Part shown: positions 1 to 43,983 of the stretch, one piece after another
Numbering within the stretch: the first letter of the stretch is position 1
Layout of the letters: every line of letters begins with the position of its first letter
Assembly: GCA_963727505.1 (NCBI GenBank)
Contig: CAVSGP010000003.1
Span: forward strand, 1 to 43,983
Length of the DNA: 43,983 nucleotides
Direction of reading: 5' to 3'
Origin: an uncultured Trueperaceae bacterium
Lineage (GTDB): Bacteria; Deinococcota; Deinococci; Deinococcales; Trueperaceae
The notes under the pieces: generated by a model
The model's database searches: none
Told to the model about the DNA's origin: nothing
Seen by the model: only the letters and a program-made list of their open reading frames with translations
Translations under genes and position numbers: made by a program

Positions 1-34
1 CCCGACCGCCACGCGAACCGGTAGCATGGAGGCC

Positions 35-805
35 GTGACCATCGACCTGAACAGTGACCTCGGCGAGTCGTTCGGGCGCTGGCAGCTGGGCGACGATGCC
101 GCCCTGCTCCGGCTGGTGAGCTCCGCCAACGTGGCCTGCGGCTTCCACGCCGGCGATCCCGGCGGCATCCGCCGGACGGTGCGCGCCGCCCGCGAAGCCG
201 GCACCGCCGTCGGAGCGCACCCCGGATACTGGGATCTGCGCGGCTTCGGTCGCGTCCCCATGCAACTCCCGGTCGACGTGGTGCGCGACGACGTGCTCTA
301 CCAGATCGGCGCCCTGGCGGCCCTGGCGCAGGCCGAGGACGTGCGCCTCGCCCACGTCAAGCCGCACGGCGCCCTCTACAACGCCATGGCGTCGAACGTT
401 GAGCTCGCCCTGGCCGTGGCCGAGGCCGTCGGCGCCTTCGATCGGCGTCTGCCGATCATGGTGCTGGCGGGATCGAACGCCGCGAGCGCGCTGCTGGCGG
501 CCGGCGTACCGGTGCTGAACGAGGGGTTCCTGGACCGCGCCTACCTCCCCGACGGCACGCTGGCGCCGCGCGGGACGGTCGGCGCCGTTCACGACGATCC
601 CGAGCGGGTGGTCGAGCAGGCGCTGCGGCTCGCCACCGAGGGGCGCGTGCGCGCCCTCGACGGCAGCGAGTTGGAGCTGCGGGTCGACACCTTGTGCCTG
701 CACGGCGACACCGCCGCCGCCGTCGCTCTGGCGCGCCGCGTGCGCAGTGCGCTCGAGGGCGCCGGCGTGGGCGTGGCCAGCGCGGGCCTGCTTCGCGAAA
801 CGTGA
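35..805 (+). CDS. pxpA: 5-oxoprolinase subunit A (LamB/YcsF family)
   Basis: IDLNSDLGES, ANVACGFHAGDP, HVKPHGALYN and TLCLHGD motifs. Start is probably GTG at 35, 7 nt after a TAGCAT box; ATG at 26 is the alternative. Confidence 0.93.
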   Translation: MTIDLNSDLGESFGRWQLGDDAALLRLVSSANVACGFHAGDPGGIRRTVRAAREAGTAVGAHPGYWDLRGFGRVPMQLPVDVVRDDVLYQIGALAALAQAEDVRLAHVKPHGALYNAMASNVELALAVAEAVGAFDRRLPIMVLAGSNAASALLAAGVPVLNEGFLDRAYLPDGTLAPRGTVGAVHDDPERVVEQALRLATEGRVRALDGSELELRVDTLCLHGDTAAAVALARRVRSALEGAGVGVASAGLLRET

Positions 806-2400
806 GGATCCGCAGCGCCGGGCCGAGTGCCTGGTATGTCGACGTCGCCGACGCGCCCTCCCCCGACACGGCGCTGCGGCTGGGCGCCCTGCAGCGTGCC
901 CTGCTCGCAAGCGCACCCGGCGCTGTGCGTGACGTCGTTCCCGGCTACACCAGCGTGCTCGTGGAGTTCCGACCGGGCACCTCGCCCGAACGCCTGCGGC
1001 GCTGGCTGCGGGCGGCCGAGCGCGCGCTCGAGGAGGCGCCCCCGCCGGCGGCACGTCACCGCGTACCCGTGCGTTACGGCGAGAACGCCGACGTCGACGA
1101 GCTGACGTCGCGACTGCGCCTGCCCTGGCAACGCATCGAAGCGCTCCATTCGAGCGCGCTCTACACCGTGGCCTTCCTCGGCTTCACGCCCGGCTTCCCC
1201 TACCTGCTGGGACTCCCCGAGAGACTGGCGACACCGCGGCGGGAGACCCCTCGCACCCGGGTGCCAGCCGGCTCGGTTGCGATCGCCGGCGAGCACGCCG
1301 GCATCTACCCCAGCGCCAGCCCGGGCGGTTGGTGGATCGTGGGCCGCACCGACGCGACCCTGTTCGACCCGCAGCGCTGGCCCCCCACAGCCTGGGCGCC
1401 CGGCGACGAGGTCCGCTTCGTGCCCGCCCCACCCGACGAGCAGCGGGACGGTGGAGCGGCGGAGTCGAGCCCGCCGGCCGGCGCCTTGGGCGCCCCCCTC
1501 GGAACCCCCCTTGGCGCCCCCGAGGCCCTGCCCGTCCTCGAGGTCCTCGAGGCGTGGTCCCCGGCGGCCACCCTCCAGGCCGCGCCGCGCTGGCGGGTGG
1601 GGCACCTGGGGATGGCGCAGGCAGGCGCCCTCGACCCGCTGGCGATGGAGCTCGCTAACGCCGCCGCCGGCAACCCCGGCGAGGCACCCGCGCTGGAGCT
1701 CCTGGACCTGCCGCTGACGCTGTGCGCCCTCGAGCCGGTCACCGCCGCCCTGGCCTGCGGCGGCCACCGGGCGCGTTTGGAGGGGCGAGCGCAGCCGACG
1801 GGCGAGCCCTTCGCCTGGCCCGCCGGCGCCGTGCTCGAGCTGGTGCCGGGCGGCCGCGCGCACGGCCGCGCCAGCTACCTGGCACTGTCCGGAGGCCTGG
1901 CCGCGCAGCGCTACGGCGGCTCGGCCAGCACCGACCTACGCGCCGGCATCGGCGGCGGCCGACGCGCGCTCCGAGCCGGCGACGTCCTGGGCCTGGGTGA
2001 GGGCCGAGCGGCGCCCGCGACCGGCCGGACGCGCCTGCACCTCCATCCCCGCTATCCGGAGCGGCTGCTGCTGCGGATCCATCCCGGACCGCAGTTCGAC
2101 GCCGAAACATTCGCACGCCTCACCACAACGCGCTTCCGGGTCGCCGGCTTCGACCGCACCGGCATCCGGCTGGAGGGGCCCGGCCTCCCCCAGAGCGCCC
2201 CCGATGTGCGCAGCGAGGGCTCGCCTTGGGGGGCCGTGCAGCTCCCTGCCGACGGCCAGCCCATCGTGCTGCTCGCCGACCGCGGCCGCACCGGCGGCTA
2301 CGCCAAGCCGGCGGTGGTGGACGTGCGCGACCTGTGGCGGCTGGCGCAGGCGCCGCACGGCACCGAGGTAGGGTTCGCCGCGGCCGGTGGCGTCTCGTGA
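802..2400 (+). CDS. pxpBC: Fused 5-oxoprolinase subunit B/C (KipI-KipA-like carboxyltransferase domains)
   Basis: N-half has VPGYTS, FLGFTPGFPYL and GIYPSASPGGW (PxpB). C-half has GSASTD, GAVQLPADGQPIVLLADRGRTGGYAK (PxpC). GTGA overlap with the pxpA stop at 802-805. Confidence 0.88.
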   Translation: MRIRSAGPSAWYVDVADAPSPDTALRLGALQRALLASAPGAVRDVVPGYTSVLVEFRPGTSPERLRRWLRAAERALEEAPPPAARHRVPVRYGENADVDELTSRLRLPWQRIEALHSSALYTVAFLGFTPGFPYLLGLPERLATPRRETPRTRVPAGSVAIAGEHAGIYPSASPGGWWIVGRTDATLFDPQRWPPTAWAPGDEVRFVPAPPDEQRDGGAAESSPPAGALGAPLGTPLGAPEALPVLEVLEAWSPAATLQAAPRWRVGHLGMAQAGALDPLAMELANAAAGNPGEAPALELLDLPLTLCALEPVTAALACGGHRARLEGRAQPTGEPFAWPAGAVLELVPGGRAHGRASYLALSGGLAAQRYGGSASTDLRAGIGGGRRALRAGDVLGLGEGRAAPATGRTRLHLHPRYPERLLLRIHPGPQFDAETFARLTTTRFRVAGFDRTGIRLEGPGLPQSAPDVRSEGSPWGAVQLPADGQPIVLLADRGRTGGYAKPAVVDVRDLWRLAQAPHGTEVGFAAAGGVS

Positions 2401-2509
2401 GGTAGCGCCTCCTGAGGCGCCGCACCTGGTGGCCGCACCTGGGGCCGGCGGCGCGCCCCGCCGCGCGAGCGGTACGCCGGCAGTCCGCCACAGCCACTAC
2501 ACTGGAACC

Positions 2510-2914
2510 ATGAAGTCCGTTGCGCTGATCGCGCACGACAAGAAGAAGCTGGACCTGGCGATCTTCGCCCGGGAGCACGCCGACATCCTGCGCCGCTTCC
2601 ACCTCATCGCCACCAGCACCACCGGCGGCGTGCTCGAGAGCAAGGCCGGGCTCGCGGTGGAGCGCCTCCGCTCCGGCCCGGAGGGCGGCGACCTGCAGGT
2701 CGGCGCCCGCATCGCCGAGGACCGGGTGAAGGCCGTCGTCTTCTTCCGGGACCCGCTCACCGCCCAGCCGCACGAGCCCGACGTTTCGGCCCTGCTGCGC
2801 ATCTGCGACGTTCACAACGTCCCACTGGCGACCAACCTCGGTACCGCCGAGGCGATCATCGCCTGGCTCGAGGAGCAGGTGGCACTGTCCGAAGACGCCT
2901 CGCCCGCGGGCTAG
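2510..2914 (+). CDS. mgsA: Methylglyoxal synthase
   Basis: VALIAHDKKK, SGPEGGDLQVGA, FFRDPLTAQPHEPDVSALLRICDVHNVPLATN. ATG at 2510 lies 6 nt after TACACT. Confidence 0.95.
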   Translation: MKSVALIAHDKKKLDLAIFAREHADILRRFHLIATSTTGGVLESKAGLAVERLRSGPEGGDLQVGARIAEDRVKAVVFFRDPLTAQPHEPDVSALLRICDVHNVPLATNLGTAEAIIAWLEEQVALSEDASPAG

Positions 2915-2936
2915 GCCGGGGCACGAGAGGACGCAC

Positions 2937-3188
2937 ATGAGCAAGGACACGATCCGCGCGTTCCTGAACGAGATGCGCAAGAGCTACCAGGAGGAGATCG
3001 ACGCCGTCGCGCTGCCCGACGGGACCGACGAGTACATCGAGGAGCGCATCGCGCAGGACGACCGCGAGACCCTCGTGTTCATGCTGAAGCTCGGCTACCT
3101 GATGGGGCTCCAGACGGGCTTCGCGGCCGGCCGGGAGGGCAACGACCAGCCCAGCGCGCCCGACCTGCCCGGGCCCCTACAGGCCTGA
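2937..3188 (+). CDS. ddrH: Small DdrH-like protein (Deinococcota DNA-damage-response family)
   Basis: 83 aa with RBS GAGAGG. LPDG...FMLKLGxxxGxQxGFAAG...xQA pattern resembles Deinococcus DdrH as recalled; not searched. Confidence 0.6.
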   Translation: MSKDTIRAFLNEMRKSYQEEIDAVALPDGTDEYIEERIAQDDRETLVFMLKLGYLMGLQTGFAAGREGNDQPSAPDLPGPLQA

Positions 3189-3198
3189 ACGCGCACCC

Positions 3199-5388
3199 TC
3201 AGGACCGGAGGCGCGTACGTTCGGACAACTCCAGCAGGCGCTGTTGAGCATCCAGGCGATTCTGCCCCGGCGCGCGTCGCACGCGTCGGTAGATCCCGTC
3301 GGCTCCGAGCTCGCGCGCCTTGACGTTGTCGCGCAGCAGCACGTCGAGCACCGCGTGCACCTTGCGCCCGAGGCGCTCGTCCTCGACCGGGAAGATGGCC
3401 TCGATGCGGCGGTCGAGGTTGCGTTGCATCCAGTCGGCGCTGCCCAGGTACAGGTCGTTGGCGCCGCCGTGACGGAAGAAGTAGACGCGCGAGTGCTCCA
3501 GGAAGCGCCCCACCACGCTGCGCACCCGGATCCGATCGCTCACGCCCGGCACGCCGGGCCGCAGACAGCAGGTACCCCGCACGATCAGGTCGATCTCCAC
3601 GCCCGCCCGGGAGGCACGGTAGAGCGCCCGGATGACGTCGGGATCGACCAAGGCGTTGAGCTTCGCAATGATGCGCCCGGGCTCCCCGCCCGCCGCCAGC
3701 GCGGTCTCGCGCTCGATGGCCTCCATGACCCGCTCGCGCAGGCCCTCCGGCGCCACCCATAACTTGCGCCAGGCGCGTTGCTTGCTGTAGCCGGTCAGGT
3801 AGTTGAAGAGGTCGCTCACGTCCGCCCCGAGCTCCTCGTCGCGCGTCATCAGCGCCATGTCGGTGTAGACGTCGGCGGTGGAGGGGTTGTAGTTGCCGGT
3901 GCCGAGGTGGACGTAGCGCCGGGTCAACGCGCGGCCGTCCTCGCCGCGCTCGCGCCGCACGATCAGCAGCGCCTTGCAGTGGGTCTTGAGCCCCACGAAG
4001 CCGTACACCACGTGCACGCCCGCGCGCTCGAGCTCGCGCGCCCAGACGATGTTGTTCTCCTCGTCGAAGCGCGCCTTGAGCTCCACCAGGGCGGTGACGA
4101 GCTTGCCGTTGCCGGCCGCGCGCGCCAGCGCCGCCACCACGGGCGAGGCCGCACCCACCCGGTAGAGCGTCATCTTGATCGCGAGTACGTCGGGGTCCTC
4201 GGCGGCTTCGTCGACCAGCATCTGCACCGCGTCGAAGGCGTGGAAGGGGTGGTGCACCAGCACGTCGGAGTCGCGCACGGATGCGAGCGCGCCGCCGTGA
4301 TCGCGGTACTCGCTCGGCAGGCGGGCGGCGAAGGGCGGGTAGCGCAACGCCGGTAGGTCGAGCTCGGCCAGCTCCAGGAAGTCGCTGACGTTGAGGTGGG
4401 CGGGGATGGTGTAGACGTCCTCGGGCTCGAGCTCCAGCGTCCGGCGCAGCCGCTCCCGCCACGCCTCGGGCATGCTGCCCGCCACCTCGAGGCGCACCGC
4501 GTCGCCCCAGCGGCGCCGGCGCACCTCGTCCTCGATGGCGTGCAGCAGGTCGTCGGCCTCGTCCTCGGCGATCTCGATGTCGGCGTTGCGGGTGATGCGG
4601 AAGCCGTGCGCCCGCTGCACCGCGTGCCCCGGGAAGAGCTCCCCCACCCGGTCCAGGATGATGTCCTCGAGCAGCACGAAATCGTACCCGCTGCCCGGCA
4701 GCCGCAGGAAGCGCGGCAGCACGCTCGGCACCTGCACCACGGCGCCCCGCGCCACCCCCGACACCTCGTCGACCACATCCAGCAGCAACGAGAAGCTGAG
4801 GTTGGGCAGCCGCGGGAAGGGGTGGCTGCTGTCCACCGCCAGCGGCGTGAGCACCGGGTAGAGCTCCTCGTCGAAGAAGGCGTGGACGGCGTCCAACGCG
4901 GCGTCACCGAGCTCGGCGATGGAGCGGATGCGCACCCCGCGCTCGGCCAGCGCCGGCAGCACCCGCTCGCACAGGGTCGTCCGGTGGCGTGCCACCAGGC
5001 CGTGCAACCGCTCCGCGATGGCGCGCACCTGCTCGGCCGGCGTCATGCCGTCGGGGGTGCGGCGGGTCACGCCGGCCGCGAGCTGCTCCTTGAGCCCGGC
5101 GTAGCGGATCATGATGAACTCGTCGAGGTTGGAACCGAAGATGGCCAGGAACCTCAGCCGCTCCAGCACCGGCGTGTCCTGGCACTCCGCCTCTTCCAGG
5201 ACGCGTTCGTTGAACGCCAGCCAGGACAGCTCCCGGTTGAAGTAGAGGGCGGGCTCCTCCAGGGCGAACGTGGGCTCCCGGGAGACGGCGGCGCTCGGGC
5301 CGCGCTCGGTGCCCTCCGGGGGCACACGCTCCGGGCGTTGCGCCTCGAGGGGGGCGCCGAAGGGCGCCTCGGGAGGGGCCTCAGCCAC
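3199..5388 (-). CDS. ppk1: Polyphosphate kinase 1
   Basis: YFNRELSWLAFNERVL, SNLDEF, ELKARFDEENNI, KTHCK, HLGTGNYN, GRFLEHSR, GSADWMQRNLDRRIE. Confidence 0.96.
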   Translation of the reverse strand: MAEAPPEAPFGAPLEAQRPERVPPEGTERGPSAAVSREPTFALEEPALYFNRELSWLAFNERVLEEAECQDTPVLERLRFLAIFGSNLDEFIMIRYAGLKEQLAAGVTRRTPDGMTPAEQVRAIAERLHGLVARHRTTLCERVLPALAERGVRIRSIAELGDAALDAVHAFFDEELYPVLTPLAVDSSHPFPRLPNLSFSLLLDVVDEVSGVARGAVVQVPSVLPRFLRLPGSGYDFVLLEDIILDRVGELFPGHAVQRAHGFRITRNADIEIAEDEADDLLHAIEDEVRRRRWGDAVRLEVAGSMPEAWRERLRRTLELEPEDVYTIPAHLNVSDFLELAELDLPALRYPPFAARLPSEYRDHGGALASVRDSDVLVHHPFHAFDAVQMLVDEAAEDPDVLAIKMTLYRVGAASPVVAALARAAGNGKLVTALVELKARFDEENNIVWARELERAGVHVVYGFVGLKTHCKALLIVRRERGEDGRALTRRYVHLGTGNYNPSTADVYTDMALMTRDEELGADVSDLFNYLTGYSKQRAWRKLWVAPEGLRERVMEAIERETALAAGGEPGRIIAKLNALVDPDVIRALYRASRAGVEIDLIVRGTCCLRPGVPGVSDRIRVRSVVGRFLEHSRVYFFRHGGANDLYLGSADWMQRNLDRRIEAIFPVEDERLGRKVHAVLDVLLRDNVKARELGADGIYRRVRRAPGQNRLDAQQRLLELSERTRLRS

Positions 5389-5818
5389 TCGCTACGGCGG
5401 CTTCCTGCTCGTGCTCGAGTACGACCTCGTAATCGATCTCGGCGTTCATGCTGGCCGAAACCGAGCAGTACTTGGTCATCCCCAGCCCCACGAAGCGTTT
5501 CGCCAGCCGCTCGTCGAGCCCCGGCACGTCGAAGATATGGCGGGCGTGGATGCGGGTGTAGCGGCTCGGGGCCTCCTCCGCCCGTTCGCCGGTGAGCTCG
5601 ATGCGGTACGAACGGACCTCGAGCTTGCGCTTGGCGAGCATCTCGACGATGTCGTAAGCGGCGCACGAACCCAGCGCATTGAGAAGCAGTTGCATCGGCC
5701 GCATACCGCTCTGCGCCGTCTTCTCACCGTCGATCATCACGCGCTGCTGGTCGGGGGTGATGCCCACGAAGCGCTTGCCGACGAGATGATGGATGGTCGT
5801 GTTCATGGTCTTGGCCAT
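5381..5818 (-). CDS. OsmC/Ohr (YhfA-like) family protein
   Basis: RPMQLLLNALGSCAAYD and KYCSVS two-Cys pattern. Start at ATG 5818; stop overlaps the ppk1 start. Confidence 0.85.
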   Translation of the reverse strand: MAKTMNTTIHHLVGKRFVGITPDQQRVMIDGEKTAQSGMRPMQLLLNALGSCAAYDIVEMLAKRKLEVRSYRIELTGERAEEAPSRYTRIHARHIFDVPGLDERLAKRFVGLGMTKYCSVSASMNAEIDYEVVLEHEQEAAVASG

Positions 5819-5947
5819 GCTGTCAGTATGCGGAATCCGGTGCGAGCGGAACCGTCGTGAAGCGCACACGGGCCGGCAGGCGCACGAGCTTGGGGCGTAC
5901 CCCGCCCGCCACCCGCGGCCCGGCAAGACCACGCGCCCCCCTCGGCA

Positions 5948-5973
5948 GCCCGAGACGACGGCCCGAGACGACG
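5948..5973. repeat. 13-bp tandem duplication GCCCGAGACGACG x2
   Basis: Read directly; immediately upstream of a TAGACT box (5975-5980). Confidence 0.85.
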
Positions 5974-5988
5974 GTAGACTCGCGTGTC

Positions 5989-6615
5989 GTGCCCGAGAAC
6001 GCCCCTCTTGCGAGCCCCCCTCCCCCGGACGCCCCCAAGGGCCGCTGGCGCGCCTGGGCGCGCGCGAGTCGCCAGGTCCTTGCGGACCCGGAACGCAACC
6101 GCAGGGTGGTGCAGGCGCTCGCCGCCTGGCCCCCCTACCGGAACGCGAGCACGGTGCTGCTCTACCTGGCCTTCGGCAGCGAGATCGACCTGAGCCCGCT
6201 CGTTGGCGACGCCACCAAACGTGTGCTGGTTCCCCGGAGCCTGGAGGGGCCGGAGCCCGAGCTCACGCTCCACCGCTTGCAGGGCGCGGTGCTCGAGAGA
6301 CACCGGCTGGGCCTGCGGCAGCCGCGCGCGGGGACGCCGACGGTCGACCCGGCGACGGTCGAGCTTGCGCTGGTGCCCGGACTCTGCTTCGACGAGGAAG
6401 GCACCCGCCTGGGCTACGGCCGCGGGTACTTCGACCGCTTCCTGGGTCAACTGCCGGCGGGAGTGCCTCGGGTCGGCGTCGCCTACGACGCGCTGGTGGT
6501 GGCGCGGCTGCCGCGAGAGGCCCACGATCTCGCCATGACCCATCTCGCGACCGAGTCGGGGGTCCGCGCCGTCACAGCGCTGCCGCCCGGTCCGCCAGCT
6601 CCGTCATCGCACTGA
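5989..6615 (+). CDS. 5-formyltetrahydrofolate cyclo-ligase
   Basis: YLAFGSEID, LVPGLCFDEEGTRLGYGRGYFDRFL, REAHDL. Start inferred at GTG 5989, 8 nt after TAGACT. Confidence 0.9.
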   Translation: MPENAPLASPPPPDAPKGRWRAWARASRQVLADPERNRRVVQALAAWPPYRNASTVLLYLAFGSEIDLSPLVGDATKRVLVPRSLEGPEPELTLHRLQGAVLERHRLGLRQPRAGTPTVDPATVELALVPGLCFDEEGTRLGYGRGYFDRFLGQLPAGVPRVGVAYDALVVARLPREAHDLAMTHLATESGVRAVTALPPGPPAPSSH

Positions 6616-7210
6616 AGGGCACCGCGCCCTCCGCGGCGAGCGCCTCGGCGCCGACGCTACCGTCGTAGCCGAGCACCAGCATGCCGGCGGCCACGGCGGC
6701 GCGCACGCCCGCGGGCGAATCCTCGATGACCAGGCACCGTCCGGCGGGCACGCCCAGACTGGCTGCGGCGTGCAGGAAGAGGTCAGGTGCAGGCTTGCCG
6801 CGCGGGACCTCGGTGGCGCTGAACACGCGCTCGAATCTCCCCCAGAGACCCACCGCGCCCAGCACCTCGCGCAGGTAGCCGGGTGCGCTGCTGGAGGCCA
6901 CGCAGCGCCGCCCCGCGAGCGTGTCGAGGGCCTCGCGTACGCCGGGCACCACCCTCGGCTCGGCAACGAAGGCATCGAGCACGCCGCGGTAGACGCGCTC
7001 GCTGAAGTCGGGCGCGAGCGACCGGCCGAGCTCCAGCTCGACCTCGCGGACGGTCTCGGGGACGGGTCTGCCGATGAAGCGTTCGACGCAGGTCGGCGGG
7101 TCGATGGGGTAGCCCTCGGCCGTGAGCATGGCCGCGAGCACGCGGTTCGCGATGGGTTCGGTGTCGACGAGGACGCCGTCGCAGTCGTAGATGACGAGGT
7201 CGGGGGTCAT
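6572..7210 (-). CDS. HAD-superfamily hydrolase/phosphatase (beta-PGM/CbbY-like)
   Basis: DCDGVLVDTE motif I, VASSS, GKPAPDLF, IEDSPAGV. Start 7210 or 7222. Confidence 0.88.
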   Translation of the reverse strand: MTPDLVIYDCDGVLVDTEPIANRVLAAMLTAEGYPIDPPTCVERFIGRPVPETVREVELELGRSLAPDFSERVYRGVLDAFVAEPRVVPGVREALDTLAGRRCVASSSAPGYLREVLGAVGLWGRFERVFSATEVPRGKPAPDLFLHAAASLGVPAGRCLVIEDSPAGVRAAVAAGMLVLGYDGSVGAEALAAEGAVPFSAMTELADRAAAL

Positions 7211-7287
7211 GCCGACGGCCATGCTAGCAGGGCCGCCCGGGCAGCACCGCAGCCGGACGTCCCGGCGAGGGGCGTGGGCCGTGGGGC

Positions 7288-8136
7288 TCAGCCCTTGACG
7301 CCGGTGAGCACCACGCCCTCGATGATCTGCCGCTGGAACACGAAGAACACCAGCAGCACCGGCACGATCGCCAGCGCCGAAGCGGCCATGATCAGGTTCC
7401 ACTGCGTGCTGGCCTCCCCCGAGAACAGCGCCATCCCGACGGGGACGGTCCGCATGGACGGGGATTTGGCGATGATCAGCGGCCACAGGAAGGCGTTCCA
7501 GTTGCCCACGAAGTTGAAGATGCCGAGCGCGGCCAGGCCCGGCCGCACCAGCGGCAGGCCGATGCGCCAGAACAAGCCGAACTCGCTGACGCCATCGACG
7601 CGGCCGGCGTCGAACAGGTCGCGCGGCAAAGTCTGGAAGAACTGCCGCATCAGGAACACGCCGAACGCCGGGATGAGGCCGGGGAAGGCCAGGCCCCAGT
7701 AGGTGTTGACCCAGCCGTACTGCGTCGACATCACGTACCAGGGGATGACCAGCATCTCGGTGGGGACCATCAGCGTCGACAGGATGATCACGAACAGCAC
7801 GCTGCGGCCGGGGAAGCGCAGGCGCGTCAGGGTGTAGCCGACCAGCGAGCAGAAGAACAACACGCTGACCGTCGAGATGCCCGCCACCACCAGGCTGTTG
7901 AGGAACCAGCGCGGGAAGGCAGTGTGGAACAGCACCTGCTGGAAGTTAGCGAGCGTCCAGTTGTGCGGGAACACGGTGAGCTGGAAGATCTCGCGCAGCG
8001 GCTTGAACGCCGACAGCAGCATCCACACGAACGGGAAGAACATCGCCACGCTGCCCACCGAGAGCAGCACGTAGGCGATGACGGTGCCGACGGTGGCGCG
8101 GGGGCGCGACTCGTCGAAGGTCTCGAGCTCCATCAT
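7288..8136 (-). CDS. Carbohydrate (CUT1) ABC transporter permease
   Basis: Multiple TM helices; EAA-like loop FLMRQFFQTLPRDLFDAGRVDG. Confidence 0.92.
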   Translation of the reverse strand: MMELETFDESRPRATVGTVIAYVLLSVGSVAMFFPFVWMLLSAFKPLREIFQLTVFPHNWTLANFQQVLFHTAFPRWFLNSLVVAGISTVSVLFFCSLVGYTLTRLRFPGRSVLFVIILSTLMVPTEMLVIPWYVMSTQYGWVNTYWGLAFPGLIPAFGVFLMRQFFQTLPRDLFDAGRVDGVSEFGLFWRIGLPLVRPGLAALGIFNFVGNWNAFLWPLIIAKSPSMRTVPVGMALFSGEASTQWNLIMAASALAIVPVLLVFFVFQRQIIEGVVLTGVKG

Positions 8137-8137
8137 C

Positions 8138-9118
8138 TCAGTACTCCACCCGGCGCTGCAGCACCCGGAGTTGCACCAGCGTCACGATCAGGATGAGCAC
8201 GAACAGCAACACCGTCACCGCCGAGGCGTAGCCGATCTGGAAGCGCGAGAAGGCGACCTGGTACATGTACACCGCGATGCTCAAGGTGGCGCCGAGTGGG
8301 CCGCCCTGGTCCGTGAAGTTGATGTTCACCACCTGGTCGAACAGCTGCAGCGTCGCGATGGTGGAGATGATCACGCTGAACACCATGACCGGGTTCAACA
8401 GCGGCAGCGTGACGTAGCGGAAGCGTTGCACCGCGCCGGCGCCGTCGATGGCGGCAGCGTCGTAGAAGATACGCGGGATTCCCTGCAATCCCGCAAGGAA
8501 GATGACGACCTGGAAGCCGAGCTGCTGCCACACCACCACCGCCGCCACCGCCGGCAGCGCCTGGCGCGGGTCGTTGAGGAACAGCTGGGCAGGAATCGAC
8601 AGCCACGGCAGACCCAGTCTGGTCACGAAGTCGCTCCATGCCAGCAGAGCGCTGTTGAAGATACCGAAGTTGACCGAATACATCCATCCCCACACCCAGG
8701 CAACGGCAGCGGCAGGCGTGACGTAGGGCGAGAAATAGATGGCCCGGAAGAGCGGACGGAGCCGCCGCACGGCGTTGAGGAGCACCGCGATGGTGAGGCC
8801 CAGCACCAGTTGCGCAGGCACCACGATGGCGGCATACAGCAGGGTGTTCTTCAGCGCCTGGTGGAGCTTGGGGTCCGTGAGCATCTCGCGGTAATAGGTG
8901 AGGCCGAGAAAGGTGCGTTGCGCCGGGTCCACGTGCCACTTGTGCAAAGACAGGTTGAACGATTGGATCGCCGGGTAGATGCGCAGGAAGCCGTAGAACG
9001 CCAGCGGTATCAGCAGGAAGGCGTATGCCCACAGCGCCTCGCGCGTGGCCAGACTGAAACGCCGCCGCCGGCGCTGGGGCATCTCGGCTGGCTCCACGTC
9101 GGTTGCGGTCGGTCGCAT
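8138..9118 (-). CDS. Carbohydrate (CUT1) ABC transporter permease
   Basis: FLAGLQGIPRIFYDAAAIDGA...FRYVTLPLL EAA motif; GYASA near the C-terminus. Confidence 0.92.
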   Translation of the reverse strand: MRPTATDVEPAEMPQRRRRRFSLATREALWAYAFLLIPLAFYGFLRIYPAIQSFNLSLHKWHVDPAQRTFLGLTYYREMLTDPKLHQALKNTLLYAAIVVPAQLVLGLTIAVLLNAVRRLRPLFRAIYFSPYVTPAAAVAWVWGWMYSVNFGIFNSALLAWSDFVTRLGLPWLSIPAQLFLNDPRQALPAVAAVVVWQQLGFQVVIFLAGLQGIPRIFYDAAAIDGAGAVQRFRYVTLPLLNPVMVFSVIISTIATLQLFDQVVNINFTDQGGPLGATLSIAVYMYQVAFSRFQIGYASAVTVLLFVLILIVTLVQLRVLQRRVEY

Positions 9119-9181
9119 GGCGTCTCCGGGGGTGCGGCTAGGGGCGGGGGAAGCGGGGCGGGCGGAAAGGACCGATCGAAC

Positions 9182-9223
9182 GGCGAGCGGGCGGGACGCG
9201 TCACGGCGTCCCGCCCGCTCGCC
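9182..9223 (-). terminator. 18-bp perfect intercistronic stem-loop after the SBP gene (mRNA stabiliser or attenuator)
   Basis: GGCGAGCGGGCGGGACGC-GTCACG-GCGTCCCGCCCGCTCGCC, between the SBP stop (9232) and the permease start (9118). Confidence 0.75.
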
Positions 9224-9231
9224 CGAGCCGT

Positions 9232-10500
9232 CTACATGCCGTTGGCCTTGTCGAGGATGGCCTGTTCCTCCTTCGCGGCCTGCGACCAGGACGTGGCCGG
9301 GTCCTGATTCTGCAGAATCACGCGGTTCACGGCGTCCATGAACACCTGGCGCTGGGCGGATTCGTCCACGAACTGGGTGGCGTGCGAGTACGCCAGCGAC
9401 TTGATGAACGGGCCGTACACCGGATCCGAGGAGAGCGTGGGGTCGTCGACCAGGCTGGCGCGGGCCGGCAGCTCACCGACCACGCTCAGCCACACCTTCA
9501 TGGCGTCCGGGCTGGTGACGAACTCGAGGAACTTCGAGGCGGCCTCGAGCTTGGCGGGATCGCTGAAGGCATTGGGGGTGAGGCCGTTCATCCAGAACGA
9601 GCCGAAGTCCGACTGCACACCGTTGGGTAGTGTCGGCAGCTCGGCGACGCCCCAATCGAACGTGGCAGCGGCCTTGACCGAACCGATCGCGAAGCTGCCG
9701 TCGACGATCATGGCGATGTTCCCGATCTGATCGAAGCCGTCACGGTAACCGTTGTCGCCGGGCACGAAGTTCAGCTGGGCGACCTTGTCCGTGGTCACCA
9801 GGCCGGTGTAGAACTCGAAGGCCTTCAACCCGGCTTCGCTGTCGTAGGCGACCTTGGTGCCGTCAGCCGAGTAGGGCTGGCCGCCGTACTGGCGGACGAG
9901 CACCTCGCGCAGCAGGTTGTGGCCCTGGCCGTTCGGGGCGAAGCCGTACCCCTCCTGGGTCATCCGCGAGCCGCTGCTCTTCGTGAGCGCCTTGGCGTCC
10001 TGGACGAACTCGTCCCAGGTCTTGGGAGGGGACTGGATGCCGGCGGCCTTGAACATGTCCTTGTTGTAGAAGAGCGCCAGACTGCGCACGGCGGTCGGCA
10101 GGCCGTAGTACTCGCCGTTGCGCTTGGCCGCCTGCACCATGGGGATGAATTCCTTGTCGAGCGCGGCCGCGTCGAAGTACTGACTCGGCAGCGGCTTCAC
10201 GTAGCCCGCGTTCAACCAGGTGTCCAGCCAGCCGTAGTAGAGCTGCACCACGTCGGCGCCCTGGCCGGCGGGCAGCGAGGCCGCGACCTGCTGCTGGTAG
10301 CCGTCGTAGGGGAACGTCTCCTGCTTGACGGTGATGTCCGGGTTGGCCTGCTCGAACTGCGCGATGAGCTGGTTCATGGCCTCGACACGGGTGTCGTAGG
10401 CGTACTGCCAGTAGGTGATGGTGGTCTTCTGGGCGAAGCCCACGCCGAGCATGGCCGCCAGGGCCAGGACGATGACTGCTCTGTTCATACGACCGCTCAT
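9232..10500 (-). CDS. Extracellular solute-binding protein, sugar ABC family 1
   Basis: Signal peptide (AVIVLALAAMLGVGFAQ), FEQANPDITV, LFYNKDMFKAAGI, PKTWDEF; RBS GGAGGAGG before ATG 10500. Confidence 0.92.
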   Translation of the reverse strand: MSGRMNRAVIVLALAAMLGVGFAQKTTITYWQYAYDTRVEAMNQLIAQFEQANPDITVKQETFPYDGYQQQVAASLPAGQGADVVQLYYGWLDTWLNAGYVKPLPSQYFDAAALDKEFIPMVQAAKRNGEYYGLPTAVRSLALFYNKDMFKAAGIQSPPKTWDEFVQDAKALTKSSGSRMTQEGYGFAPNGQGHNLLREVLVRQYGGQPYSADGTKVAYDSEAGLKAFEFYTGLVTTDKVAQLNFVPGDNGYRDGFDQIGNIAMIVDGSFAIGSVKAAATFDWGVAELPTLPNGVQSDFGSFWMNGLTPNAFSDPAKLEAASKFLEFVTSPDAMKVWLSVVGELPARASLVDDPTLSSDPVYGPFIKSLAYSHATQFVDESAQRQVFMDAVNRVILQNQDPATSWSQAAKEEQAILDKANGM

Positions 10501-10552
10501 ACAACCGCCTCCTCCAGCGATGCGGGGCGCCTCCGAGCGCCCACGGGATGGA

Positions 10553-11983
10553 TCAGGGCGTGCGCAGCCTTTCGCGCGCGCCGACCAGTGCCTGCCTCCT
10601 TCCATCCAGGGCGTCGGCGTCGCGCTGCACGCGACGCCGCGCCCGCTCGAGCTGCTCCTTCACGGCGTCCGGGGCAGGGCCTCCCCCGCCGCGGCGCCGG
10701 ACGAACGCCTCAGGGTCGAGGGCGGCCCGCAGGGCTTCGGGCGTGAGCTCCGGCCCGCCGAGCTCGACGACGTCGTGCGCGCCGGCCTCTGCCAGCGGCC
10801 GGCCCTCGGCCTGCAGCTTGGCCACCAGCTTCCCGACCAGTGCATGCGCCTCGGGGAAGGACAGGTGCCCCTCGCGCACCAGCTCGTCGGCCAGCTCGGT
10901 AGCGGTGGTGTCGGTAGCGGCGGCGGCGGCGTGCAGGCGCGCGACGTCGAAGTCACCGCCCTCCAGGCAGGCCAGCAGCAGCTCCACGCCGCCGGAGAGC
11001 TGCACGTGCTGCATCTGCAGCGCGCCCTGCACGTCGGGGCCGAAGTCGTTGAGGTCGCCGTAGGGGATGTTGTGGCTCGAGTACAGCACCATCTGCGCCG
11101 CGCCGAGCGCCCGGCTGAAGCGCGTTCTGGCGTGCTCCAGCGCCACCGGGTTGCGCTTCTGCGGCATGATCGAGCTGCCCTGCACCAGACCCTCGCCCAG
11201 CCGGTACCAGCCGGACCCCGCCCAGGAGAGCAGGTCGCACACGAAGCGGCTCAGGTTCAGCGCCACGCTCTGCGCGACGCTGACGACCTCGGCCTCCCAG
11301 TCCGAGCTGGCGACCGCGTCATAGGTGTTCTCCACGGGTCCGTCGAAACCGAGAAGGGAGGCCGTCAGGTCGCGATCGAGCGGATGGCTGCTGCCTGCCA
11401 GCGCCGCCGCCCCCAACGGGCAGCGGTTCAAGCGCCCGTAGGCGCCGAGCAGGCGCTCGCTGTCGCGCGACAACAGCGCATCCACCGCCGCCAGATAGTG
11501 CGCCACCGTGGTCGGCTGGCCCGGCTGGTGGTGGGTCTGCGCGATCAGCACCGTCTCCAGGTGCGCCTCGGCCTTCTCGACGAGCGCGCGCCGCAGGGCG
11601 AGCAGCTGCTCGCCGGTCTCCAGCAGCAGCTCGCGCGCGCGCATCCGGTAGACGGTCATGTCCAGGTCGTTGCGGCTGAGCCCGATGCGCACCCAGCTCA
11701 CCGTGTGCGCGCCCAGGTCCTCCTCCAGCTCGCGCTGGATGGCGAAGAAAGCGTCCGGCACTTCGGGCCCTTGCGCGGGTAGGGGCGCGGTCTGCAGCCC
11801 CTCCAGCGCCCGGTGCAGCGCTTGGATCTCACGCTGCGCCTCGGGCCCCGCCGCCACCGGTAGCCGCGCCACCGCCTGCAGGTGCGCTGTCAACGCGCAC
11901 AGGAAGTGCGGCAGCAGGTGCCGCGCGGCGAACAGGTAGTCGGGCTCGAGGACCCTACCGCGGTAGCTGGGATGCCAGGGCAC
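10553..11983 (-). CDS. Argininosuccinate-lyase-like C-N lyase (fumarase/aspartase superfamily), divergent paralog
   Basis: SRNDL, QTHHQPGQP, PLGAAALAG and GSSIMPQKRNP signature; atypical N-terminus. Confidence 0.85.
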   Translation of the reverse strand: MPWHPSYRGRVLEPDYLFAARHLLPHFLCALTAHLQAVARLPVAAGPEAQREIQALHRALEGLQTAPLPAQGPEVPDAFFAIQRELEEDLGAHTVSWVRIGLSRNDLDMTVYRMRARELLLETGEQLLALRRALVEKAEAHLETVLIAQTHHQPGQPTTVAHYLAAVDALLSRDSERLLGAYGRLNRCPLGAAALAGSSHPLDRDLTASLLGFDGPVENTYDAVASSDWEAEVVSVAQSVALNLSRFVCDLLSWAGSGWYRLGEGLVQGSSIMPQKRNPVALEHARTRFSRALGAAQMVLYSSHNIPYGDLNDFGPDVQGALQMQHVQLSGGVELLLACLEGGDFDVARLHAAAAATDTTATELADELVREGHLSFPEAHALVGKLVAKLQAEGRPLAEAGAHDVVELGGPELTPEALRAALDPEAFVRRRGGGGPAPDAVKEQLERARRRVQRDADALDGRRQALVGARERLRTP

Positions 11984-12127
11984 GCTTCCCCCCCTCCGGA
12001 TGCGCGGCCGTTCGCCGGCGCCATGCTGGCCGAGGCCCGACGCGGGACGCGACCGCCGCGGGCGCGGCGCACCGCATGGCGCGGACGCCTGCGCGAGGCC
12101 GGCGCACGCGGGCCTGCGGGCGCCCGC

Positions 12128-13090
12128 TCACGACCCGCCGCCCCCCACCGCCGCGGCGTCGCCGTCGAGGTGGAGCAGCCGCGCGGCGTTGCCCCCGAAG
12201 ATCAGGCGCACGTCGTCCTCGGGCACGTTGAGCGTGTAGCAGGTGCGGAGCTGGTCGAGCAGATAGCGCTCGGAGAAACCGCGCGGGAAGTGGCTGGAGT
12301 CGCTGCCGAACACGATGCGCTCGGGCCCCACCGTCTCCAGGGCCTTGCGATAGAGGTCCTCCAGGGTGAGCGGGTAGGGCATCCAGCGCATCCACTGGTT
12401 CGAGCCGGAGGTGTCGATGTAGATGTTGGGCAGGCTCCAGCACAGCGCCAGGAGCTCGCGGAAGTAGCCCGCCCCGAAATGCGGGATCACGAAGGGGATC
12501 TCGGGGAAGTCGCGGGCCACCTCGAACAGCGACAACGGGTCGATGCGCGGATGCTTCACCACGCCACCGCCGCGCCCCAGGAAGCCGAAGTGGATCAACG
12601 CCGGCAGGCGACGCTCGGCCAGGAATTCCCACACGCCACGCACTTCGGGGGCCTCGAAGGGGCGGTCGGTGCGGGGGCCGAGCAGCTTGTAGCCGCGCAG
12701 GCCGAGCTCATCGACGGCGCGCCTGAGCTCGGCGTCAGCGCCGGGCTCGAGCCGGTGGTGCGCCAGCCCCAGGAAGCGCTCGGGGTGACGCCGCACGAGG
12801 CCCGCCAGGCGGTCGTTGGTGTTGGCGCTGACGAACACCACGCGCCGGAGGCCGTGGCGATCGACCTCGTCCACCCAGCGCTCCAACGCCCGCTCGATCT
12901 CGTCCTCCGAGCGCGCGGGAGGCTCGGCCGGCTCGGTGTTCCACTCGCGGGACATGCGCTCGCCGCGCTCGCGCGCGTACGCCTGCAGCTCGGGGTGCTG
13001 CGGCGGGCGCCCGGCCTCGGGCGTGCCCATGGTGTTCTCCACAGGGAAGTGGACGTGGAAGTCGATGACCCCAAGGTCGCGGTAGCTCAT
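12128..13090 (-). CDS. Amidohydrolase-2 family metal-dependent hydrolase
   Basis: IDFHVHF, LIHFG, IPHFGAG, YIDTSGS, FGSDSS, GGNAARLL. Confidence 0.88.
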   Translation of the reverse strand: MSYRDLGVIDFHVHFPVENTMGTPEAGRPPQHPELQAYARERGERMSREWNTEPAEPPARSEDEIERALERWVDEVDRHGLRRVVFVSANTNDRLAGLVRRHPERFLGLAHHRLEPGADAELRRAVDELGLRGYKLLGPRTDRPFEAPEVRGVWEFLAERRLPALIHFGFLGRGGGVVKHPRIDPLSLFEVARDFPEIPFVIPHFGAGYFRELLALCWSLPNIYIDTSGSNQWMRWMPYPLTLEDLYRKALETVGPERIVFGSDSSHFPRGFSERYLLDQLRTCYTLNVPEDDVRLIFGGNAARLLHLDGDAAAVGGGGS

Positions 13091-13210
13091 GCCCTTCGCC
13101 CCTCCGACCCGGCCACGACTCCCCCGTCCGGCGCGGGCCGCTGGGAAGCGTCGCGCGTCCGTGCCACCGGCGTGGGGAGCCGTCTGTCGCCCCAGCGCGA
13201 TCCCACCAGG

Positions 13211-13256
13211 GTGAACCGGTTGCATCAAGGCTAGGCCGGGTCTCCCGGCCCGTCAA
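13211..13256 (-). promoter_or_regulatory. Sigma70-type promoter TTGACG-N17-TAGCCT with a LacI-type operator over the start site
   Basis: -35 at 13256-13251, -10 at 13233-13228; near-palindrome GTGAACCGGTTGCA at 13211-13224. Confidence 0.7.
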
Positions 13257-13266
13257 GGGCACGCAG

Positions 13267-13324
13267 TCACGATAGGCATCACGATAGGGCATCACGAGGC
13301 ATCACGACGGGCATCACGACGGGC
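13267..13324. repeat. Degenerate tandem array GGCATCACGA(n), 5 TCACGA cores at 10-13-bp spacing
   Basis: TCACGA at 13267, 13279, 13292, 13302 and 13314. Confidence 0.85.
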
Positions 13325-13373
13325 GACGTACCGGCGTGACGATCCCGCAGTCCTGGGCACGCACCAGGCGGGG

Positions 13374-13410
13374 CACGCCAGCCGGGACACGCCAGCCGGG
13401 ACACGCCAGG
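13374..13410. repeat. 14-bp tandem repeat CACGCCAGCCGGGA x2.6
   Basis: Read directly. Confidence 0.85.
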
Positions 13411-13496
13411 CAGCGCGCCGCCGGGACACAGCCGAATACAGCCGGGATGTGTCTGGGGGGCGCCGGGGGCCGACCGCACGGCGCCGGCACGGGCGC

Positions 13497-14855
13497 TCAA
13501 CGCCAGGGGAAGCCGATGCGGCGCCAGCCGGTGCGCATCTCGCGGAGCAGGTCGCGGGTGCGCCAGGACTCGGCCTCCTCGACCGGGCGCAGCAACCGCC
13601 ACGCCTGGCTGCGACCCAGGCCGGAGATCAGGAACAGCGAGTGGTAGCCCGTCCACGTCATCCCGAACAGGTGCAGCGGCGCGGTCTGCAACAGGGTCAA
13701 CAGCGGACCCGAGAGCACGCCGCCGAGGAAGCCAGCGATGCCCGCCACCAGGGAGTACATCGCGATGAAGGCGACCCTACCCTCGCTCGGCGCGGACACC
13801 AGCGCCAGGTTGAACAGCGCCGGGGTGGCGGCGCCCCACGCCAGCGCGTCGCAGAAGCCGGCGATCCAGATCCAGTAGACGTGACCGGTGAATCCCGCCA
13901 GGATCCAGGTGGCGGGCAGCAGCGTCCCGGCCAGGAAGGCGCCGAGCGCCAACACCGCCTTGTTCCCCACCCGGTCGGCCACGCGCCCCCACAGGCTGCT
14001 GGTGAGCAGCGCCGTGACGGCGGCGATGGCGCTCCAGATGGCGATCTCGGTGAAGGTGAGCTTGAGTTGCTGCAGGAAGTAGGGGATCACGAAGGGCGCT
14101 GCCAGCAGCACCACGAACTGCCAGTAAGCGGCGAAGAGCAGGAAGCGCCGGAAGTTCGCGTCCCTGAGGGGCGTCACCAGCACATCCCGCAGCGCGGCAC
14201 GGCGGCGCGGGCTGGGCGGGTCGTACTGCCGGAAGTACATCGCGACGCCGACTCCGGCGCTCAGCACCGCCATCACCATCACGACCTGGAAGCCGATCGG
14301 CGCCCCCACCCGGTCGAGGAACCAGCCCGCCGCGAGGTTCGCCAGCATGCCCACCACGCCCACGACGCCGGCGCGGTAGCCGAAGTAGCGGCCGCGCTGC
14401 TTCTCCGGCACGACGTCGCCCATCCAGGCACTCCAGAGCGTGCCGTTCGACGCCTGGAACAGCGAGGACACCAGCACCAGCAACACCATCAGGCCGGGCA
14501 GCTCGGCGGCCGGCAGCCCGAGGCTCGGGAGCAGCGCGGCCAGCACCCAGACGCCCCGGCCGAGGATCGCGACCAGGGCGGTCAACAGGCGCCGGCGCCC
14601 CAGCAGGTCGGCCGCCAGGGCGGCCAGCGGGCTGGCCGCCTGTGCCAGGAGCGGCACGCTTGCCACCAGGGCGATGTCGGTCGCGTTCGCCCCGAGGTGG
14701 AGCATGAACCCCACCAGCACGGCGCCCGAGGTCCAGTTGAGGAACACCTGGGTGGCGCTCCCCTCCACCACCGAGATGCGCATCGTGCTCCGGATGCGAT
14801 CGGCGATCGAGGGGTCGGGGCTTGCGGGTGTGAGGGGAGCGGAAGGCGTGGGCAT
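13497..14855 (-). CDS. MFS transporter
   Basis: About 12 hydrophobic segments; WMGDVVPEKQRGRYFG and WGRVADRVGNK motif-A-like sequence. Start uncertain (14855 or 14888). Confidence 0.85.
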   Translation of the reverse strand: MPTPSAPLTPASPDPSIADRIRSTMRISVVEGSATQVFLNWTSGAVLVGFMLHLGANATDIALVASVPLLAQAASPLAALAADLLGRRRLLTALVAILGRGVWVLAALLPSLGLPAAELPGLMVLLVLVSSLFQASNGTLWSAWMGDVVPEKQRGRYFGYRAGVVGVVGMLANLAAGWFLDRVGAPIGFQVVMVMAVLSAGVGVAMYFRQYDPPSPRRRAALRDVLVTPLRDANFRRFLLFAAYWQFVVLLAAPFVIPYFLQQLKLTFTEIAIWSAIAAVTALLTSSLWGRVADRVGNKAVLALGAFLAGTLLPATWILAGFTGHVYWIWIAGFCDALAWGAATPALFNLALVSAPSEGRVAFIAMYSLVAGIAGFLGGVLSGPLLTLLQTAPLHLFGMTWTGYHSLFLISGLGRSQAWRLLRPVEEAESWRTRDLLREMRTGWRRIGFPWR

Positions 14856-15006
14856 GGGGGTCAGGCGCAGGGAGCAGGCGTCCGGCAAGCACGCTCGGAG
14901 CCGTGAAGCGAACGACAGTCTACGGCACGGGCGAGGCCGTCCGCGAGGGGTCCGGTCACGGTCTGGCGCGTGCGCTTGCGCGGCGCCGAGGCGTCGGGGA
15001 CGAGCT

Positions 15007-15084
15007 GTCAGGGACGGGGCGTCAGGGACGGGGCGTCAGGGACGGGGCGTCAGGGACGGGGCGTCGGGGACGGGGCGTCGGGGC
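15007..15084 (+). repeat. 14-bp G-rich tandem repeat GTCAGGGACGGGGC x5.5
   Basis: Four perfect units 15007-15062, one variant unit and a partial unit; lies between divergent TAGACT boxes (14917-14922 on -, 15112-15117 on +). Confidence 0.92.
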
Positions 15085-15197
15085 CAGGGCGGGCCGCCCG
15101 TCGCCAGCGGGTAGACTGCGTGGTCGCGATTCCCTGGCACGGACTCCTGGGGCGGGCGCCGCATCCGATCCTGCGTGCGCTGCGTAAGGAAGGGTAG

Positions 15198-15761
15198 GTG
15201 TACGAAACGGTGGCGGAGACACCGAGCGACGCCGAGCTGGTGCAACAGGTCGCGCAGGGCGAGAACGAGGCTCTGCGGGCGCTGTTCCAGCGCCACAGCG
15301 GCGCCGTGACCGCCCTCGCGCATCGCATGCTGGGTGATCGACAGGAGGCGGAGGAGATCCTTCAAGACACCTTTCTCAGGCTCCACCTGAACGCCCGAAG
15401 CTTCGACGGCCAGCGCGCGGCGCTCCGGACCTATCTGTTCGCCATCGCCCGCAACCTGTGCCTGTCGCGTCTGCGTGCCCGCTCGAGCCGCCCCCGCAAA
15501 GCGCTCGACGCCGACCCGCACGACGTCGCCTTCCAGGCGGCGGTGGGCACGTTCGACGACCCGCTGCCCGGCATCGTGGTCCGCGGGGCGCTGGCTCGGC
15601 TGGAGGCCGACGAACGCGCGCTGCTCGAAGCCGCCTTCTATCAGGGGTACAGCCACAGCGAGCTGGCGTCGCTGAACGGTATGCCGTTGGGCACCGTCAA
15701 GAGCCGCCTGCGGCGCGCGCTGGCCAAGTTGCGCGCGCATCTCGAGGGAGGAGCGCCGTGA
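15198..15761 (+). CDS. ECF RNA polymerase sigma factor
   Basis: SDAELV, AEEILQDTFL, YLFAIARN, GYSHSELA, PLGTVKSRLRRAL; GTG start after AAGGAAGG. Confidence 0.92.
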   Translation: MYETVAETPSDAELVQQVAQGENEALRALFQRHSGAVTALAHRMLGDRQEAEEILQDTFLRLHLNARSFDGQRAALRTYLFAIARNLCLSRLRARSSRPRKALDADPHDVAFQAAVGTFDDPLPGIVVRGALARLEADERALLEAAFYQGYSHSELASLNGMPLGTVKSRLRRALAKLRAHLEGGAP

Positions 15762-16531
15762 GAGCCGACCCGACCCTCCACGAGATGCTGCCCGACTACC
15801 TGCTGGGCTTGCTCGAGCCGTCCGAAGCGGCGCGCTTGGAGGTGGCGCTGGCGCGCTCGGCGGAGCTGCGGGCGCAGGCGGACGCCCTGCGCGCCGCGCT
15901 GTTCGCGCTCCCGGAAGCGCTCGAGCCCGAGCCGCCGGCACCGGGCTCCTGGGAGACGCTGCTGGGGCGGGTCCGGGAAGAGCGCGCCGGGGAAGAGCAT
16001 GCCGGACCCGCAGCTGCCGGCAACGTTGCAGCCACGTCCGCCGGCGCCGCGCCCGCCGGCGTCGCGGCCGCCGGCAGCGCTCCACGTTCCACCACGGCGC
16101 CACGTCCCCGCACGGCGCCGCGCCGCCCCGTGCTGGCGGTGGCGCTGGCCATCGCCCTGGCCCTGCTCGTCGCCACCGCGGGCTGGGGCGCGCTGCAGCA
16201 GCGGCGCGCCGACCTCGCGGCGCACGAGGAGGCGATCGTCGCCTACTGGATGCGCATCCCGGACCTGAGCATCGTGTCGCTCGACGCCGTGCAGGGCGGC
16301 CACCCCGGCGTGGCCTGCGTCCTGCCCGATGGCCGCGCCATGGTGCTGCAGCCGCACGCGCCCCGGCCGGGCCGGTCCTACGTGCTCTACGGCCTGACCG
16401 GCACCGGCCGGGTGGAGCTGGGCCGCACGAGGGGCCGCCTCATCCTGTTCCGCGCCGACGGACTGACCGGCGTGGAACTTGCGATCAGCGGCCCGTCGGG
16501 CAGCGTGATCGCCAGGGCCAGCCTGAACTGA
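15758..16531 (+). CDS. Membrane anti-sigma factor (RskA-like)
   Basis: GTGA coupling to the sigma gene; LPDYLLGLLEPSE anti-sigma N-terminus, one TM helix, short extracytoplasmic domain. Confidence 0.8.
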   Translation: MRADPTLHEMLPDYLLGLLEPSEAARLEVALARSAELRAQADALRAALFALPEALEPEPPAPGSWETLLGRVREERAGEEHAGPAAAGNVAATSAGAAPAGVAAAGSAPRSTTAPRPRTAPRRPVLAVALAIALALLVATAGWGALQQRRADLAAHEEAIVAYWMRIPDLSIVSLDAVQGGHPGVACVLPDGRAMVLQPHAPRPGRSYVLYGLTGTGRVELGRTRGRLILFRADGLTGVELAISGPSGSVIARASLN

Positions 16532-16553
16532 CGCCTCCCACCGGGACCCCCTC

Positions 16554-17837
16554 CTAGGAGGCCACGCCGCACCAGTCGAGCGCGGCGCGGGCCAGCACCT
16601 TGGTCACGTTGCGCACGCTGGGGAGGTCGACCCACTCGTCCGGCGCGTGCAGGTTGGCCCCCACGGGACCGTAGCAGGTCGCCGGGATGCCGTGATGATG
16701 GGAGAAGAAGCGCACGTCGGTGGTCGCCGTGCTGATGTAGGGCCGGGCCTCCCCGCCCATCACGGTGCGGTGGGCGGCGCGCAATGTGTCGAACAGGGGC
16801 GTCGCGGGGTCGACCACGCAGCCCTCGGCCTTGAAGCCGTAGAACGCGATCTCCGGCGGGTGCTCGGCCAGCCACGGGTCACCGGCCGCGTACGCCCGGA
16901 GGTCGTCGCGGAAGCGCGCCTGCGCCACGTCCAGATCGGCACCGGGGTAGGCCGAGAAGCGCACCTCGAGGACGCACTCCGACGGGACCGAGGAGGGCCA
17001 GTCACCGCCACGCACCACCCCCACGTTGTAGTTGAGCGGGTGGTCGACATCGCGGTAGGCCTCGTGACGGGCGCCGGGATCGTTGGCCGCCGCCTCCATG
17101 TCCCGGATCCCCTGCATCAGGAAGGCCGCCTTCTCGTTGGCGTTGACCGCCTTGTCGGCGCCGAGCGCGTGCGCGCCCGCGCCGAGCACGGTGACCCGCG
17201 CCCACAGCACGCCGATCTGGGCGGTGAGCAGCGTCTGGTTGAAGGGCTCGGGGATGATGGCGGCGTCCGCCCGACCGTCGTCCGCCAGCGAGCTCACGGC
17301 CGCCAGGCTGCCGTTGCCGGTGCACTCCTCCTCGATCACCGTCTGCAGGAGCACGTCGCCGGCCAGCTCGACGCCGGCTCGCCGGATGGCCGCGACGGCG
17401 TAGATCATGGCCGCGACGCCCGACTTCATGTCGGCCGCGCCGCGCCCGTACATCCGCTCCCCCTGGATCTCGGCACCCCAGGGATCGACCGTCCACAGCC
17501 GCTCGGGGGTGGCCGGCACCACGTCGATGTGGCCGTTGAACACCAGCGAGCGCCCGCCTCCACGGCCCTGGACCCGCGCGCCCACGTTGGGGCGGCCCTC
17601 GTACGCCCAGCCCACCGGCGAGTAGCCCGGCAGCCGGGCGATGGCGGCGTGATCGACCTCCTGCGCAACGGCCTCGAGGCCGATGGCGCGGAGCTCTTCG
17701 ATCACCCGCTCCTGCGCGGCGCGCTCGTGGTGAAGCGTGCTGCGGCGCCGCACCAGCTCCTGCAGGAAGGCGACCTCGGCGTCCCAGGCCGCATCGATGC
17801 TGCGCTCCACCGTCGTCCAGACCTCGTTCGTGCTCAT
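16554..17837 (-). CDS. ArgE/DapE (M20) deacylase, YodQ-like
   Basis: FNGHIDVVP, YGRGAADMKSG, IEEECTGNG, IIPEP, HAPDEWV; ATGA overlap with the upstream stop. Confidence 0.9.
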   Translation of the reverse strand: MSTNEVWTTVERSIDAAWDAEVAFLQELVRRRSTLHHERAAQERVIEELRAIGLEAVAQEVDHAAIARLPGYSPVGWAYEGRPNVGARVQGRGGGRSLVFNGHIDVVPATPERLWTVDPWGAEIQGERMYGRGAADMKSGVAAMIYAVAAIRRAGVELAGDVLLQTVIEEECTGNGSLAAVSSLADDGRADAAIIPEPFNQTLLTAQIGVLWARVTVLGAGAHALGADKAVNANEKAAFLMQGIRDMEAAANDPGARHEAYRDVDHPLNYNVGVVRGGDWPSSVPSECVLEVRFSAYPGADLDVAQARFRDDLRAYAAGDPWLAEHPPEIAFYGFKAEGCVVDPATPLFDTLRAAHRTVMGGEARPYISTATTDVRFFSHHHGIPATCYGPVGANLHAPDEWVDLPSVRNVTKVLARAALDWCGVAS

Positions 17838-18613
17838 GACCGACCTCCCGAGGCGTCGTGCGCGGTCCCGCGCGCGGCGTCGTCCGCCGCGTCGTCCGCG
17901 GCGTCCTCCGCCGTGTCCTCGACCGTGTCCTCCAACGTGTCCTCCAACGCGTCCTCCAGTGCGTCCTCCATGACCGCCACCGGCCCGTCCGTCGCGACCG
18001 GGACCGGCGTGGCGGCCCGCACCTCCTCGACCGAAACTCCGCGCGCGCGCTCCCGGAGCACCAGGCCGTCCGCGGTGACCGTGAACAGGCCCAGCTCGGT
18101 GACGATCGCGCTGGCGGCGCGCGGCGCCGTGAGGGGCAGGTCGCAACGCTCCACGATCTTCGGCGTGCCGTCGCGGGTGCGGTGGCGCGTCAGCACGACG
18201 GTGCGCCGCGCCTTGGCGGCCAGCTCCATGCTGCCGCCCATGCCGGGGCTGGGGCCGCCCGGAGCCTTCCAACTGGCGATGTCGCCGCGGCCGCTCACCT
18301 GCATGGTGCCGAGCACCGCCGTGCCGAGACGCCCGCTGCGCACCAGCGCGAAGGCCAGCGCACTGTCGAAGGTGGCGGTCTCCGGCACGCGCGAGATCGG
18401 CTCGCCGCCCGCGTTGATGAGGTCGACGTCCTCCTCGCCCGCGGGCGGGCGCGGCCCGATGCCGGCAACGCCGTCCTCGGCGAACAGCACCACCCGCCGC
18501 CGGGGCGGGATGTAGTTGCCGACCAGCGTGGGCAGCCCGATGCCGAGGGCGACCAGCTCGCCGTCCTCGAGCAGCAGCGCCGCCCGCCGCGCGATCAGCT
18601 CACGTGGGTCCAC
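17834..18613 (-). CDS. 3-oxoacid CoA-transferase subunit B (YodR-like) with an acidic repeat tail
   Basis: LGIGLPT, FAEDG (catalytic Glu position), PGMGGSMELAAKA, CDLPLT, IVTEL. Confidence 0.88.
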   Translation of the reverse strand: MDPRELIARRAALLLEDGELVALGIGLPTLVGNYIPPRRRVVLFAEDGVAGIGPRPPAGEEDVDLINAGGEPISRVPETATFDSALAFALVRSGRLGTAVLGTMQVSGRGDIASWKAPGGPSPGMGGSMELAAKARRTVVLTRHRTRDGTPKIVERCDLPLTAPRAASAIVTELGLFTVTADGLVLRERARGVSVEEVRAATPVPVATDGPVAVMEDALEDALEDTLEDTVEDTAEDAADDAADDAARGTAHDASGGRS

Positions 18614-18647
18614 GACGGGGCCTCCTTCCCGCTCACGACTTCGGCGC

Positions 18648-19364
18648 TCACGTCTTCGGGGCCGGGACGCCGGCGGGCACCGGGCTGCCCGGCACCAGGT
18701 AGTCGACGAAGGCCCCTGGGATGTGGACGCTGTCGGGGTCGAGCTCGCCGGCCGGCACCAGGGTGCGGACCTCGGCGATGACCACGTCGGCCGCCATGGC
18801 GACCAGGGGGTTGAAGTTGCGTGCCGTGCCGCGGAACACCAGGTTGCCGTAGGCGTCGCCGACGTCGGCCAGCACGATGCCGAGCGGCGCGCGGATGGCG
18901 GGCTCGAGCAGGTAGGGGCGGCCGTCCATCTCGACGATGCGCTTGCCCTCCTCGACCTCGGTGCCGGTCCCCACGTCGATCAGGATGCCGCCGAGACCGG
19001 CGCCGCCGGCGCGGATCTGCTCGGCCAGCGTGCCCTGCGGCACGAAGGTCACCTGCAAGCGGCCCTCGTTCATCTGGGTTACGGCGATGGGGTTGGAGCC
19101 GATATGCGAGACCACGGCGCGCTCCACCTGTCCGGCGCGGATCAGCCGCCCCACCCCGTGCGAAGGGTAGCCGGCATCGTTGCCGATGATGTTCAGGCGC
19201 CGGAAGCCGGCCGCCACCAGCGCGTCGATGAGCAGCGGCGGCGTGCCGATGCTCCCGAACCCCCCGAACAGCAGGGTGGCGCCGTCGGCGAACAGCCCCA
19301 TGGCCGCCTCGGCGTCGATGATCTTGCCGTGACTCCCGCTCCCCTGCAGCTGCGCAGCCGCCAT
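18648..19364 (-). CDS. 3-oxoacid CoA-transferase subunit A (YodS-like)
   Basis: LFGGFG, NDAG, SHIGSNP, PQGTLAEQIRAGGAGLGG, TARNFNPLVAMAA. Confidence 0.92.
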   Translation of the reverse strand: MAAAQLQGSGSHGKIIDAEAAMGLFADGATLLFGGFGSIGTPPLLIDALVAAGFRRLNIIGNDAGYPSHGVGRLIRAGQVERAVVSHIGSNPIAVTQMNEGRLQVTFVPQGTLAEQIRAGGAGLGGILIDVGTGTEVEEGKRIVEMDGRPYLLEPAIRAPLGIVLADVGDAYGNLVFRGTARNFNPLVAMAADVVIAEVRTLVPAGELDPDSVHIPGAFVDYLVPGSPVPAGVPAPKT

Positions 19365-19398
19365 GCGCTACGCCTCCTCCCCCGTCACGCGTTCCCTG

Positions 19399-20877
19399 TC
19401 ATGCATCGCCTACCGCCAGGCGATCGTACGCGTCGCGCCAGGGGCGCGCCCGCTCGAAAGCGGCGCTGGCGGCGAGCACGCGCGCGTCCTCGAAGCGACG
19501 GCCGATGAGCTGCAGGCCCACCGGAAGGCCCTCCGGCGTGGTGCCGGCGGGGATCGAGGCCGCCGGGTGCCCGGTGAAGTTGATCGGGTAGGTGAGGCAC
19601 CACCCGATGAAGGGATCGACGCGCTGCCCCTCCACCTCATCGGGGCCGCGCGTCGTGCCGTCGGCGGCGTTGTCGATGCCGGCGACCGACAGGGTGGGCG
19701 TCACCAGCAGGTCGTGATGGTCGAAGACGTCCTGCAGAGAATCGAAGACCTCGGTCCGGAGCACGTCGTCGAGCCGGTAGTCCACGGCAGCGACCCCGCG
19801 CCCGCGCTCGAGCTTGTGGCGGTAGTCGGGGTCGAGCTCGCCGGCGAGCTCGCCCAGCAGGTCCACACCCGCCCGGGCCATCGACACCGCCGACTCGACC
19901 GCGCGCACGGCGCTGGTGCGCGTCCACATGTCGGCCAGCTCCTGGTGCGGGCGCGTCCAGGCGAGGTCGATGCGCTCGACATGCATGCCGAGCTCCTCCA
20001 GCGCGCCCAGCGCGCGCTCGACCGCCGCGCGCACCCGCGGCTCGACGGGGAACCCCCCGAAGTCGGGGCTGTAGGCCACCCGCATCCCGGCAACCGGAGC
20101 GCGCGTGGCGGCGACCAGGTCGTCGCCCAGATCGGGCAGGCTGAGCGGGTCGCGAGGGTCGGGCCCCACCATCGTTTGCAGCATGAGCGCGGCGTCCTCG
20201 ACCGTGCGCGTCAACGGCCCGCTGTGGGCGTAGGGGGTATGGAGCAGGAAGCCGTCCGGGCGGGCGGCGACCGGCACCCGCCCGAACGTCGCCTTGAAGC
20301 CGTAGACCCCGCACAGCGCGGCGGGGATGCGGATCGAGCCTCCGCCGTCGGAGCCCTCGCCCAGCGGCGCGAGACCGGCCGCCACGGCGGCGGCGCTGCC
20401 GCCCGACGAGCCGCCGGCGTTCTTGCCGGGCGCGAAGGGGGTGCTGGTGGGGCCGAACAGGCGGTTGTCGGTGGTGCCCTTGTAGCCGAACTCGGGGGTG
20501 TTGGTCTTACCCAGAGCGATCGCTCCCGCCGCCTCGAGCCGCGCCACGGGCGTCGACGTGACGGCGGCGACGTGGTCGCGGAAGGGCAGCGAGCCGTAGG
20601 TGGTGCGCACGCCCGCCTTGGTCTCGAACAGGTCCTTGAGGGCGAAGGGCACGCCGTGCAACGGGCCCAGCGCGTCGCCGCGCATCACCGCCCGCTCGGC
20701 GTCGCGCGCGGCCTCGAGCGCGGCCTCGGCGAGCACCGTGACGTAGGCGTTGATCGAAGGGTTGCGCCGCTCGATCGCTGCGAGGTGTGCCTGAACGACC
20801 TCCACGGGCGAGATGCGGCGCGTCCTCATGGCGAGCGCGAGCTCGCCGGCGGAAGAGGTGAGGGGGGTGGGGTCCAA
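19399..20877 (-). CDS. Amidase-signature family amidase
   Basis: PLHGVPFALKD, GKTNTPEFG, GGSSGGSAAAVAAG, GSDGGGSIRIPA (Lys-cisSer-Ser triad). Confidence 0.93.
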   Translation of the reverse strand: MDPTPLTSSAGELALAMRTRRISPVEVVQAHLAAIERRNPSINAYVTVLAEAALEAARDAERAVMRGDALGPLHGVPFALKDLFETKAGVRTTYGSLPFRDHVAAVTSTPVARLEAAGAIALGKTNTPEFGYKGTTDNRLFGPTSTPFAPGKNAGGSSGGSAAAVAAGLAPLGEGSDGGGSIRIPAALCGVYGFKATFGRVPVAARPDGFLLHTPYAHSGPLTRTVEDAALMLQTMVGPDPRDPLSLPDLGDDLVAATRAPVAGMRVAYSPDFGGFPVEPRVRAAVERALGALEELGMHVERIDLAWTRPHQELADMWTRTSAVRAVESAVSMARAGVDLLGELAGELDPDYRHKLERGRGVAAVDYRLDDVLRTEVFDSLQDVFDHHDLLVTPTLSVAGIDNAADGTTRGPDEVEGQRVDPFIGWCLTYPINFTGHPAASIPAGTTPEGLPVGLQLIGRRFEDARVLAASAAFERARPWRDAYDRLAVGDA

Positions 20878-20949
20878 ACGAGGCTCCGTTTTCGTGGGCG
20901 TGCCGCGCCGGCCCGCAGCGAACGCGCGGGACCGGGCGCGGACCGGGGC

Positions 20950-21725
<776 letters not shown>

Positions 21726-21729
<4 letters not shown>

Positions 21730-22499
21730 GCGTCCCCCTCGTCATCGTCCGCGGAAGCGGCCTGCAGCCGGGCCATGGGGCGCCCGCGGCGTCTACGGAT
21801 GGGGTCGGCGACGACCTCCAGATAGCTGAACAGGAAGCTGCCGACCATGGATAGCGCAAGATAGATGACCGCCGCGGCGGCCCACATCATGGCGGGCTGG
21901 TAGTTGTAGGAGATGGCCCGCTCGGTACTGAGGGTGAGCTCCACCACGCTGATGGTGGACGCCAGCGAGGAGTCCTTGAGGAGCGCCAGGGCGTAGTTTC
22001 CGAAGGGCGGGATCATCAGCCGGACCGCGGGCGGGATGATCACGAAGCGCATGATGTCGCGCCCGCCCAGGCCGAGACTGGCCGCCGCCTCCGCCTGGCC
22101 CTTGTGGATCGACTCGATGCCGGCGCGGATCACCTCGGATAGGTAAGCGCCGTACCCCAGCGACAGCGCCAGCACCGCGGCCGCGAACGGGGTGAGGTGT
22201 GGGGGGAGCATGACGCTCCCCCCGCTGAGGGGCTCGAACACCAGCCGGTTCAGCCAGGCGAAGATCTGCGGCGTCGCGAAGTAGGCGAAGAAGATCTGCA
22301 CCAGCGCCGGCGTGCCGCGGAACAGCTCGACGTAGAACCTCGCCACCCCCTTGACCACCACGTTCCCGGAGCGCCGCATGAGCGCGGCGACCAGCCCGAA
22401 GAGCAGCGCCAGACCGTAGGTCAGCACGCTGAGCTCGACGCTCAGGACGGCGCCCTTCAACAGGGCGTGGAGGATGGCGGGGGTGACGACGTTGCCCAT
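21726..22499 (-). CDS. Polar amino acid ABC transporter permease
   Basis: [37 protein letters not shown]. Confidence 0.94.
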
Positions 22500-22525
22500 G
22501 CTCTAGCAGGTCCCTCCGGTCACGC

Positions 22526-22561
22526 GGTGGTGACTACTTGGTGGTGACTACTTGGTGGTGA
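22526..22561. repeat. 14-bp tandem repeat GGTGGTGACTACTT x2.6 duplicating the SBP stop codon
   Basis: Read directly; the real stop (CTA) is at 22548-22550 and its copy at 22534-22536. Confidence 0.85.
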
Positions 22562-23348
22562 TCGGCATATCGAAGCAGCGCGAAACGATGTCCTGATTGA
22601 ACCACTTCATGCTGATCTGCTTGAGCGTCCCGTTGTTGTTCAGCTCGACGAGCGCCTTGTTCAGGGCGGCCTTGAGGTCGGTGTTCTGCTTGGCGACCGT
22701 GACGTTGGCCAGGTCGATGTAGAGCAGGTCGCCGACGGGCTTCAAGGGGGCGCCCTGGGTGATGGCGTAGGAGCCCACTGCCAGATCGGTCACCAGGCCG
22801 CCGACGATGCCCGACTGCACGGCCTGGATGCCGGTGGGGTCGTCCTTGTAGGTCTTGAAGTCATAGCCGTTCTTGGTGAGCCAGCCCTCGTAGGTGGTGC
22901 CGAGCGCGACGGCCACCGGCTGCTTCATCTGGCTGATGTCGGTGACGTTGGAGCTCTTGGGAACGAAGAGCTGTGCGCCGCCGCAGTGGTACGGGTGGTC
23001 GAGATAGTCGACCGCCGTCGCTCGCTGCGGGGTGTACGCCTGGCTGGCCACGGCGACATCGAAGATGCCGGACTGGACGCCCTGGACGATGGTGGAGAAC
23101 TCGGCGGCGTCGACGCGAGCGGTGACCCCGAGCTGCTTGGCCAGCGCCTTGGCGACGTCGGCGTCGTAGCCGACGAGCTGCTGGTCGGCGTTGAAGAGGC
23201 TGAACGGCGGGTAGCCGCCCGACATGACCAGGATCATGTAGCCGCGCTTCTGGATCGTGGCCAGGTCCGCCGCGCTGGCGATGCCACCTACCAGGAGCAC
23301 CGCTGCCAGCACGGCTCCGAATACGATCTTCATGCGTGCACGTGTCAT
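22548..23348 (-). CDS. Polar amino acid ABC substrate-binding protein (family 3)
   Basis: Signal peptide, YPPFS, GYDADVA, GTTYE, ISMKWF; RBS GGAGG before ATG 23348. Confidence 0.9.
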   Translation of the reverse strand: MTRARMKIVFGAVLAAVLLVGGIASAADLATIQKRGYMILVMSGGYPPFSLFNADQQLVGYDADVAKALAKQLGVTARVDAAEFSTIVQGVQSGIFDVAVASQAYTPQRATAVDYLDHPYHCGGAQLFVPKSSNVTDISQMKQPVAVALGTTYEGWLTKNGYDFKTYKDDPTGIQAVQSGIVGGLVTDLAVGSYAITQGAPLKPVGDLLYIDLANVTVAKQNTDLKAALNKALVELNNNGTLKQISMKWFNQDIVSRCFDMPITTK

Positions 23349-23406
23349 TCCTACCTCCATACCGGAGCCTTGCTCTCCAGCATTGCTCCCACGAAAGGGT
23401 GGCCGG

Positions 23407-24774
23407 TCAGGTGCGTTGCGGCGCCGGCGTGCCGAGCTCGTGCTCGAGCGCACTCAGGGCACCGTCCACCATTCCGACCAGGGCATCGACTTCCGCCGCG
23501 TCGATGGTGAGCGGCGGAGCGATCATCACGGCGTCCCCAGCGCCCTCCAGGGCGCCGGCGGCCGGGTAGATGAGCAGCCCCCGTTCGAACGCGTGGCGCA
23601 CCAGGCGCCCCGTGACGTTCGCTTCGGGGGGGAAAGGGGCGAGCGACCCGTCGGCCACGAGCTCGAGCCCGACCAGGAGGCCGAGGCCGCGCACGTCGCC
23701 GAGGACGGGGTGGCGCGCCGCGAGGGTCTTCAGGGCGTTCATGAGCTGCTCGCCGCGCTCGCGCGCGTTCCCGACCAGGTCGTGGTTCTCCACGTAATCG
23801 AGGACGGCCAGCGCGGTGGCGGCGGACAGCGGGTTGAAACTCAGGGTATGGCCGTAGAGGACGGAGCCGGAGCCCCGCCGGATCGGCTCCATCAGCTCGT
23901 CGGTCGCGACGACCGCCGCGACGGGGGTGTAGCCGGCGCCGAGGCCCTTGCCGAGCACCAGCAGGTCCGGGACGACCCCGTAGTGCTCCACGGCGAACAT
24001 GGCGCCGGTGCGCCCCATCCCCGTCATGACCTCGTCGGCGATGAAGAGGACGTCGTTGGCGTCGCAGATGGCGCGGATCTTCGCGTAGTACTCGGGCGGC
24101 GGCGTGATGGCGGCGCCGCTGGCGCCCACCACGGGCTCGGCGATGAAGGCGGCGACGTTGTCGGCGCCCAGCGCGTCGATGCGCGCCTGCAGATCGTCGG
24201 CGCACGCCACCGCGCACGACGGGTACGCGAGCCCCAGGGGGCAGCGCAGGCAGTAGGGGGTGGCGACCTGCGCGTCCTTGGCCAGCAGCGCCTCGAAGCG
24301 CGAGCGCCGCAGCACGTGGCCGGACATCGACAGCGCCCCCAGCGTGACGCCGTGGTAGCTGATGCGCCTGGACAGCACGTGCGTCTTCTCCGGCCGCCCG
24401 CGCTCCTGCCAGTGCTGCAGGGCCATCTTCGCGGCCAGCTCGGTGGCCTCGCTGCCGCTGTTGACCAGGAACAGCCAGCGCAGGCTGCCCGGCGCCAGCG
24501 CACCGAGGCGCTCGGCCAGCGCGTCGGACGGGCGGTTGCCGAACTGCGAGCGGAACGCGAAGGTGAGCGTCTCGGCCTGCGCGCGCATGGCCTCCAGCAC
24601 CTCCGGCACGCCGTGCCCGATGTTGGTGTTGACGGCGCCGGAGCAGCCGTCGAGGTAGCGGCGTCCCCCCTCGTCGTAGAGGTAGAGCCCTTCGCCCCGC
24701 ACCGCGGTGGGCGGAGCAGCCTCGACCAACGGGTGGATGACGTAGCCGGAACGATCCGGCGCGCCGACGCTCAT
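23407..24774 (-). CDS. Class-III PLP aminotransferase, YodT-like
   Basis: YLDGCSGAV..NIGHG, FAFRSQF, VNSGSEA, SYHGVTLGALS, AEPVVGASGAAITPPP, ADEVMTGMGRTG, LGKGLGAGY. Confidence 0.9.
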   Translation of the reverse strand: MSVGAPDRSGYVIHPLVEAAPPTAVRGEGLYLYDEGGRRYLDGCSGAVNTNIGHGVPEVLEAMRAQAETLTFAFRSQFGNRPSDALAERLGALAPGSLRWLFLVNSGSEATELAAKMALQHWQERGRPEKTHVLSRRISYHGVTLGALSMSGHVLRRSRFEALLAKDAQVATPYCLRCPLGLAYPSCAVACADDLQARIDALGADNVAAFIAEPVVGASGAAITPPPEYYAKIRAICDANDVLFIADEVMTGMGRTGAMFAVEHYGVVPDLLVLGKGLGAGYTPVAAVVATDELMEPIRRGSGSVLYGHTLSFNPLSAATALAVLDYVENHDLVGNARERGEQLMNALKTLAARHPVLGDVRGLGLLVGLELVADGSLAPFPPEANVTGRLVRHAFERGLLIYPAAGALEGAGDAVMIAPPLTIDAAEVDALVGMVDGALSALEHELGTPAPQRT

Positions 24775-24778
24775 CGCC

Positions 24779-26089
24779 TCACCCCAGGGCCCCTTCGGCC
24801 CGCACCGCTTCGAACGCATCGGCGAGGATCGCGAAGGCACGCTCGAGCTCGTCGTCCTCGACCGAGAGCGGGACCAGCACACGCAGCACATTGCCGTCCC
24901 GGCCCGCCTTGAGCAGCAGCAGGCCACGCCGGCGCGCCTCAGCGATGACGCGCTCGGTGAGCGCGGCGCCGCGGCGCACGCCATCCTCGCCGGGAACGAT
25001 CAGCTCCGCGGCCACCATGGCGCCGAGCCCGCGGACCTCCACGATGACGTCGTGCTCGGCCTTCAGCGCCTCGAAGCGTTCGAAGAGGGCCGTCCCCAGG
25101 GCGCCGGCGCGCTCCAGCAGGCCGGTCTGCTCGAAGACGTCGAGCACGGCCAGCGCCGCGGCGCACGCCAGCGGGTTGCCGCCGTAGGTGCCGCCGAGGC
25201 CGCCCGGATCGGGAGCGTCCATGACGTCGGCGCGGCCGATCACACCCGACAGCGGGAGCCCGCCGGCGAGGCTCTTGGCCACCGTGATGAGGTCGGGCAC
25301 GACGCCGCTGTGCTCGATCGCGAAGAGGCGGCCGGTGCGCCCGAAGCCGCTCTGGATCTCGTCGGCGATCAACAGCATGCCGTGGCGCTCGGTGAGCTCC
25401 CGAAGGGCGCGCAGGAAGGCGAAGGGGGCGGGTACGAAGCCGCCCTCGCCCAGCACCGGCTCGATGAGGACGGCGGCGACCCGCTCGGGCGCCACCTGGC
25501 TGGCGAGCACGTCGTCGAGCGCGCGCAGGGCGTCGTCGACGCTCCAACCGCGCAACGGGTAGGGGAACGGCGCGTGGAACACGTCGGGCGCGAACGGCCC
25601 GAAGTTCTGCTGATAGGGGTTGGTCTTGCCGGTGAGCGTCATGCCCAGCAGCGTGCGCCCGTGGAAGCTGCCGCTGAACGCCAGGATGCCGGAGCGGCCG
25701 GTAGCGGCCCGTGCGATCTTGACGGCGTTCTCGACGGCCTCGACGCCGGTCGTGAGCAGCAGCGTCTTCTTGGGCGCCGCGCCCGGCGCCAGCGCGTTGA
25801 GGCGCTCGGCGAGCCGTACGTAGGGCTCGTAGATGGCGACCTGCGCCGAAGTGTGGCTGAAGCGCTCGAGCTGCGCCTGCACCGCGTTGGTCACCCGCTC
25901 GTTGGCGTGACCGATGTTCATGACGCCGATGCCACCCGTGAAGTCGATGTACTCGGCGCCGTCCACGTCCCACAGGCGCGCGCCCTTGGCCCGTGCCGGG
26001 AAGATCGGGTGTGCCGTGGCCAGCCCTCGTGGGACGTTGTTGTCCCGGACCCGGCCCAGAAGTACATTACGGGATTCAGCGGACTCCAC
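24779..26089 (-). CDS. gabT: 4-aminobutyrate (GABA) aminotransferase
   Basis: IDFTGGIGVMNIGH, EAVENAVKIAR, FHGRT, EPVLGEGGF, DEIQSGFGRTG, AKSLAGGLPLS, GGTYGGNP. Start probably GTG 26089, because the ORF-finder GTG at 26125 sits inside the -10 box. Confidence 0.88.
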   Translation of the reverse strand: MESAESRNVLLGRVRDNNVPRGLATAHPIFPARAKGARLWDVDGAEYIDFTGGIGVMNIGHANERVTNAVQAQLERFSHTSAQVAIYEPYVRLAERLNALAPGAAPKKTLLLTTGVEAVENAVKIARAATGRSGILAFSGSFHGRTLLGMTLTGKTNPYQQNFGPFAPDVFHAPFPYPLRGWSVDDALRALDDVLASQVAPERVAAVLIEPVLGEGGFVPAPFAFLRALRELTERHGMLLIADEIQSGFGRTGRLFAIEHSGVVPDLITVAKSLAGGLPLSGVIGRADVMDAPDPGGLGGTYGGNPLACAAALAVLDVFEQTGLLERAGALGTALFERFEALKAEHDVIVEVRGLGAMVAAELIVPGEDGVRRGAALTERVIAEARRRGLLLLKAGRDGNVLRVLVPLSVEDDELERAFAILADAFEAVRAEGALG

Positions 26090-26123
26090 CGCGACCCAGC
26101 GCCCCTTTCCTGTTGGACGGCTC

Positions 26124-26200
26124 ACCCTACCCCAGGAAGCTGCGGGGTGCTACGGATTCGACTCACAATTGCCCTAGTCGCTTTTGTCCTCCAGTGACAA
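26124..26200 (-). promoter_or_regulatory. Putative PucR-family operator TTGTC-N7-GACAA plus TTGTG half-site and TAGGGT -10 for the gabT operon
   Basis: Palindrome 26184-26200, half-site 26168-26164, -10 at 26129-26124. Confidence 0.6.
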
Positions 26201-27907
26201 GATCTCGGCGGCGAGCTGCAGCTCGAAGCGCATCCCCGGCTCGGAGAGGTCGGCGCGAAGCGCCTGGGACACGCGCTCGAGCCGGTAGCGCACGGTGTTG
26301 ACGTGCACCCCCAGCTCCGCGGCGGCGCGCTTCGCCTCGAAGCCGGTACGCGACCAGGCCACCAGCGTGGCGACCAACCGCGGCCCGCCGCGCAGCGCGC
26401 GCACGGGACCGAACACCTCGTCGAGAAGCGCGGCGCGGGCGTCGGCGTCGCCGAGCAGCACCCGCGGCACCAGCCAGGCCTCGTAGAGCAGCACCCGCCG
26501 GGGCTCCAGGTGGGGGAGCAGCGAGCGCGCCTCCCGGAAGCTGAGCTCGATGCCCTGCACCCCGTTGCGGGCGCGGCCCCACACCATCCCCACGGACGCG
26601 TCGACGTGCCCCACCTCCAGCGCGCGCGGGTCGAGGTCCTCCTCCAGCAGCACGCTCACCTCGTTGAGGGACACCGACAGGAAGGGGGTGCCCCCCAGGT
26701 CGGCGATGCGGCGCCCCAGGCGATCGGCGAGCTGCTCCCGGCGCAGGAAGTCCTCGCGCGACAGGGGCAGCGACACGTCGTGCAACACCGCGATCCCGAC
26801 GCGATAGCTGCGCTCCCACTCGAAGCCGTTCAGGCGGGCGCGCTCCAGGTTCTGGGGGGTGGGCTCGAGCCGTCCCTCCAGCAACGAGTCGAGGAAGGCG
26901 TAACCGAGCCGCGACTCGAGCTGCGCCAACGTCTGCTGGTGAGCGATGTGCAGCGCCACCACGGTGGCGGCGTGCTCGGCGGCGCGGAGGTCGAGCTCCC
27001 CGACCGGACTGTCCCCCTCGATCACCCACACCAGCCCCACCAGCTCGCCGCTCACCCGGATAGGGCAGGCGACGCGGGCCGACAGCTCCAACTCGGGCAG
27101 CGCCGGCACGCGCACGGGATCCTTCTGGGTGCGCAGCCTCTGCAGGTAGCCCAACCGCTCGAGCTCGGCCATGACGTCGGGGGGCGTGACCCCCTCGCTG
27201 AGGGTGGAGGCGCGCACGCGGTCGCGCACGCGGTCGCGCACCCGCCCTGCGCCCGCGCCGGCCTCGCCCGCACCTGCCCCGCCCGCACCGGCCTCGGGCG
27301 CACCGGCCTCGCCCGCACCTGCCTCGGGCGCACCGGGTCCGGGCGCACCGGGCTCGGCGGGCAGGTAGGAGGCGGCGTAGAGCTGGCCGGTCGGGCTCTC
27401 GAAGGTCACGTCGCGCTGGATCAGCTCGCTCAGGACGTTGGCGATCTGCTGCAGGCTGGAGGCCTGGACGGCGGCCTGGGTGAGCGCGCGGTGGATGGCC
27501 TCGGAGCGCTCGATCACCCGGTGCTGCTCGGCCAGCAGCGCCCGCTGCGCCTCCTCGGTGATGCGCGCGAAGGGGATCTCCCAGGGCAACTCCAGCACCG
27601 GCAGCGCAAGCGCGTCGGCTTCGGCCACGACGGTCGGCGGCACCTCGCTGAAGAACTGCGGCACCGCCAGCGCCAGCGCTGCCAGGCCGTGTTCGTCGAG
27701 CGAGCGCACGAACCGGCGCTGCCCCTCGACGTCGCGCGGCCAGGCGTAGCCGGTGCTCAGCAGGAGCTGCCCCGGCTGCAGCCACTCGTGAGGGTCCGGG
27801 ATGTCGACCACGCCGGCCCAGCGCACCTCGCGGTCGACGCCCGCACGGCCGGCCACCAGACGGGCCCGGCCCAGCAGCGGCAGCGTCATCAACTCGGACA
27901 TGCGCAC
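26174..27907 (-). CDS. PucR-family transcriptional regulator
   Basis: N-terminal PucR sensing domain (VAGRAGVDREVRW, WLQPGQLLLSTG) and C-terminal HTH (AAAELGVHVNTVRYRLER); internal Gly/Ala repeat insertion. Confidence 0.92.
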   Translation of the reverse strand: MRMSELMTLPLLGRARLVAGRAGVDREVRWAGVVDIPDPHEWLQPGQLLLSTGYAWPRDVEGQRRFVRSLDEHGLAALALAVPQFFSEVPPTVVAEADALALPVLELPWEIPFARITEEAQRALLAEQHRVIERSEAIHRALTQAAVQASSLQQIANVLSELIQRDVTFESPTGQLYAASYLPAEPGAPGPGAPEAGAGEAGAPEAGAGGAGAGEAGAGAGRVRDRVRDRVRASTLSEGVTPPDVMAELERLGYLQRLRTQKDPVRVPALPELELSARVACPIRVSGELVGLVWVIEGDSPVGELDLRAAEHAATVVALHIAHQQTLAQLESRLGYAFLDSLLEGRLEPTPQNLERARLNGFEWERSYRVGIAVLHDVSLPLSREDFLRREQLADRLGRRIADLGGTPFLSVSLNEVSVLLEEDLDPRALEVGHVDASVGMVWGRARNGVQGIELSFREARSLLPHLEPRRVLLYEAWLVPRVLLGDADARAALLDEVFGPVRALRGGPRLVATLVAWSRTGFEAKRAAAELGVHVNTVRYRLERVSQALRADLSEPGMRFELQLAAEILSLEDKSD

Positions 27908-28036
27908 GATGCCGTCAGCCTACCCTCCGGCGGGTCTACGCGACCGGGGCGTTCCTCCCCTTGGGACGTTCTTCCTTTCGGACGGCCGAGCGTTTACCGT
28001 AGCGTCGGAGCGAAGGAAGCACGAGAGGGAAGCATC

Positions 28037-29314
28037 ATGCGCATCGTGACCGCAGAAGAGGCCGTCCGCGTCGTCCGTTCGCGCGACCGCGTGTTCGTCC
28101 ACAGCGTCGCCGCCGCGCCGCAACGGCTGATCGTGGCGCTCACCGCCCGCTGGCGCGAGCTGCAGGGCGTCGAGTTGATCCACCTCCACACCGAGGGGCC
28201 GGCACCCTACACCGACGCCGCCTACGCCAGGAGCTTCCATACCAGCGCCCTGTTCGTCGGCCCCAACGTCCGGGCCGCGGTCGAACAGGGCCAGGCCGAC
28301 TACATCCCCATCTTCCTGAGCGAGGTGCCGGAGTTGTTCCGGAGCGGAGCCATGCCGCTCGACGTGGCGCTGGTGCAGGTCTCGCCGCCCGACCGGCACG
28401 GCTACTGCTCGCTGGGCGTGTCGGTCGACACCAGCCGCGCCGCCGTCCACGCCGCACGCACCGTGATCGCGCAGGTCAACCCGAACATGCCGCGAACGCA
28501 CGGCGACGGCCTGCTGCACCACTCCAACATCGACCTGGCGGTCGAGGTCGACGACCCCATCCCCGAGGTACCCCGCACCCCGCCGAGCCCGGAGGCGCGC
28601 GCCATCGGCATCCATTGCGCCGCCCTGATCGAGGACGGCGCCACTCTGCAGATGGGCATCGGCGCCATCCCCGACGCGGTGCTGGCGGCGCTGGGCGACC
28701 ACCGCGACCTGGGCATCCACACCGAGATGTTCTCCGACGGCGCCGTCGACCTGATCGAGAGCGGGATCATCACCGGCGAGCGCAAGGTGAGCCACCCCGG
28801 CAAGGTGGTGGCGAGCTTCGTGATGGGCACGCGCCGGCTCTACGACTTCGTCGACGACAACCCGCTGGTGGTCCTGCTCGACGCCGGCTACGTCAACGAC
28901 ACCGCCGTCATCCGCCGCAACCCGCGCGTCACCGCCATCAACAGCGCCGTCGAGGTCGACCTGACGGGCCAGGTGTGCGCCGACTCGATCGGCACCCGCC
29001 AGTACTCGGGCGTGGGCGGGCAGATGGACTTCATGCGTGGGGCCTCGCTCTCGGAAGGCGGCAGGCCGATCATCGCGCTGCCCTCCACCACCAGCCGTGG
29101 CGAGAGCCGCATCGTGCCGTTCCTGAAGCAGGGAGCCGGTGTGGTGACGACCCGCGCGCACGTCCACTTCGTGGTGACCGAGTACGGCGTGGCCAGCCTC
29201 TACGGGAAGGCGCTGAGGCAGCGGGCGCGGGCGCTCATCCACATCGCCCACCCGGACCACCGGCAGGCGCTGGAGCGTGCGGCCTTCGAGCGCTTCCACC
29301 GGATGCCCGCCTGA
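28037..29314 (+). CDS. Acetyl-CoA hydrolase / 4-hydroxybutyrate CoA-transferase family
   Basis: LQMGIGAIPDAV, LGIHTEMFSDG, GVGGQMDF, VVTEYGVA, IAHPDHR; RBS GAGAGGG, ATG 28037. Confidence 0.93.
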   Translation: MRIVTAEEAVRVVRSRDRVFVHSVAAAPQRLIVALTARWRELQGVELIHLHTEGPAPYTDAAYARSFHTSALFVGPNVRAAVEQGQADYIPIFLSEVPELFRSGAMPLDVALVQVSPPDRHGYCSLGVSVDTSRAAVHAARTVIAQVNPNMPRTHGDGLLHHSNIDLAVEVDDPIPEVPRTPPSPEARAIGIHCAALIEDGATLQMGIGAIPDAVLAALGDHRDLGIHTEMFSDGAVDLIESGIITGERKVSHPGKVVASFVMGTRRLYDFVDDNPLVVLLDAGYVNDTAVIRRNPRVTAINSAVEVDLTGQVCADSIGTRQYSGVGGQMDFMRGASLSEGGRPIIALPSTTSRGESRIVPFLKQGAGVVTTRAHVHFVVTEYGVASLYGKALRQRARALIHIAHPDHRQALERAAFERFHRMPA

Positions 29315-29340
29315 GGCGCCGCCGGAACCGCCGCCGCGAC

Positions 29341-29389
29341 CACCGCTGAAGTACACCGCTGATAGCGCACCGTTGATAGCGCACCGCTG
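29341..29389. repeat. 13-14-bp tandem repeat CACCG(C/T)TGATAGCG x~3.5
   Basis: Units start at 29341, 29354, 29368 and 29382. Confidence 0.8.
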
Positions 29390-29472
29390 CGACCCCGCCG
29401 GCGGGCCCCACAACGTGCGGCGCCCGCCGCCTAGAAAGGCAGCGAGCGCCGCAATTCAGCCCTGAAGGCGAT

Positions 29473-29682
29473 TCAGGCGCGTTTACGTTGCTTCGTGCTG
29501 GCGCCGAACAGGCTGTACAGCGGGCAGAAGCCCACCAACCCGGTGAGCAGCAGGATCGCTCCGACGATGGCGAAGACAACCATCCAAACGCCGGAAACCC
29601 ACCCGAAGACCCACGCGGAGAGCAGAACGAGCCCGGCGATGACCCGGATGACCCGATCGGTAGCGCTTTCGTTGATCGTCAT
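29473..29682 (-). CDS. DUF2892 (YgaP-like) small membrane protein
   Basis: NESATDRVIR, two TM helices, TGLVGFCPLYSLFGAST; RBS AAGGAGG. Confidence 0.9.
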   Translation of the reverse strand: MTINESATDRVIRVIAGLVLLSAWVFGWVSGVWMVVFAIVGAILLLTGLVGFCPLYSLFGASTKQRKRA

Positions 29683-29754
29683 GGCCTTGCCTCCTTGTCC
29701 TTGTCAGGAGCATAGCGCACTATTCCCGCCATAGGAATGGTAGAAATAGGAACA

Positions 29755-30381
29755 ATGTCGAGCCGTGACGATCTCCTCCGACACCTCAAGCTCCGCGGGC
29801 CCAGCACGGTGCGCCAGCTCGCCGAGGCCACCGGGCTGTCGGACAACGCGGTGCGCCACCACCTCGCGCGCCTACGGCACCAGGGCTTCGTCGACGAGCA
29901 CACCGAACGTGAGGGGGTGGGGCGTCCGGCCCACCACTACACCCTCACGGCACTGGCCGAGGGGGCGTTCCCCAAGCGCTACGTCGACCTGCTGGAGGCC
30001 GTGCTCGAGAGCGCCGCGGCGCGCGGCCTGCTCGACACGCTGCTCGACGATGTGGCGGCCGCGCTGGCCGCGCGCGTCAAGGACGAGCTCGAGCCGCTCC
30101 CGCCGCGCGCGCGGCTGCTCAAGTTGATGCAGCAGCTCGACTACGGCGAGATGCTCGGGCGCCTCGCCAACACCCCGGGAGGCTGGGAGTTCGAGGCCTA
30201 CAACTGCGTCTACCGCGCCACCGGAGAACGCTTCGTCGGCGTCTGTGACCTGCTTCCCAAGGTCGTCGTGGACGCCACCGGGATGGCCGCCGAGCGGGTC
30301 CGCTGCCAGCGCGACGGGAACCACACCTGCCACTTCGCGGGCAGCTACGCCTCGGCCGACGACGGCGCTCGGGACGGCTGA
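29755..30381 (+). CDS. Winged-HTH regulator with a Cys-rich C-terminal domain (COG2345/SufR-like)
   Basis: HTH TVRQLAEATGLSDNAVRHHL, GVGRP, FPKRY; YNC, GVC and RCQRDGNHTC cysteines. Confidence 0.85.
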   Translation: MSSRDDLLRHLKLRGPSTVRQLAEATGLSDNAVRHHLARLRHQGFVDEHTEREGVGRPAHHYTLTALAEGAFPKRYVDLLEAVLESAAARGLLDTLLDDVAAALAARVKDELEPLPPRARLLKLMQQLDYGEMLGRLANTPGGWEFEAYNCVYRATGERFVGVCDLLPKVVVDATGMAAERVRCQRDGNHTCHFAGSYASADDGARDG

Positions 30382-30388
30382 ACCACAG

Positions 30389-30424
30389 GGCCATGCACCC
30401 GGCCATGCACCCGGCCATGCATCC
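30389..30424. repeat. 12-bp tandem repeat GGCCATGCACCC x3
   Basis: Read directly. Confidence 0.85.
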
Positions 30425-30466
30425 GCTCGGCGAGGCCGTGCGTACCGGTGGGTGGAGGTACACCCT

Positions 30467-31306
30467 ATGCACGCACGGCAGCGGCTCGTCCCGAACCGGC
30501 AGGCAAGGCACCGGCGCACCCCCAGCAAACGGGGCTTCCCCGCCCCCCTCACGGCTTCCGCCACGCGCGCGTTCGCGCTGATCCTGGGCCTCGCTGCGCT
30601 GGCCCTGGGCGGCAGCGCCCTGGCGCAGGCGGTGAACCCCACCGTCCAGGTCCGCTACGACGCCAAGCTCGGCTACGTCCTCACCGACGCACAGGGCATG
30701 ACCCTCTACATCTTCGCCAAGGACACGAAGGGCAAGAGCAACTGCAGCGGCGCGTGCGCCCAGGCCTGGCCGCCGCTCGTGGCCGACAGCGCGAGCATCT
30801 CACCGCTGAACGTACCGGGCTCGTTCAGCGTCATCACGCGCGACGACGGCACCAAGCAGGTGGCCTACAACGGCCTCCCGCTGTACACCTGGCAGGCCGA
30901 CAAGAAGCCGGGCGACACCACCGGCCAGGGCTTCCACGACACCTGGTGGGTCGCCAACCTCGAGCCCGCCGTGCAGACCCTGAAGACGGCCGACGGCAGC
31001 CTGCTGGTGGGCCCCACCGGCATGACGCTCTACACCTTCGGCAAGGACGGGCCCGGCACCTCGGCGTGCAGCGGGACCTGCGCCGCCAACTGGCCGCCGC
31101 TGGTCGGGGGCTACGACACCGCCAACGGCAACGCGCCCACGGCGGGCGCAGGCGTGAAGGGAACGCTCGGCGTCATCGCACGCGACGACGGCTCGAGCCA
31201 GCTCACGCTCGACGGGAAGCCCCTGTACTACTTCCGCGGCGACGGCACGCCCGGCCAGGCGACCGGCGACGGCCTGCTCGGCCAGTGGGCGAAGGTCGTG
31301 CAGTGA
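30467..31306 (+). CDS. Secreted repeat protein (COG4315 / Lipoprotein_15 repeats)
   Basis: Two copies of GMTLYxFxKD...CSGxCAxxWPPL and two of G.PLY...D..PG..TG.G....W; signal peptide ending ALA-Q; RBS GGAGG. Confidence 0.88.
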   Translation: MHARQRLVPNRQARHRRTPSKRGFPAPLTASATRAFALILGLAALALGGSALAQAVNPTVQVRYDAKLGYVLTDAQGMTLYIFAKDTKGKSNCSGACAQAWPPLVADSASISPLNVPGSFSVITRDDGTKQVAYNGLPLYTWQADKKPGDTTGQGFHDTWWVANLEPAVQTLKTADGSLLVGPTGMTLYTFGKDGPGTSACSGTCAANWPPLVGGYDTANGNAPTAGAGVKGTLGVIARDDGSSQLTLDGKPLYYFRGDGTPGQATGDGLLGQWAKVVQ

Positions 31307-31346
31307 CCGCCGGCCGCGTCCGAGCGCACCCCTAGACCCACTCTCC

Positions 31347-31413
31347 GGAGGCCCCTCCCGGGCCTCCATGATCCTGCCGAGGACCGCATCCACCCCTGGC
31401 CTGCGGTCCTCGG
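31347..31413. terminator. Two hairpins between convergent genes (likely terminators)
   Basis: GGAGGCCC/GGGCCTCC (31347-31367) and a 12-bp stem CCGAGGACCGCA/TGCGGTCCTCGG (31377-31413). Confidence 0.6.
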
Positions 31414-31495
31414 TTCTACGTGGATGCAGCGGGCGCCGCCTGCGCGATGCTGCCCGCGTGATGCTGCCTGCATGGGGCCGCCCGCATGGGGCCGC

Positions 31496-32821
31496 TCAGG
31501 CCGAGGCAGCGCGCCCGCGGAACATCAGCGGCACCGCCGGGATCCCCAGCAGCGCCACCAGCGCCGCCACCAGGAAGGCGCGCTGGAGCCCGGCCCCGTC
31601 GGCGAGCAGGCCGACGGTGTAGATGCCGCCGGCGCGCACCAGGAAGTTCATCGCCAGGAAGGTGCCGTTGGCCAGCGCGCGGTTCTCCGGGAAGGCGTCC
31701 TGCACCGACGCCAGCAGCACCGGCGTGGCGCTCACCGCCGACAGCCCCAGCAGGAGCAACAGCGGGAAGGCGAGCGCGGGGGGTGCGTAGAGGAAGGCGA
31801 TCATCACCAGCGGCGCCGAGACGGCCAGGGTGAGCAGCACACTGCCGCGACCGAGGCGATCCGAGACGGTGCCGGCGGAGAGAGCGCCCACCACGCCCGC
31901 CGCCTCCAGGATGGTGAGGGACGCGCCGGCCAGCCACAGGCCGGTGCCCATCACGTCCTTCATGAACAGCGGGAGGTAGATGGTCGCCGCCACCAGCAGC
32001 ATCACGCGGGTGGCGATCAGCAGGCCGATGGCCGGGAAGACGCGACGGGCGGTCGACCACGGCAGGAGCCCCGTCCGACGGACCGCGCCCTCCGCCGAGA
32101 CGTTGCGCAGGCGGAAGTACAGGATCACGCTCACGGCCCAGCCGATGAAGGCAAGGCGCCACAGCCCCTCGAGGCCGAACCAGCCCACCGCCGCCACGGC
32201 CAGCAACGGCCCCAGGGAGCGCCCGAGCTCACCGCCGGCCATGAAGATGCTCATGCCCGCGCCGACCCGGCGCCCCGAGACGTGCGCCACCATCGCCGGC
32301 GCCGGCGCATGGAACGACGCCACGCTCAAGCCGGCGGCCAGCAGCAGGAACACGAGCGACAGGTAGTTCGGCGCCCGGCCCAGCAGGGTGATGAGCGTCG
32401 CGGTCACGGCCGGCGCCAGGATCACGAAGTAGCGCAGGCTGACCTTGTCGGCCAGGTAGCCGATGGCCGGGTTGAGAAGGCTGGGGAGTTGCAGGAAGAC
32501 CGCGAGGCCGCCGGTCATGGTGTAGTCGGTGTTGAGCTTCTGCTGCAGGACCGGGAGGAGCGGCGCCACGAAGGCGGTGAAGCTGTCGTGCGCGAAGTGA
32601 CCACCGGCCACGGTGGCGACGTCGCCGGTCCGGAAGCGCTCCTCTGGGGCGGCAGCGACCCCGGCCTGGCTCGTCCGCGGCGCGCCGCCGGTCGCGGCGC
32701 CCGCGACGGAGGCGGGGCCGGGGTCGGACGCCGCGCTACTCGCCACGTCGCTTGCCACGTCGGCCGCCGCCGGGCCGGCCACGCCGCCGACGGGAACCTC
32801 GTGGTGGTCGTTCGGATCCAT
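31496..32821 (-). CDS. MFS transporter (Fsr-like)
   Basis: HFAHD, GYLADK, SFHAPA, AGMSIFMAGGELG, GTVSDRLGR; ATG 32821 lies 7 nt after TATGCT. Confidence 0.88.
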   Translation of the reverse strand: MDPNDHHEVPVGGVAGPAAADVASDVASSAASDPGPASVAGAATGGAPRTSQAGVAAAPEERFRTGDVATVAGGHFAHDSFTAFVAPLLPVLQQKLNTDYTMTGGLAVFLQLPSLLNPAIGYLADKVSLRYFVILAPAVTATLITLLGRAPNYLSLVFLLLAAGLSVASFHAPAPAMVAHVSGRRVGAGMSIFMAGGELGRSLGPLLAVAAVGWFGLEGLWRLAFIGWAVSVILYFRLRNVSAEGAVRRTGLLPWSTARRVFPAIGLLIATRVMLLVAATIYLPLFMKDVMGTGLWLAGASLTILEAAGVVGALSAGTVSDRLGRGSVLLTLAVSAPLVMIAFLYAPPALAFPLLLLLGLSAVSATPVLLASVQDAFPENRALANGTFLAMNFLVRAGGIYTVGLLADGAGLQRAFLVAALVALLGIPAVPLMFRGRAASA

Positions 32822-32913
32822 GCGGACCAGCATAGCCCGCGCCTCCGAGCTTCCGAGACGCCCAGGCTATGCAGGTGCAGCGTGCGCCGGCGCGCGCCGG
32901 CGCTCTTGCCGGC

Positions 32914-33939
32914 TCAGCGATGGACCGCGAGCAGGAAGCGGTCCATCCAGCGATCCGGCAGGAAGCGCGTCAGCACGTCCACCACGCGCGCGTCGAAGCC
33001 CACGCGGTAGCGCGTGCGCGCGCGCGTCGCCGTAAGGGCGTGCAGCACCGCCCGCGCCACCCCGTCGGGCGGGATGCCGGCGGAGTCGACGTCGGTCACG
33101 CCGCGAGCGACGGTGCGGATGGTCGTTTCGTAGAGCTCGGCCGCCTCGTCGGGCATGCGCGCCATGCGCGCCTCACCGGCGCCCATCGTCTTGCCCCAGA
33201 TGGGGGTGCGCACCCGCCCGGGCTCCACGATCGACACCTGCAGCCCCCACGGCCCCAACTCCAGACGGAAGGCATCGCCCACCGCCTCGATGGCGAACTT
33301 GGAGGCCGCGTAGGCGCCCACCAACCGCGAGGAGACCAGGCCGGAGATCGAGCCCACGAACACCACGCGGCCGTAGCTGCCGCGCACCGGCGAGCTCCCG
33401 CCCGCGGGCGACCAGTCGACGCCGGCCGGCGCGGCGGGCGCCCTCACCCCGAACCCACGACGCGGGCCCTCCATCGCTGCCTGGCGCTCGCGCGCGCGCC
33501 TCAACAGCGGCAGCATGGCCTGGGTGACCGCGACCTGGCCGAGAACGTTGACCTCGAGTTGGAGACGGAGATCCTCCAGTGGCAGGAACTCCAGGGGTCC
33601 CGCCACCACCAGGCCGGCGTTGTTCACCACGCCGTGCAGGCCGCGCTCGCCGGTGCGTTCGTCGATGACGCCAGCGGCACGCGCGATGCCGTCCTCGTCG
33701 GTGATGTCGAACAGCAGGGGTGTAATGCCGCCCGCGGCGGGCCCCCCGCCCCCGGTCGCGGCCGCTCGCGCCTCTCGACCGTCCTGCTCGAGCAGCTCCG
33801 CCGACTCTTCGCGTCGCACGCCGGCGAACACCTCGAAGCCCCGGCGGGCGAGCAGGCCGGCCACAGCGCGACCGATCCCGGTCGACGCACCGGTCACCAG
33901 GACGGCTGGCGGCGTGTCCCCCTCCGAAGCGACATGCAC
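32914..33939 (-). CDS. SDR family oxidoreductase
   Basis: TGASTGIG, NNAG, GSISG, YAASK; GTG 6 nt after TAAGAT; two Gly/Pro-rich insertions. Confidence 0.92.
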   Translation of the reverse strand: MHVASEGDTPPAVLVTGASTGIGRAVAGLLARRGFEVFAGVRREESAELLEQDGREARAAATGGGGPAAGGITPLLFDITDEDGIARAAGVIDERTGERGLHGVVNNAGLVVAGPLEFLPLEDLRLQLEVNVLGQVAVTQAMLPLLRRARERQAAMEGPRRGFGVRAPAAPAGVDWSPAGGSSPVRGSYGRVVFVGSISGLVSSRLVGAYAASKFAIEAVGDAFRLELGPWGLQVSIVEPGRVRTPIWGKTMGAGEARMARMPDEAAELYETTIRTVARGVTDVDSAGIPPDGVARAVLHALTATRARTRYRVGFDARVVDVLTRFLPDRWMDRFLLAVHR

Positions 33940-34039
33940 GGAGCCATCTTACGGTGTCTGGCTGCTACTCCGGCCGCGTCCGGGACCGAGGCGGGTGCGG
34001 TGGGTGCGCCGTGGACGGAGGGCAGGCGACCGGCGCAAG

Positions 34040-34266
34040 ACCAAAGCAACCCGCGGGGAGAAATCCCCGCGGGTCACCGGCCGAAGGCCGTGAAGGAGAG
34101 AGTTGTGCTTCCGGATCCTCAACGCTGGGACGGTCCCAGCTACAGTACGTTCACCCTAACTCGGTTGCCTCAATTGAGGCCGGAAGCACGTACACCAGTG
34201 TCTCGACGCCTTTTCGGTCCTTGTCGGTCTCGTGGAGCGGCCTACTCGGCGCCTGCTCACCGATGC
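34040..34266 (-). ncRNA. Candidate structured non-coding RNA (~225 nt), family unidentified, 6S/Ms1-like rod
   Basis: Lower-GC intergenic stretch; TAGCAT box at 34278-34273; long-range helix GTGCTTCCGG/CCGGAAGCAC plus CCTCAA/TTGAGG; terminal 11-bp hairpin. Confidence 0.6.
34049..34074 (-). terminator. 11-bp hairpin ACCCGCGGGGA-N4-TCCCCGCGGGT followed by TGCTTT on the minus strand
   Basis: Perfect stem read directly; the U-tract is weak. Confidence 0.7.
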
Positions 34267-34311
34267 ACGATCATGCTAGACGGCCAAGGTTGCAGCAAGA
34301 CAGGGACACAT

Positions 34312-34381
34312 GTCCTGATAACCCTCTCCTGATAGGCCTGTCCTGAAGGGCCCGTCCTGAAGGGCCCGTCCTGAAGGGCCC
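34312..34381. repeat. 14-bp tandem repeat GTCCTGAAGGGCCC x3 plus two degenerate units
   Basis: Units at 34312, 34326, 34340, 34354 and 34368. Confidence 0.9.
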
Positions 34382-34383
34382 CC

Positions 34384-34791
34384 TCAGACGTCCGCCCCGG
34401 CGCCCCCCTGCAGCGCCGCCCGGACGTGATCCGGCACGGGCACGGGCCGCTGCGCGTCGTAATCGAACCACACCACCACCGACTCGACGGTCGCCGCCCG
34501 CTCGCCGTCGGCCTGCACTTCCTGGTGGAGGCCGATGCTGCTGCGGCCGATGCGCGTCACCTCGGTGGTCACCACCACGCGGCTCCCGAGGCGCACCTGG
34601 GCGTGGAAGTCGATGGCGATCCGCGCCAGGATCGGCCCGCCCTCGTCCCAACTCACGCGCCGCATCAGCTCGATGCGGCCGAGCTCGGCGTAGGTCGCGT
34701 AGGCCGCGTTGTTGACGTGCCCCAGGGCGTCGGTGTCGCCGAAGCGCACCTGGATCTCGGTGGTGTGCCGGCGTCGGCTGGATTCGCTCAT
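34384..34791 (-). CDS. 4HBT-type acyl-CoA thioesterase (hotdog fold)
   Basis: VRFGDTDALGHVNNAAYATYAELGR, IGRSS, PVPVPD. Confidence 0.9.
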   Translation of the reverse strand: MSESSRRRHTTEIQVRFGDTDALGHVNNAAYATYAELGRIELMRRVSWDEGGPILARIAIDFHAQVRLGSRVVVTTEVTRIGRSSIGLHQEVQADGERAATVESVVVWFDYDAQRPVPVPDHVRAALQGGAGADV

Positions 34792-34940
34792 GGGGGGCCT
34801 CCCGGGGGCGCCGCCAGCCTACCGCACGGGCCCCGCGACAAGGCGCGAGCGGGGTGCCGCCCGTGTGGTGGCGGGCGCGGCTCTCCAAGCACTATCGTGG
34901 ACGGACAGTACGCACCCGCTGGCCCGCGATGGAGGGCAAC

Positions 34941-37199
34941 ATGCGGTTTCTGCGTGGTCTGCTCGTGCTCGTGTTGGTGGCCGCAACGGCCGCGGCATGC
35001 GCGCCCGGCGCGGACGTGGGCTCCGTGCGTCTGCCCACCGGCGCTCGCGACACCCTGTCCGATGCCGACATCGTCCTGCTCGACCCGGTCGGCGCTCTCG
35101 TGGGGCGCGACCCGCCCCTGAGCACCGACATCCACGACGCCACCTTCGACGCGCCCGAGCTCGACGGCTACACGCCCACCACGCTGGTGCCCTTGGAGGC
35201 GATGCCCCGCGCATTCGATGGCAGCTACTACCTGGCGCCCGGCGATTACGAGATCACGGCCTGGGGGTTCTGCGGTCGCGCCGGCACCTACGAGCCCACC
35301 GTGGGGGGACCGGGGTACGTCTATGCCCCGCTGAAGGGCTCGCTCGCGGATGTCATGACGCGCCTGCTCGAAGCCTCCTACCGGCACCCGGAGGTGTCGC
35401 AACGGTCCATCCAGGTCTTGCTGTGGGCCATCATCGCGCGCACGCCGCTTCCCTCCATGCCGCCCGAGGTCCAGGACACCGCGCGGCGCCTGCTCGACGC
35501 CGACGACCTCGCGCGCCTGCGCGCGAACACCTCCAACGAGGTCGGGCAGGCCCTGTTCGAGCGCGCCCTGCAGCAGCTGCCTCCGGGGCTCCGCGAGGTG
35601 GCCCGCGCCGAGGACCGCATCCGCACGCTGCTCCGCGGCGACAGCGTCGCGTACGCGGCGCTCGAGCAAGCCGCCGTCCTCACGGGCAACCCGCCTCCGG
35701 GCCTGACCGTGCGCGCCATCCCCCAGGGGCGGTGGTCGCACCATCCCGACGGCTACGACGTCCGATACGCGCCCTCCGGGTACTCCGTGTTGCGCATCCA
35801 GATCCACGTGCCCGAGGCCGTCGGCGCCCTACCCGACCCGGGCGTGATCCGCGCCCAGGGCGCGAGCAGCGCCCAGGGTGGTGACGGCATGGTCAACGCC
35901 GACCTGAGCGACGGCGCGGCACTGTCCGGCAACACCTCCCGGCAGCGGCTCCTGAGCAACGGCTCGAGCGCCGACGAAAACGTCCTCGAACGGGCCAAGG
36001 ACGCGGTCGGGTGGGTGAAGCTGTTCGCCAACCTGTTGCCGTTCTTCGGCGGCCAGAGCCTCGAGCAGGGGGCGGTCCAGGGCTTCTCGGAGCTCACTGC
36101 GGGCGCCTCGATGTTCTCCCCCGTCGCGATGGCGGGGTACCTGTTGGACTTCATCTTCAGCGCCGGAGCCGACATCATCAACGCCACCGCCGGCTACGAG
36201 GGAGGCGGGACCGGGGGCGGGGCAGGGTCCGAAAATCGGGGCCCGCCATCGAGTGGCGGCTCCTCCTCCGCGGGCTCCAGCGGCTCCCCGACGTGGAACC
36301 CGCACCCTGGCTCGCCCGGCGGGTCCGGTCCGGGCGACAGCGGGACGGCCGGCGGAACGAGCAGCGGGACGAGCGGCGGCGAGGACGGTGGCGCCGGCGG
36401 CACCAGTACCGGCGGCACCAGCACAGGTGACGCCAACACAGGTGACGCCAGCACAGGTGGCACCAGCACCGGCGGCGACACGACCGGCGACACCGGCACC
36501 AGCGGCGACACGACCGGCGACACGACCGGCGACACGACCGGCGACACGACCGATGCCGGCGGCACCAGCGGGAGCGAGACCGGCAGCACCGGGAGCGGCG
36601 GCGACACGACCACGGCCCCGGACGGCTCCAGTTCCGGCGCCGGATCTAGCGGCGCGGGCAGCGCGCTGACCTTCCCTGAGGGCCTCCCCGACGACCTGCG
36701 GCGGGCGATCGAGCGCCTCGTGACCGCGGCCGGCGAGCTGTTGCGCGACCTGCAGCTCTACCAGGACTCCGCCGTGCGGCTCGACAGCGTCAGCCACGGC
36801 GACGCCGAAGCAGGGTACGCGCTGGCCGCGCAGACGCTCGAACGCAAACGCAGCGCCGGAGTCTCCATGTTGCGCACCTCGGCCGCGCTCGACGACCTCG
36901 GAGCGGTGCTCGATGCGCATCACCTGGGCCTTATCCCGCTCAGGGCGGACGCAGTGCGTGCCTTCCAACACCGACTGCGGGACGAGGGCGTCCCCGAGGC
37001 GCTGCGCGCGGAGCTGCGTCGCGCGGGCATGACCGACGCCGACATCGATCGATTGGTCCAGCGCTACCTGGAGCTCGACGCCGACGAGGTTGCGGCCGGC
37101 TTCCGGCGCTCCCTGACCCGCACGGCCGCCGCCCTGCGCTCGCTGGGCACGATCTGGGGCGGCCTACCCTCGATGCTGGTCGGTGGCACGGTCTACTGA
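34941..37199 (+). CDS. Hypothetical lipoprotein: N-terminal thioester-domain-like region, G/S/T/D linker, helical C-terminal domain
   Basis: RBS GGAGGG; signal MRFLRGLLVLVLVAATAAA-C; coding-like GC3; GDTT/TGGTS repeats. The CDS is credible; the function is speculative. Confidence 0.75.
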   Translation: MRFLRGLLVLVLVAATAAACAPGADVGSVRLPTGARDTLSDADIVLLDPVGALVGRDPPLSTDIHDATFDAPELDGYTPTTLVPLEAMPRAFDGSYYLAPGDYEITAWGFCGRAGTYEPTVGGPGYVYAPLKGSLADVMTRLLEASYRHPEVSQRSIQVLLWAIIARTPLPSMPPEVQDTARRLLDADDLARLRANTSNEVGQALFERALQQLPPGLREVARAEDRIRTLLRGDSVAYAALEQAAVLTGNPPPGLTVRAIPQGRWSHHPDGYDVRYAPSGYSVLRIQIHVPEAVGALPDPGVIRAQGASSAQGGDGMVNADLSDGAALSGNTSRQRLLSNGSSADENVLERAKDAVGWVKLFANLLPFFGGQSLEQGAVQGFSELTAGASMFSPVAMAGYLLDFIFSAGADIINATAGYEGGGTGGGAGSENRGPPSSGGSSSAGSSGSPTWNPHPGSPGGSGPGDSGTAGGTSSGTSGGEDGGAGGTSTGGTSTGDANTGDASTGGTSTGGDTTGDTGTSGDTTGDTTGDTTGDTTDAGGTSGSETGSTGSGGDTTTAPDGSSSGAGSSGAGSALTFPEGLPDDLRRAIERLVTAAGELLRDLQLYQDSAVRLDSVSHGDAEAGYALAAQTLERKRSAGVSMLRTSAALDDLGAVLDAHHLGLIPLRADAVRAFQHRLRDEGVPEALRAELRRAGMTDADIDRLVQRYLELDADEVAAGFRRSLTRTAAALRSLGTIWGGLPSMLVGGTVY

Positions 37200-37242
37200 C
37201 CGGCGTGCGCCTCAGCCGGGGGCACGAGGTGCTGGCCCGCCT

Positions 37243-37278
37243 TCAGGCGCGCCTGCGCTAGTCAGGCGCGCCTGCGCT
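37243..37278. repeat. 17-nt direct repeat (19-bp period) duplicating the mutM stop region
   Basis: TCAGGCGCGCCTGCGCT at 37243 and 37262. Confidence 0.85.
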
Positions 37279-38083
37279 GGCAGCGCGCGCAGTAGACCGT
37301 GCCCCGCTGCCCCACCACGGTCCGGCGCAGTGGGGCGCCGCAACGCGGGCAGGGCTCCTCGGCATGGCCGTAGGCGGCGAGCTGCTCGAGGTACGCGCCG
37401 ACCTCTCCGTTGACGGTGCGGTAGTCGTTGAGGGTGGTGCCCTGTGCCTCCAGGCTGGCGGCCAGCACCTCGCGGATGGCGTGGTGCAGGAGCGCCGCCT
37501 TCGCCGCCGAGACCCGCCGCGCGGGTGTCTCCGGGTGCACGCGGGCGCGCCAGAGCGCCTCGTCGGCGTAGATGTTGCCGACCCCGGCCACGGGCCGCTG
37601 GCTGAGAAGGTAGGTCTTCACGGCTGCACCCGAGCGCCCGAGCGAGCGCCGGAAGCCGGCCACCGTGAACGCCTCGGACAGCGGCTCCGGGCCCATCGCC
37701 GCCAGCGTAGGCAGGCCCCGGTAGTCGCCCGCGGGCACCACCAGCAACCGTCCGAAGCGGCGCGCGTCGCGGAAGTAGAGGGTCTGCGGCGCACCGCCCG
37801 ACAGGCGCAATCGCACCCGCAGGTGCGCGATGTTCGGTGGCGGCTCGTGCGACACGACGCCGGTCATGCCCAGGTGGAGGATCAGCTCGTCGCCGCCCGA
37901 GAGCGGCATCACCAGGAACTTGCCGCGCCGTTCGACGGCGCAGACCGACTGGCCCACGGCGCGCGGTAGGTCCCGGTACTTGGGTCCGGCCGGCGCCAGC
38001 CGCTCGACCCGCACGACGGCGCGACCCGTGAGCCAGGGGGCCAGCTCGCGACGCACGGTCTCAACCTCGGGAAGCTCGGGCAC
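37262..38083 (-). CDS. mutM: Formamidopyrimidine-DNA glycosylase / AP lyase
   Basis: PELPEVET N-terminus, RRGKF, HLGMTG, GVGNIYADE, CPRC...CARCQ zinc finger. Confidence 0.97.
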   Translation of the reverse strand: MPELPEVETVRRELAPWLTGRAVVRVERLAPAGPKYRDLPRAVGQSVCAVERRGKFLVMPLSGGDELILHLGMTGVVSHEPPPNIAHLRVRLRLSGGAPQTLYFRDARRFGRLLVVPAGDYRGLPTLAAMGPEPLSEAFTVAGFRRSLGRSGAAVKTYLLSQRPVAGVGNIYADEALWRARVHPETPARRVSAAKAALLHHAIREVLAASLEAQGTTLNDYRTVNGEVGAYLEQLAAYGHAEEPCPRCGAPLRRTVVGQRGTVYCARCQRRRA

Positions 38084-38124
38084 AGTTGCGATTCGCTCGC
38101 GTTTCGCACGCGTGAACGGCGCGC

Positions 38125-38826
38125 TCAGGCCGGACGCGGGTAGGTGATGGCTCCCTCGTACAGGGCGCGGCCCACGATGGCGCCGTCCAGCCCGAGGCGC
38201 TCGTACAGCTCCAGGTCGATGTCGGCGCCCACCCCACCGCCGGCGACCAGCCGGTGCGGGAACGCGGCGCGCATGCGCGCCACCGGTTCCTCATCCACGC
38301 CGCGCAGGGTGCCGTCGCGGCTGATGTCGGTGTAGATCATGTGGCGCACGCCCTGGTCCGCCACCCGCCGCGCCAGCTCGGCGGCGTCGACGTCGGTGAC
38401 CTCGGCCCAGCCGCGCACGGCCACCCGCCCGTCACGGGCATCGATGGAGACCACCACCCGGTCGGGCCCGAACTCGGCCACCAACGCGTCGACCACTTCC
38501 GGCTCGTGGATGGCGACGGTGCCGAGCACCACCCGGTCGACGTGCTCGAGCCACGCGGTCGCGGCCTCCACGCTGCGCACGCCCCCGCCGAGCTCGAGGT
38601 GCGTCCCGATCTCGGAGGCCATGCTCCGGATCAAGGCGCCGTTGTCGCTCCGGCCCAGCGCCGCATCGAGGTCGACGACGTGCAGCCAGGCCGCCCCCAG
38701 CCCCGCCCAGTGCCGCGCCGCCTCCAGCGGAGACTCGAAGTAGACGGTCTCGCGCTCCGGATCGCCCTCGTAGAGCCGCACGGCCCGCCCTTGTTGGATG
38801 TCCACAGCCGGGATCACGTCGAACAT
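38125..38826 (-). CDS. hisA: ProFAR isomerase
   Basis: VIPAVDIQQGRAVRL, LHVVDLD, LGGGVRS, VSIDAR, YTDISRDGTL, AIVGRALYEG. Confidence 0.95.
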   Translation of the reverse strand: MFDVIPAVDIQQGRAVRLYEGDPERETVYFESPLEAARHWAGLGAAWLHVVDLDAALGRSDNGALIRSMASEIGTHLELGGGVRSVEAATAWLEHVDRVVLGTVAIHEPEVVDALVAEFGPDRVVVSIDARDGRVAVRGWAEVTDVDAAELARRVADQGVRHMIYTDISRDGTLRGVDEEPVARMRAAFPHRLVAGGGVGADIDLELYERLGLDGAIVGRALYEGAITYPRPA

Positions 38827-38939
38827 GGCACCGCGAGCATAGCGCGGGCAGGCGCCCTCGGGCGTCCGACATCGCGATCGGGCCCGCTGATGGAAGGCGC
38901 GACTGACGGCGCGCGTCGGACGGCCCGTCAGACCGCGCG

Positions 38940-40022
38940 TCAGACGTCGAGGTCGACGAAGGCGTCGAGCCGGTCCCGGGCGCGCTGACGCTCGGCCTCG
39001 CCGGAAGCGCGCTCGATCGCCTCCTCCAGCAGCCGCACGTACAGCTCCTCGAACCTGGCACGCTCGTGTTCGGACCACGGGGAGTCGAAGCCCGCCAGGA
39101 AGTCGCCGGCGTAGAGGCGCAGCGCCCGCTCGACGGCCGCCTCACCGTTGCCCTGCAGGGCGGCCTCGGCCGCGCGCTCGAAGTCCTCGGCGTCCCAGCG
39201 CACCTTGTCGTCGAGCTGCAGCTCGAGCCGGTCGTCTTCCAGCGTGAGCGTGCCCACGCCACCGAGCATCTTTCGCAGCCGACTGACCAGCACGTGCAGG
39301 TGGTTGTCCGCCGCCTGCCCCCACCACAGCTCCGCACGCACCCCGTGCACCGAGCACCCCTTGCCGCTCGCCAGCAGGAACAGCAGCAGCTCGACCGCCT
39401 TGCGCGCCTCCCAGTGGAGCCGCTGCCCGCCGTAGCTGACGCCGAGCCCGCCGAGGCTGGTGACGACCAGCGCGTCGTCGCCGGCGCCGCGCAGCACTCC
39501 GGCGCGCTCCAGGCGCACCCGCACCGCCTCGCGCAGCTCGGCCGGCGTGAAGGGCTTGGTGAGGTAGTCGTCGGCCCCCTGCGCCATGCCGCGACGGATG
39601 TGGTCGCGGTCGCTCATGGAGGTCAGGTAGACGAAGGGGACGCTGCGCAGCGGCGCCAGCTCGCGCACCGCTTCGTGCAGCTCGAAGCCGGTCATGCCGG
39701 GCATGATGACGTCGCTGACGATGAGGTCGGGACGGAGCCCACCCTTGAGCGCCTCCAGCGCGAGTTGCGGCCGGTCGAAGGCGACCACGCCGTAGCTCGA
39801 CAGCACCGAGGTGACGAGGGCCAGGACCGACGCGTCGTCGTCCACGACGGCCAGCTTCACGTCCTGGGCGTCGCGGAGCGGAGCGTCGCCTCGAGCGGCG
39901 CCCTCGCGGGCCGCGTCCTTGGGGGCGGCGTCCTTGGGGGCGGCGTCCTCGGGGGCGGCGTCCTCGGGGGCGGCGTCCTTGGGGGCGGCGTCCTTGCGAG
40001 CGGCATCGGCCTGCTCAGGCAT
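38940..40022 (-). CDS. Response regulator (REC + SARP-type wHTH/BTAD-like output)
   Basis: VVDDD, SDVIMPGMTG, YLTKPF; HVLVSRLRK, LRLYAGDFL..FDSPW; N-terminal DAAP(K/E) repeats. Confidence 0.85.
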   Translation of the reverse strand: MPEQADAARKDAAPKDAAPEDAAPEDAAPKDAAPKDAAREGAARGDAPLRDAQDVKLAVVDDDASVLALVTSVLSSYGVVAFDRPQLALEALKGGLRPDLIVSDVIMPGMTGFELHEAVRELAPLRSVPFVYLTSMSDRDHIRRGMAQGADDYLTKPFTPAELREAVRVRLERAGVLRGAGDDALVVTSLGGLGVSYGGQRLHWEARKAVELLLFLLASGKGCSVHGVRAELWWGQAADNHLHVLVSRLRKMLGGVGTLTLEDDRLELQLDDKVRWDAEDFERAAEAALQGNGEAAVERALRLYAGDFLAGFDSPWSEHERARFEELYVRLLEEAIERASGEAERQRARDRLDAFVDLDV

Positions 40023-40224
40023 GCGCGCCCTCCTCGACCTGGGGTCCCGAGACACGAGCTTCCGAGATATGAAGGTCCGAGATATGAGGTTCCGGTTGGG
40101 GCGAGCCGAGCATACACGTCGATGATAGGTGGAATCCTGCCGGGGAGCGATAAATCTTCACACGTTCGGTCCCCGGGGGCGGGCTCCAGGCAAGGGCGCG
40201 GCCGGGCCAGGGTCGCCGGCCGCC

Positions 40225-40252
40225 TTGACAGGCTATGAGCGTCACCTATACT
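40225..40252 (+). promoter_or_regulatory. Near-consensus sigma70 promoter TTGACA-N16-TATACT, leaderless for yceD
   Basis: -35 at 40225-40230, -10 at 40247-40252, ATG 8 nt downstream. Confidence 0.85.
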
Positions 40253-40260
40253 TTTAAGGG

Positions 40261-40836
40261 ATGGTTTCTCGCCGGGACGCTCTACTCAACCTGGCCCCCC
40301 TCCTCAACCGCGCCCCCGGATCCGCCGATGAGGTGGTGGGGACCGGTCTGCTGGAGCCCGAGCCCGAGCTGCTCGAGGCCGATGGCCTGGTGCTCGAGCG
40401 GCCGCTGGAGTGGGAGGTCACGGTCCGCAACACCGGCGGGGATGACGACTTCATCGTCGATGGCCGGGTGAGCGGACGTGCGGTGCAGGAGTGCCGGCGC
40501 TGCCTAACCGAGGTCGTGACCGAGGCGCGGGCGACGTTCGTGATGCCCATGCTCTACCTGGCGAGCGAGGAAAGTCTGCGGCTCGACGAGGTCAGCGACG
40601 ACAACGAGGAACGCCTCGTCTTCGGCCGGCCCGAGGTGGACTTCGCGCCGCTCCTGGCGCAACTGTTCGCCATCGAGCTGCCGCTGACCGCGCTCTGCCG
40701 TGAGGATTGCAAGGGGTTGTCGCTCGACGGCGTCAACCTGAACGAACACCCTGAGCTCGAGGAGGAAGACCGCGTCCGTCGCGACACCGCCTCCCCGTTC
40801 GAAGCCTTGAAGGACATCGACCTGACGTCGCAGTGA
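40261..40836 (+). CDS. yceD: YceD/DUF177 family protein
   Basis: ECRRCL, LCREDCKGL, SPFEALK; conserved position upstream of rpmF. Confidence 0.9.
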   Translation: MVSRRDALLNLAPLLNRAPGSADEVVGTGLLEPEPELLEADGLVLERPLEWEVTVRNTGGDDDFIVDGRVSGRAVQECRRCLTEVVTEARATFVMPMLYLASEESLRLDEVSDDNEERLVFGRPEVDFAPLLAQLFAIELPLTALCREDCKGLSLDGVNLNEHPELEEEDRVRRDTASPFEALKDIDLTSQ

Positions 40837-40873
40837 AGCGGCGTCACGACCGACGAAGGAGTGAGTCTGCACC

Positions 40874-41059
40874 ATGGCCAAACACCCCGTACCCAAGAAG
40901 CGCACGTCCGCCTCGAGGCGCGACCAGCGCCGTAGCCACCACGCGCTCACCGCGCCCAACCTGGTCGAGTGCCCGGAGTGCAAGGCGATGAAGCCGCAGC
41001 ATGTGGTATGTCCGGAGTGCGGAAGCTACGCCGGGCGGCAAGTGGTCGAGGAGGCCTGA
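40874..41059 (+). CDS. rpmF: 50S ribosomal protein L32 (zinc-ribbon form)
   Basis: MAKHPVPKKRTS, RRSHH, CPEC...CPECG. Confidence 0.96.
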   Translation: MAKHPVPKKRTSASRRDQRRSHHALTAPNLVECPECKAMKPQHVVCPECGSYAGRQVVEEA

Positions 41060-41154
41060 GGGCCTTCCCTTCGTCGACGCTTGGCCGATCGCTGACCTCG
41101 CCCACCGGGCGCTGAAGCCCCCGCGTGCGGCGACGGGGACGGAGTTCGTGTGGC

Positions 41155-42150
41155 GTGAATCAGAGCGGTAGCAAACGTGCCGGTGTCACGGCGCTGGGCG
41201 CCTACGCGCCGGAGCGCATCCTGACCAATCAGGACCTCGAGGCGATGATGGACACCTCGGACGAGTGGATCACCACCCGGACCGGGATCAAGCGCCGTCA
41301 CATCGCCGCGGAGGACGAATTCACGTCGAGTCTGGCCTTCAGCGCCGTCGAGGACCTCCTGGCCCGCCACGGCGACGACGCCCTGGCTGGCGTCGACATG
41401 GTGATCGTGGCGACCAACACGCCCGACGCCTTGTTCCCGTCCACGGCGGCGATGGTGCAGAACCGTTTCGGCCTCGCCGCCGGAGGCTTCGACATCCTGG
41501 CGGGCTGCCCCGGTTGGCTCTACGCGCTGGGGATGGCCAAGTCGCTGGTCGAGTCCGGGCAGTGCCGCCGGGTGCTGGCGATCGGGGCCGAGGCCCTCAC
41601 CAAGATCACCAACTGGGACGACCGTTCCACCGCGGTGCTGTTCGGCGACGGCGCCGGCGCGTTGGTGGTCGAGGCGGTCGAGGAGCCCTTCGGCCTGCGC
41701 TCGGTGGTCCTGGGCGCCGACGGCTCGGGGGCGCATCACCTGCACAAGCGCTCGGTCGCCCGCTGTCTGCCCAACGGTGACCCGCTCTCCGAGACGCTCT
41801 CCATGAACGGCCGCGAGGTCTTCAAGTTCGCCGTCCGGGTCATGAACACCGCCACCATCGAGGCGGTCGAGAAGGCCGGGCTGCACATCGACGACATCAG
41901 CCTGTTCGTGCCGCACCAGGCGAACCTGCGCATCATCGAGGCCGCCCGCGAGCGGCTCGAGCTGCCGCGCGAACGCGTGGTGGTGACGGTCGACGAGTAC
42001 GGCAACAACTCCACGGCCAGCATCCCGCTGGCGCTGCGCACCGCGCTCGACGACGGCCGCATCGAGCCCGGCGACAACCTGCTGCTCGTCAGCTTCGGCG
42101 CCGGCCTCACCTGGGCCGCCGCCGTCCTGACCTGGGGGGGCGGGGCGTGA
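41155..42150 (+). CDS. fabH: Beta-ketoacyl-ACP synthase III
   Basis: DTSDEWI, AGC, LFGDGAGA, MNGREVFKFAV, PHQAN, YGN (Cys-His-Asn triad). Confidence 0.96.
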   Translation: MNQSGSKRAGVTALGAYAPERILTNQDLEAMMDTSDEWITTRTGIKRRHIAAEDEFTSSLAFSAVEDLLARHGDDALAGVDMVIVATNTPDALFPSTAAMVQNRFGLAAGGFDILAGCPGWLYALGMAKSLVESGQCRRVLAIGAEALTKITNWDDRSTAVLFGDGAGALVVEAVEEPFGLRSVVLGADGSGAHHLHKRSVARCLPNGDPLSETLSMNGREVFKFAVRVMNTATIEAVEKAGLHIDDISLFVPHQANLRIIEAARERLELPRERVVVTVDEYGNNSTASIPLALRTALDDGRIEPGDNLLLVSFGAGLTWAAAVLTWGGGA

Positions 42151-43088
42151 GCGCGGCGCGGGCCACCGACGCCAGACTCGCCGTCGTCTTCCCCGGCCAG
42201 GGCTCGCAGGCCGTCGGCATGGCGAGGAGCTTCTACGACCACAGCGCCGCCGCCCGCAAGGTGCTCGACGAGGCCGAGGCGGCCCTCCCGGGCCTGCTGG
42301 AGCTGATGTGGGAGGGCCCGGCCGAGGCGCTGCGGCTCACCGCCAACCAGCAGCCCGCGCTGGTCGCCGCCGGCGCCGCCGCCTTCGCGGCCTGGCGCGA
42401 GGCGGGCGGACCCGAGCCGCGCTACGCCGCCGGGCACAGCCTGGGCGAGTACACGGCGCACGTCGCCGCAGGCTCCCTCAGCGTGGCCGAAGCGGTCAAG
42501 CTGGTGCGCGCCCGCGGCACCTACATGCAGGAGGCGGTGCCCGCGGGGGAAGGCGCCATGGCGGCGGTCATGAAGCTCGACGCCGCCGCCATCCGCAACG
42601 CCTGCAAGCACGTCGACGGGGTGGCGGAGGTGGCGAACCTCAACGCCCCCGGTCAGACCGTCATCTCCGGGGAGGCCGCAGCCGTGGCCGCCGCCGCCGA
42701 GCGCCTCAAGGCCGACGGCGGGCGGGTGGTGCCGCTCAAGGTGTCCGCTCCCTTCCACTGCAGCCTGATGCAGCCCGCGGCCGACCGGCTGGCGAAGGAC
42801 CTGGGGCGCGTGCGCTTCAAGGAGCCGGGCTTCGGCATCGTCTGCAACGTGACGGCCGACCTGCTGCCCAAGGCGGCGGACGCGCCCGACCTGCTCACCC
42901 GGCAGGTCACCTCGCCGGTGCGGTGGGTGGAGTCGGTCAAGCACCTTCGCGCGCTGGGCGCGCAACGCTTCGTGGAGCTGGGCGCCGGCAAGGTGCTCAC
43001 CGGACTCGTCCTTCGCATCCTCGACGGCGTCGACGCCGTGAGCGTGCCCGACATGGACGCGCTGCGCGCGGCGCTGGAGACGGCGTGA
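42147..43088 (+). CDS. fabD: Malonyl-CoA:ACP transacylase
   Basis: FPGQGSQ, GHSLGEY, VSAPFHC, PVRW. Confidence 0.96.
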   Translation: MSAARATDARLAVVFPGQGSQAVGMARSFYDHSAAARKVLDEAEAALPGLLELMWEGPAEALRLTANQQPALVAAGAAAFAAWREAGGPEPRYAAGHSLGEYTAHVAAGSLSVAEAVKLVRARGTYMQEAVPAGEGAMAAVMKLDAAAIRNACKHVDGVAEVANLNAPGQTVISGEAAAVAAAAERLKADGGRVVPLKVSAPFHCSLMQPAADRLAKDLGRVRFKEPGFGIVCNVTADLLPKAADAPDLLTRQVTSPVRWVESVKHLRALGAQRFVELGAGKVLTGLVLRILDGVDAVSVPDMDALRAALETA

Positions 43089-43843
43089 GCGGCGCGCCGG
43101 AGAAGACCGTGCGCAATGCGCTGGTCACGGGCTCGAGCCGCGGCCTGGGCCGCGCCATCGCGATCGAGCTGGGCCGTCGCGGCTACCGCGTGGCGGTGCA
43201 CTACGTCCGCGGCGAGGCGCCGGCGCACGAGGTCGCCGACGCGATCCGCCAGGCCGGCGGGGTGGCCGAGGTGTTCGGCGCCGACGTCGCCGACCCGGCG
43301 GCCTGTCAGCAGCTGGTGAAGGACGTGACGCAGACCCTGGGCGGACTCGAGGTGCTGGTGAACAACGCCGGCATCACCCGCGACACGCTGGCGCTACGCA
43401 TGAAACCCGACGACTGGCAGAGCGTGCTCGACACCAACCTGTCCGGCGCGTTCCACCTCTCCAAGGCCGCGCTGCGAGGCATGTTGCGCAGCGAGCACGG
43501 CCGCGTCGTCAACATCGCGTCGATCGTGGGCATCCGGGGCAACGTCGGGCAGGCCAACTACGTCGCCGCCAAGGCGGGTCTGATCGGCCTCACCAAAGCG
43601 CTGGCGCGCGAGTACGGATCGCGCGGCGTGACCGTCAACGCCGTCGCGCCCGGTTTCATCGAGTCGGACATGACGGCCGCACTGACGGAAGAGCTCAGGC
43701 AGGCGTACCTGAAGGAGATCCCTGCAGGACGCTTCGGACGGCCCGAGGACGTGGCCGCCGCGGTGGCGTTCCTCGCCAGCGAGGAGGCCGCCTACATCAA
43801 CGGGCAGACGCTGCCGGTTGACGGTGGCATGGTCATGCCGTAA
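43085..43843 (+). CDS. fabG: 3-oxoacyl-ACP reductase
   Basis: TGSSRGLG, NNAGITRD, GQANYVAAK, VAPGFIESDMT, VDGGM; GTGA overlap with fabD. Confidence 0.96.
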   Translation: MSGAPEKTVRNALVTGSSRGLGRAIAIELGRRGYRVAVHYVRGEAPAHEVADAIRQAGGVAEVFGADVADPAACQQLVKDVTQTLGGLEVLVNNAGITRDTLALRMKPDDWQSVLDTNLSGAFHLSKAALRGMLRSEHGRVVNIASIVGIRGNVGQANYVAAKAGLIGLTKALAREYGSRGVTVNAVAPGFIESDMTAALTEELRQAYLKEIPAGRFGRPEDVAAAVAFLASEEAAYINGQTLPVDGGMVMP

Positions 43844-43983
43844 TGTTTTCGGGGCTCCGGACCGGTGCCGGCAGCTGCGCCTGAAGCGCGCGGCGCCGTA
43901 CCCTCGGCCGGGAAAGCCCGATGGACCGCGTGTCGGAGTGCCGGGAACCGCCCCGCAACAGTCGCCGTGAAGCAGCCTCGACG

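Follow-up and report, generated by a model that had tools for sequence, protein, structure and literature searches.

A yodTSRQ-type gene module with an inserted importer and amidase in an uncultured Trueperaceae bacterium, a candidate system for scavenging N6-acetyl-beta-lysine

What compound might be taken up and degraded by a run of genes for import, transamination, CoA transfer and deacylation is the question raised by a stretch of 43,983 nucleotides (the window) from an uncultured Trueperaceae bacterium. Methanogens and some bacteria have N6-acetyl-beta-lysine as a major compatible solute, and the searchable literature yielded no genes for its consumption or for the route considered here. 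An earlier note, made from the window alone, had read the locus as a means of scavenging this osmolyte from other microbes. All the genes that it had listed at 16554-29314, the importer, amidase and GabT among them, were recovered in the order first described by Pfam and NCBIfam scans. There are eleven, ten on the minus strand and one divergent on the plus strand:

28037..29314, plus strand: divergent family I CoA-transferase, 425 aa (Pfam AcetylCoA_hydro and AcetylCoA_hyd_C)
27908..28036, no strand: intergenic region of 129 nt between the regulator and the divergent CoA-transferase, from the gene starts
26174..27907, minus strand: PucR-family transcription regulator, first gene of the operon (Pfam PucR 119.3 bits, HTH_30 61.7 bits, GGDEF_2)
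24779..26125, minus strand: GabT, 4-aminobutyrate:2-oxoglutarate transaminase (TIGR00700 522.8 bits, cut-off 506.65)
23407..24774, minus strand: class-III aminotransferase, YodT-type, 455 aa (NF005375/PRK06917 601.5 bits, cut-off 535)
22548..23453, minus strand: periplasmic solute-binding protein of a polar-amino-acid ABC importer (Pfam SBP_bac_3)
21726..22499, minus strand: permease of the ABC importer (Pfam BPD_transp_1; TIGR01726 above cut-off)
20950..21729, minus strand: ATPase of the ABC importer (Pfam ABC_tran 135.3 bits; GlnQ-like at 340.5 bits, below the cut-off of 379)
19399..20877, minus strand: amidase-signature amidase (Pfam Amidase 347.7 bits over the whole profile)
18648..19364, minus strand: 3-oxoacid CoA-transferase subunit A, alpha, in the YodS position (Pfam CoA_trans 200.7 bits; TIGR02429 206.7, cut-off 128.5)
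17834..18613, minus strand: 3-oxoacid CoA-transferase subunit B, beta, in the YodR position (Pfam CoA_trans; TIGR02428 241.1 bits, narrowly under the 243.55 cut-off)
16554..17837, minus strand: M20 ArgE/DapE-family deacylase, 427 aa, in the YodQ position (NF005306 496.5 bits, cut-off 376)

The reading frames are backed by codon-position GC and the minus-strand genes are tightly spaced, with short gaps or overlaps. With refined gene starts, 4 nt separate the GabT stop from the aminotransferase start, and the start of the M20 gene overlaps the stop of the CoA-transferase beta subunit. A consensus scan for promoters and terminators gave no match, including in the 129-nt region at 27908..28036, where the control region of the cluster is presumed to lie.

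The earlier note had likened the aminotransferase, the CoA-transferase pair and the deacylase to YodT, YodS, YodR and YodQ in the same order, and this resemblance is borne out by a tree, by reciprocal best hits and by synteny with Bacillus albus. The Bacillus comparison is with a B. cereus-group locus (L027), a stand-in for B. subtilis 168 in which the yod gene names were assigned by synteny; its order of aminotransferase, CoA-transferase A and B, M20, AblB, sigma-54 activator and KamA is the yod/kam arrangement. The window aminotransferase is 52-62% identical to its Bacillales homologues (best PDB match 3i4j) and falls in the same equivalog as the B. albus protein, with 601.5 bits on NF005375 here against 853.1 there, while subunit A of the CoA-transferase is 46-56% identical to that of the Bacillales modules, subunit B 38-53% identical to that of the module, and the M20 protein 32-38% identical to the Bacillales M20. 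In the tree the window aminotransferase is placed inside the group linked to the module, and the module label needs 6 changes compared with a shuffle mean of 28.9, none of 500 shuffles being as low. Searched against the genome of the window (G000), all four B. albus proteins matched best to the window genes or to the C10 copies. In the direction from the window to whole Bacillales genomes, which was run with the M20 protein, the module M20 was the best match in each of the four genomes tested, so that the reciprocal best hits proposed in the earlier note as a check are positive for M20. The grouping with Yod homologues, on which that note had made its reading depend, is upheld by these results.

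The window is set apart from the Bacillus yodT-yodS-yodR-yodQ-yodP-(kamR)-kamA locus by having no KamA, AblB/YodP or sigma-54 activator, by the binding protein, permease, ATPase and amidase lying between the aminotransferase and the CoA-transferase, and by PucR and GabT preceding the module. The two-subunit CoA-transferase and the M20 deacylase, in that order, are common to both, though the window M20 belongs to NF005306 and the Bacillus type to the YodQ-type model NF005373. In the accessible parts of two published accounts, the Bacillus thuringiensis kam locus is termed an L-lysine metabolic pathway (PMC4428206) and YodT stands among the uncharacterised proteins of a 2019 survey of B. subtilis PLP proteins (PMC6522883).

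Neighbourhood analysis, also suggested from the sequence at the outset, was positive. Eighty loci were fetched from other phyla (Bacillota, Bacteroidota, Planctomycetota and Actinomycetota), and in 29 of them aminotransferase, CoA-transferase A, CoA-transferase B and M20 follow one another in this order. A GNAT gene adjoins this core module in 25 of the 29, and the three GNAT proteins tested all scored above the cut-off of TIGR03827, the model for the beta-lysine N-acetyltransferase AblB; KamA (lysine 2,3-aminomutase) adjoins it in 20, the one protein tested being above the cut-off of TIGR03820. GabT and PucR genes are found beside it less often (9/29 and 6/29). Of 35 loci, 7 have a thiolase within or next to the module, and two of the 7 come from relatives within the Trueperaceae. 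The catabolic direction is supported by the gene content of the Paenibacillus tyrfis locus (L011), which comprises an ABC importer, PucR, a Glu-type dehydrogenase, aminotransferase, CoA-transferase A and B, thiolase, M20, GabT and an aldehyde dehydrogenase. Since Paenibacillus loci carry an importer in addition to KamA/AblB, an importer by itself does not imply scavenging. In Sporolactobacillus (L013) an ABC importer adjoins the aminotransferase, and the genome yielded no KamA or AblB. The two were likewise not found in the window's own genome, which is 97.4% complete, or in six module-carrying relatives (G115, G071, G112, G021, G066 and G235), all seven genomes being 95-98% complete; the absence of synthesis genes reported for the window extends to the whole genome.

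On balance, and with moderate confidence, we read the operon as a yodTSRQ-type module, with an importer and amidase inserted, that would scavenge N6-acetyl-beta-lysine from other organisms and degrade it via GABA. With both computational checks positive this interpretation is supported, N6-acetyl-beta-lysine being the substrate that we infer. This compound, or a close N-acyl derivative of beta-lysine, would be taken up from other organisms by the binding-protein-dependent importer and converted by the YodT-type enzyme (23407..24774), a proposed N6-acetyl-beta-lysine transaminase, to 6-acetamido-3-oxohexanoate, from which the two-subunit 3-oxoacid CoA-transferase would form the CoA ester. An unlinked thiolase, whose involvement is assumed, would cleave the ester to acetyl-CoA and 4-acetamidobutyryl-CoA. 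The CoA might then be handed on by the 3-oxoacid CoA-transferase or by the divergent 4-hydroxybutyrate-CoA-transferase-like enzyme, for which we propose transfer of CoA from 4-acetamidobutyryl-CoA to acetate. Removal of the acetyl group by the M20 deacylase (16554..17837, proposed to be the deacetylase releasing GABA), by the amidase or by both would yield GABA, which GabT would convert to succinate semialdehyde for oxidation by a dehydrogenase, likewise assumed and unlinked. PucR probably activates the operon upon GABA or a pathway intermediate.

Support for this route comes from the membership of the CoA-transferase in the 3-oxoacid family and from GabT scoring above its equivalog cut-off. 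The divergent transferase is close to enzymes acting on 4-substituted butyrates, its PDB matches being the 4-hydroxybutyrate CoA-transferases 9vag (525 bits, E 1e-156) and 2oas (486 bits), with 298.6 bits on TIGR03948, below the cut-off of 674.8; the closeness of the amidase to an N-acetyl amide hydrolase points the same way. The earlier note had placed the thiolase or cleavage step outside the window and this holds: no thiolase, BKACE, KamA or AblB was found within it. The genome has four thiolases elsewhere, which also support the route, as does a candidate succinate-semialdehyde dehydrogenase on another contig, the best of which scores 638 bits, near the cut-off of 646.35.

The same logic is seen in the L-beta-lysine pathway of Pseudomonas B4, reportedly worked out in the Barker laboratory in about 1979-1981, in which N6-acetyl-beta-lysine is said to pass through 3-keto-6-acetamidohexanoate, loss of C2 to a 4-acetamidobutyryl thioester and deacetylation to the level of GABA, followed by transamination, the last step being one that GabT would meet. 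The Pseudomonas cleavage enzyme is reported to be dependent on acetyl-CoA and to yield acetoacetate; in contrast, no match to BKACE (PF05853) was found in the genome of the window, where the CoA-transferase and a thiolase are the likely equivalent. Anaerobic lysine fermentation, with its genes for KamA, KamDE, Kdd, Kce and Kal, has beta-lysine chemistry as its start in common with the window route. It proceeds via 3,5-diaminohexanoate, whereas the window route would run via an N-acetylated 3-oxo acid and GABA, and neither an aminomutase nor Kce/BKACE was found in the genome.

The chemistry is not new and the case made from these sequences is one of comparative genomics. No genes assigned to the Pseudomonas B4 beta-lysine enzymes, including a sequence for EC 2.6.1.65, were found in the searchable literature, and these activities are said to have been known from biochemistry alone since about 1980. 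More tentatively, and as a possibility that falls short of probable, the window cluster and the wider yodTSRQ module may encode these orphan aerobic enzymes, namely the N6-acetyl-beta-lysine transaminase and the 4-acetamidobutyrate or 4-acetamidobutyryl-CoA deacetylase, with CoA-transferase and thiolase replacing the classical cleavage enzyme. The version with the importer would then be the first dedicated system for feeding on N6-acetyl-beta-lysine in bacteria unable to make beta-lysine, the osmolyte being released by methanogens and other producers. A route at the level of genes would give sequences to the known activities, explain the uncharacterised Bacillus yodTSRQ genes and let the turnover of N6-acetyl-beta-lysine be followed in metagenomes, besides yielding enzymes that biocatalysis might use, namely a beta-amino-acid transaminase and N-acetyl hydrolases.

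The importer and amidase bear most directly on what is taken up. The adjacent SBP_bac_3 binding protein, BPD_transp_1 permease and ABC ATPase form a PAAT-type set, and no substrate-specific importer equivalog reached its cut-off in the NCBIfam scan of the window proteins. The binding protein, with a likely start near 23360 and a signal peptide visible at its N-terminus, has matches of the generic polar-amino-acid type only. Its nearest solved relative is the binding protein of an amino acid ABC transporter (PDB 3vv5, 118.9 bits), which we take to bind Lys, Arg and Orn, and this would suit an alternative that we consider unlikely, in which free beta-lysine or a conjugate of it (such as a peptide or part of a beta-lysine antibiotic) is imported; after release or processing by the amidase, the N6-acetyl intermediate would be formed by an unlinked acetyltransferase and the route would continue as before. 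If N6-acetyl-beta-lysine is already imported one deacetylase would be enough, so that the conserved amidase would be surplus or have another role; the alternative gives a job to this enzyme, which constantly accompanies the importer between the aminotransferase and the CoA-transferase. Uptake of beta-lysine would also fit Halobacillus halophilus, which has the core module and an AblB-type gene and in which KamA was not found. Against it, no AblB-type acetyltransferase was found in the seven family genomes tested and no gene of the cluster points to a conjugate. The closest solved relative of the amidase, moreover, is not a peptide cutter but an aryl acylamidase that takes off acetyl groups (PDB 4yj6, 409 bits over residues 8-486), and the alignment conserves the stretches GGSSGG and GGGSIRIPAA, the residues of this Gly/Ser-rich signature presumably having catalytic roles.

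Another amino compound ending at GABA, such as 4-acetamidobutyrate, 2-pyrrolidinone or a different beta-amino acid, would make the likeness to yod one of shared chemistry only, which we regard as quite improbable. The class-III aminotransferase, the M20 deacylase and the AS amidase all belong to broad families, with no match to a specific equivalog of known substrate. The window M20 and the Bacillales M20 fall in different NCBIfam models, the window protein scoring 310.3 bits on the YodQ-type NF005373 (PRK06915), below the cut-off of 428, where the Bacillales module proteins score 717-842; the PDB match of the window M20 is 3pfo (267.5 bits). The aminotransferase group in the tree also includes five proteins, from Streptomyces, Arthrobacter and Ottowia, without the module. 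Nevertheless, a 3-oxoacid CoA-transferase would be unnecessary for the use of 4-acetamidobutyrate or a lactam, the core order is constant across phyla and tied to AblB (25/29) and KamA (20/29), and the reciprocal best hits of M20 hold, all of which speaks against this reading.

Three genera of the family have the importer and amidase inserted in the module after PucR and GabT, and keep this order while the flanking genes differ. The order is likewise kept, as far as the contigs reach, in all 12 metagenome contigs with an amidase at least 68% identical, and amidase homologues of at least 62% identity occur inside this cluster only. Given this recurrence the arrangement is not chance. Two relatives (G021 and G066) have the uninterrupted order of aminotransferase, CoA-transferase A, CoA-transferase B and M20. 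In Corynebacterium glutamicum a PucR-type regulator controls GABA utilisation and adjoins gabT as in the window, according to the accessible part of the GabR-gabTDP account (PMC7652997), the window differing in that its regulator is co-directional with gabT at the head of a ten-gene operon and that gabD and gabP are absent from the cluster. That the locus is no single system but a GABA unit of PucR and GabT, an unrelated importer with amidase and a yod-like remnant lying side by side is very improbable, for although that stand-alone GABA arrangement is known, the importer and amidase look inserted as a block and the consensus scan gave no promoter or terminator delimiting a transcript, the order is constant in the three genera despite their flanks and in the 12 contigs, the genes lie on one strand with short gaps or overlaps, and GabT and PucR accompany the module in other phyla too.

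Gene content varies somewhat within the family. The clusters of G112 and G235 yielded neither the ABC importer ATPase gene nor the divergent CoA-transferase gene. All 5 copies in genus g1 have the latter gene, whose ATG at 28037 in the window is preceded by a GAGAGGGAAG stretch.

The cluster at 16554-29314 is a form of the yod-type module that is linked to an importer and free of biosynthesis genes. The module consists of a class-III aminotransferase, CoA-transferase A, CoA-transferase B and an M20 deacylase in the order of Bacillus yodT-yodS-yodR-yodQ. The G+C content of the window is 72% and codon-position GC marks out a run of minus-strand genes at 16554-27907. Genes were identified with Pfam and NCBIfam profiles and their start codons refined afterwards; the domain matches and refined starts therefore confirm the gene list, order and coordinates proposed in the earlier note.

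Genes of the cluster, the minus-strand run in order of transcription
16554-27907, minus strand:
First, -, PucR-family regulator (Pfam/NCBIfam)
Second, -, GabT (TIGR00700, 522.8 bits, cut-off 506.65)
Third, -, class-III aminotransferase (NF005375/PRK06917 equivalog, 601.5 bits, cut-off 535)
Fourth to sixth, -, SBP_bac_3 binding protein, permease and ABC ATPase (Pfam/NCBIfam)
Seventh, -, amidase-signature amidase (Pfam/NCBIfam)
Eighth and ninth, -, two subunits of a 3-oxoacid-type CoA-transferase (Pfam/NCBIfam)
Tenth, -, M20 ArgE/DapE-family deacylase (NF005306, 496.5 bits, cut-off 376)
28037-29314, +, divergent family-I CoA-transferase (Pfam/NCBIfam)

Only 4 nt separate the GabT stop from the aminotransferase start, and the start of the M20 gene overlaps the stop of CoA-transferase B. 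A scan of 15500-30000 gave no promoter-like sites and three terminator-like sites, against 3.1 expected.

The cluster is also found in three genomes of the window's genus (G115, G246 and G071) and in G112 and G235, from two other genera. In the latter two the flanking genes are unlike those of the window and the ATPase and divergent transferase were not found, with the remaining cluster genes in unchanged order. In G021 and G066, two more relatives, there are only the aminotransferase, CoA-transferase A and B and M20, together with a thiolase. All 12 metagenome loci with an amidase at least 68% identical share the window's neighbours up to the contig ends, while amidase homologues of 34-58% identity, in genomes and in the remaining 67 of the 79 metagenome loci, have no cluster genes close by (0 of 67). 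At the level of the order the aminotransferase has a match at E<=1e-100 in eight of 121 genomes, six of which have the module, so the distribution of the system is patchy rather than universal.

An alignment of 14 aminotransferase homologues was used as the query, yielding 80 loci on contigs from one genome per species. In 29 of these, CoA-transferase A, CoA-transferase B and M20 come after the aminotransferase on its strand; the sources are Bacillales and Cyclobacteriaceae, with one MAG each from Actinomycetota and Planctomycetaceae. Near these 29 modules we found a GNAT in 25, KamA (lysine 2,3-aminomutase) in 20, a sigma-54 activator in 17, GabT in nine, an aldehyde dehydrogenase in eight, a PucR regulator in six and a thiolase in five. 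The three GNATs tested all passed the cut-off of TIGR03827 (AblB, putative beta-lysine N-acetyltransferase) and the one KamA tested passed that of TIGR03820. In Bacillus albus (L027) the order is aminotransferase, CoA-transferase A, CoA-transferase B, M20, AblB, sigma-54 activator and KamA, in agreement with the account of B. thuringiensis kamA and six upstream genes in PMC4428206. In two Cyclobacteriaceae MAGs (L037 and L038) an AblB-type GNAT comes after the module and a divergent DcuC-family carrier before it, a different transporter type in the same position.

The locus of Paenibacillus tyrfis (L011, 4548-18301) has, in order, an ABC importer, PucR and a Glu-type dehydrogenase; the aminotransferase and CoA-transferase A and B follow, then a thiolase and M20, and lastly GabT with an aldehyde dehydrogenase. 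In its close relative from P. elgii (L032) AblB and KamA come next. Judged by its genes, this locus reads as a putative full lysine-to-succinate route. This gene content supports a catabolic role for the module, with a thiolase as the likely enzyme of the cleavage step, and the Paenibacillus locus would make a good experimental model.

The absence of synthesis genes claimed in the earlier note holds across the window's own assembly (G000, 97.4% complete), where neither KamA (PF12544, TIGR03820) nor AblB (TIGR03827) was matched; nor were they found in G115, G071, G112, G021, G066 or G235. Sporolactobacillus nakayamae has an ABC importer immediately after the aminotransferase and its genome is likewise without KamA and AblB. 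When the binding proteins of this species and of Paenibacillus were compared with G000, the window's binding protein came first, at about 30% identity. In Halobacillus halophilus (L071) PucR is divergent from the module and an AblB-type gene lies on another contig; TIGR03820, the model for lysine 2,3-aminomutase, is unmatched in its genome.

Best hits and a tree group the window's proteins with the Yod homologues, with one point against. The four module proteins from L027 have their best hits in G000 among the window's genes or the contig C10 copies of these, and with the window's M20 as the query the module M20 was the best hit in four of four Bacillales genomes. A tree was built from 91 aminotransferases and rooted on GabT; in it the clade of six that includes the window's protein is nested in a group of 41 rows, 34 of which have the module. 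The module label requires six changes on this tree, whereas shuffled labels averaged 28.9. Contig ends truncate the loci behind two of the 'no module' rows of the Bacillales clade. The M20, on the other hand, is 32-38% identical to those of Bacillales and falls under the cut-off of the YodQ-type model.

A biochemical route for beta-lysine is known from Pseudomonas B4. For the cluster the most likely function, which we infer at every chemical step from family membership and gene association, would be a seven-step route from imported N6-acetyl-beta-lysine through GABA. After import, transamination would give 6-acetamido-3-oxohexanoate, onto which CoA would be transferred, and thiolysis would then yield acetyl-CoA and 4-acetamidobutyryl-CoA. 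The next 3-oxo acid, or acetate, would accept the CoA, and deacetylation would release GABA, on which GabT would act. The gene content, its conservation and the lack of KamA and AblB are observed directly, and the scavenging and catabolic interpretation is supported as a candidate. In the searchable, non-subscription literature there was no gene assignment for the intermediates of the route, its EC numbers or the yod genes, and YodT is uncharacterised according to PMC6522883.

Among solved structures the divergent transferase is close to 4-hydroxybutyrate CoA-transferases (525 bits), which would fit a 4-substituted butyrate as the acyl group. For the binding protein the best solved match is 3vv5, the binding protein of an amino acid ABC transporter. 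G000 has four thiolases outside the window and a near-cut-off candidate for succinate-semialdehyde dehydrogenase; a BKACE-type cleavage enzyme was rejected, as PF05853 has no match there.

The nearest solved relative of the amidase is an aryl acylamidase (409 bits), an enzyme that takes acetyl groups off amines, and an ESM Atlas search returned generic 'Amidase' clusters only. Two hydrolases may be kept because one acts on the free acid and the other on the CoA ester; other possibilities are that one of them salvages a lactam formed as a side product, or that the amidase acts on some different conjugate that is imported. Paralogous amidases of G000, about 36% identical, lie at C14:52901-63685 and C5:135263-137621, one close to another ABC transporter of the polar-amino-acid type and to an aldehyde dehydrogenase, the other divergent from a thiolase.

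The window (1-43983, contig C3 of G000) is collinear over its whole length with G000:C10:1110-44517; the nucleotide identity is 81-94% and the matching stretch takes in housekeeping genes. Over 19.9 kb C10 is 99.5% identical to the relative G115. Two congeners have therefore probably each contributed this region to the assembly, and a 44-kb duplication is less likely. The second M20 copy (G000:C10:17158-18477) has two compensating frameshifts that scramble about 95 residues, the NGHIDVVP stretch among them. The M20 of G115 is intact, with five gap openings relative to the C10 copy over 1.46 kb, and the broken copy is likely an assembly error. The idea that the amidase substitutes for M20, hinted at by the broken copy, was rejected because the gene is intact in the 99.5% identical G115 and an assembly error is more likely.

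Elsewhere in the window, the minus strand at 10553-14888 carries a run of Lyase_1 (argininosuccinate-lyase-like), Amidohydro_2 and MFS transporter genes; downstream are a binding protein of the sugar type (9232-10659) and a permease (7288-8181). An open frame of 827 aa at 34716-37199 (+) has a gene-like third-position GC of 0.89, yet Pfam gave it no match at E<=1e-5; part of it overlaps a thioesterase gene at 34384-34818 (-), at the start of that gene.

Follow-up and report, generated by a model that had tools for sequence, protein, structure and literature searches.

The window, i.e. the whole stretch of DNA that was analysed, is a contig of 43,983 bp. On its minus strand a gene for a 4HBT-type thioesterase is followed by one for a short-chain dehydrogenase/reductase (SDR), and between the two, at positions 34266-34041 of the minus strand, lies a genuine, previously undescribed folded RNA gene of ~225 nt. 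It represents a new RNA family, restricted to part of the Trueperaceae, for which comparative support is strong. The loci that carry the RNA share the gene order thioesterase, RNA, SDR and MFS transporter. The RNA was always found between the thioesterase and SDR genes, and no partner gene beyond these two was consistently adjacent. The features of the locus, in the 5' to 3' direction of the minus strand, are as follows.

34384-34791, minus strand: 4HBT-type thioesterase gene, upstream neighbour (Pfam 4HBT_2, E 2.9e-24)
34304-34315, minus strand: palindrome GGACATGTGTCC (GGAC-N4-GTCC), putative operator or activator site, 25 nt before the -10 box
34273-34278, minus strand: -10 box TAGCAT, with the predicted transcription start near 34266
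34192-34266, minus strand: domain 1, in which helix P1 (34266-34258 with 34200-34192) encloses inner helices and the invariant GAGTAGGCCGCTCCACGAGACCGACAAGGAC
34105-34189, minus strand: domain 2, with the long rod GTGCTTCCGGCCTCAA / TTGAGGATCCGGAAGCAC, an internal loop and an apical hairpin
34189-34180 with 34114-34105, minus strand: 10-bp helix GTGCTTCCGG / CCGGAAGCAC, extended by CCTCAA/TTGAGG
34167-34180, minus strand: alternative local hairpin GCCTC-AATT-GAGGC (strand L with strand M), which competes with the L-R pairing of the rod
34163-34142, minus strand: invariant internal loop CGAGTTAGGGTGAACGTACTGT within domain 2
34140-34124, minus strand: apical hairpin GCTGGGA (34140-34134) / TCCCAGC (34130-34124), read in the sequence
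34091-34103, minus strand: CU-rich linker ACTCTCTCCTTCA, 13-14 nt, unpaired, anti-Shine-Dalgarno-like, candidate seed
34078-34090, minus strand: small hairpin CGGCC-TTC-GGCCG (helix 8, 5 pairs)
34041-34078, minus strand: intrinsic terminator with a 14-15 bp stem and loop TTTC, then the tail TTGCTTTGG
33937-33951, minus strand: leaderless promoter and start of the SDR gene, outside the RNA (TAAGAT 33951-33946, 6 nt, GTG 33939-33937)
32914-33939, minus strand: SDR gene, downstream neighbour (Pfam adh_short, E 9.3e-33)

Existence and fold of the RNA

The G + C fraction across the element (0.595-0.64) was lower than in both flanks (0.70-0.79), as stated in the first-pass annotation of this DNA. 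That annotation had also proposed an unannotated, discrete structured RNA of ~225 nt with a -10 box and terminator of its own. These features can indeed be read in the sequence, and TAGCAT, the 10-bp helix with its extension, the apical hairpin and the terminal hairpin are all present as claimed. The minimum free energy of the 239-nt stretch was -114.5 kcal/mol, compared to an average of -90.3 +/- 5.3 kcal/mol for 200 shuffles (z -4.55), and none of the 200 shuffles folded as well as the element. The suggested comparison with Rfam connected the element to no known family: at gathering score no family matched anywhere in the window, and on the minus strand of 33900-34420 there was no match up to E = 10.

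The RNAalifold consensus, derived from 8 sequences of clade A (the form present in the window, see below), contained 68 pairs. Compensatory changes were found in 13 of these, whereas column shuffles gave 4.4 +/- 1.5 and none of 500 reached 13; when the partners were slid by 1-3 columns, just 1-6 compensatory pairs were left. For the 12 distinct sequences the number rose to 17 of the 68 pairs (shuffles 5.9 +/- 1.5; 0 of 500 reached 17). The proportion of paired cells was 95.6% in the 8-sequence alignment and 96.8% in the 12-sequence alignment, the latter having been made to the model and hence being biased towards the model's own structure. As the consensus is rich in G-U pairs, the RNA was assigned to the minus strand.

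Three long stretches of the element were invariant across three genera, in which the flanking proteins are only 50-60% identical. Conservation begins at the palindrome and the -10 box and stops past the terminator tail. A coding sequence was considered and rejected, since the conserved block contains single-base indels (alignment columns 100 and 179) and the changes preserve pairs. The element thus has the features of a discrete gene: a conserved -10 box with an upstream palindrome, a covarying terminator and bounded conservation. The promoter, the terminator and the selection on structure together suggest that it is transcribed.

From 5' to 3' the RNA is predicted to consist of two adjacent hairpin domains, followed by a CU-rich linker that stays unpaired, a small hairpin and the terminator. 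Helix P1 of domain 1, formed by GCATCGGTG (34266-34258) and CACTGGTGT (34200-34192), was the best-supported helix of the consensus, with 6 of its 9 pairs compensatory. Within this domain the internal loop GAGUA / GAAAA looks to us like the sarcin-ricin (loop E) motif, which we take to be a protein-binding one. In domain 2, helix 5 consists of 17 pairs, 4 of them compensatory, with 96.5% of the cells paired in 12 sequences. The small hairpin (helix 8) had 98.3% of its cells paired and no compensatory change, so that covariation was uninformative there. The terminator was scored as terminator-like, with 15 pairs at 34078-34045, and 5 of 14 pairs were compensatory.

These results do not agree with the rod-and-bubble layout, like that of 6S RNA or Ms1, which the first-pass annotation had assigned to the RNA; covariation supports two independent hairpin domains instead. 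The proposed closing stem (34228-34201 with 34091-34076), taken as the best duplex between the two claimed segments and counted on the alignment, had 0 of 10 compensatory pairs and 87.5% of its cells paired, against 87.8% in shuffles. Five of its 10 pairs are broken in genome G007, in which the small hairpin CGGCC/GGCCG is intact. The supposed 5' strand of the bubble turned out to be the covarying 3' half of P1. The RNA does resemble 6S (RF00013) and Ms1 in its similar length (about 200 nt), its high degree of structure and its own transcription unit. However, it has no match in Rfam, which presumably contains an Ms1 model, its 5' and 3' ends do not pair with each other, there is no two-sided central bubble, and its distribution is narrow and patchy.

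To our knowledge, published surveys have not found 6S RNA in Deinococcus-Thermus, and the same absence was stated in the earlier annotation. RF00013 matched neither the window nor its genome of origin, nor any of 151 genomes of the Deinococcales, which agrees with that statement, yet does not make the present RNA a 6S RNA. Its occurrence in 19 of 128 family genomes argues against a housekeeping regulator of RNA polymerase (RNAP).

Distribution, copies and clades

Model R1 (full length) matched 13 of the 128 family genomes. Model R2, built on domain 2, the most widely conserved module, matched 19 of the 128, with 5 of 9 genomes in g1, 1 of 1 in g11, 1 of 1 in g25, 3 of 3 in g37 and 8 of 18 in g12. 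In a sixth g1 genome (G006) the copy of the RNA is cut by a contig end. The tallies on 128 genomes include the unpublished genome G130, which counts in a tally of pnp and otherwise in the denominators only. Homologues in 19 genomes and 17 of 68 compensatory pairs are what came of the search for homologues and covariation that had been proposed with the first-pass annotation.

In all 18 other carriers the RNA was present in a single copy, always at the same site. The assembly to which the window belongs contained two matches, the second one (G000:C10:34521-34764) with 90% identity by BLAST. The 43,983-bp contig proved collinear with C10:1110-44517 (82-94% identity), and the C10 copy and its flanks showed 97-100% protein identity to genome G003. 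The assembly therefore seems, from these comparisons, to hold two versions of one region, and there are two copies of the RNA because the whole 44-kb contig is duplicated. A gene pair like 6S-1 and 6S-2 was rejected, both copies being part of the collinear 44-kb segments. Nor is the element the end of a MITE or IS, a possibility named in the earlier annotation, since there is one copy per genome and the two copies here are due to contig duplication.

A search at order level (151 genomes) yielded no real match in the 114 genomes of four sister families; a marginal match in G055 (E 0.007) resembles coding DNA by its sequence and was discarded. Pattern scans placed the RNA family in the Trueperaceae, Deinococcota. 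Among the 13 matches of the scan of genome contigs were one in an Acidimicrobiales MAG, lacking any other feature, and one on a small contig labelled "Thiobacillus", which is near-identical to a contig from Deinococcota. Of 12 loci found by the metagenome scan, 11 belong to the RNA family.

Three clades could be distinguished. Clade A (g1, g11 and g25) has the form found in the window. Clade B (g37) has kept domain 2, with a GGGUGAACGUAC loop, and parts of domain 1; its 3' part differs and is without the CU-rich linker. In clade C (Truepera) P1, the rod and the apical hairpin were kept and the loops differ. The loops that are invariant in clade A are thus partly kept in B and replaced in C. 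In subclade C3 domain 1 measures ~190 nt, a terminator is missing, and the -10 box of the SDR gene follows ~25 nt after domain 2. From the predicted start to the end of domain 2 there are 158-171 nt in A, B, C1 and C2, compared to 225-226 nt in C3. Most conserved across the clades were the helix sequences GCUUCCGGG...CCCGGAAGC, the GCCGGGA hairpin and the invariant loops.

SDR orthologues were found in 39 of the 128 genomes by a screen that missed the one in G033, which was recovered by tblastn. The distance between the thioesterase and SDR genes was 320-490 nt in 18 of the 19 loci with the RNA versus 10-105 nt in 15 of the 17 RNA-less loci that were checked (3 from g9, 8 from g6 and 6 from Truepera). 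The RNA is therefore an optional module of ~300 nt at one fixed site. The TAnnnT-6 nt-GTG layout of the SDR start recurs in RNA loci of clades B and C, and the leaderless promoter is retained in all 17 RNA-less loci. The annotation's remark that the SDR gene has a -10 box of its own (TAAGAT) thus extends to species without the RNA. Genome G019 has just two fragments of the SDR gene left (residues 12-33 and 308-336), and here the RNA is full length (213 bits). The -10 box of the SDR gene, which is there with or without the RNA, and the intact RNA of G019 indicate that the RNA is independent of the SDR gene.

Promoter, linker and alternative pairing

At the -10 box the relatives align TAGCAT, TACGAT, TAGCCT and TATCCT. 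As a scan with the sigma-70 consensus found 0 full promoters, the start near 34266 is a predicted one. In all 13 representative loci, which come from five genera, the palindrome lay 24-25 nt from TAnnnT. In the genome of origin, TAnnnT was found at an offset of 22-27 for 13 of 144 strand-instances of GGAC-N4-GTCC; for the control spacings N3, N5 and N6 the numbers were 1 of 252, 1 of 142 and 1 of 230, respectively. This genome contains 11 other sites with the palindrome and -10 layout. A Pfam scan of 10 ORFs downstream of palindrome sites assigned a family to 9 of them, and the genes at such sites include those for an aldo-keto reductase, an SPFH protein, an ABC ATPase, an alpha/beta hydrolase, a molybdopterin oxidoreductase, a solute-binding protein, a radical-SAM protein and cytochrome c oxidase subunit II.

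The palindrome would be centred near -43, where it resembles a class II activator site. Most likely it is the site of a dimeric transcription factor, so that the RNA would be produced in response to a signal and not constitutively. At least 10 genes of the Crp/Fnr type of HTH protein are present in the genome. The enterobacterial sRNA FnrS has a class II FNR site as its driver. Like the FnrS promoter, that of the present RNA has, instead of a -35 box, a 5-N4-5 palindrome whose centre lies some 42-43 bp ahead of the start, and the same palindrome precedes the genes for the molybdopterin oxidoreductase, the radical-SAM protein and the cytochrome oxidase subunit. However, the half-sites are GGGAC/GTCCC, not TTGAT/ATCAA, and the two RNAs have no sequence similarity. 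A link of these promoters to oxygen or redox state is a guess.

The linker, ACUCUCUCCUUCA, was identical in all 12 distinct clade-A sequences. Its mean unpaired probability was 0.57-0.99 in 11 of the 12 (0.34 in G033), compared to 0.32-0.39 for the whole RNA. All three non-self complements of an 11-mer of this candidate seed in the genome of origin are located 1-2 nt before start codons. The longest complement (14 nt, CCGUGAAGGAGAGA) spans the pnp ribosome-binding site and ends 2 nt before the GTG; the gene was identified by its Pfam domains (RNase_PH twice, KH and S1). On the side of the RNA this complement involves 34099-34086, reaching the first stem bases of the small hairpin. The pnp duplex (-26.7 kcal/mol) was the best one at a translation start and ranked second among the non-self windows of the 3378 candidates scored. 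Other 10-11-mer seed sites precede an SBP_bac_5 gene at G000:C9:252855, an ABC ATPase gene and a lipoprotein gene. The remaining complementarities in the genome (BLAST matches of 12-17 nt) were inside genes or at chance level, and an anti-Shine-Dalgarno-like seed will by its nature match ribosome-binding sites.

The motif GAAGGAGAGAG in the pnp leader is conserved family-wide. Because this includes the RNA-less genera, its conservation is uninformative on the RNA, and the motif predates the seed. Counted by eye and without statistics, contiguous complementarity to the pnp leader was 8-14 nt in 11 genomes of the clade-A genera, three of which (G001, G006 and G008) are without the RNA by model R2, and 7-11 nt in 15 other genomes. 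An extension in the 5' direction (UGA or CCGUGA) is limited to g1. A link of the seed to the 5' end of the SDR mRNA, also looked for by eye, was dropped as it is not common to the clades.

RoxS/RsaE of the Firmicutes are Hfq-independent sRNAs with C/U-rich seeds that mask Shine-Dalgarno sites. The present RNA is like them in having an unpaired pyrimidine-rich stretch between stable hairpins, ahead of a terminator, with predicted pairing to ribosome-binding sites, in a host without Hfq: neither Hfq nor CsrA (PF02599) was found in the genome of origin, which is 97% complete. A sponge of the CsrB/RsmZ type was rejected on this ground, its partner being CsrA. The RNA differs from RoxS/RsaE in that there is no relation in sequence or by Rfam, its body is larger and more conserved than the seed, and the seed occurs in one of the three clades.

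Domain 2 can pair in two ways. Strand L (GCCUC) pairs either with the adjacent strand M (GAGGC) or, in the rod, with the distal strand R (TTGAGG, 34122-34117, through its GAGG...). As read from the folds, L-R was present in the minimum-energy structure of 18 of 19 sequences, and once it was forbidden, 17 of 19 formed the L-M hairpin. The energies of the two conformers were 0.1-3 kcal/mol apart in 6 of 7 clade-A sequences, and in clades B and C the rod was favoured by 6-14 kcal/mol. The rod covaries between clades (CAA/UUG in A, CGU/ACG in B), and in G070 a change of C to U in L is compensated in R. In C3, where L is GUGGC(A), M UGCCGC and R GCCACG, both GUGGCA/UGCCGC and CGUGGC/GCCACG can form. 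This retention of both pairings is essentially one evolutionary event and therefore a lead, not proof.

Possible functions of the RNA

The best explanation, to which we give a probability of about 0.45, is an independently transcribed sRNA under the control of a transcription factor, whose anti-Shine-Dalgarno linker may pair with ribosome-binding sites, the pnp leader being the best match. Its function, its factor, its action in trans and its targets are all inferred. The palindrome-bearing promoter, probably bound by a dimeric factor, would drive the RNA on a signal, and the transcript would fold into its two stable hairpin domains and stop at its own intrinsic terminator. In clade A this would leave the 13-nt CU-rich linker single-stranded between the folded body and the 3' hairpins, where it could block translation by Hfq-independent pairing with purine-rich ribosome-binding sites. 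The best candidate target would be the leader of pnp, the gene for polynucleotide phosphorylase (PNPase). The folded body, conserved in all clades, may switch between the two pairings of strand L, and its probable role is to stabilise the RNA or to bind a protein or ligand. An sRNA using the CTCTCCTTC stretch had been offered by the first-pass annotation as its alternative; this fits the evidence better than 6S and we regard it, with the same reserve, as the best-supported mechanism for clade A. As the seed is restricted to clade A and clades B and C keep only the body, seed pairing is not the ancestral function. Invariant unpaired body stretches of 20-30 nt are unusual for a simple base-pairing sRNA, and the strict co-orientation with the SDR gene and the absence of a terminator in C3 would fit a cis-acting role as well.

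Such a role would be that of a riboswitch-like leader or attenuator of the SDR-MFS genes, in which the body senses a ligand or protein, the terminator gates read-through and the choice between L-M and L-R is the switch. We consider it rather unlikely. In its favour, the RNA is located directly upstream of the SDR gene in the same orientation, with the gap of 320-490 nt kept in all but one of the 19 RNA loci; the layout of C3 brings the SDR -10 box close behind domain 2; the long invariant unpaired stretches resemble an aptamer core; and both pairings of strand L were kept although L changed in C3. TAGGAT before the GTG of the SDR gene could, on a long transcript, double as an AGGA Shine-Dalgarno sequence. 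A folded domain and an intrinsic terminator upstream of a co-oriented gene, together with two mutually exclusive helices, are also what is seen in terminator-type riboswitches. However, the downstream SDR gene is leaderless here, with a promoter of its own that is kept in all clades and in each of the 17 RNA-less loci, and no known riboswitch class matches. The core varies, the candidate aptamer loops differing between clades A, B and C, and the RNA is intact beside the SDR remnant of G019. No antiterminator versus terminator stem was seen on reading the sequence, which is not an exhaustive search, and the competing helices of domain 2 do not involve the terminator stem. The preference of clades B and C for the rod conformer likewise speaks against a switch. 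A variant in which the RNA acts as a bistable sensor, a signal flipping L between M and R and thereby coupling SDR-MFS read-through to exposure of a seed that throttles the synthesis of PNPase, which we take to be the main 3' exoribonuclease, is speculative and, in our view, improbable. The signal would be a metabolite of the thioesterase/SDR pathway, a protein or temperature, and the RNA would then represent a new riboswitch-like class, acting both in cis and in trans.

It is unlikely that the RNA works chiefly by binding protein, its body serving as a decoy or scaffold, with RNAP binding (an analogue of 6S/Ms1 of another shape) as a special case. Helix sequences and invariant loops are what is most conserved across the clades, the domain 1 loop seems similar to the sarcin-ricin motif, and with no recognisable 6S in the genome of origin or in 151 genomes of the order this niche is unfilled. 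Against it, the hallmarks of 6S fail, the ends not being paired with each other and the supposed bubble strand being base-paired; the RNA is limited to 19 of the 128 family genomes, was not found in the 114 of the sister families and is lacking in close relatives; CsrA was not found in the genome of origin; and only the thioesterase and SDR genes are consistently adjacent. It is very unlikely that the RNA lacks a present function, being a selfish or decaying insert that a mobile or duplicated element left behind between two genes. Presence or absence at a single site, visible in the two classes of gap length, and the patchy occurrence within the genus Truepera (8 of 18 genomes) are compatible with it. 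However, there is one copy per genome, with no transposase and no terminal repeats, and the 17 of 68 compensatory pairs and the loops invariant across genera show purifying selection on the RNA. The trans-acting sRNA set out above therefore remains our preferred reading, at the probability given there.

In the literature on Truepera and non-coding RNA no entry was, by its title and the start of its abstract, about such an RNA, and a passage of PMC8058203 held nothing bearing on it. By its architecture at least, this RNA is not the missing 6S RNA of the phylum. The promoter motif would mark a small regulon. Regulatory RNAs of the Deinococcota are poorly charted, and the family described here offers a testable target in a central enzyme of RNA decay.

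SDR gene and surroundings of the RNA locus

The SDR gene downstream of the ~225-nt RNA is leaderless, with a TAnnnT box 6 nt ahead of the GTG start (window 33937-33951), as read at SDR loci from five genera. This layout was kept in all 17 RNA-less loci (17/17) and was also found in RNA-bearing loci. At one locus (L009, genome G019, 1839-2020) the SDR gene has been reduced to two short fragments, corresponding to residues 12-33 and 308-336; the upstream RNA and the downstream MFS gene are both intact.

The gap from the stop codon of the thioesterase gene to the palindrome GGAC-N4-GTCC is occupied by tandem 14-nt repeats (window 34313-34381), consisting of 3.9 copies of one unit followed by 2.4 copies of a variant. 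CAGGAC, the palindrome's left half-site, closes every unit when read on the RNA strand. Another repeat, a ~22-nt unit GCACGGAUGUACCGAGCGAGCG present three times, lies around the terminator downstream of a clade B RNA, a form that lacks the CU-rich linker (L024, genome G071, about 1440-1555, minus strand). In an RNA-less Truepera genome (L050, G116) a single GTCCCT half-site was seen by eye in the short thioesterase-SDR spacer, ~20 nt ahead of the SDR -10 box. Such a half-site would be consistent with the RNA having been lost through a deletion between its own promoter and that of the SDR gene.

A 781-aa ORF lies divergent to the thioesterase gene (window 34854-37199, plus strand), and Pfam gave no match for it. 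Its middle part is a long low-complexity stretch rich in Gly, Ser and Thr.

An apparent second version of the 44-kb region

The entire window contig (C3:1-43983) is collinear with positions 1110-44517 of contig C10 in the same assembly, at 82-94% identity, and the proteins of the C10 version are 97-100% identical to those of another species genome (G003). Sequence comparison thus points to what seem to be two versions of one 44-kb region within the assembly; a second population, a mis-binned contig and a large duplication would seem to be the candidate sources of the second version.

Purine-rich motif in the pnp leader

The pnp leader, the best candidate target of the proposed seed (the CU-rich linker of the RNA, predicted unpaired), contains the purine-rich GAAGGAGAGAG in its ribosome-binding region, 2-3 nt ahead of the GTG (loci L126-L155), in nearly all of the 26 Trueperaceae genomes read. 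The motif exceeds what would be needed for pairing with the 16S 3' end, and might itself serve as a regulatory site.

Palindrome promoters and a candidate second small RNA

About a dozen promoters in the organism's own genome carry the palindrome with a TAnnnT box 22-27 nt downstream.

Palindrome plus TAnnnT sites in the own genome (contig:position)
C1:41879
C2:227047
C2:220530
C4:1045534
C5:116295
C5:141047
C9:67673
C9:300589
C10:60050
C14:24821
C14:85791

The genes behind them include those for a molybdopterin oxidoreductase, a radical-SAM protein and cytochrome oxidase subunit II. These promoters may constitute the regulon of one transcription factor. One locus has such a promoter with no plausible ORF behind it:

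C2:220250-220483, minus strand, locus L082

Its predicted transcript would fold well (z -3.33) and contains a GC-rich hairpin followed by UGAUUUGUGUG; it also includes AGGAGAGA, a complement of the ~225-nt RNA's seed. L082 is a candidate locus that may encode a second small RNA in the regulon of palindrome promoters.
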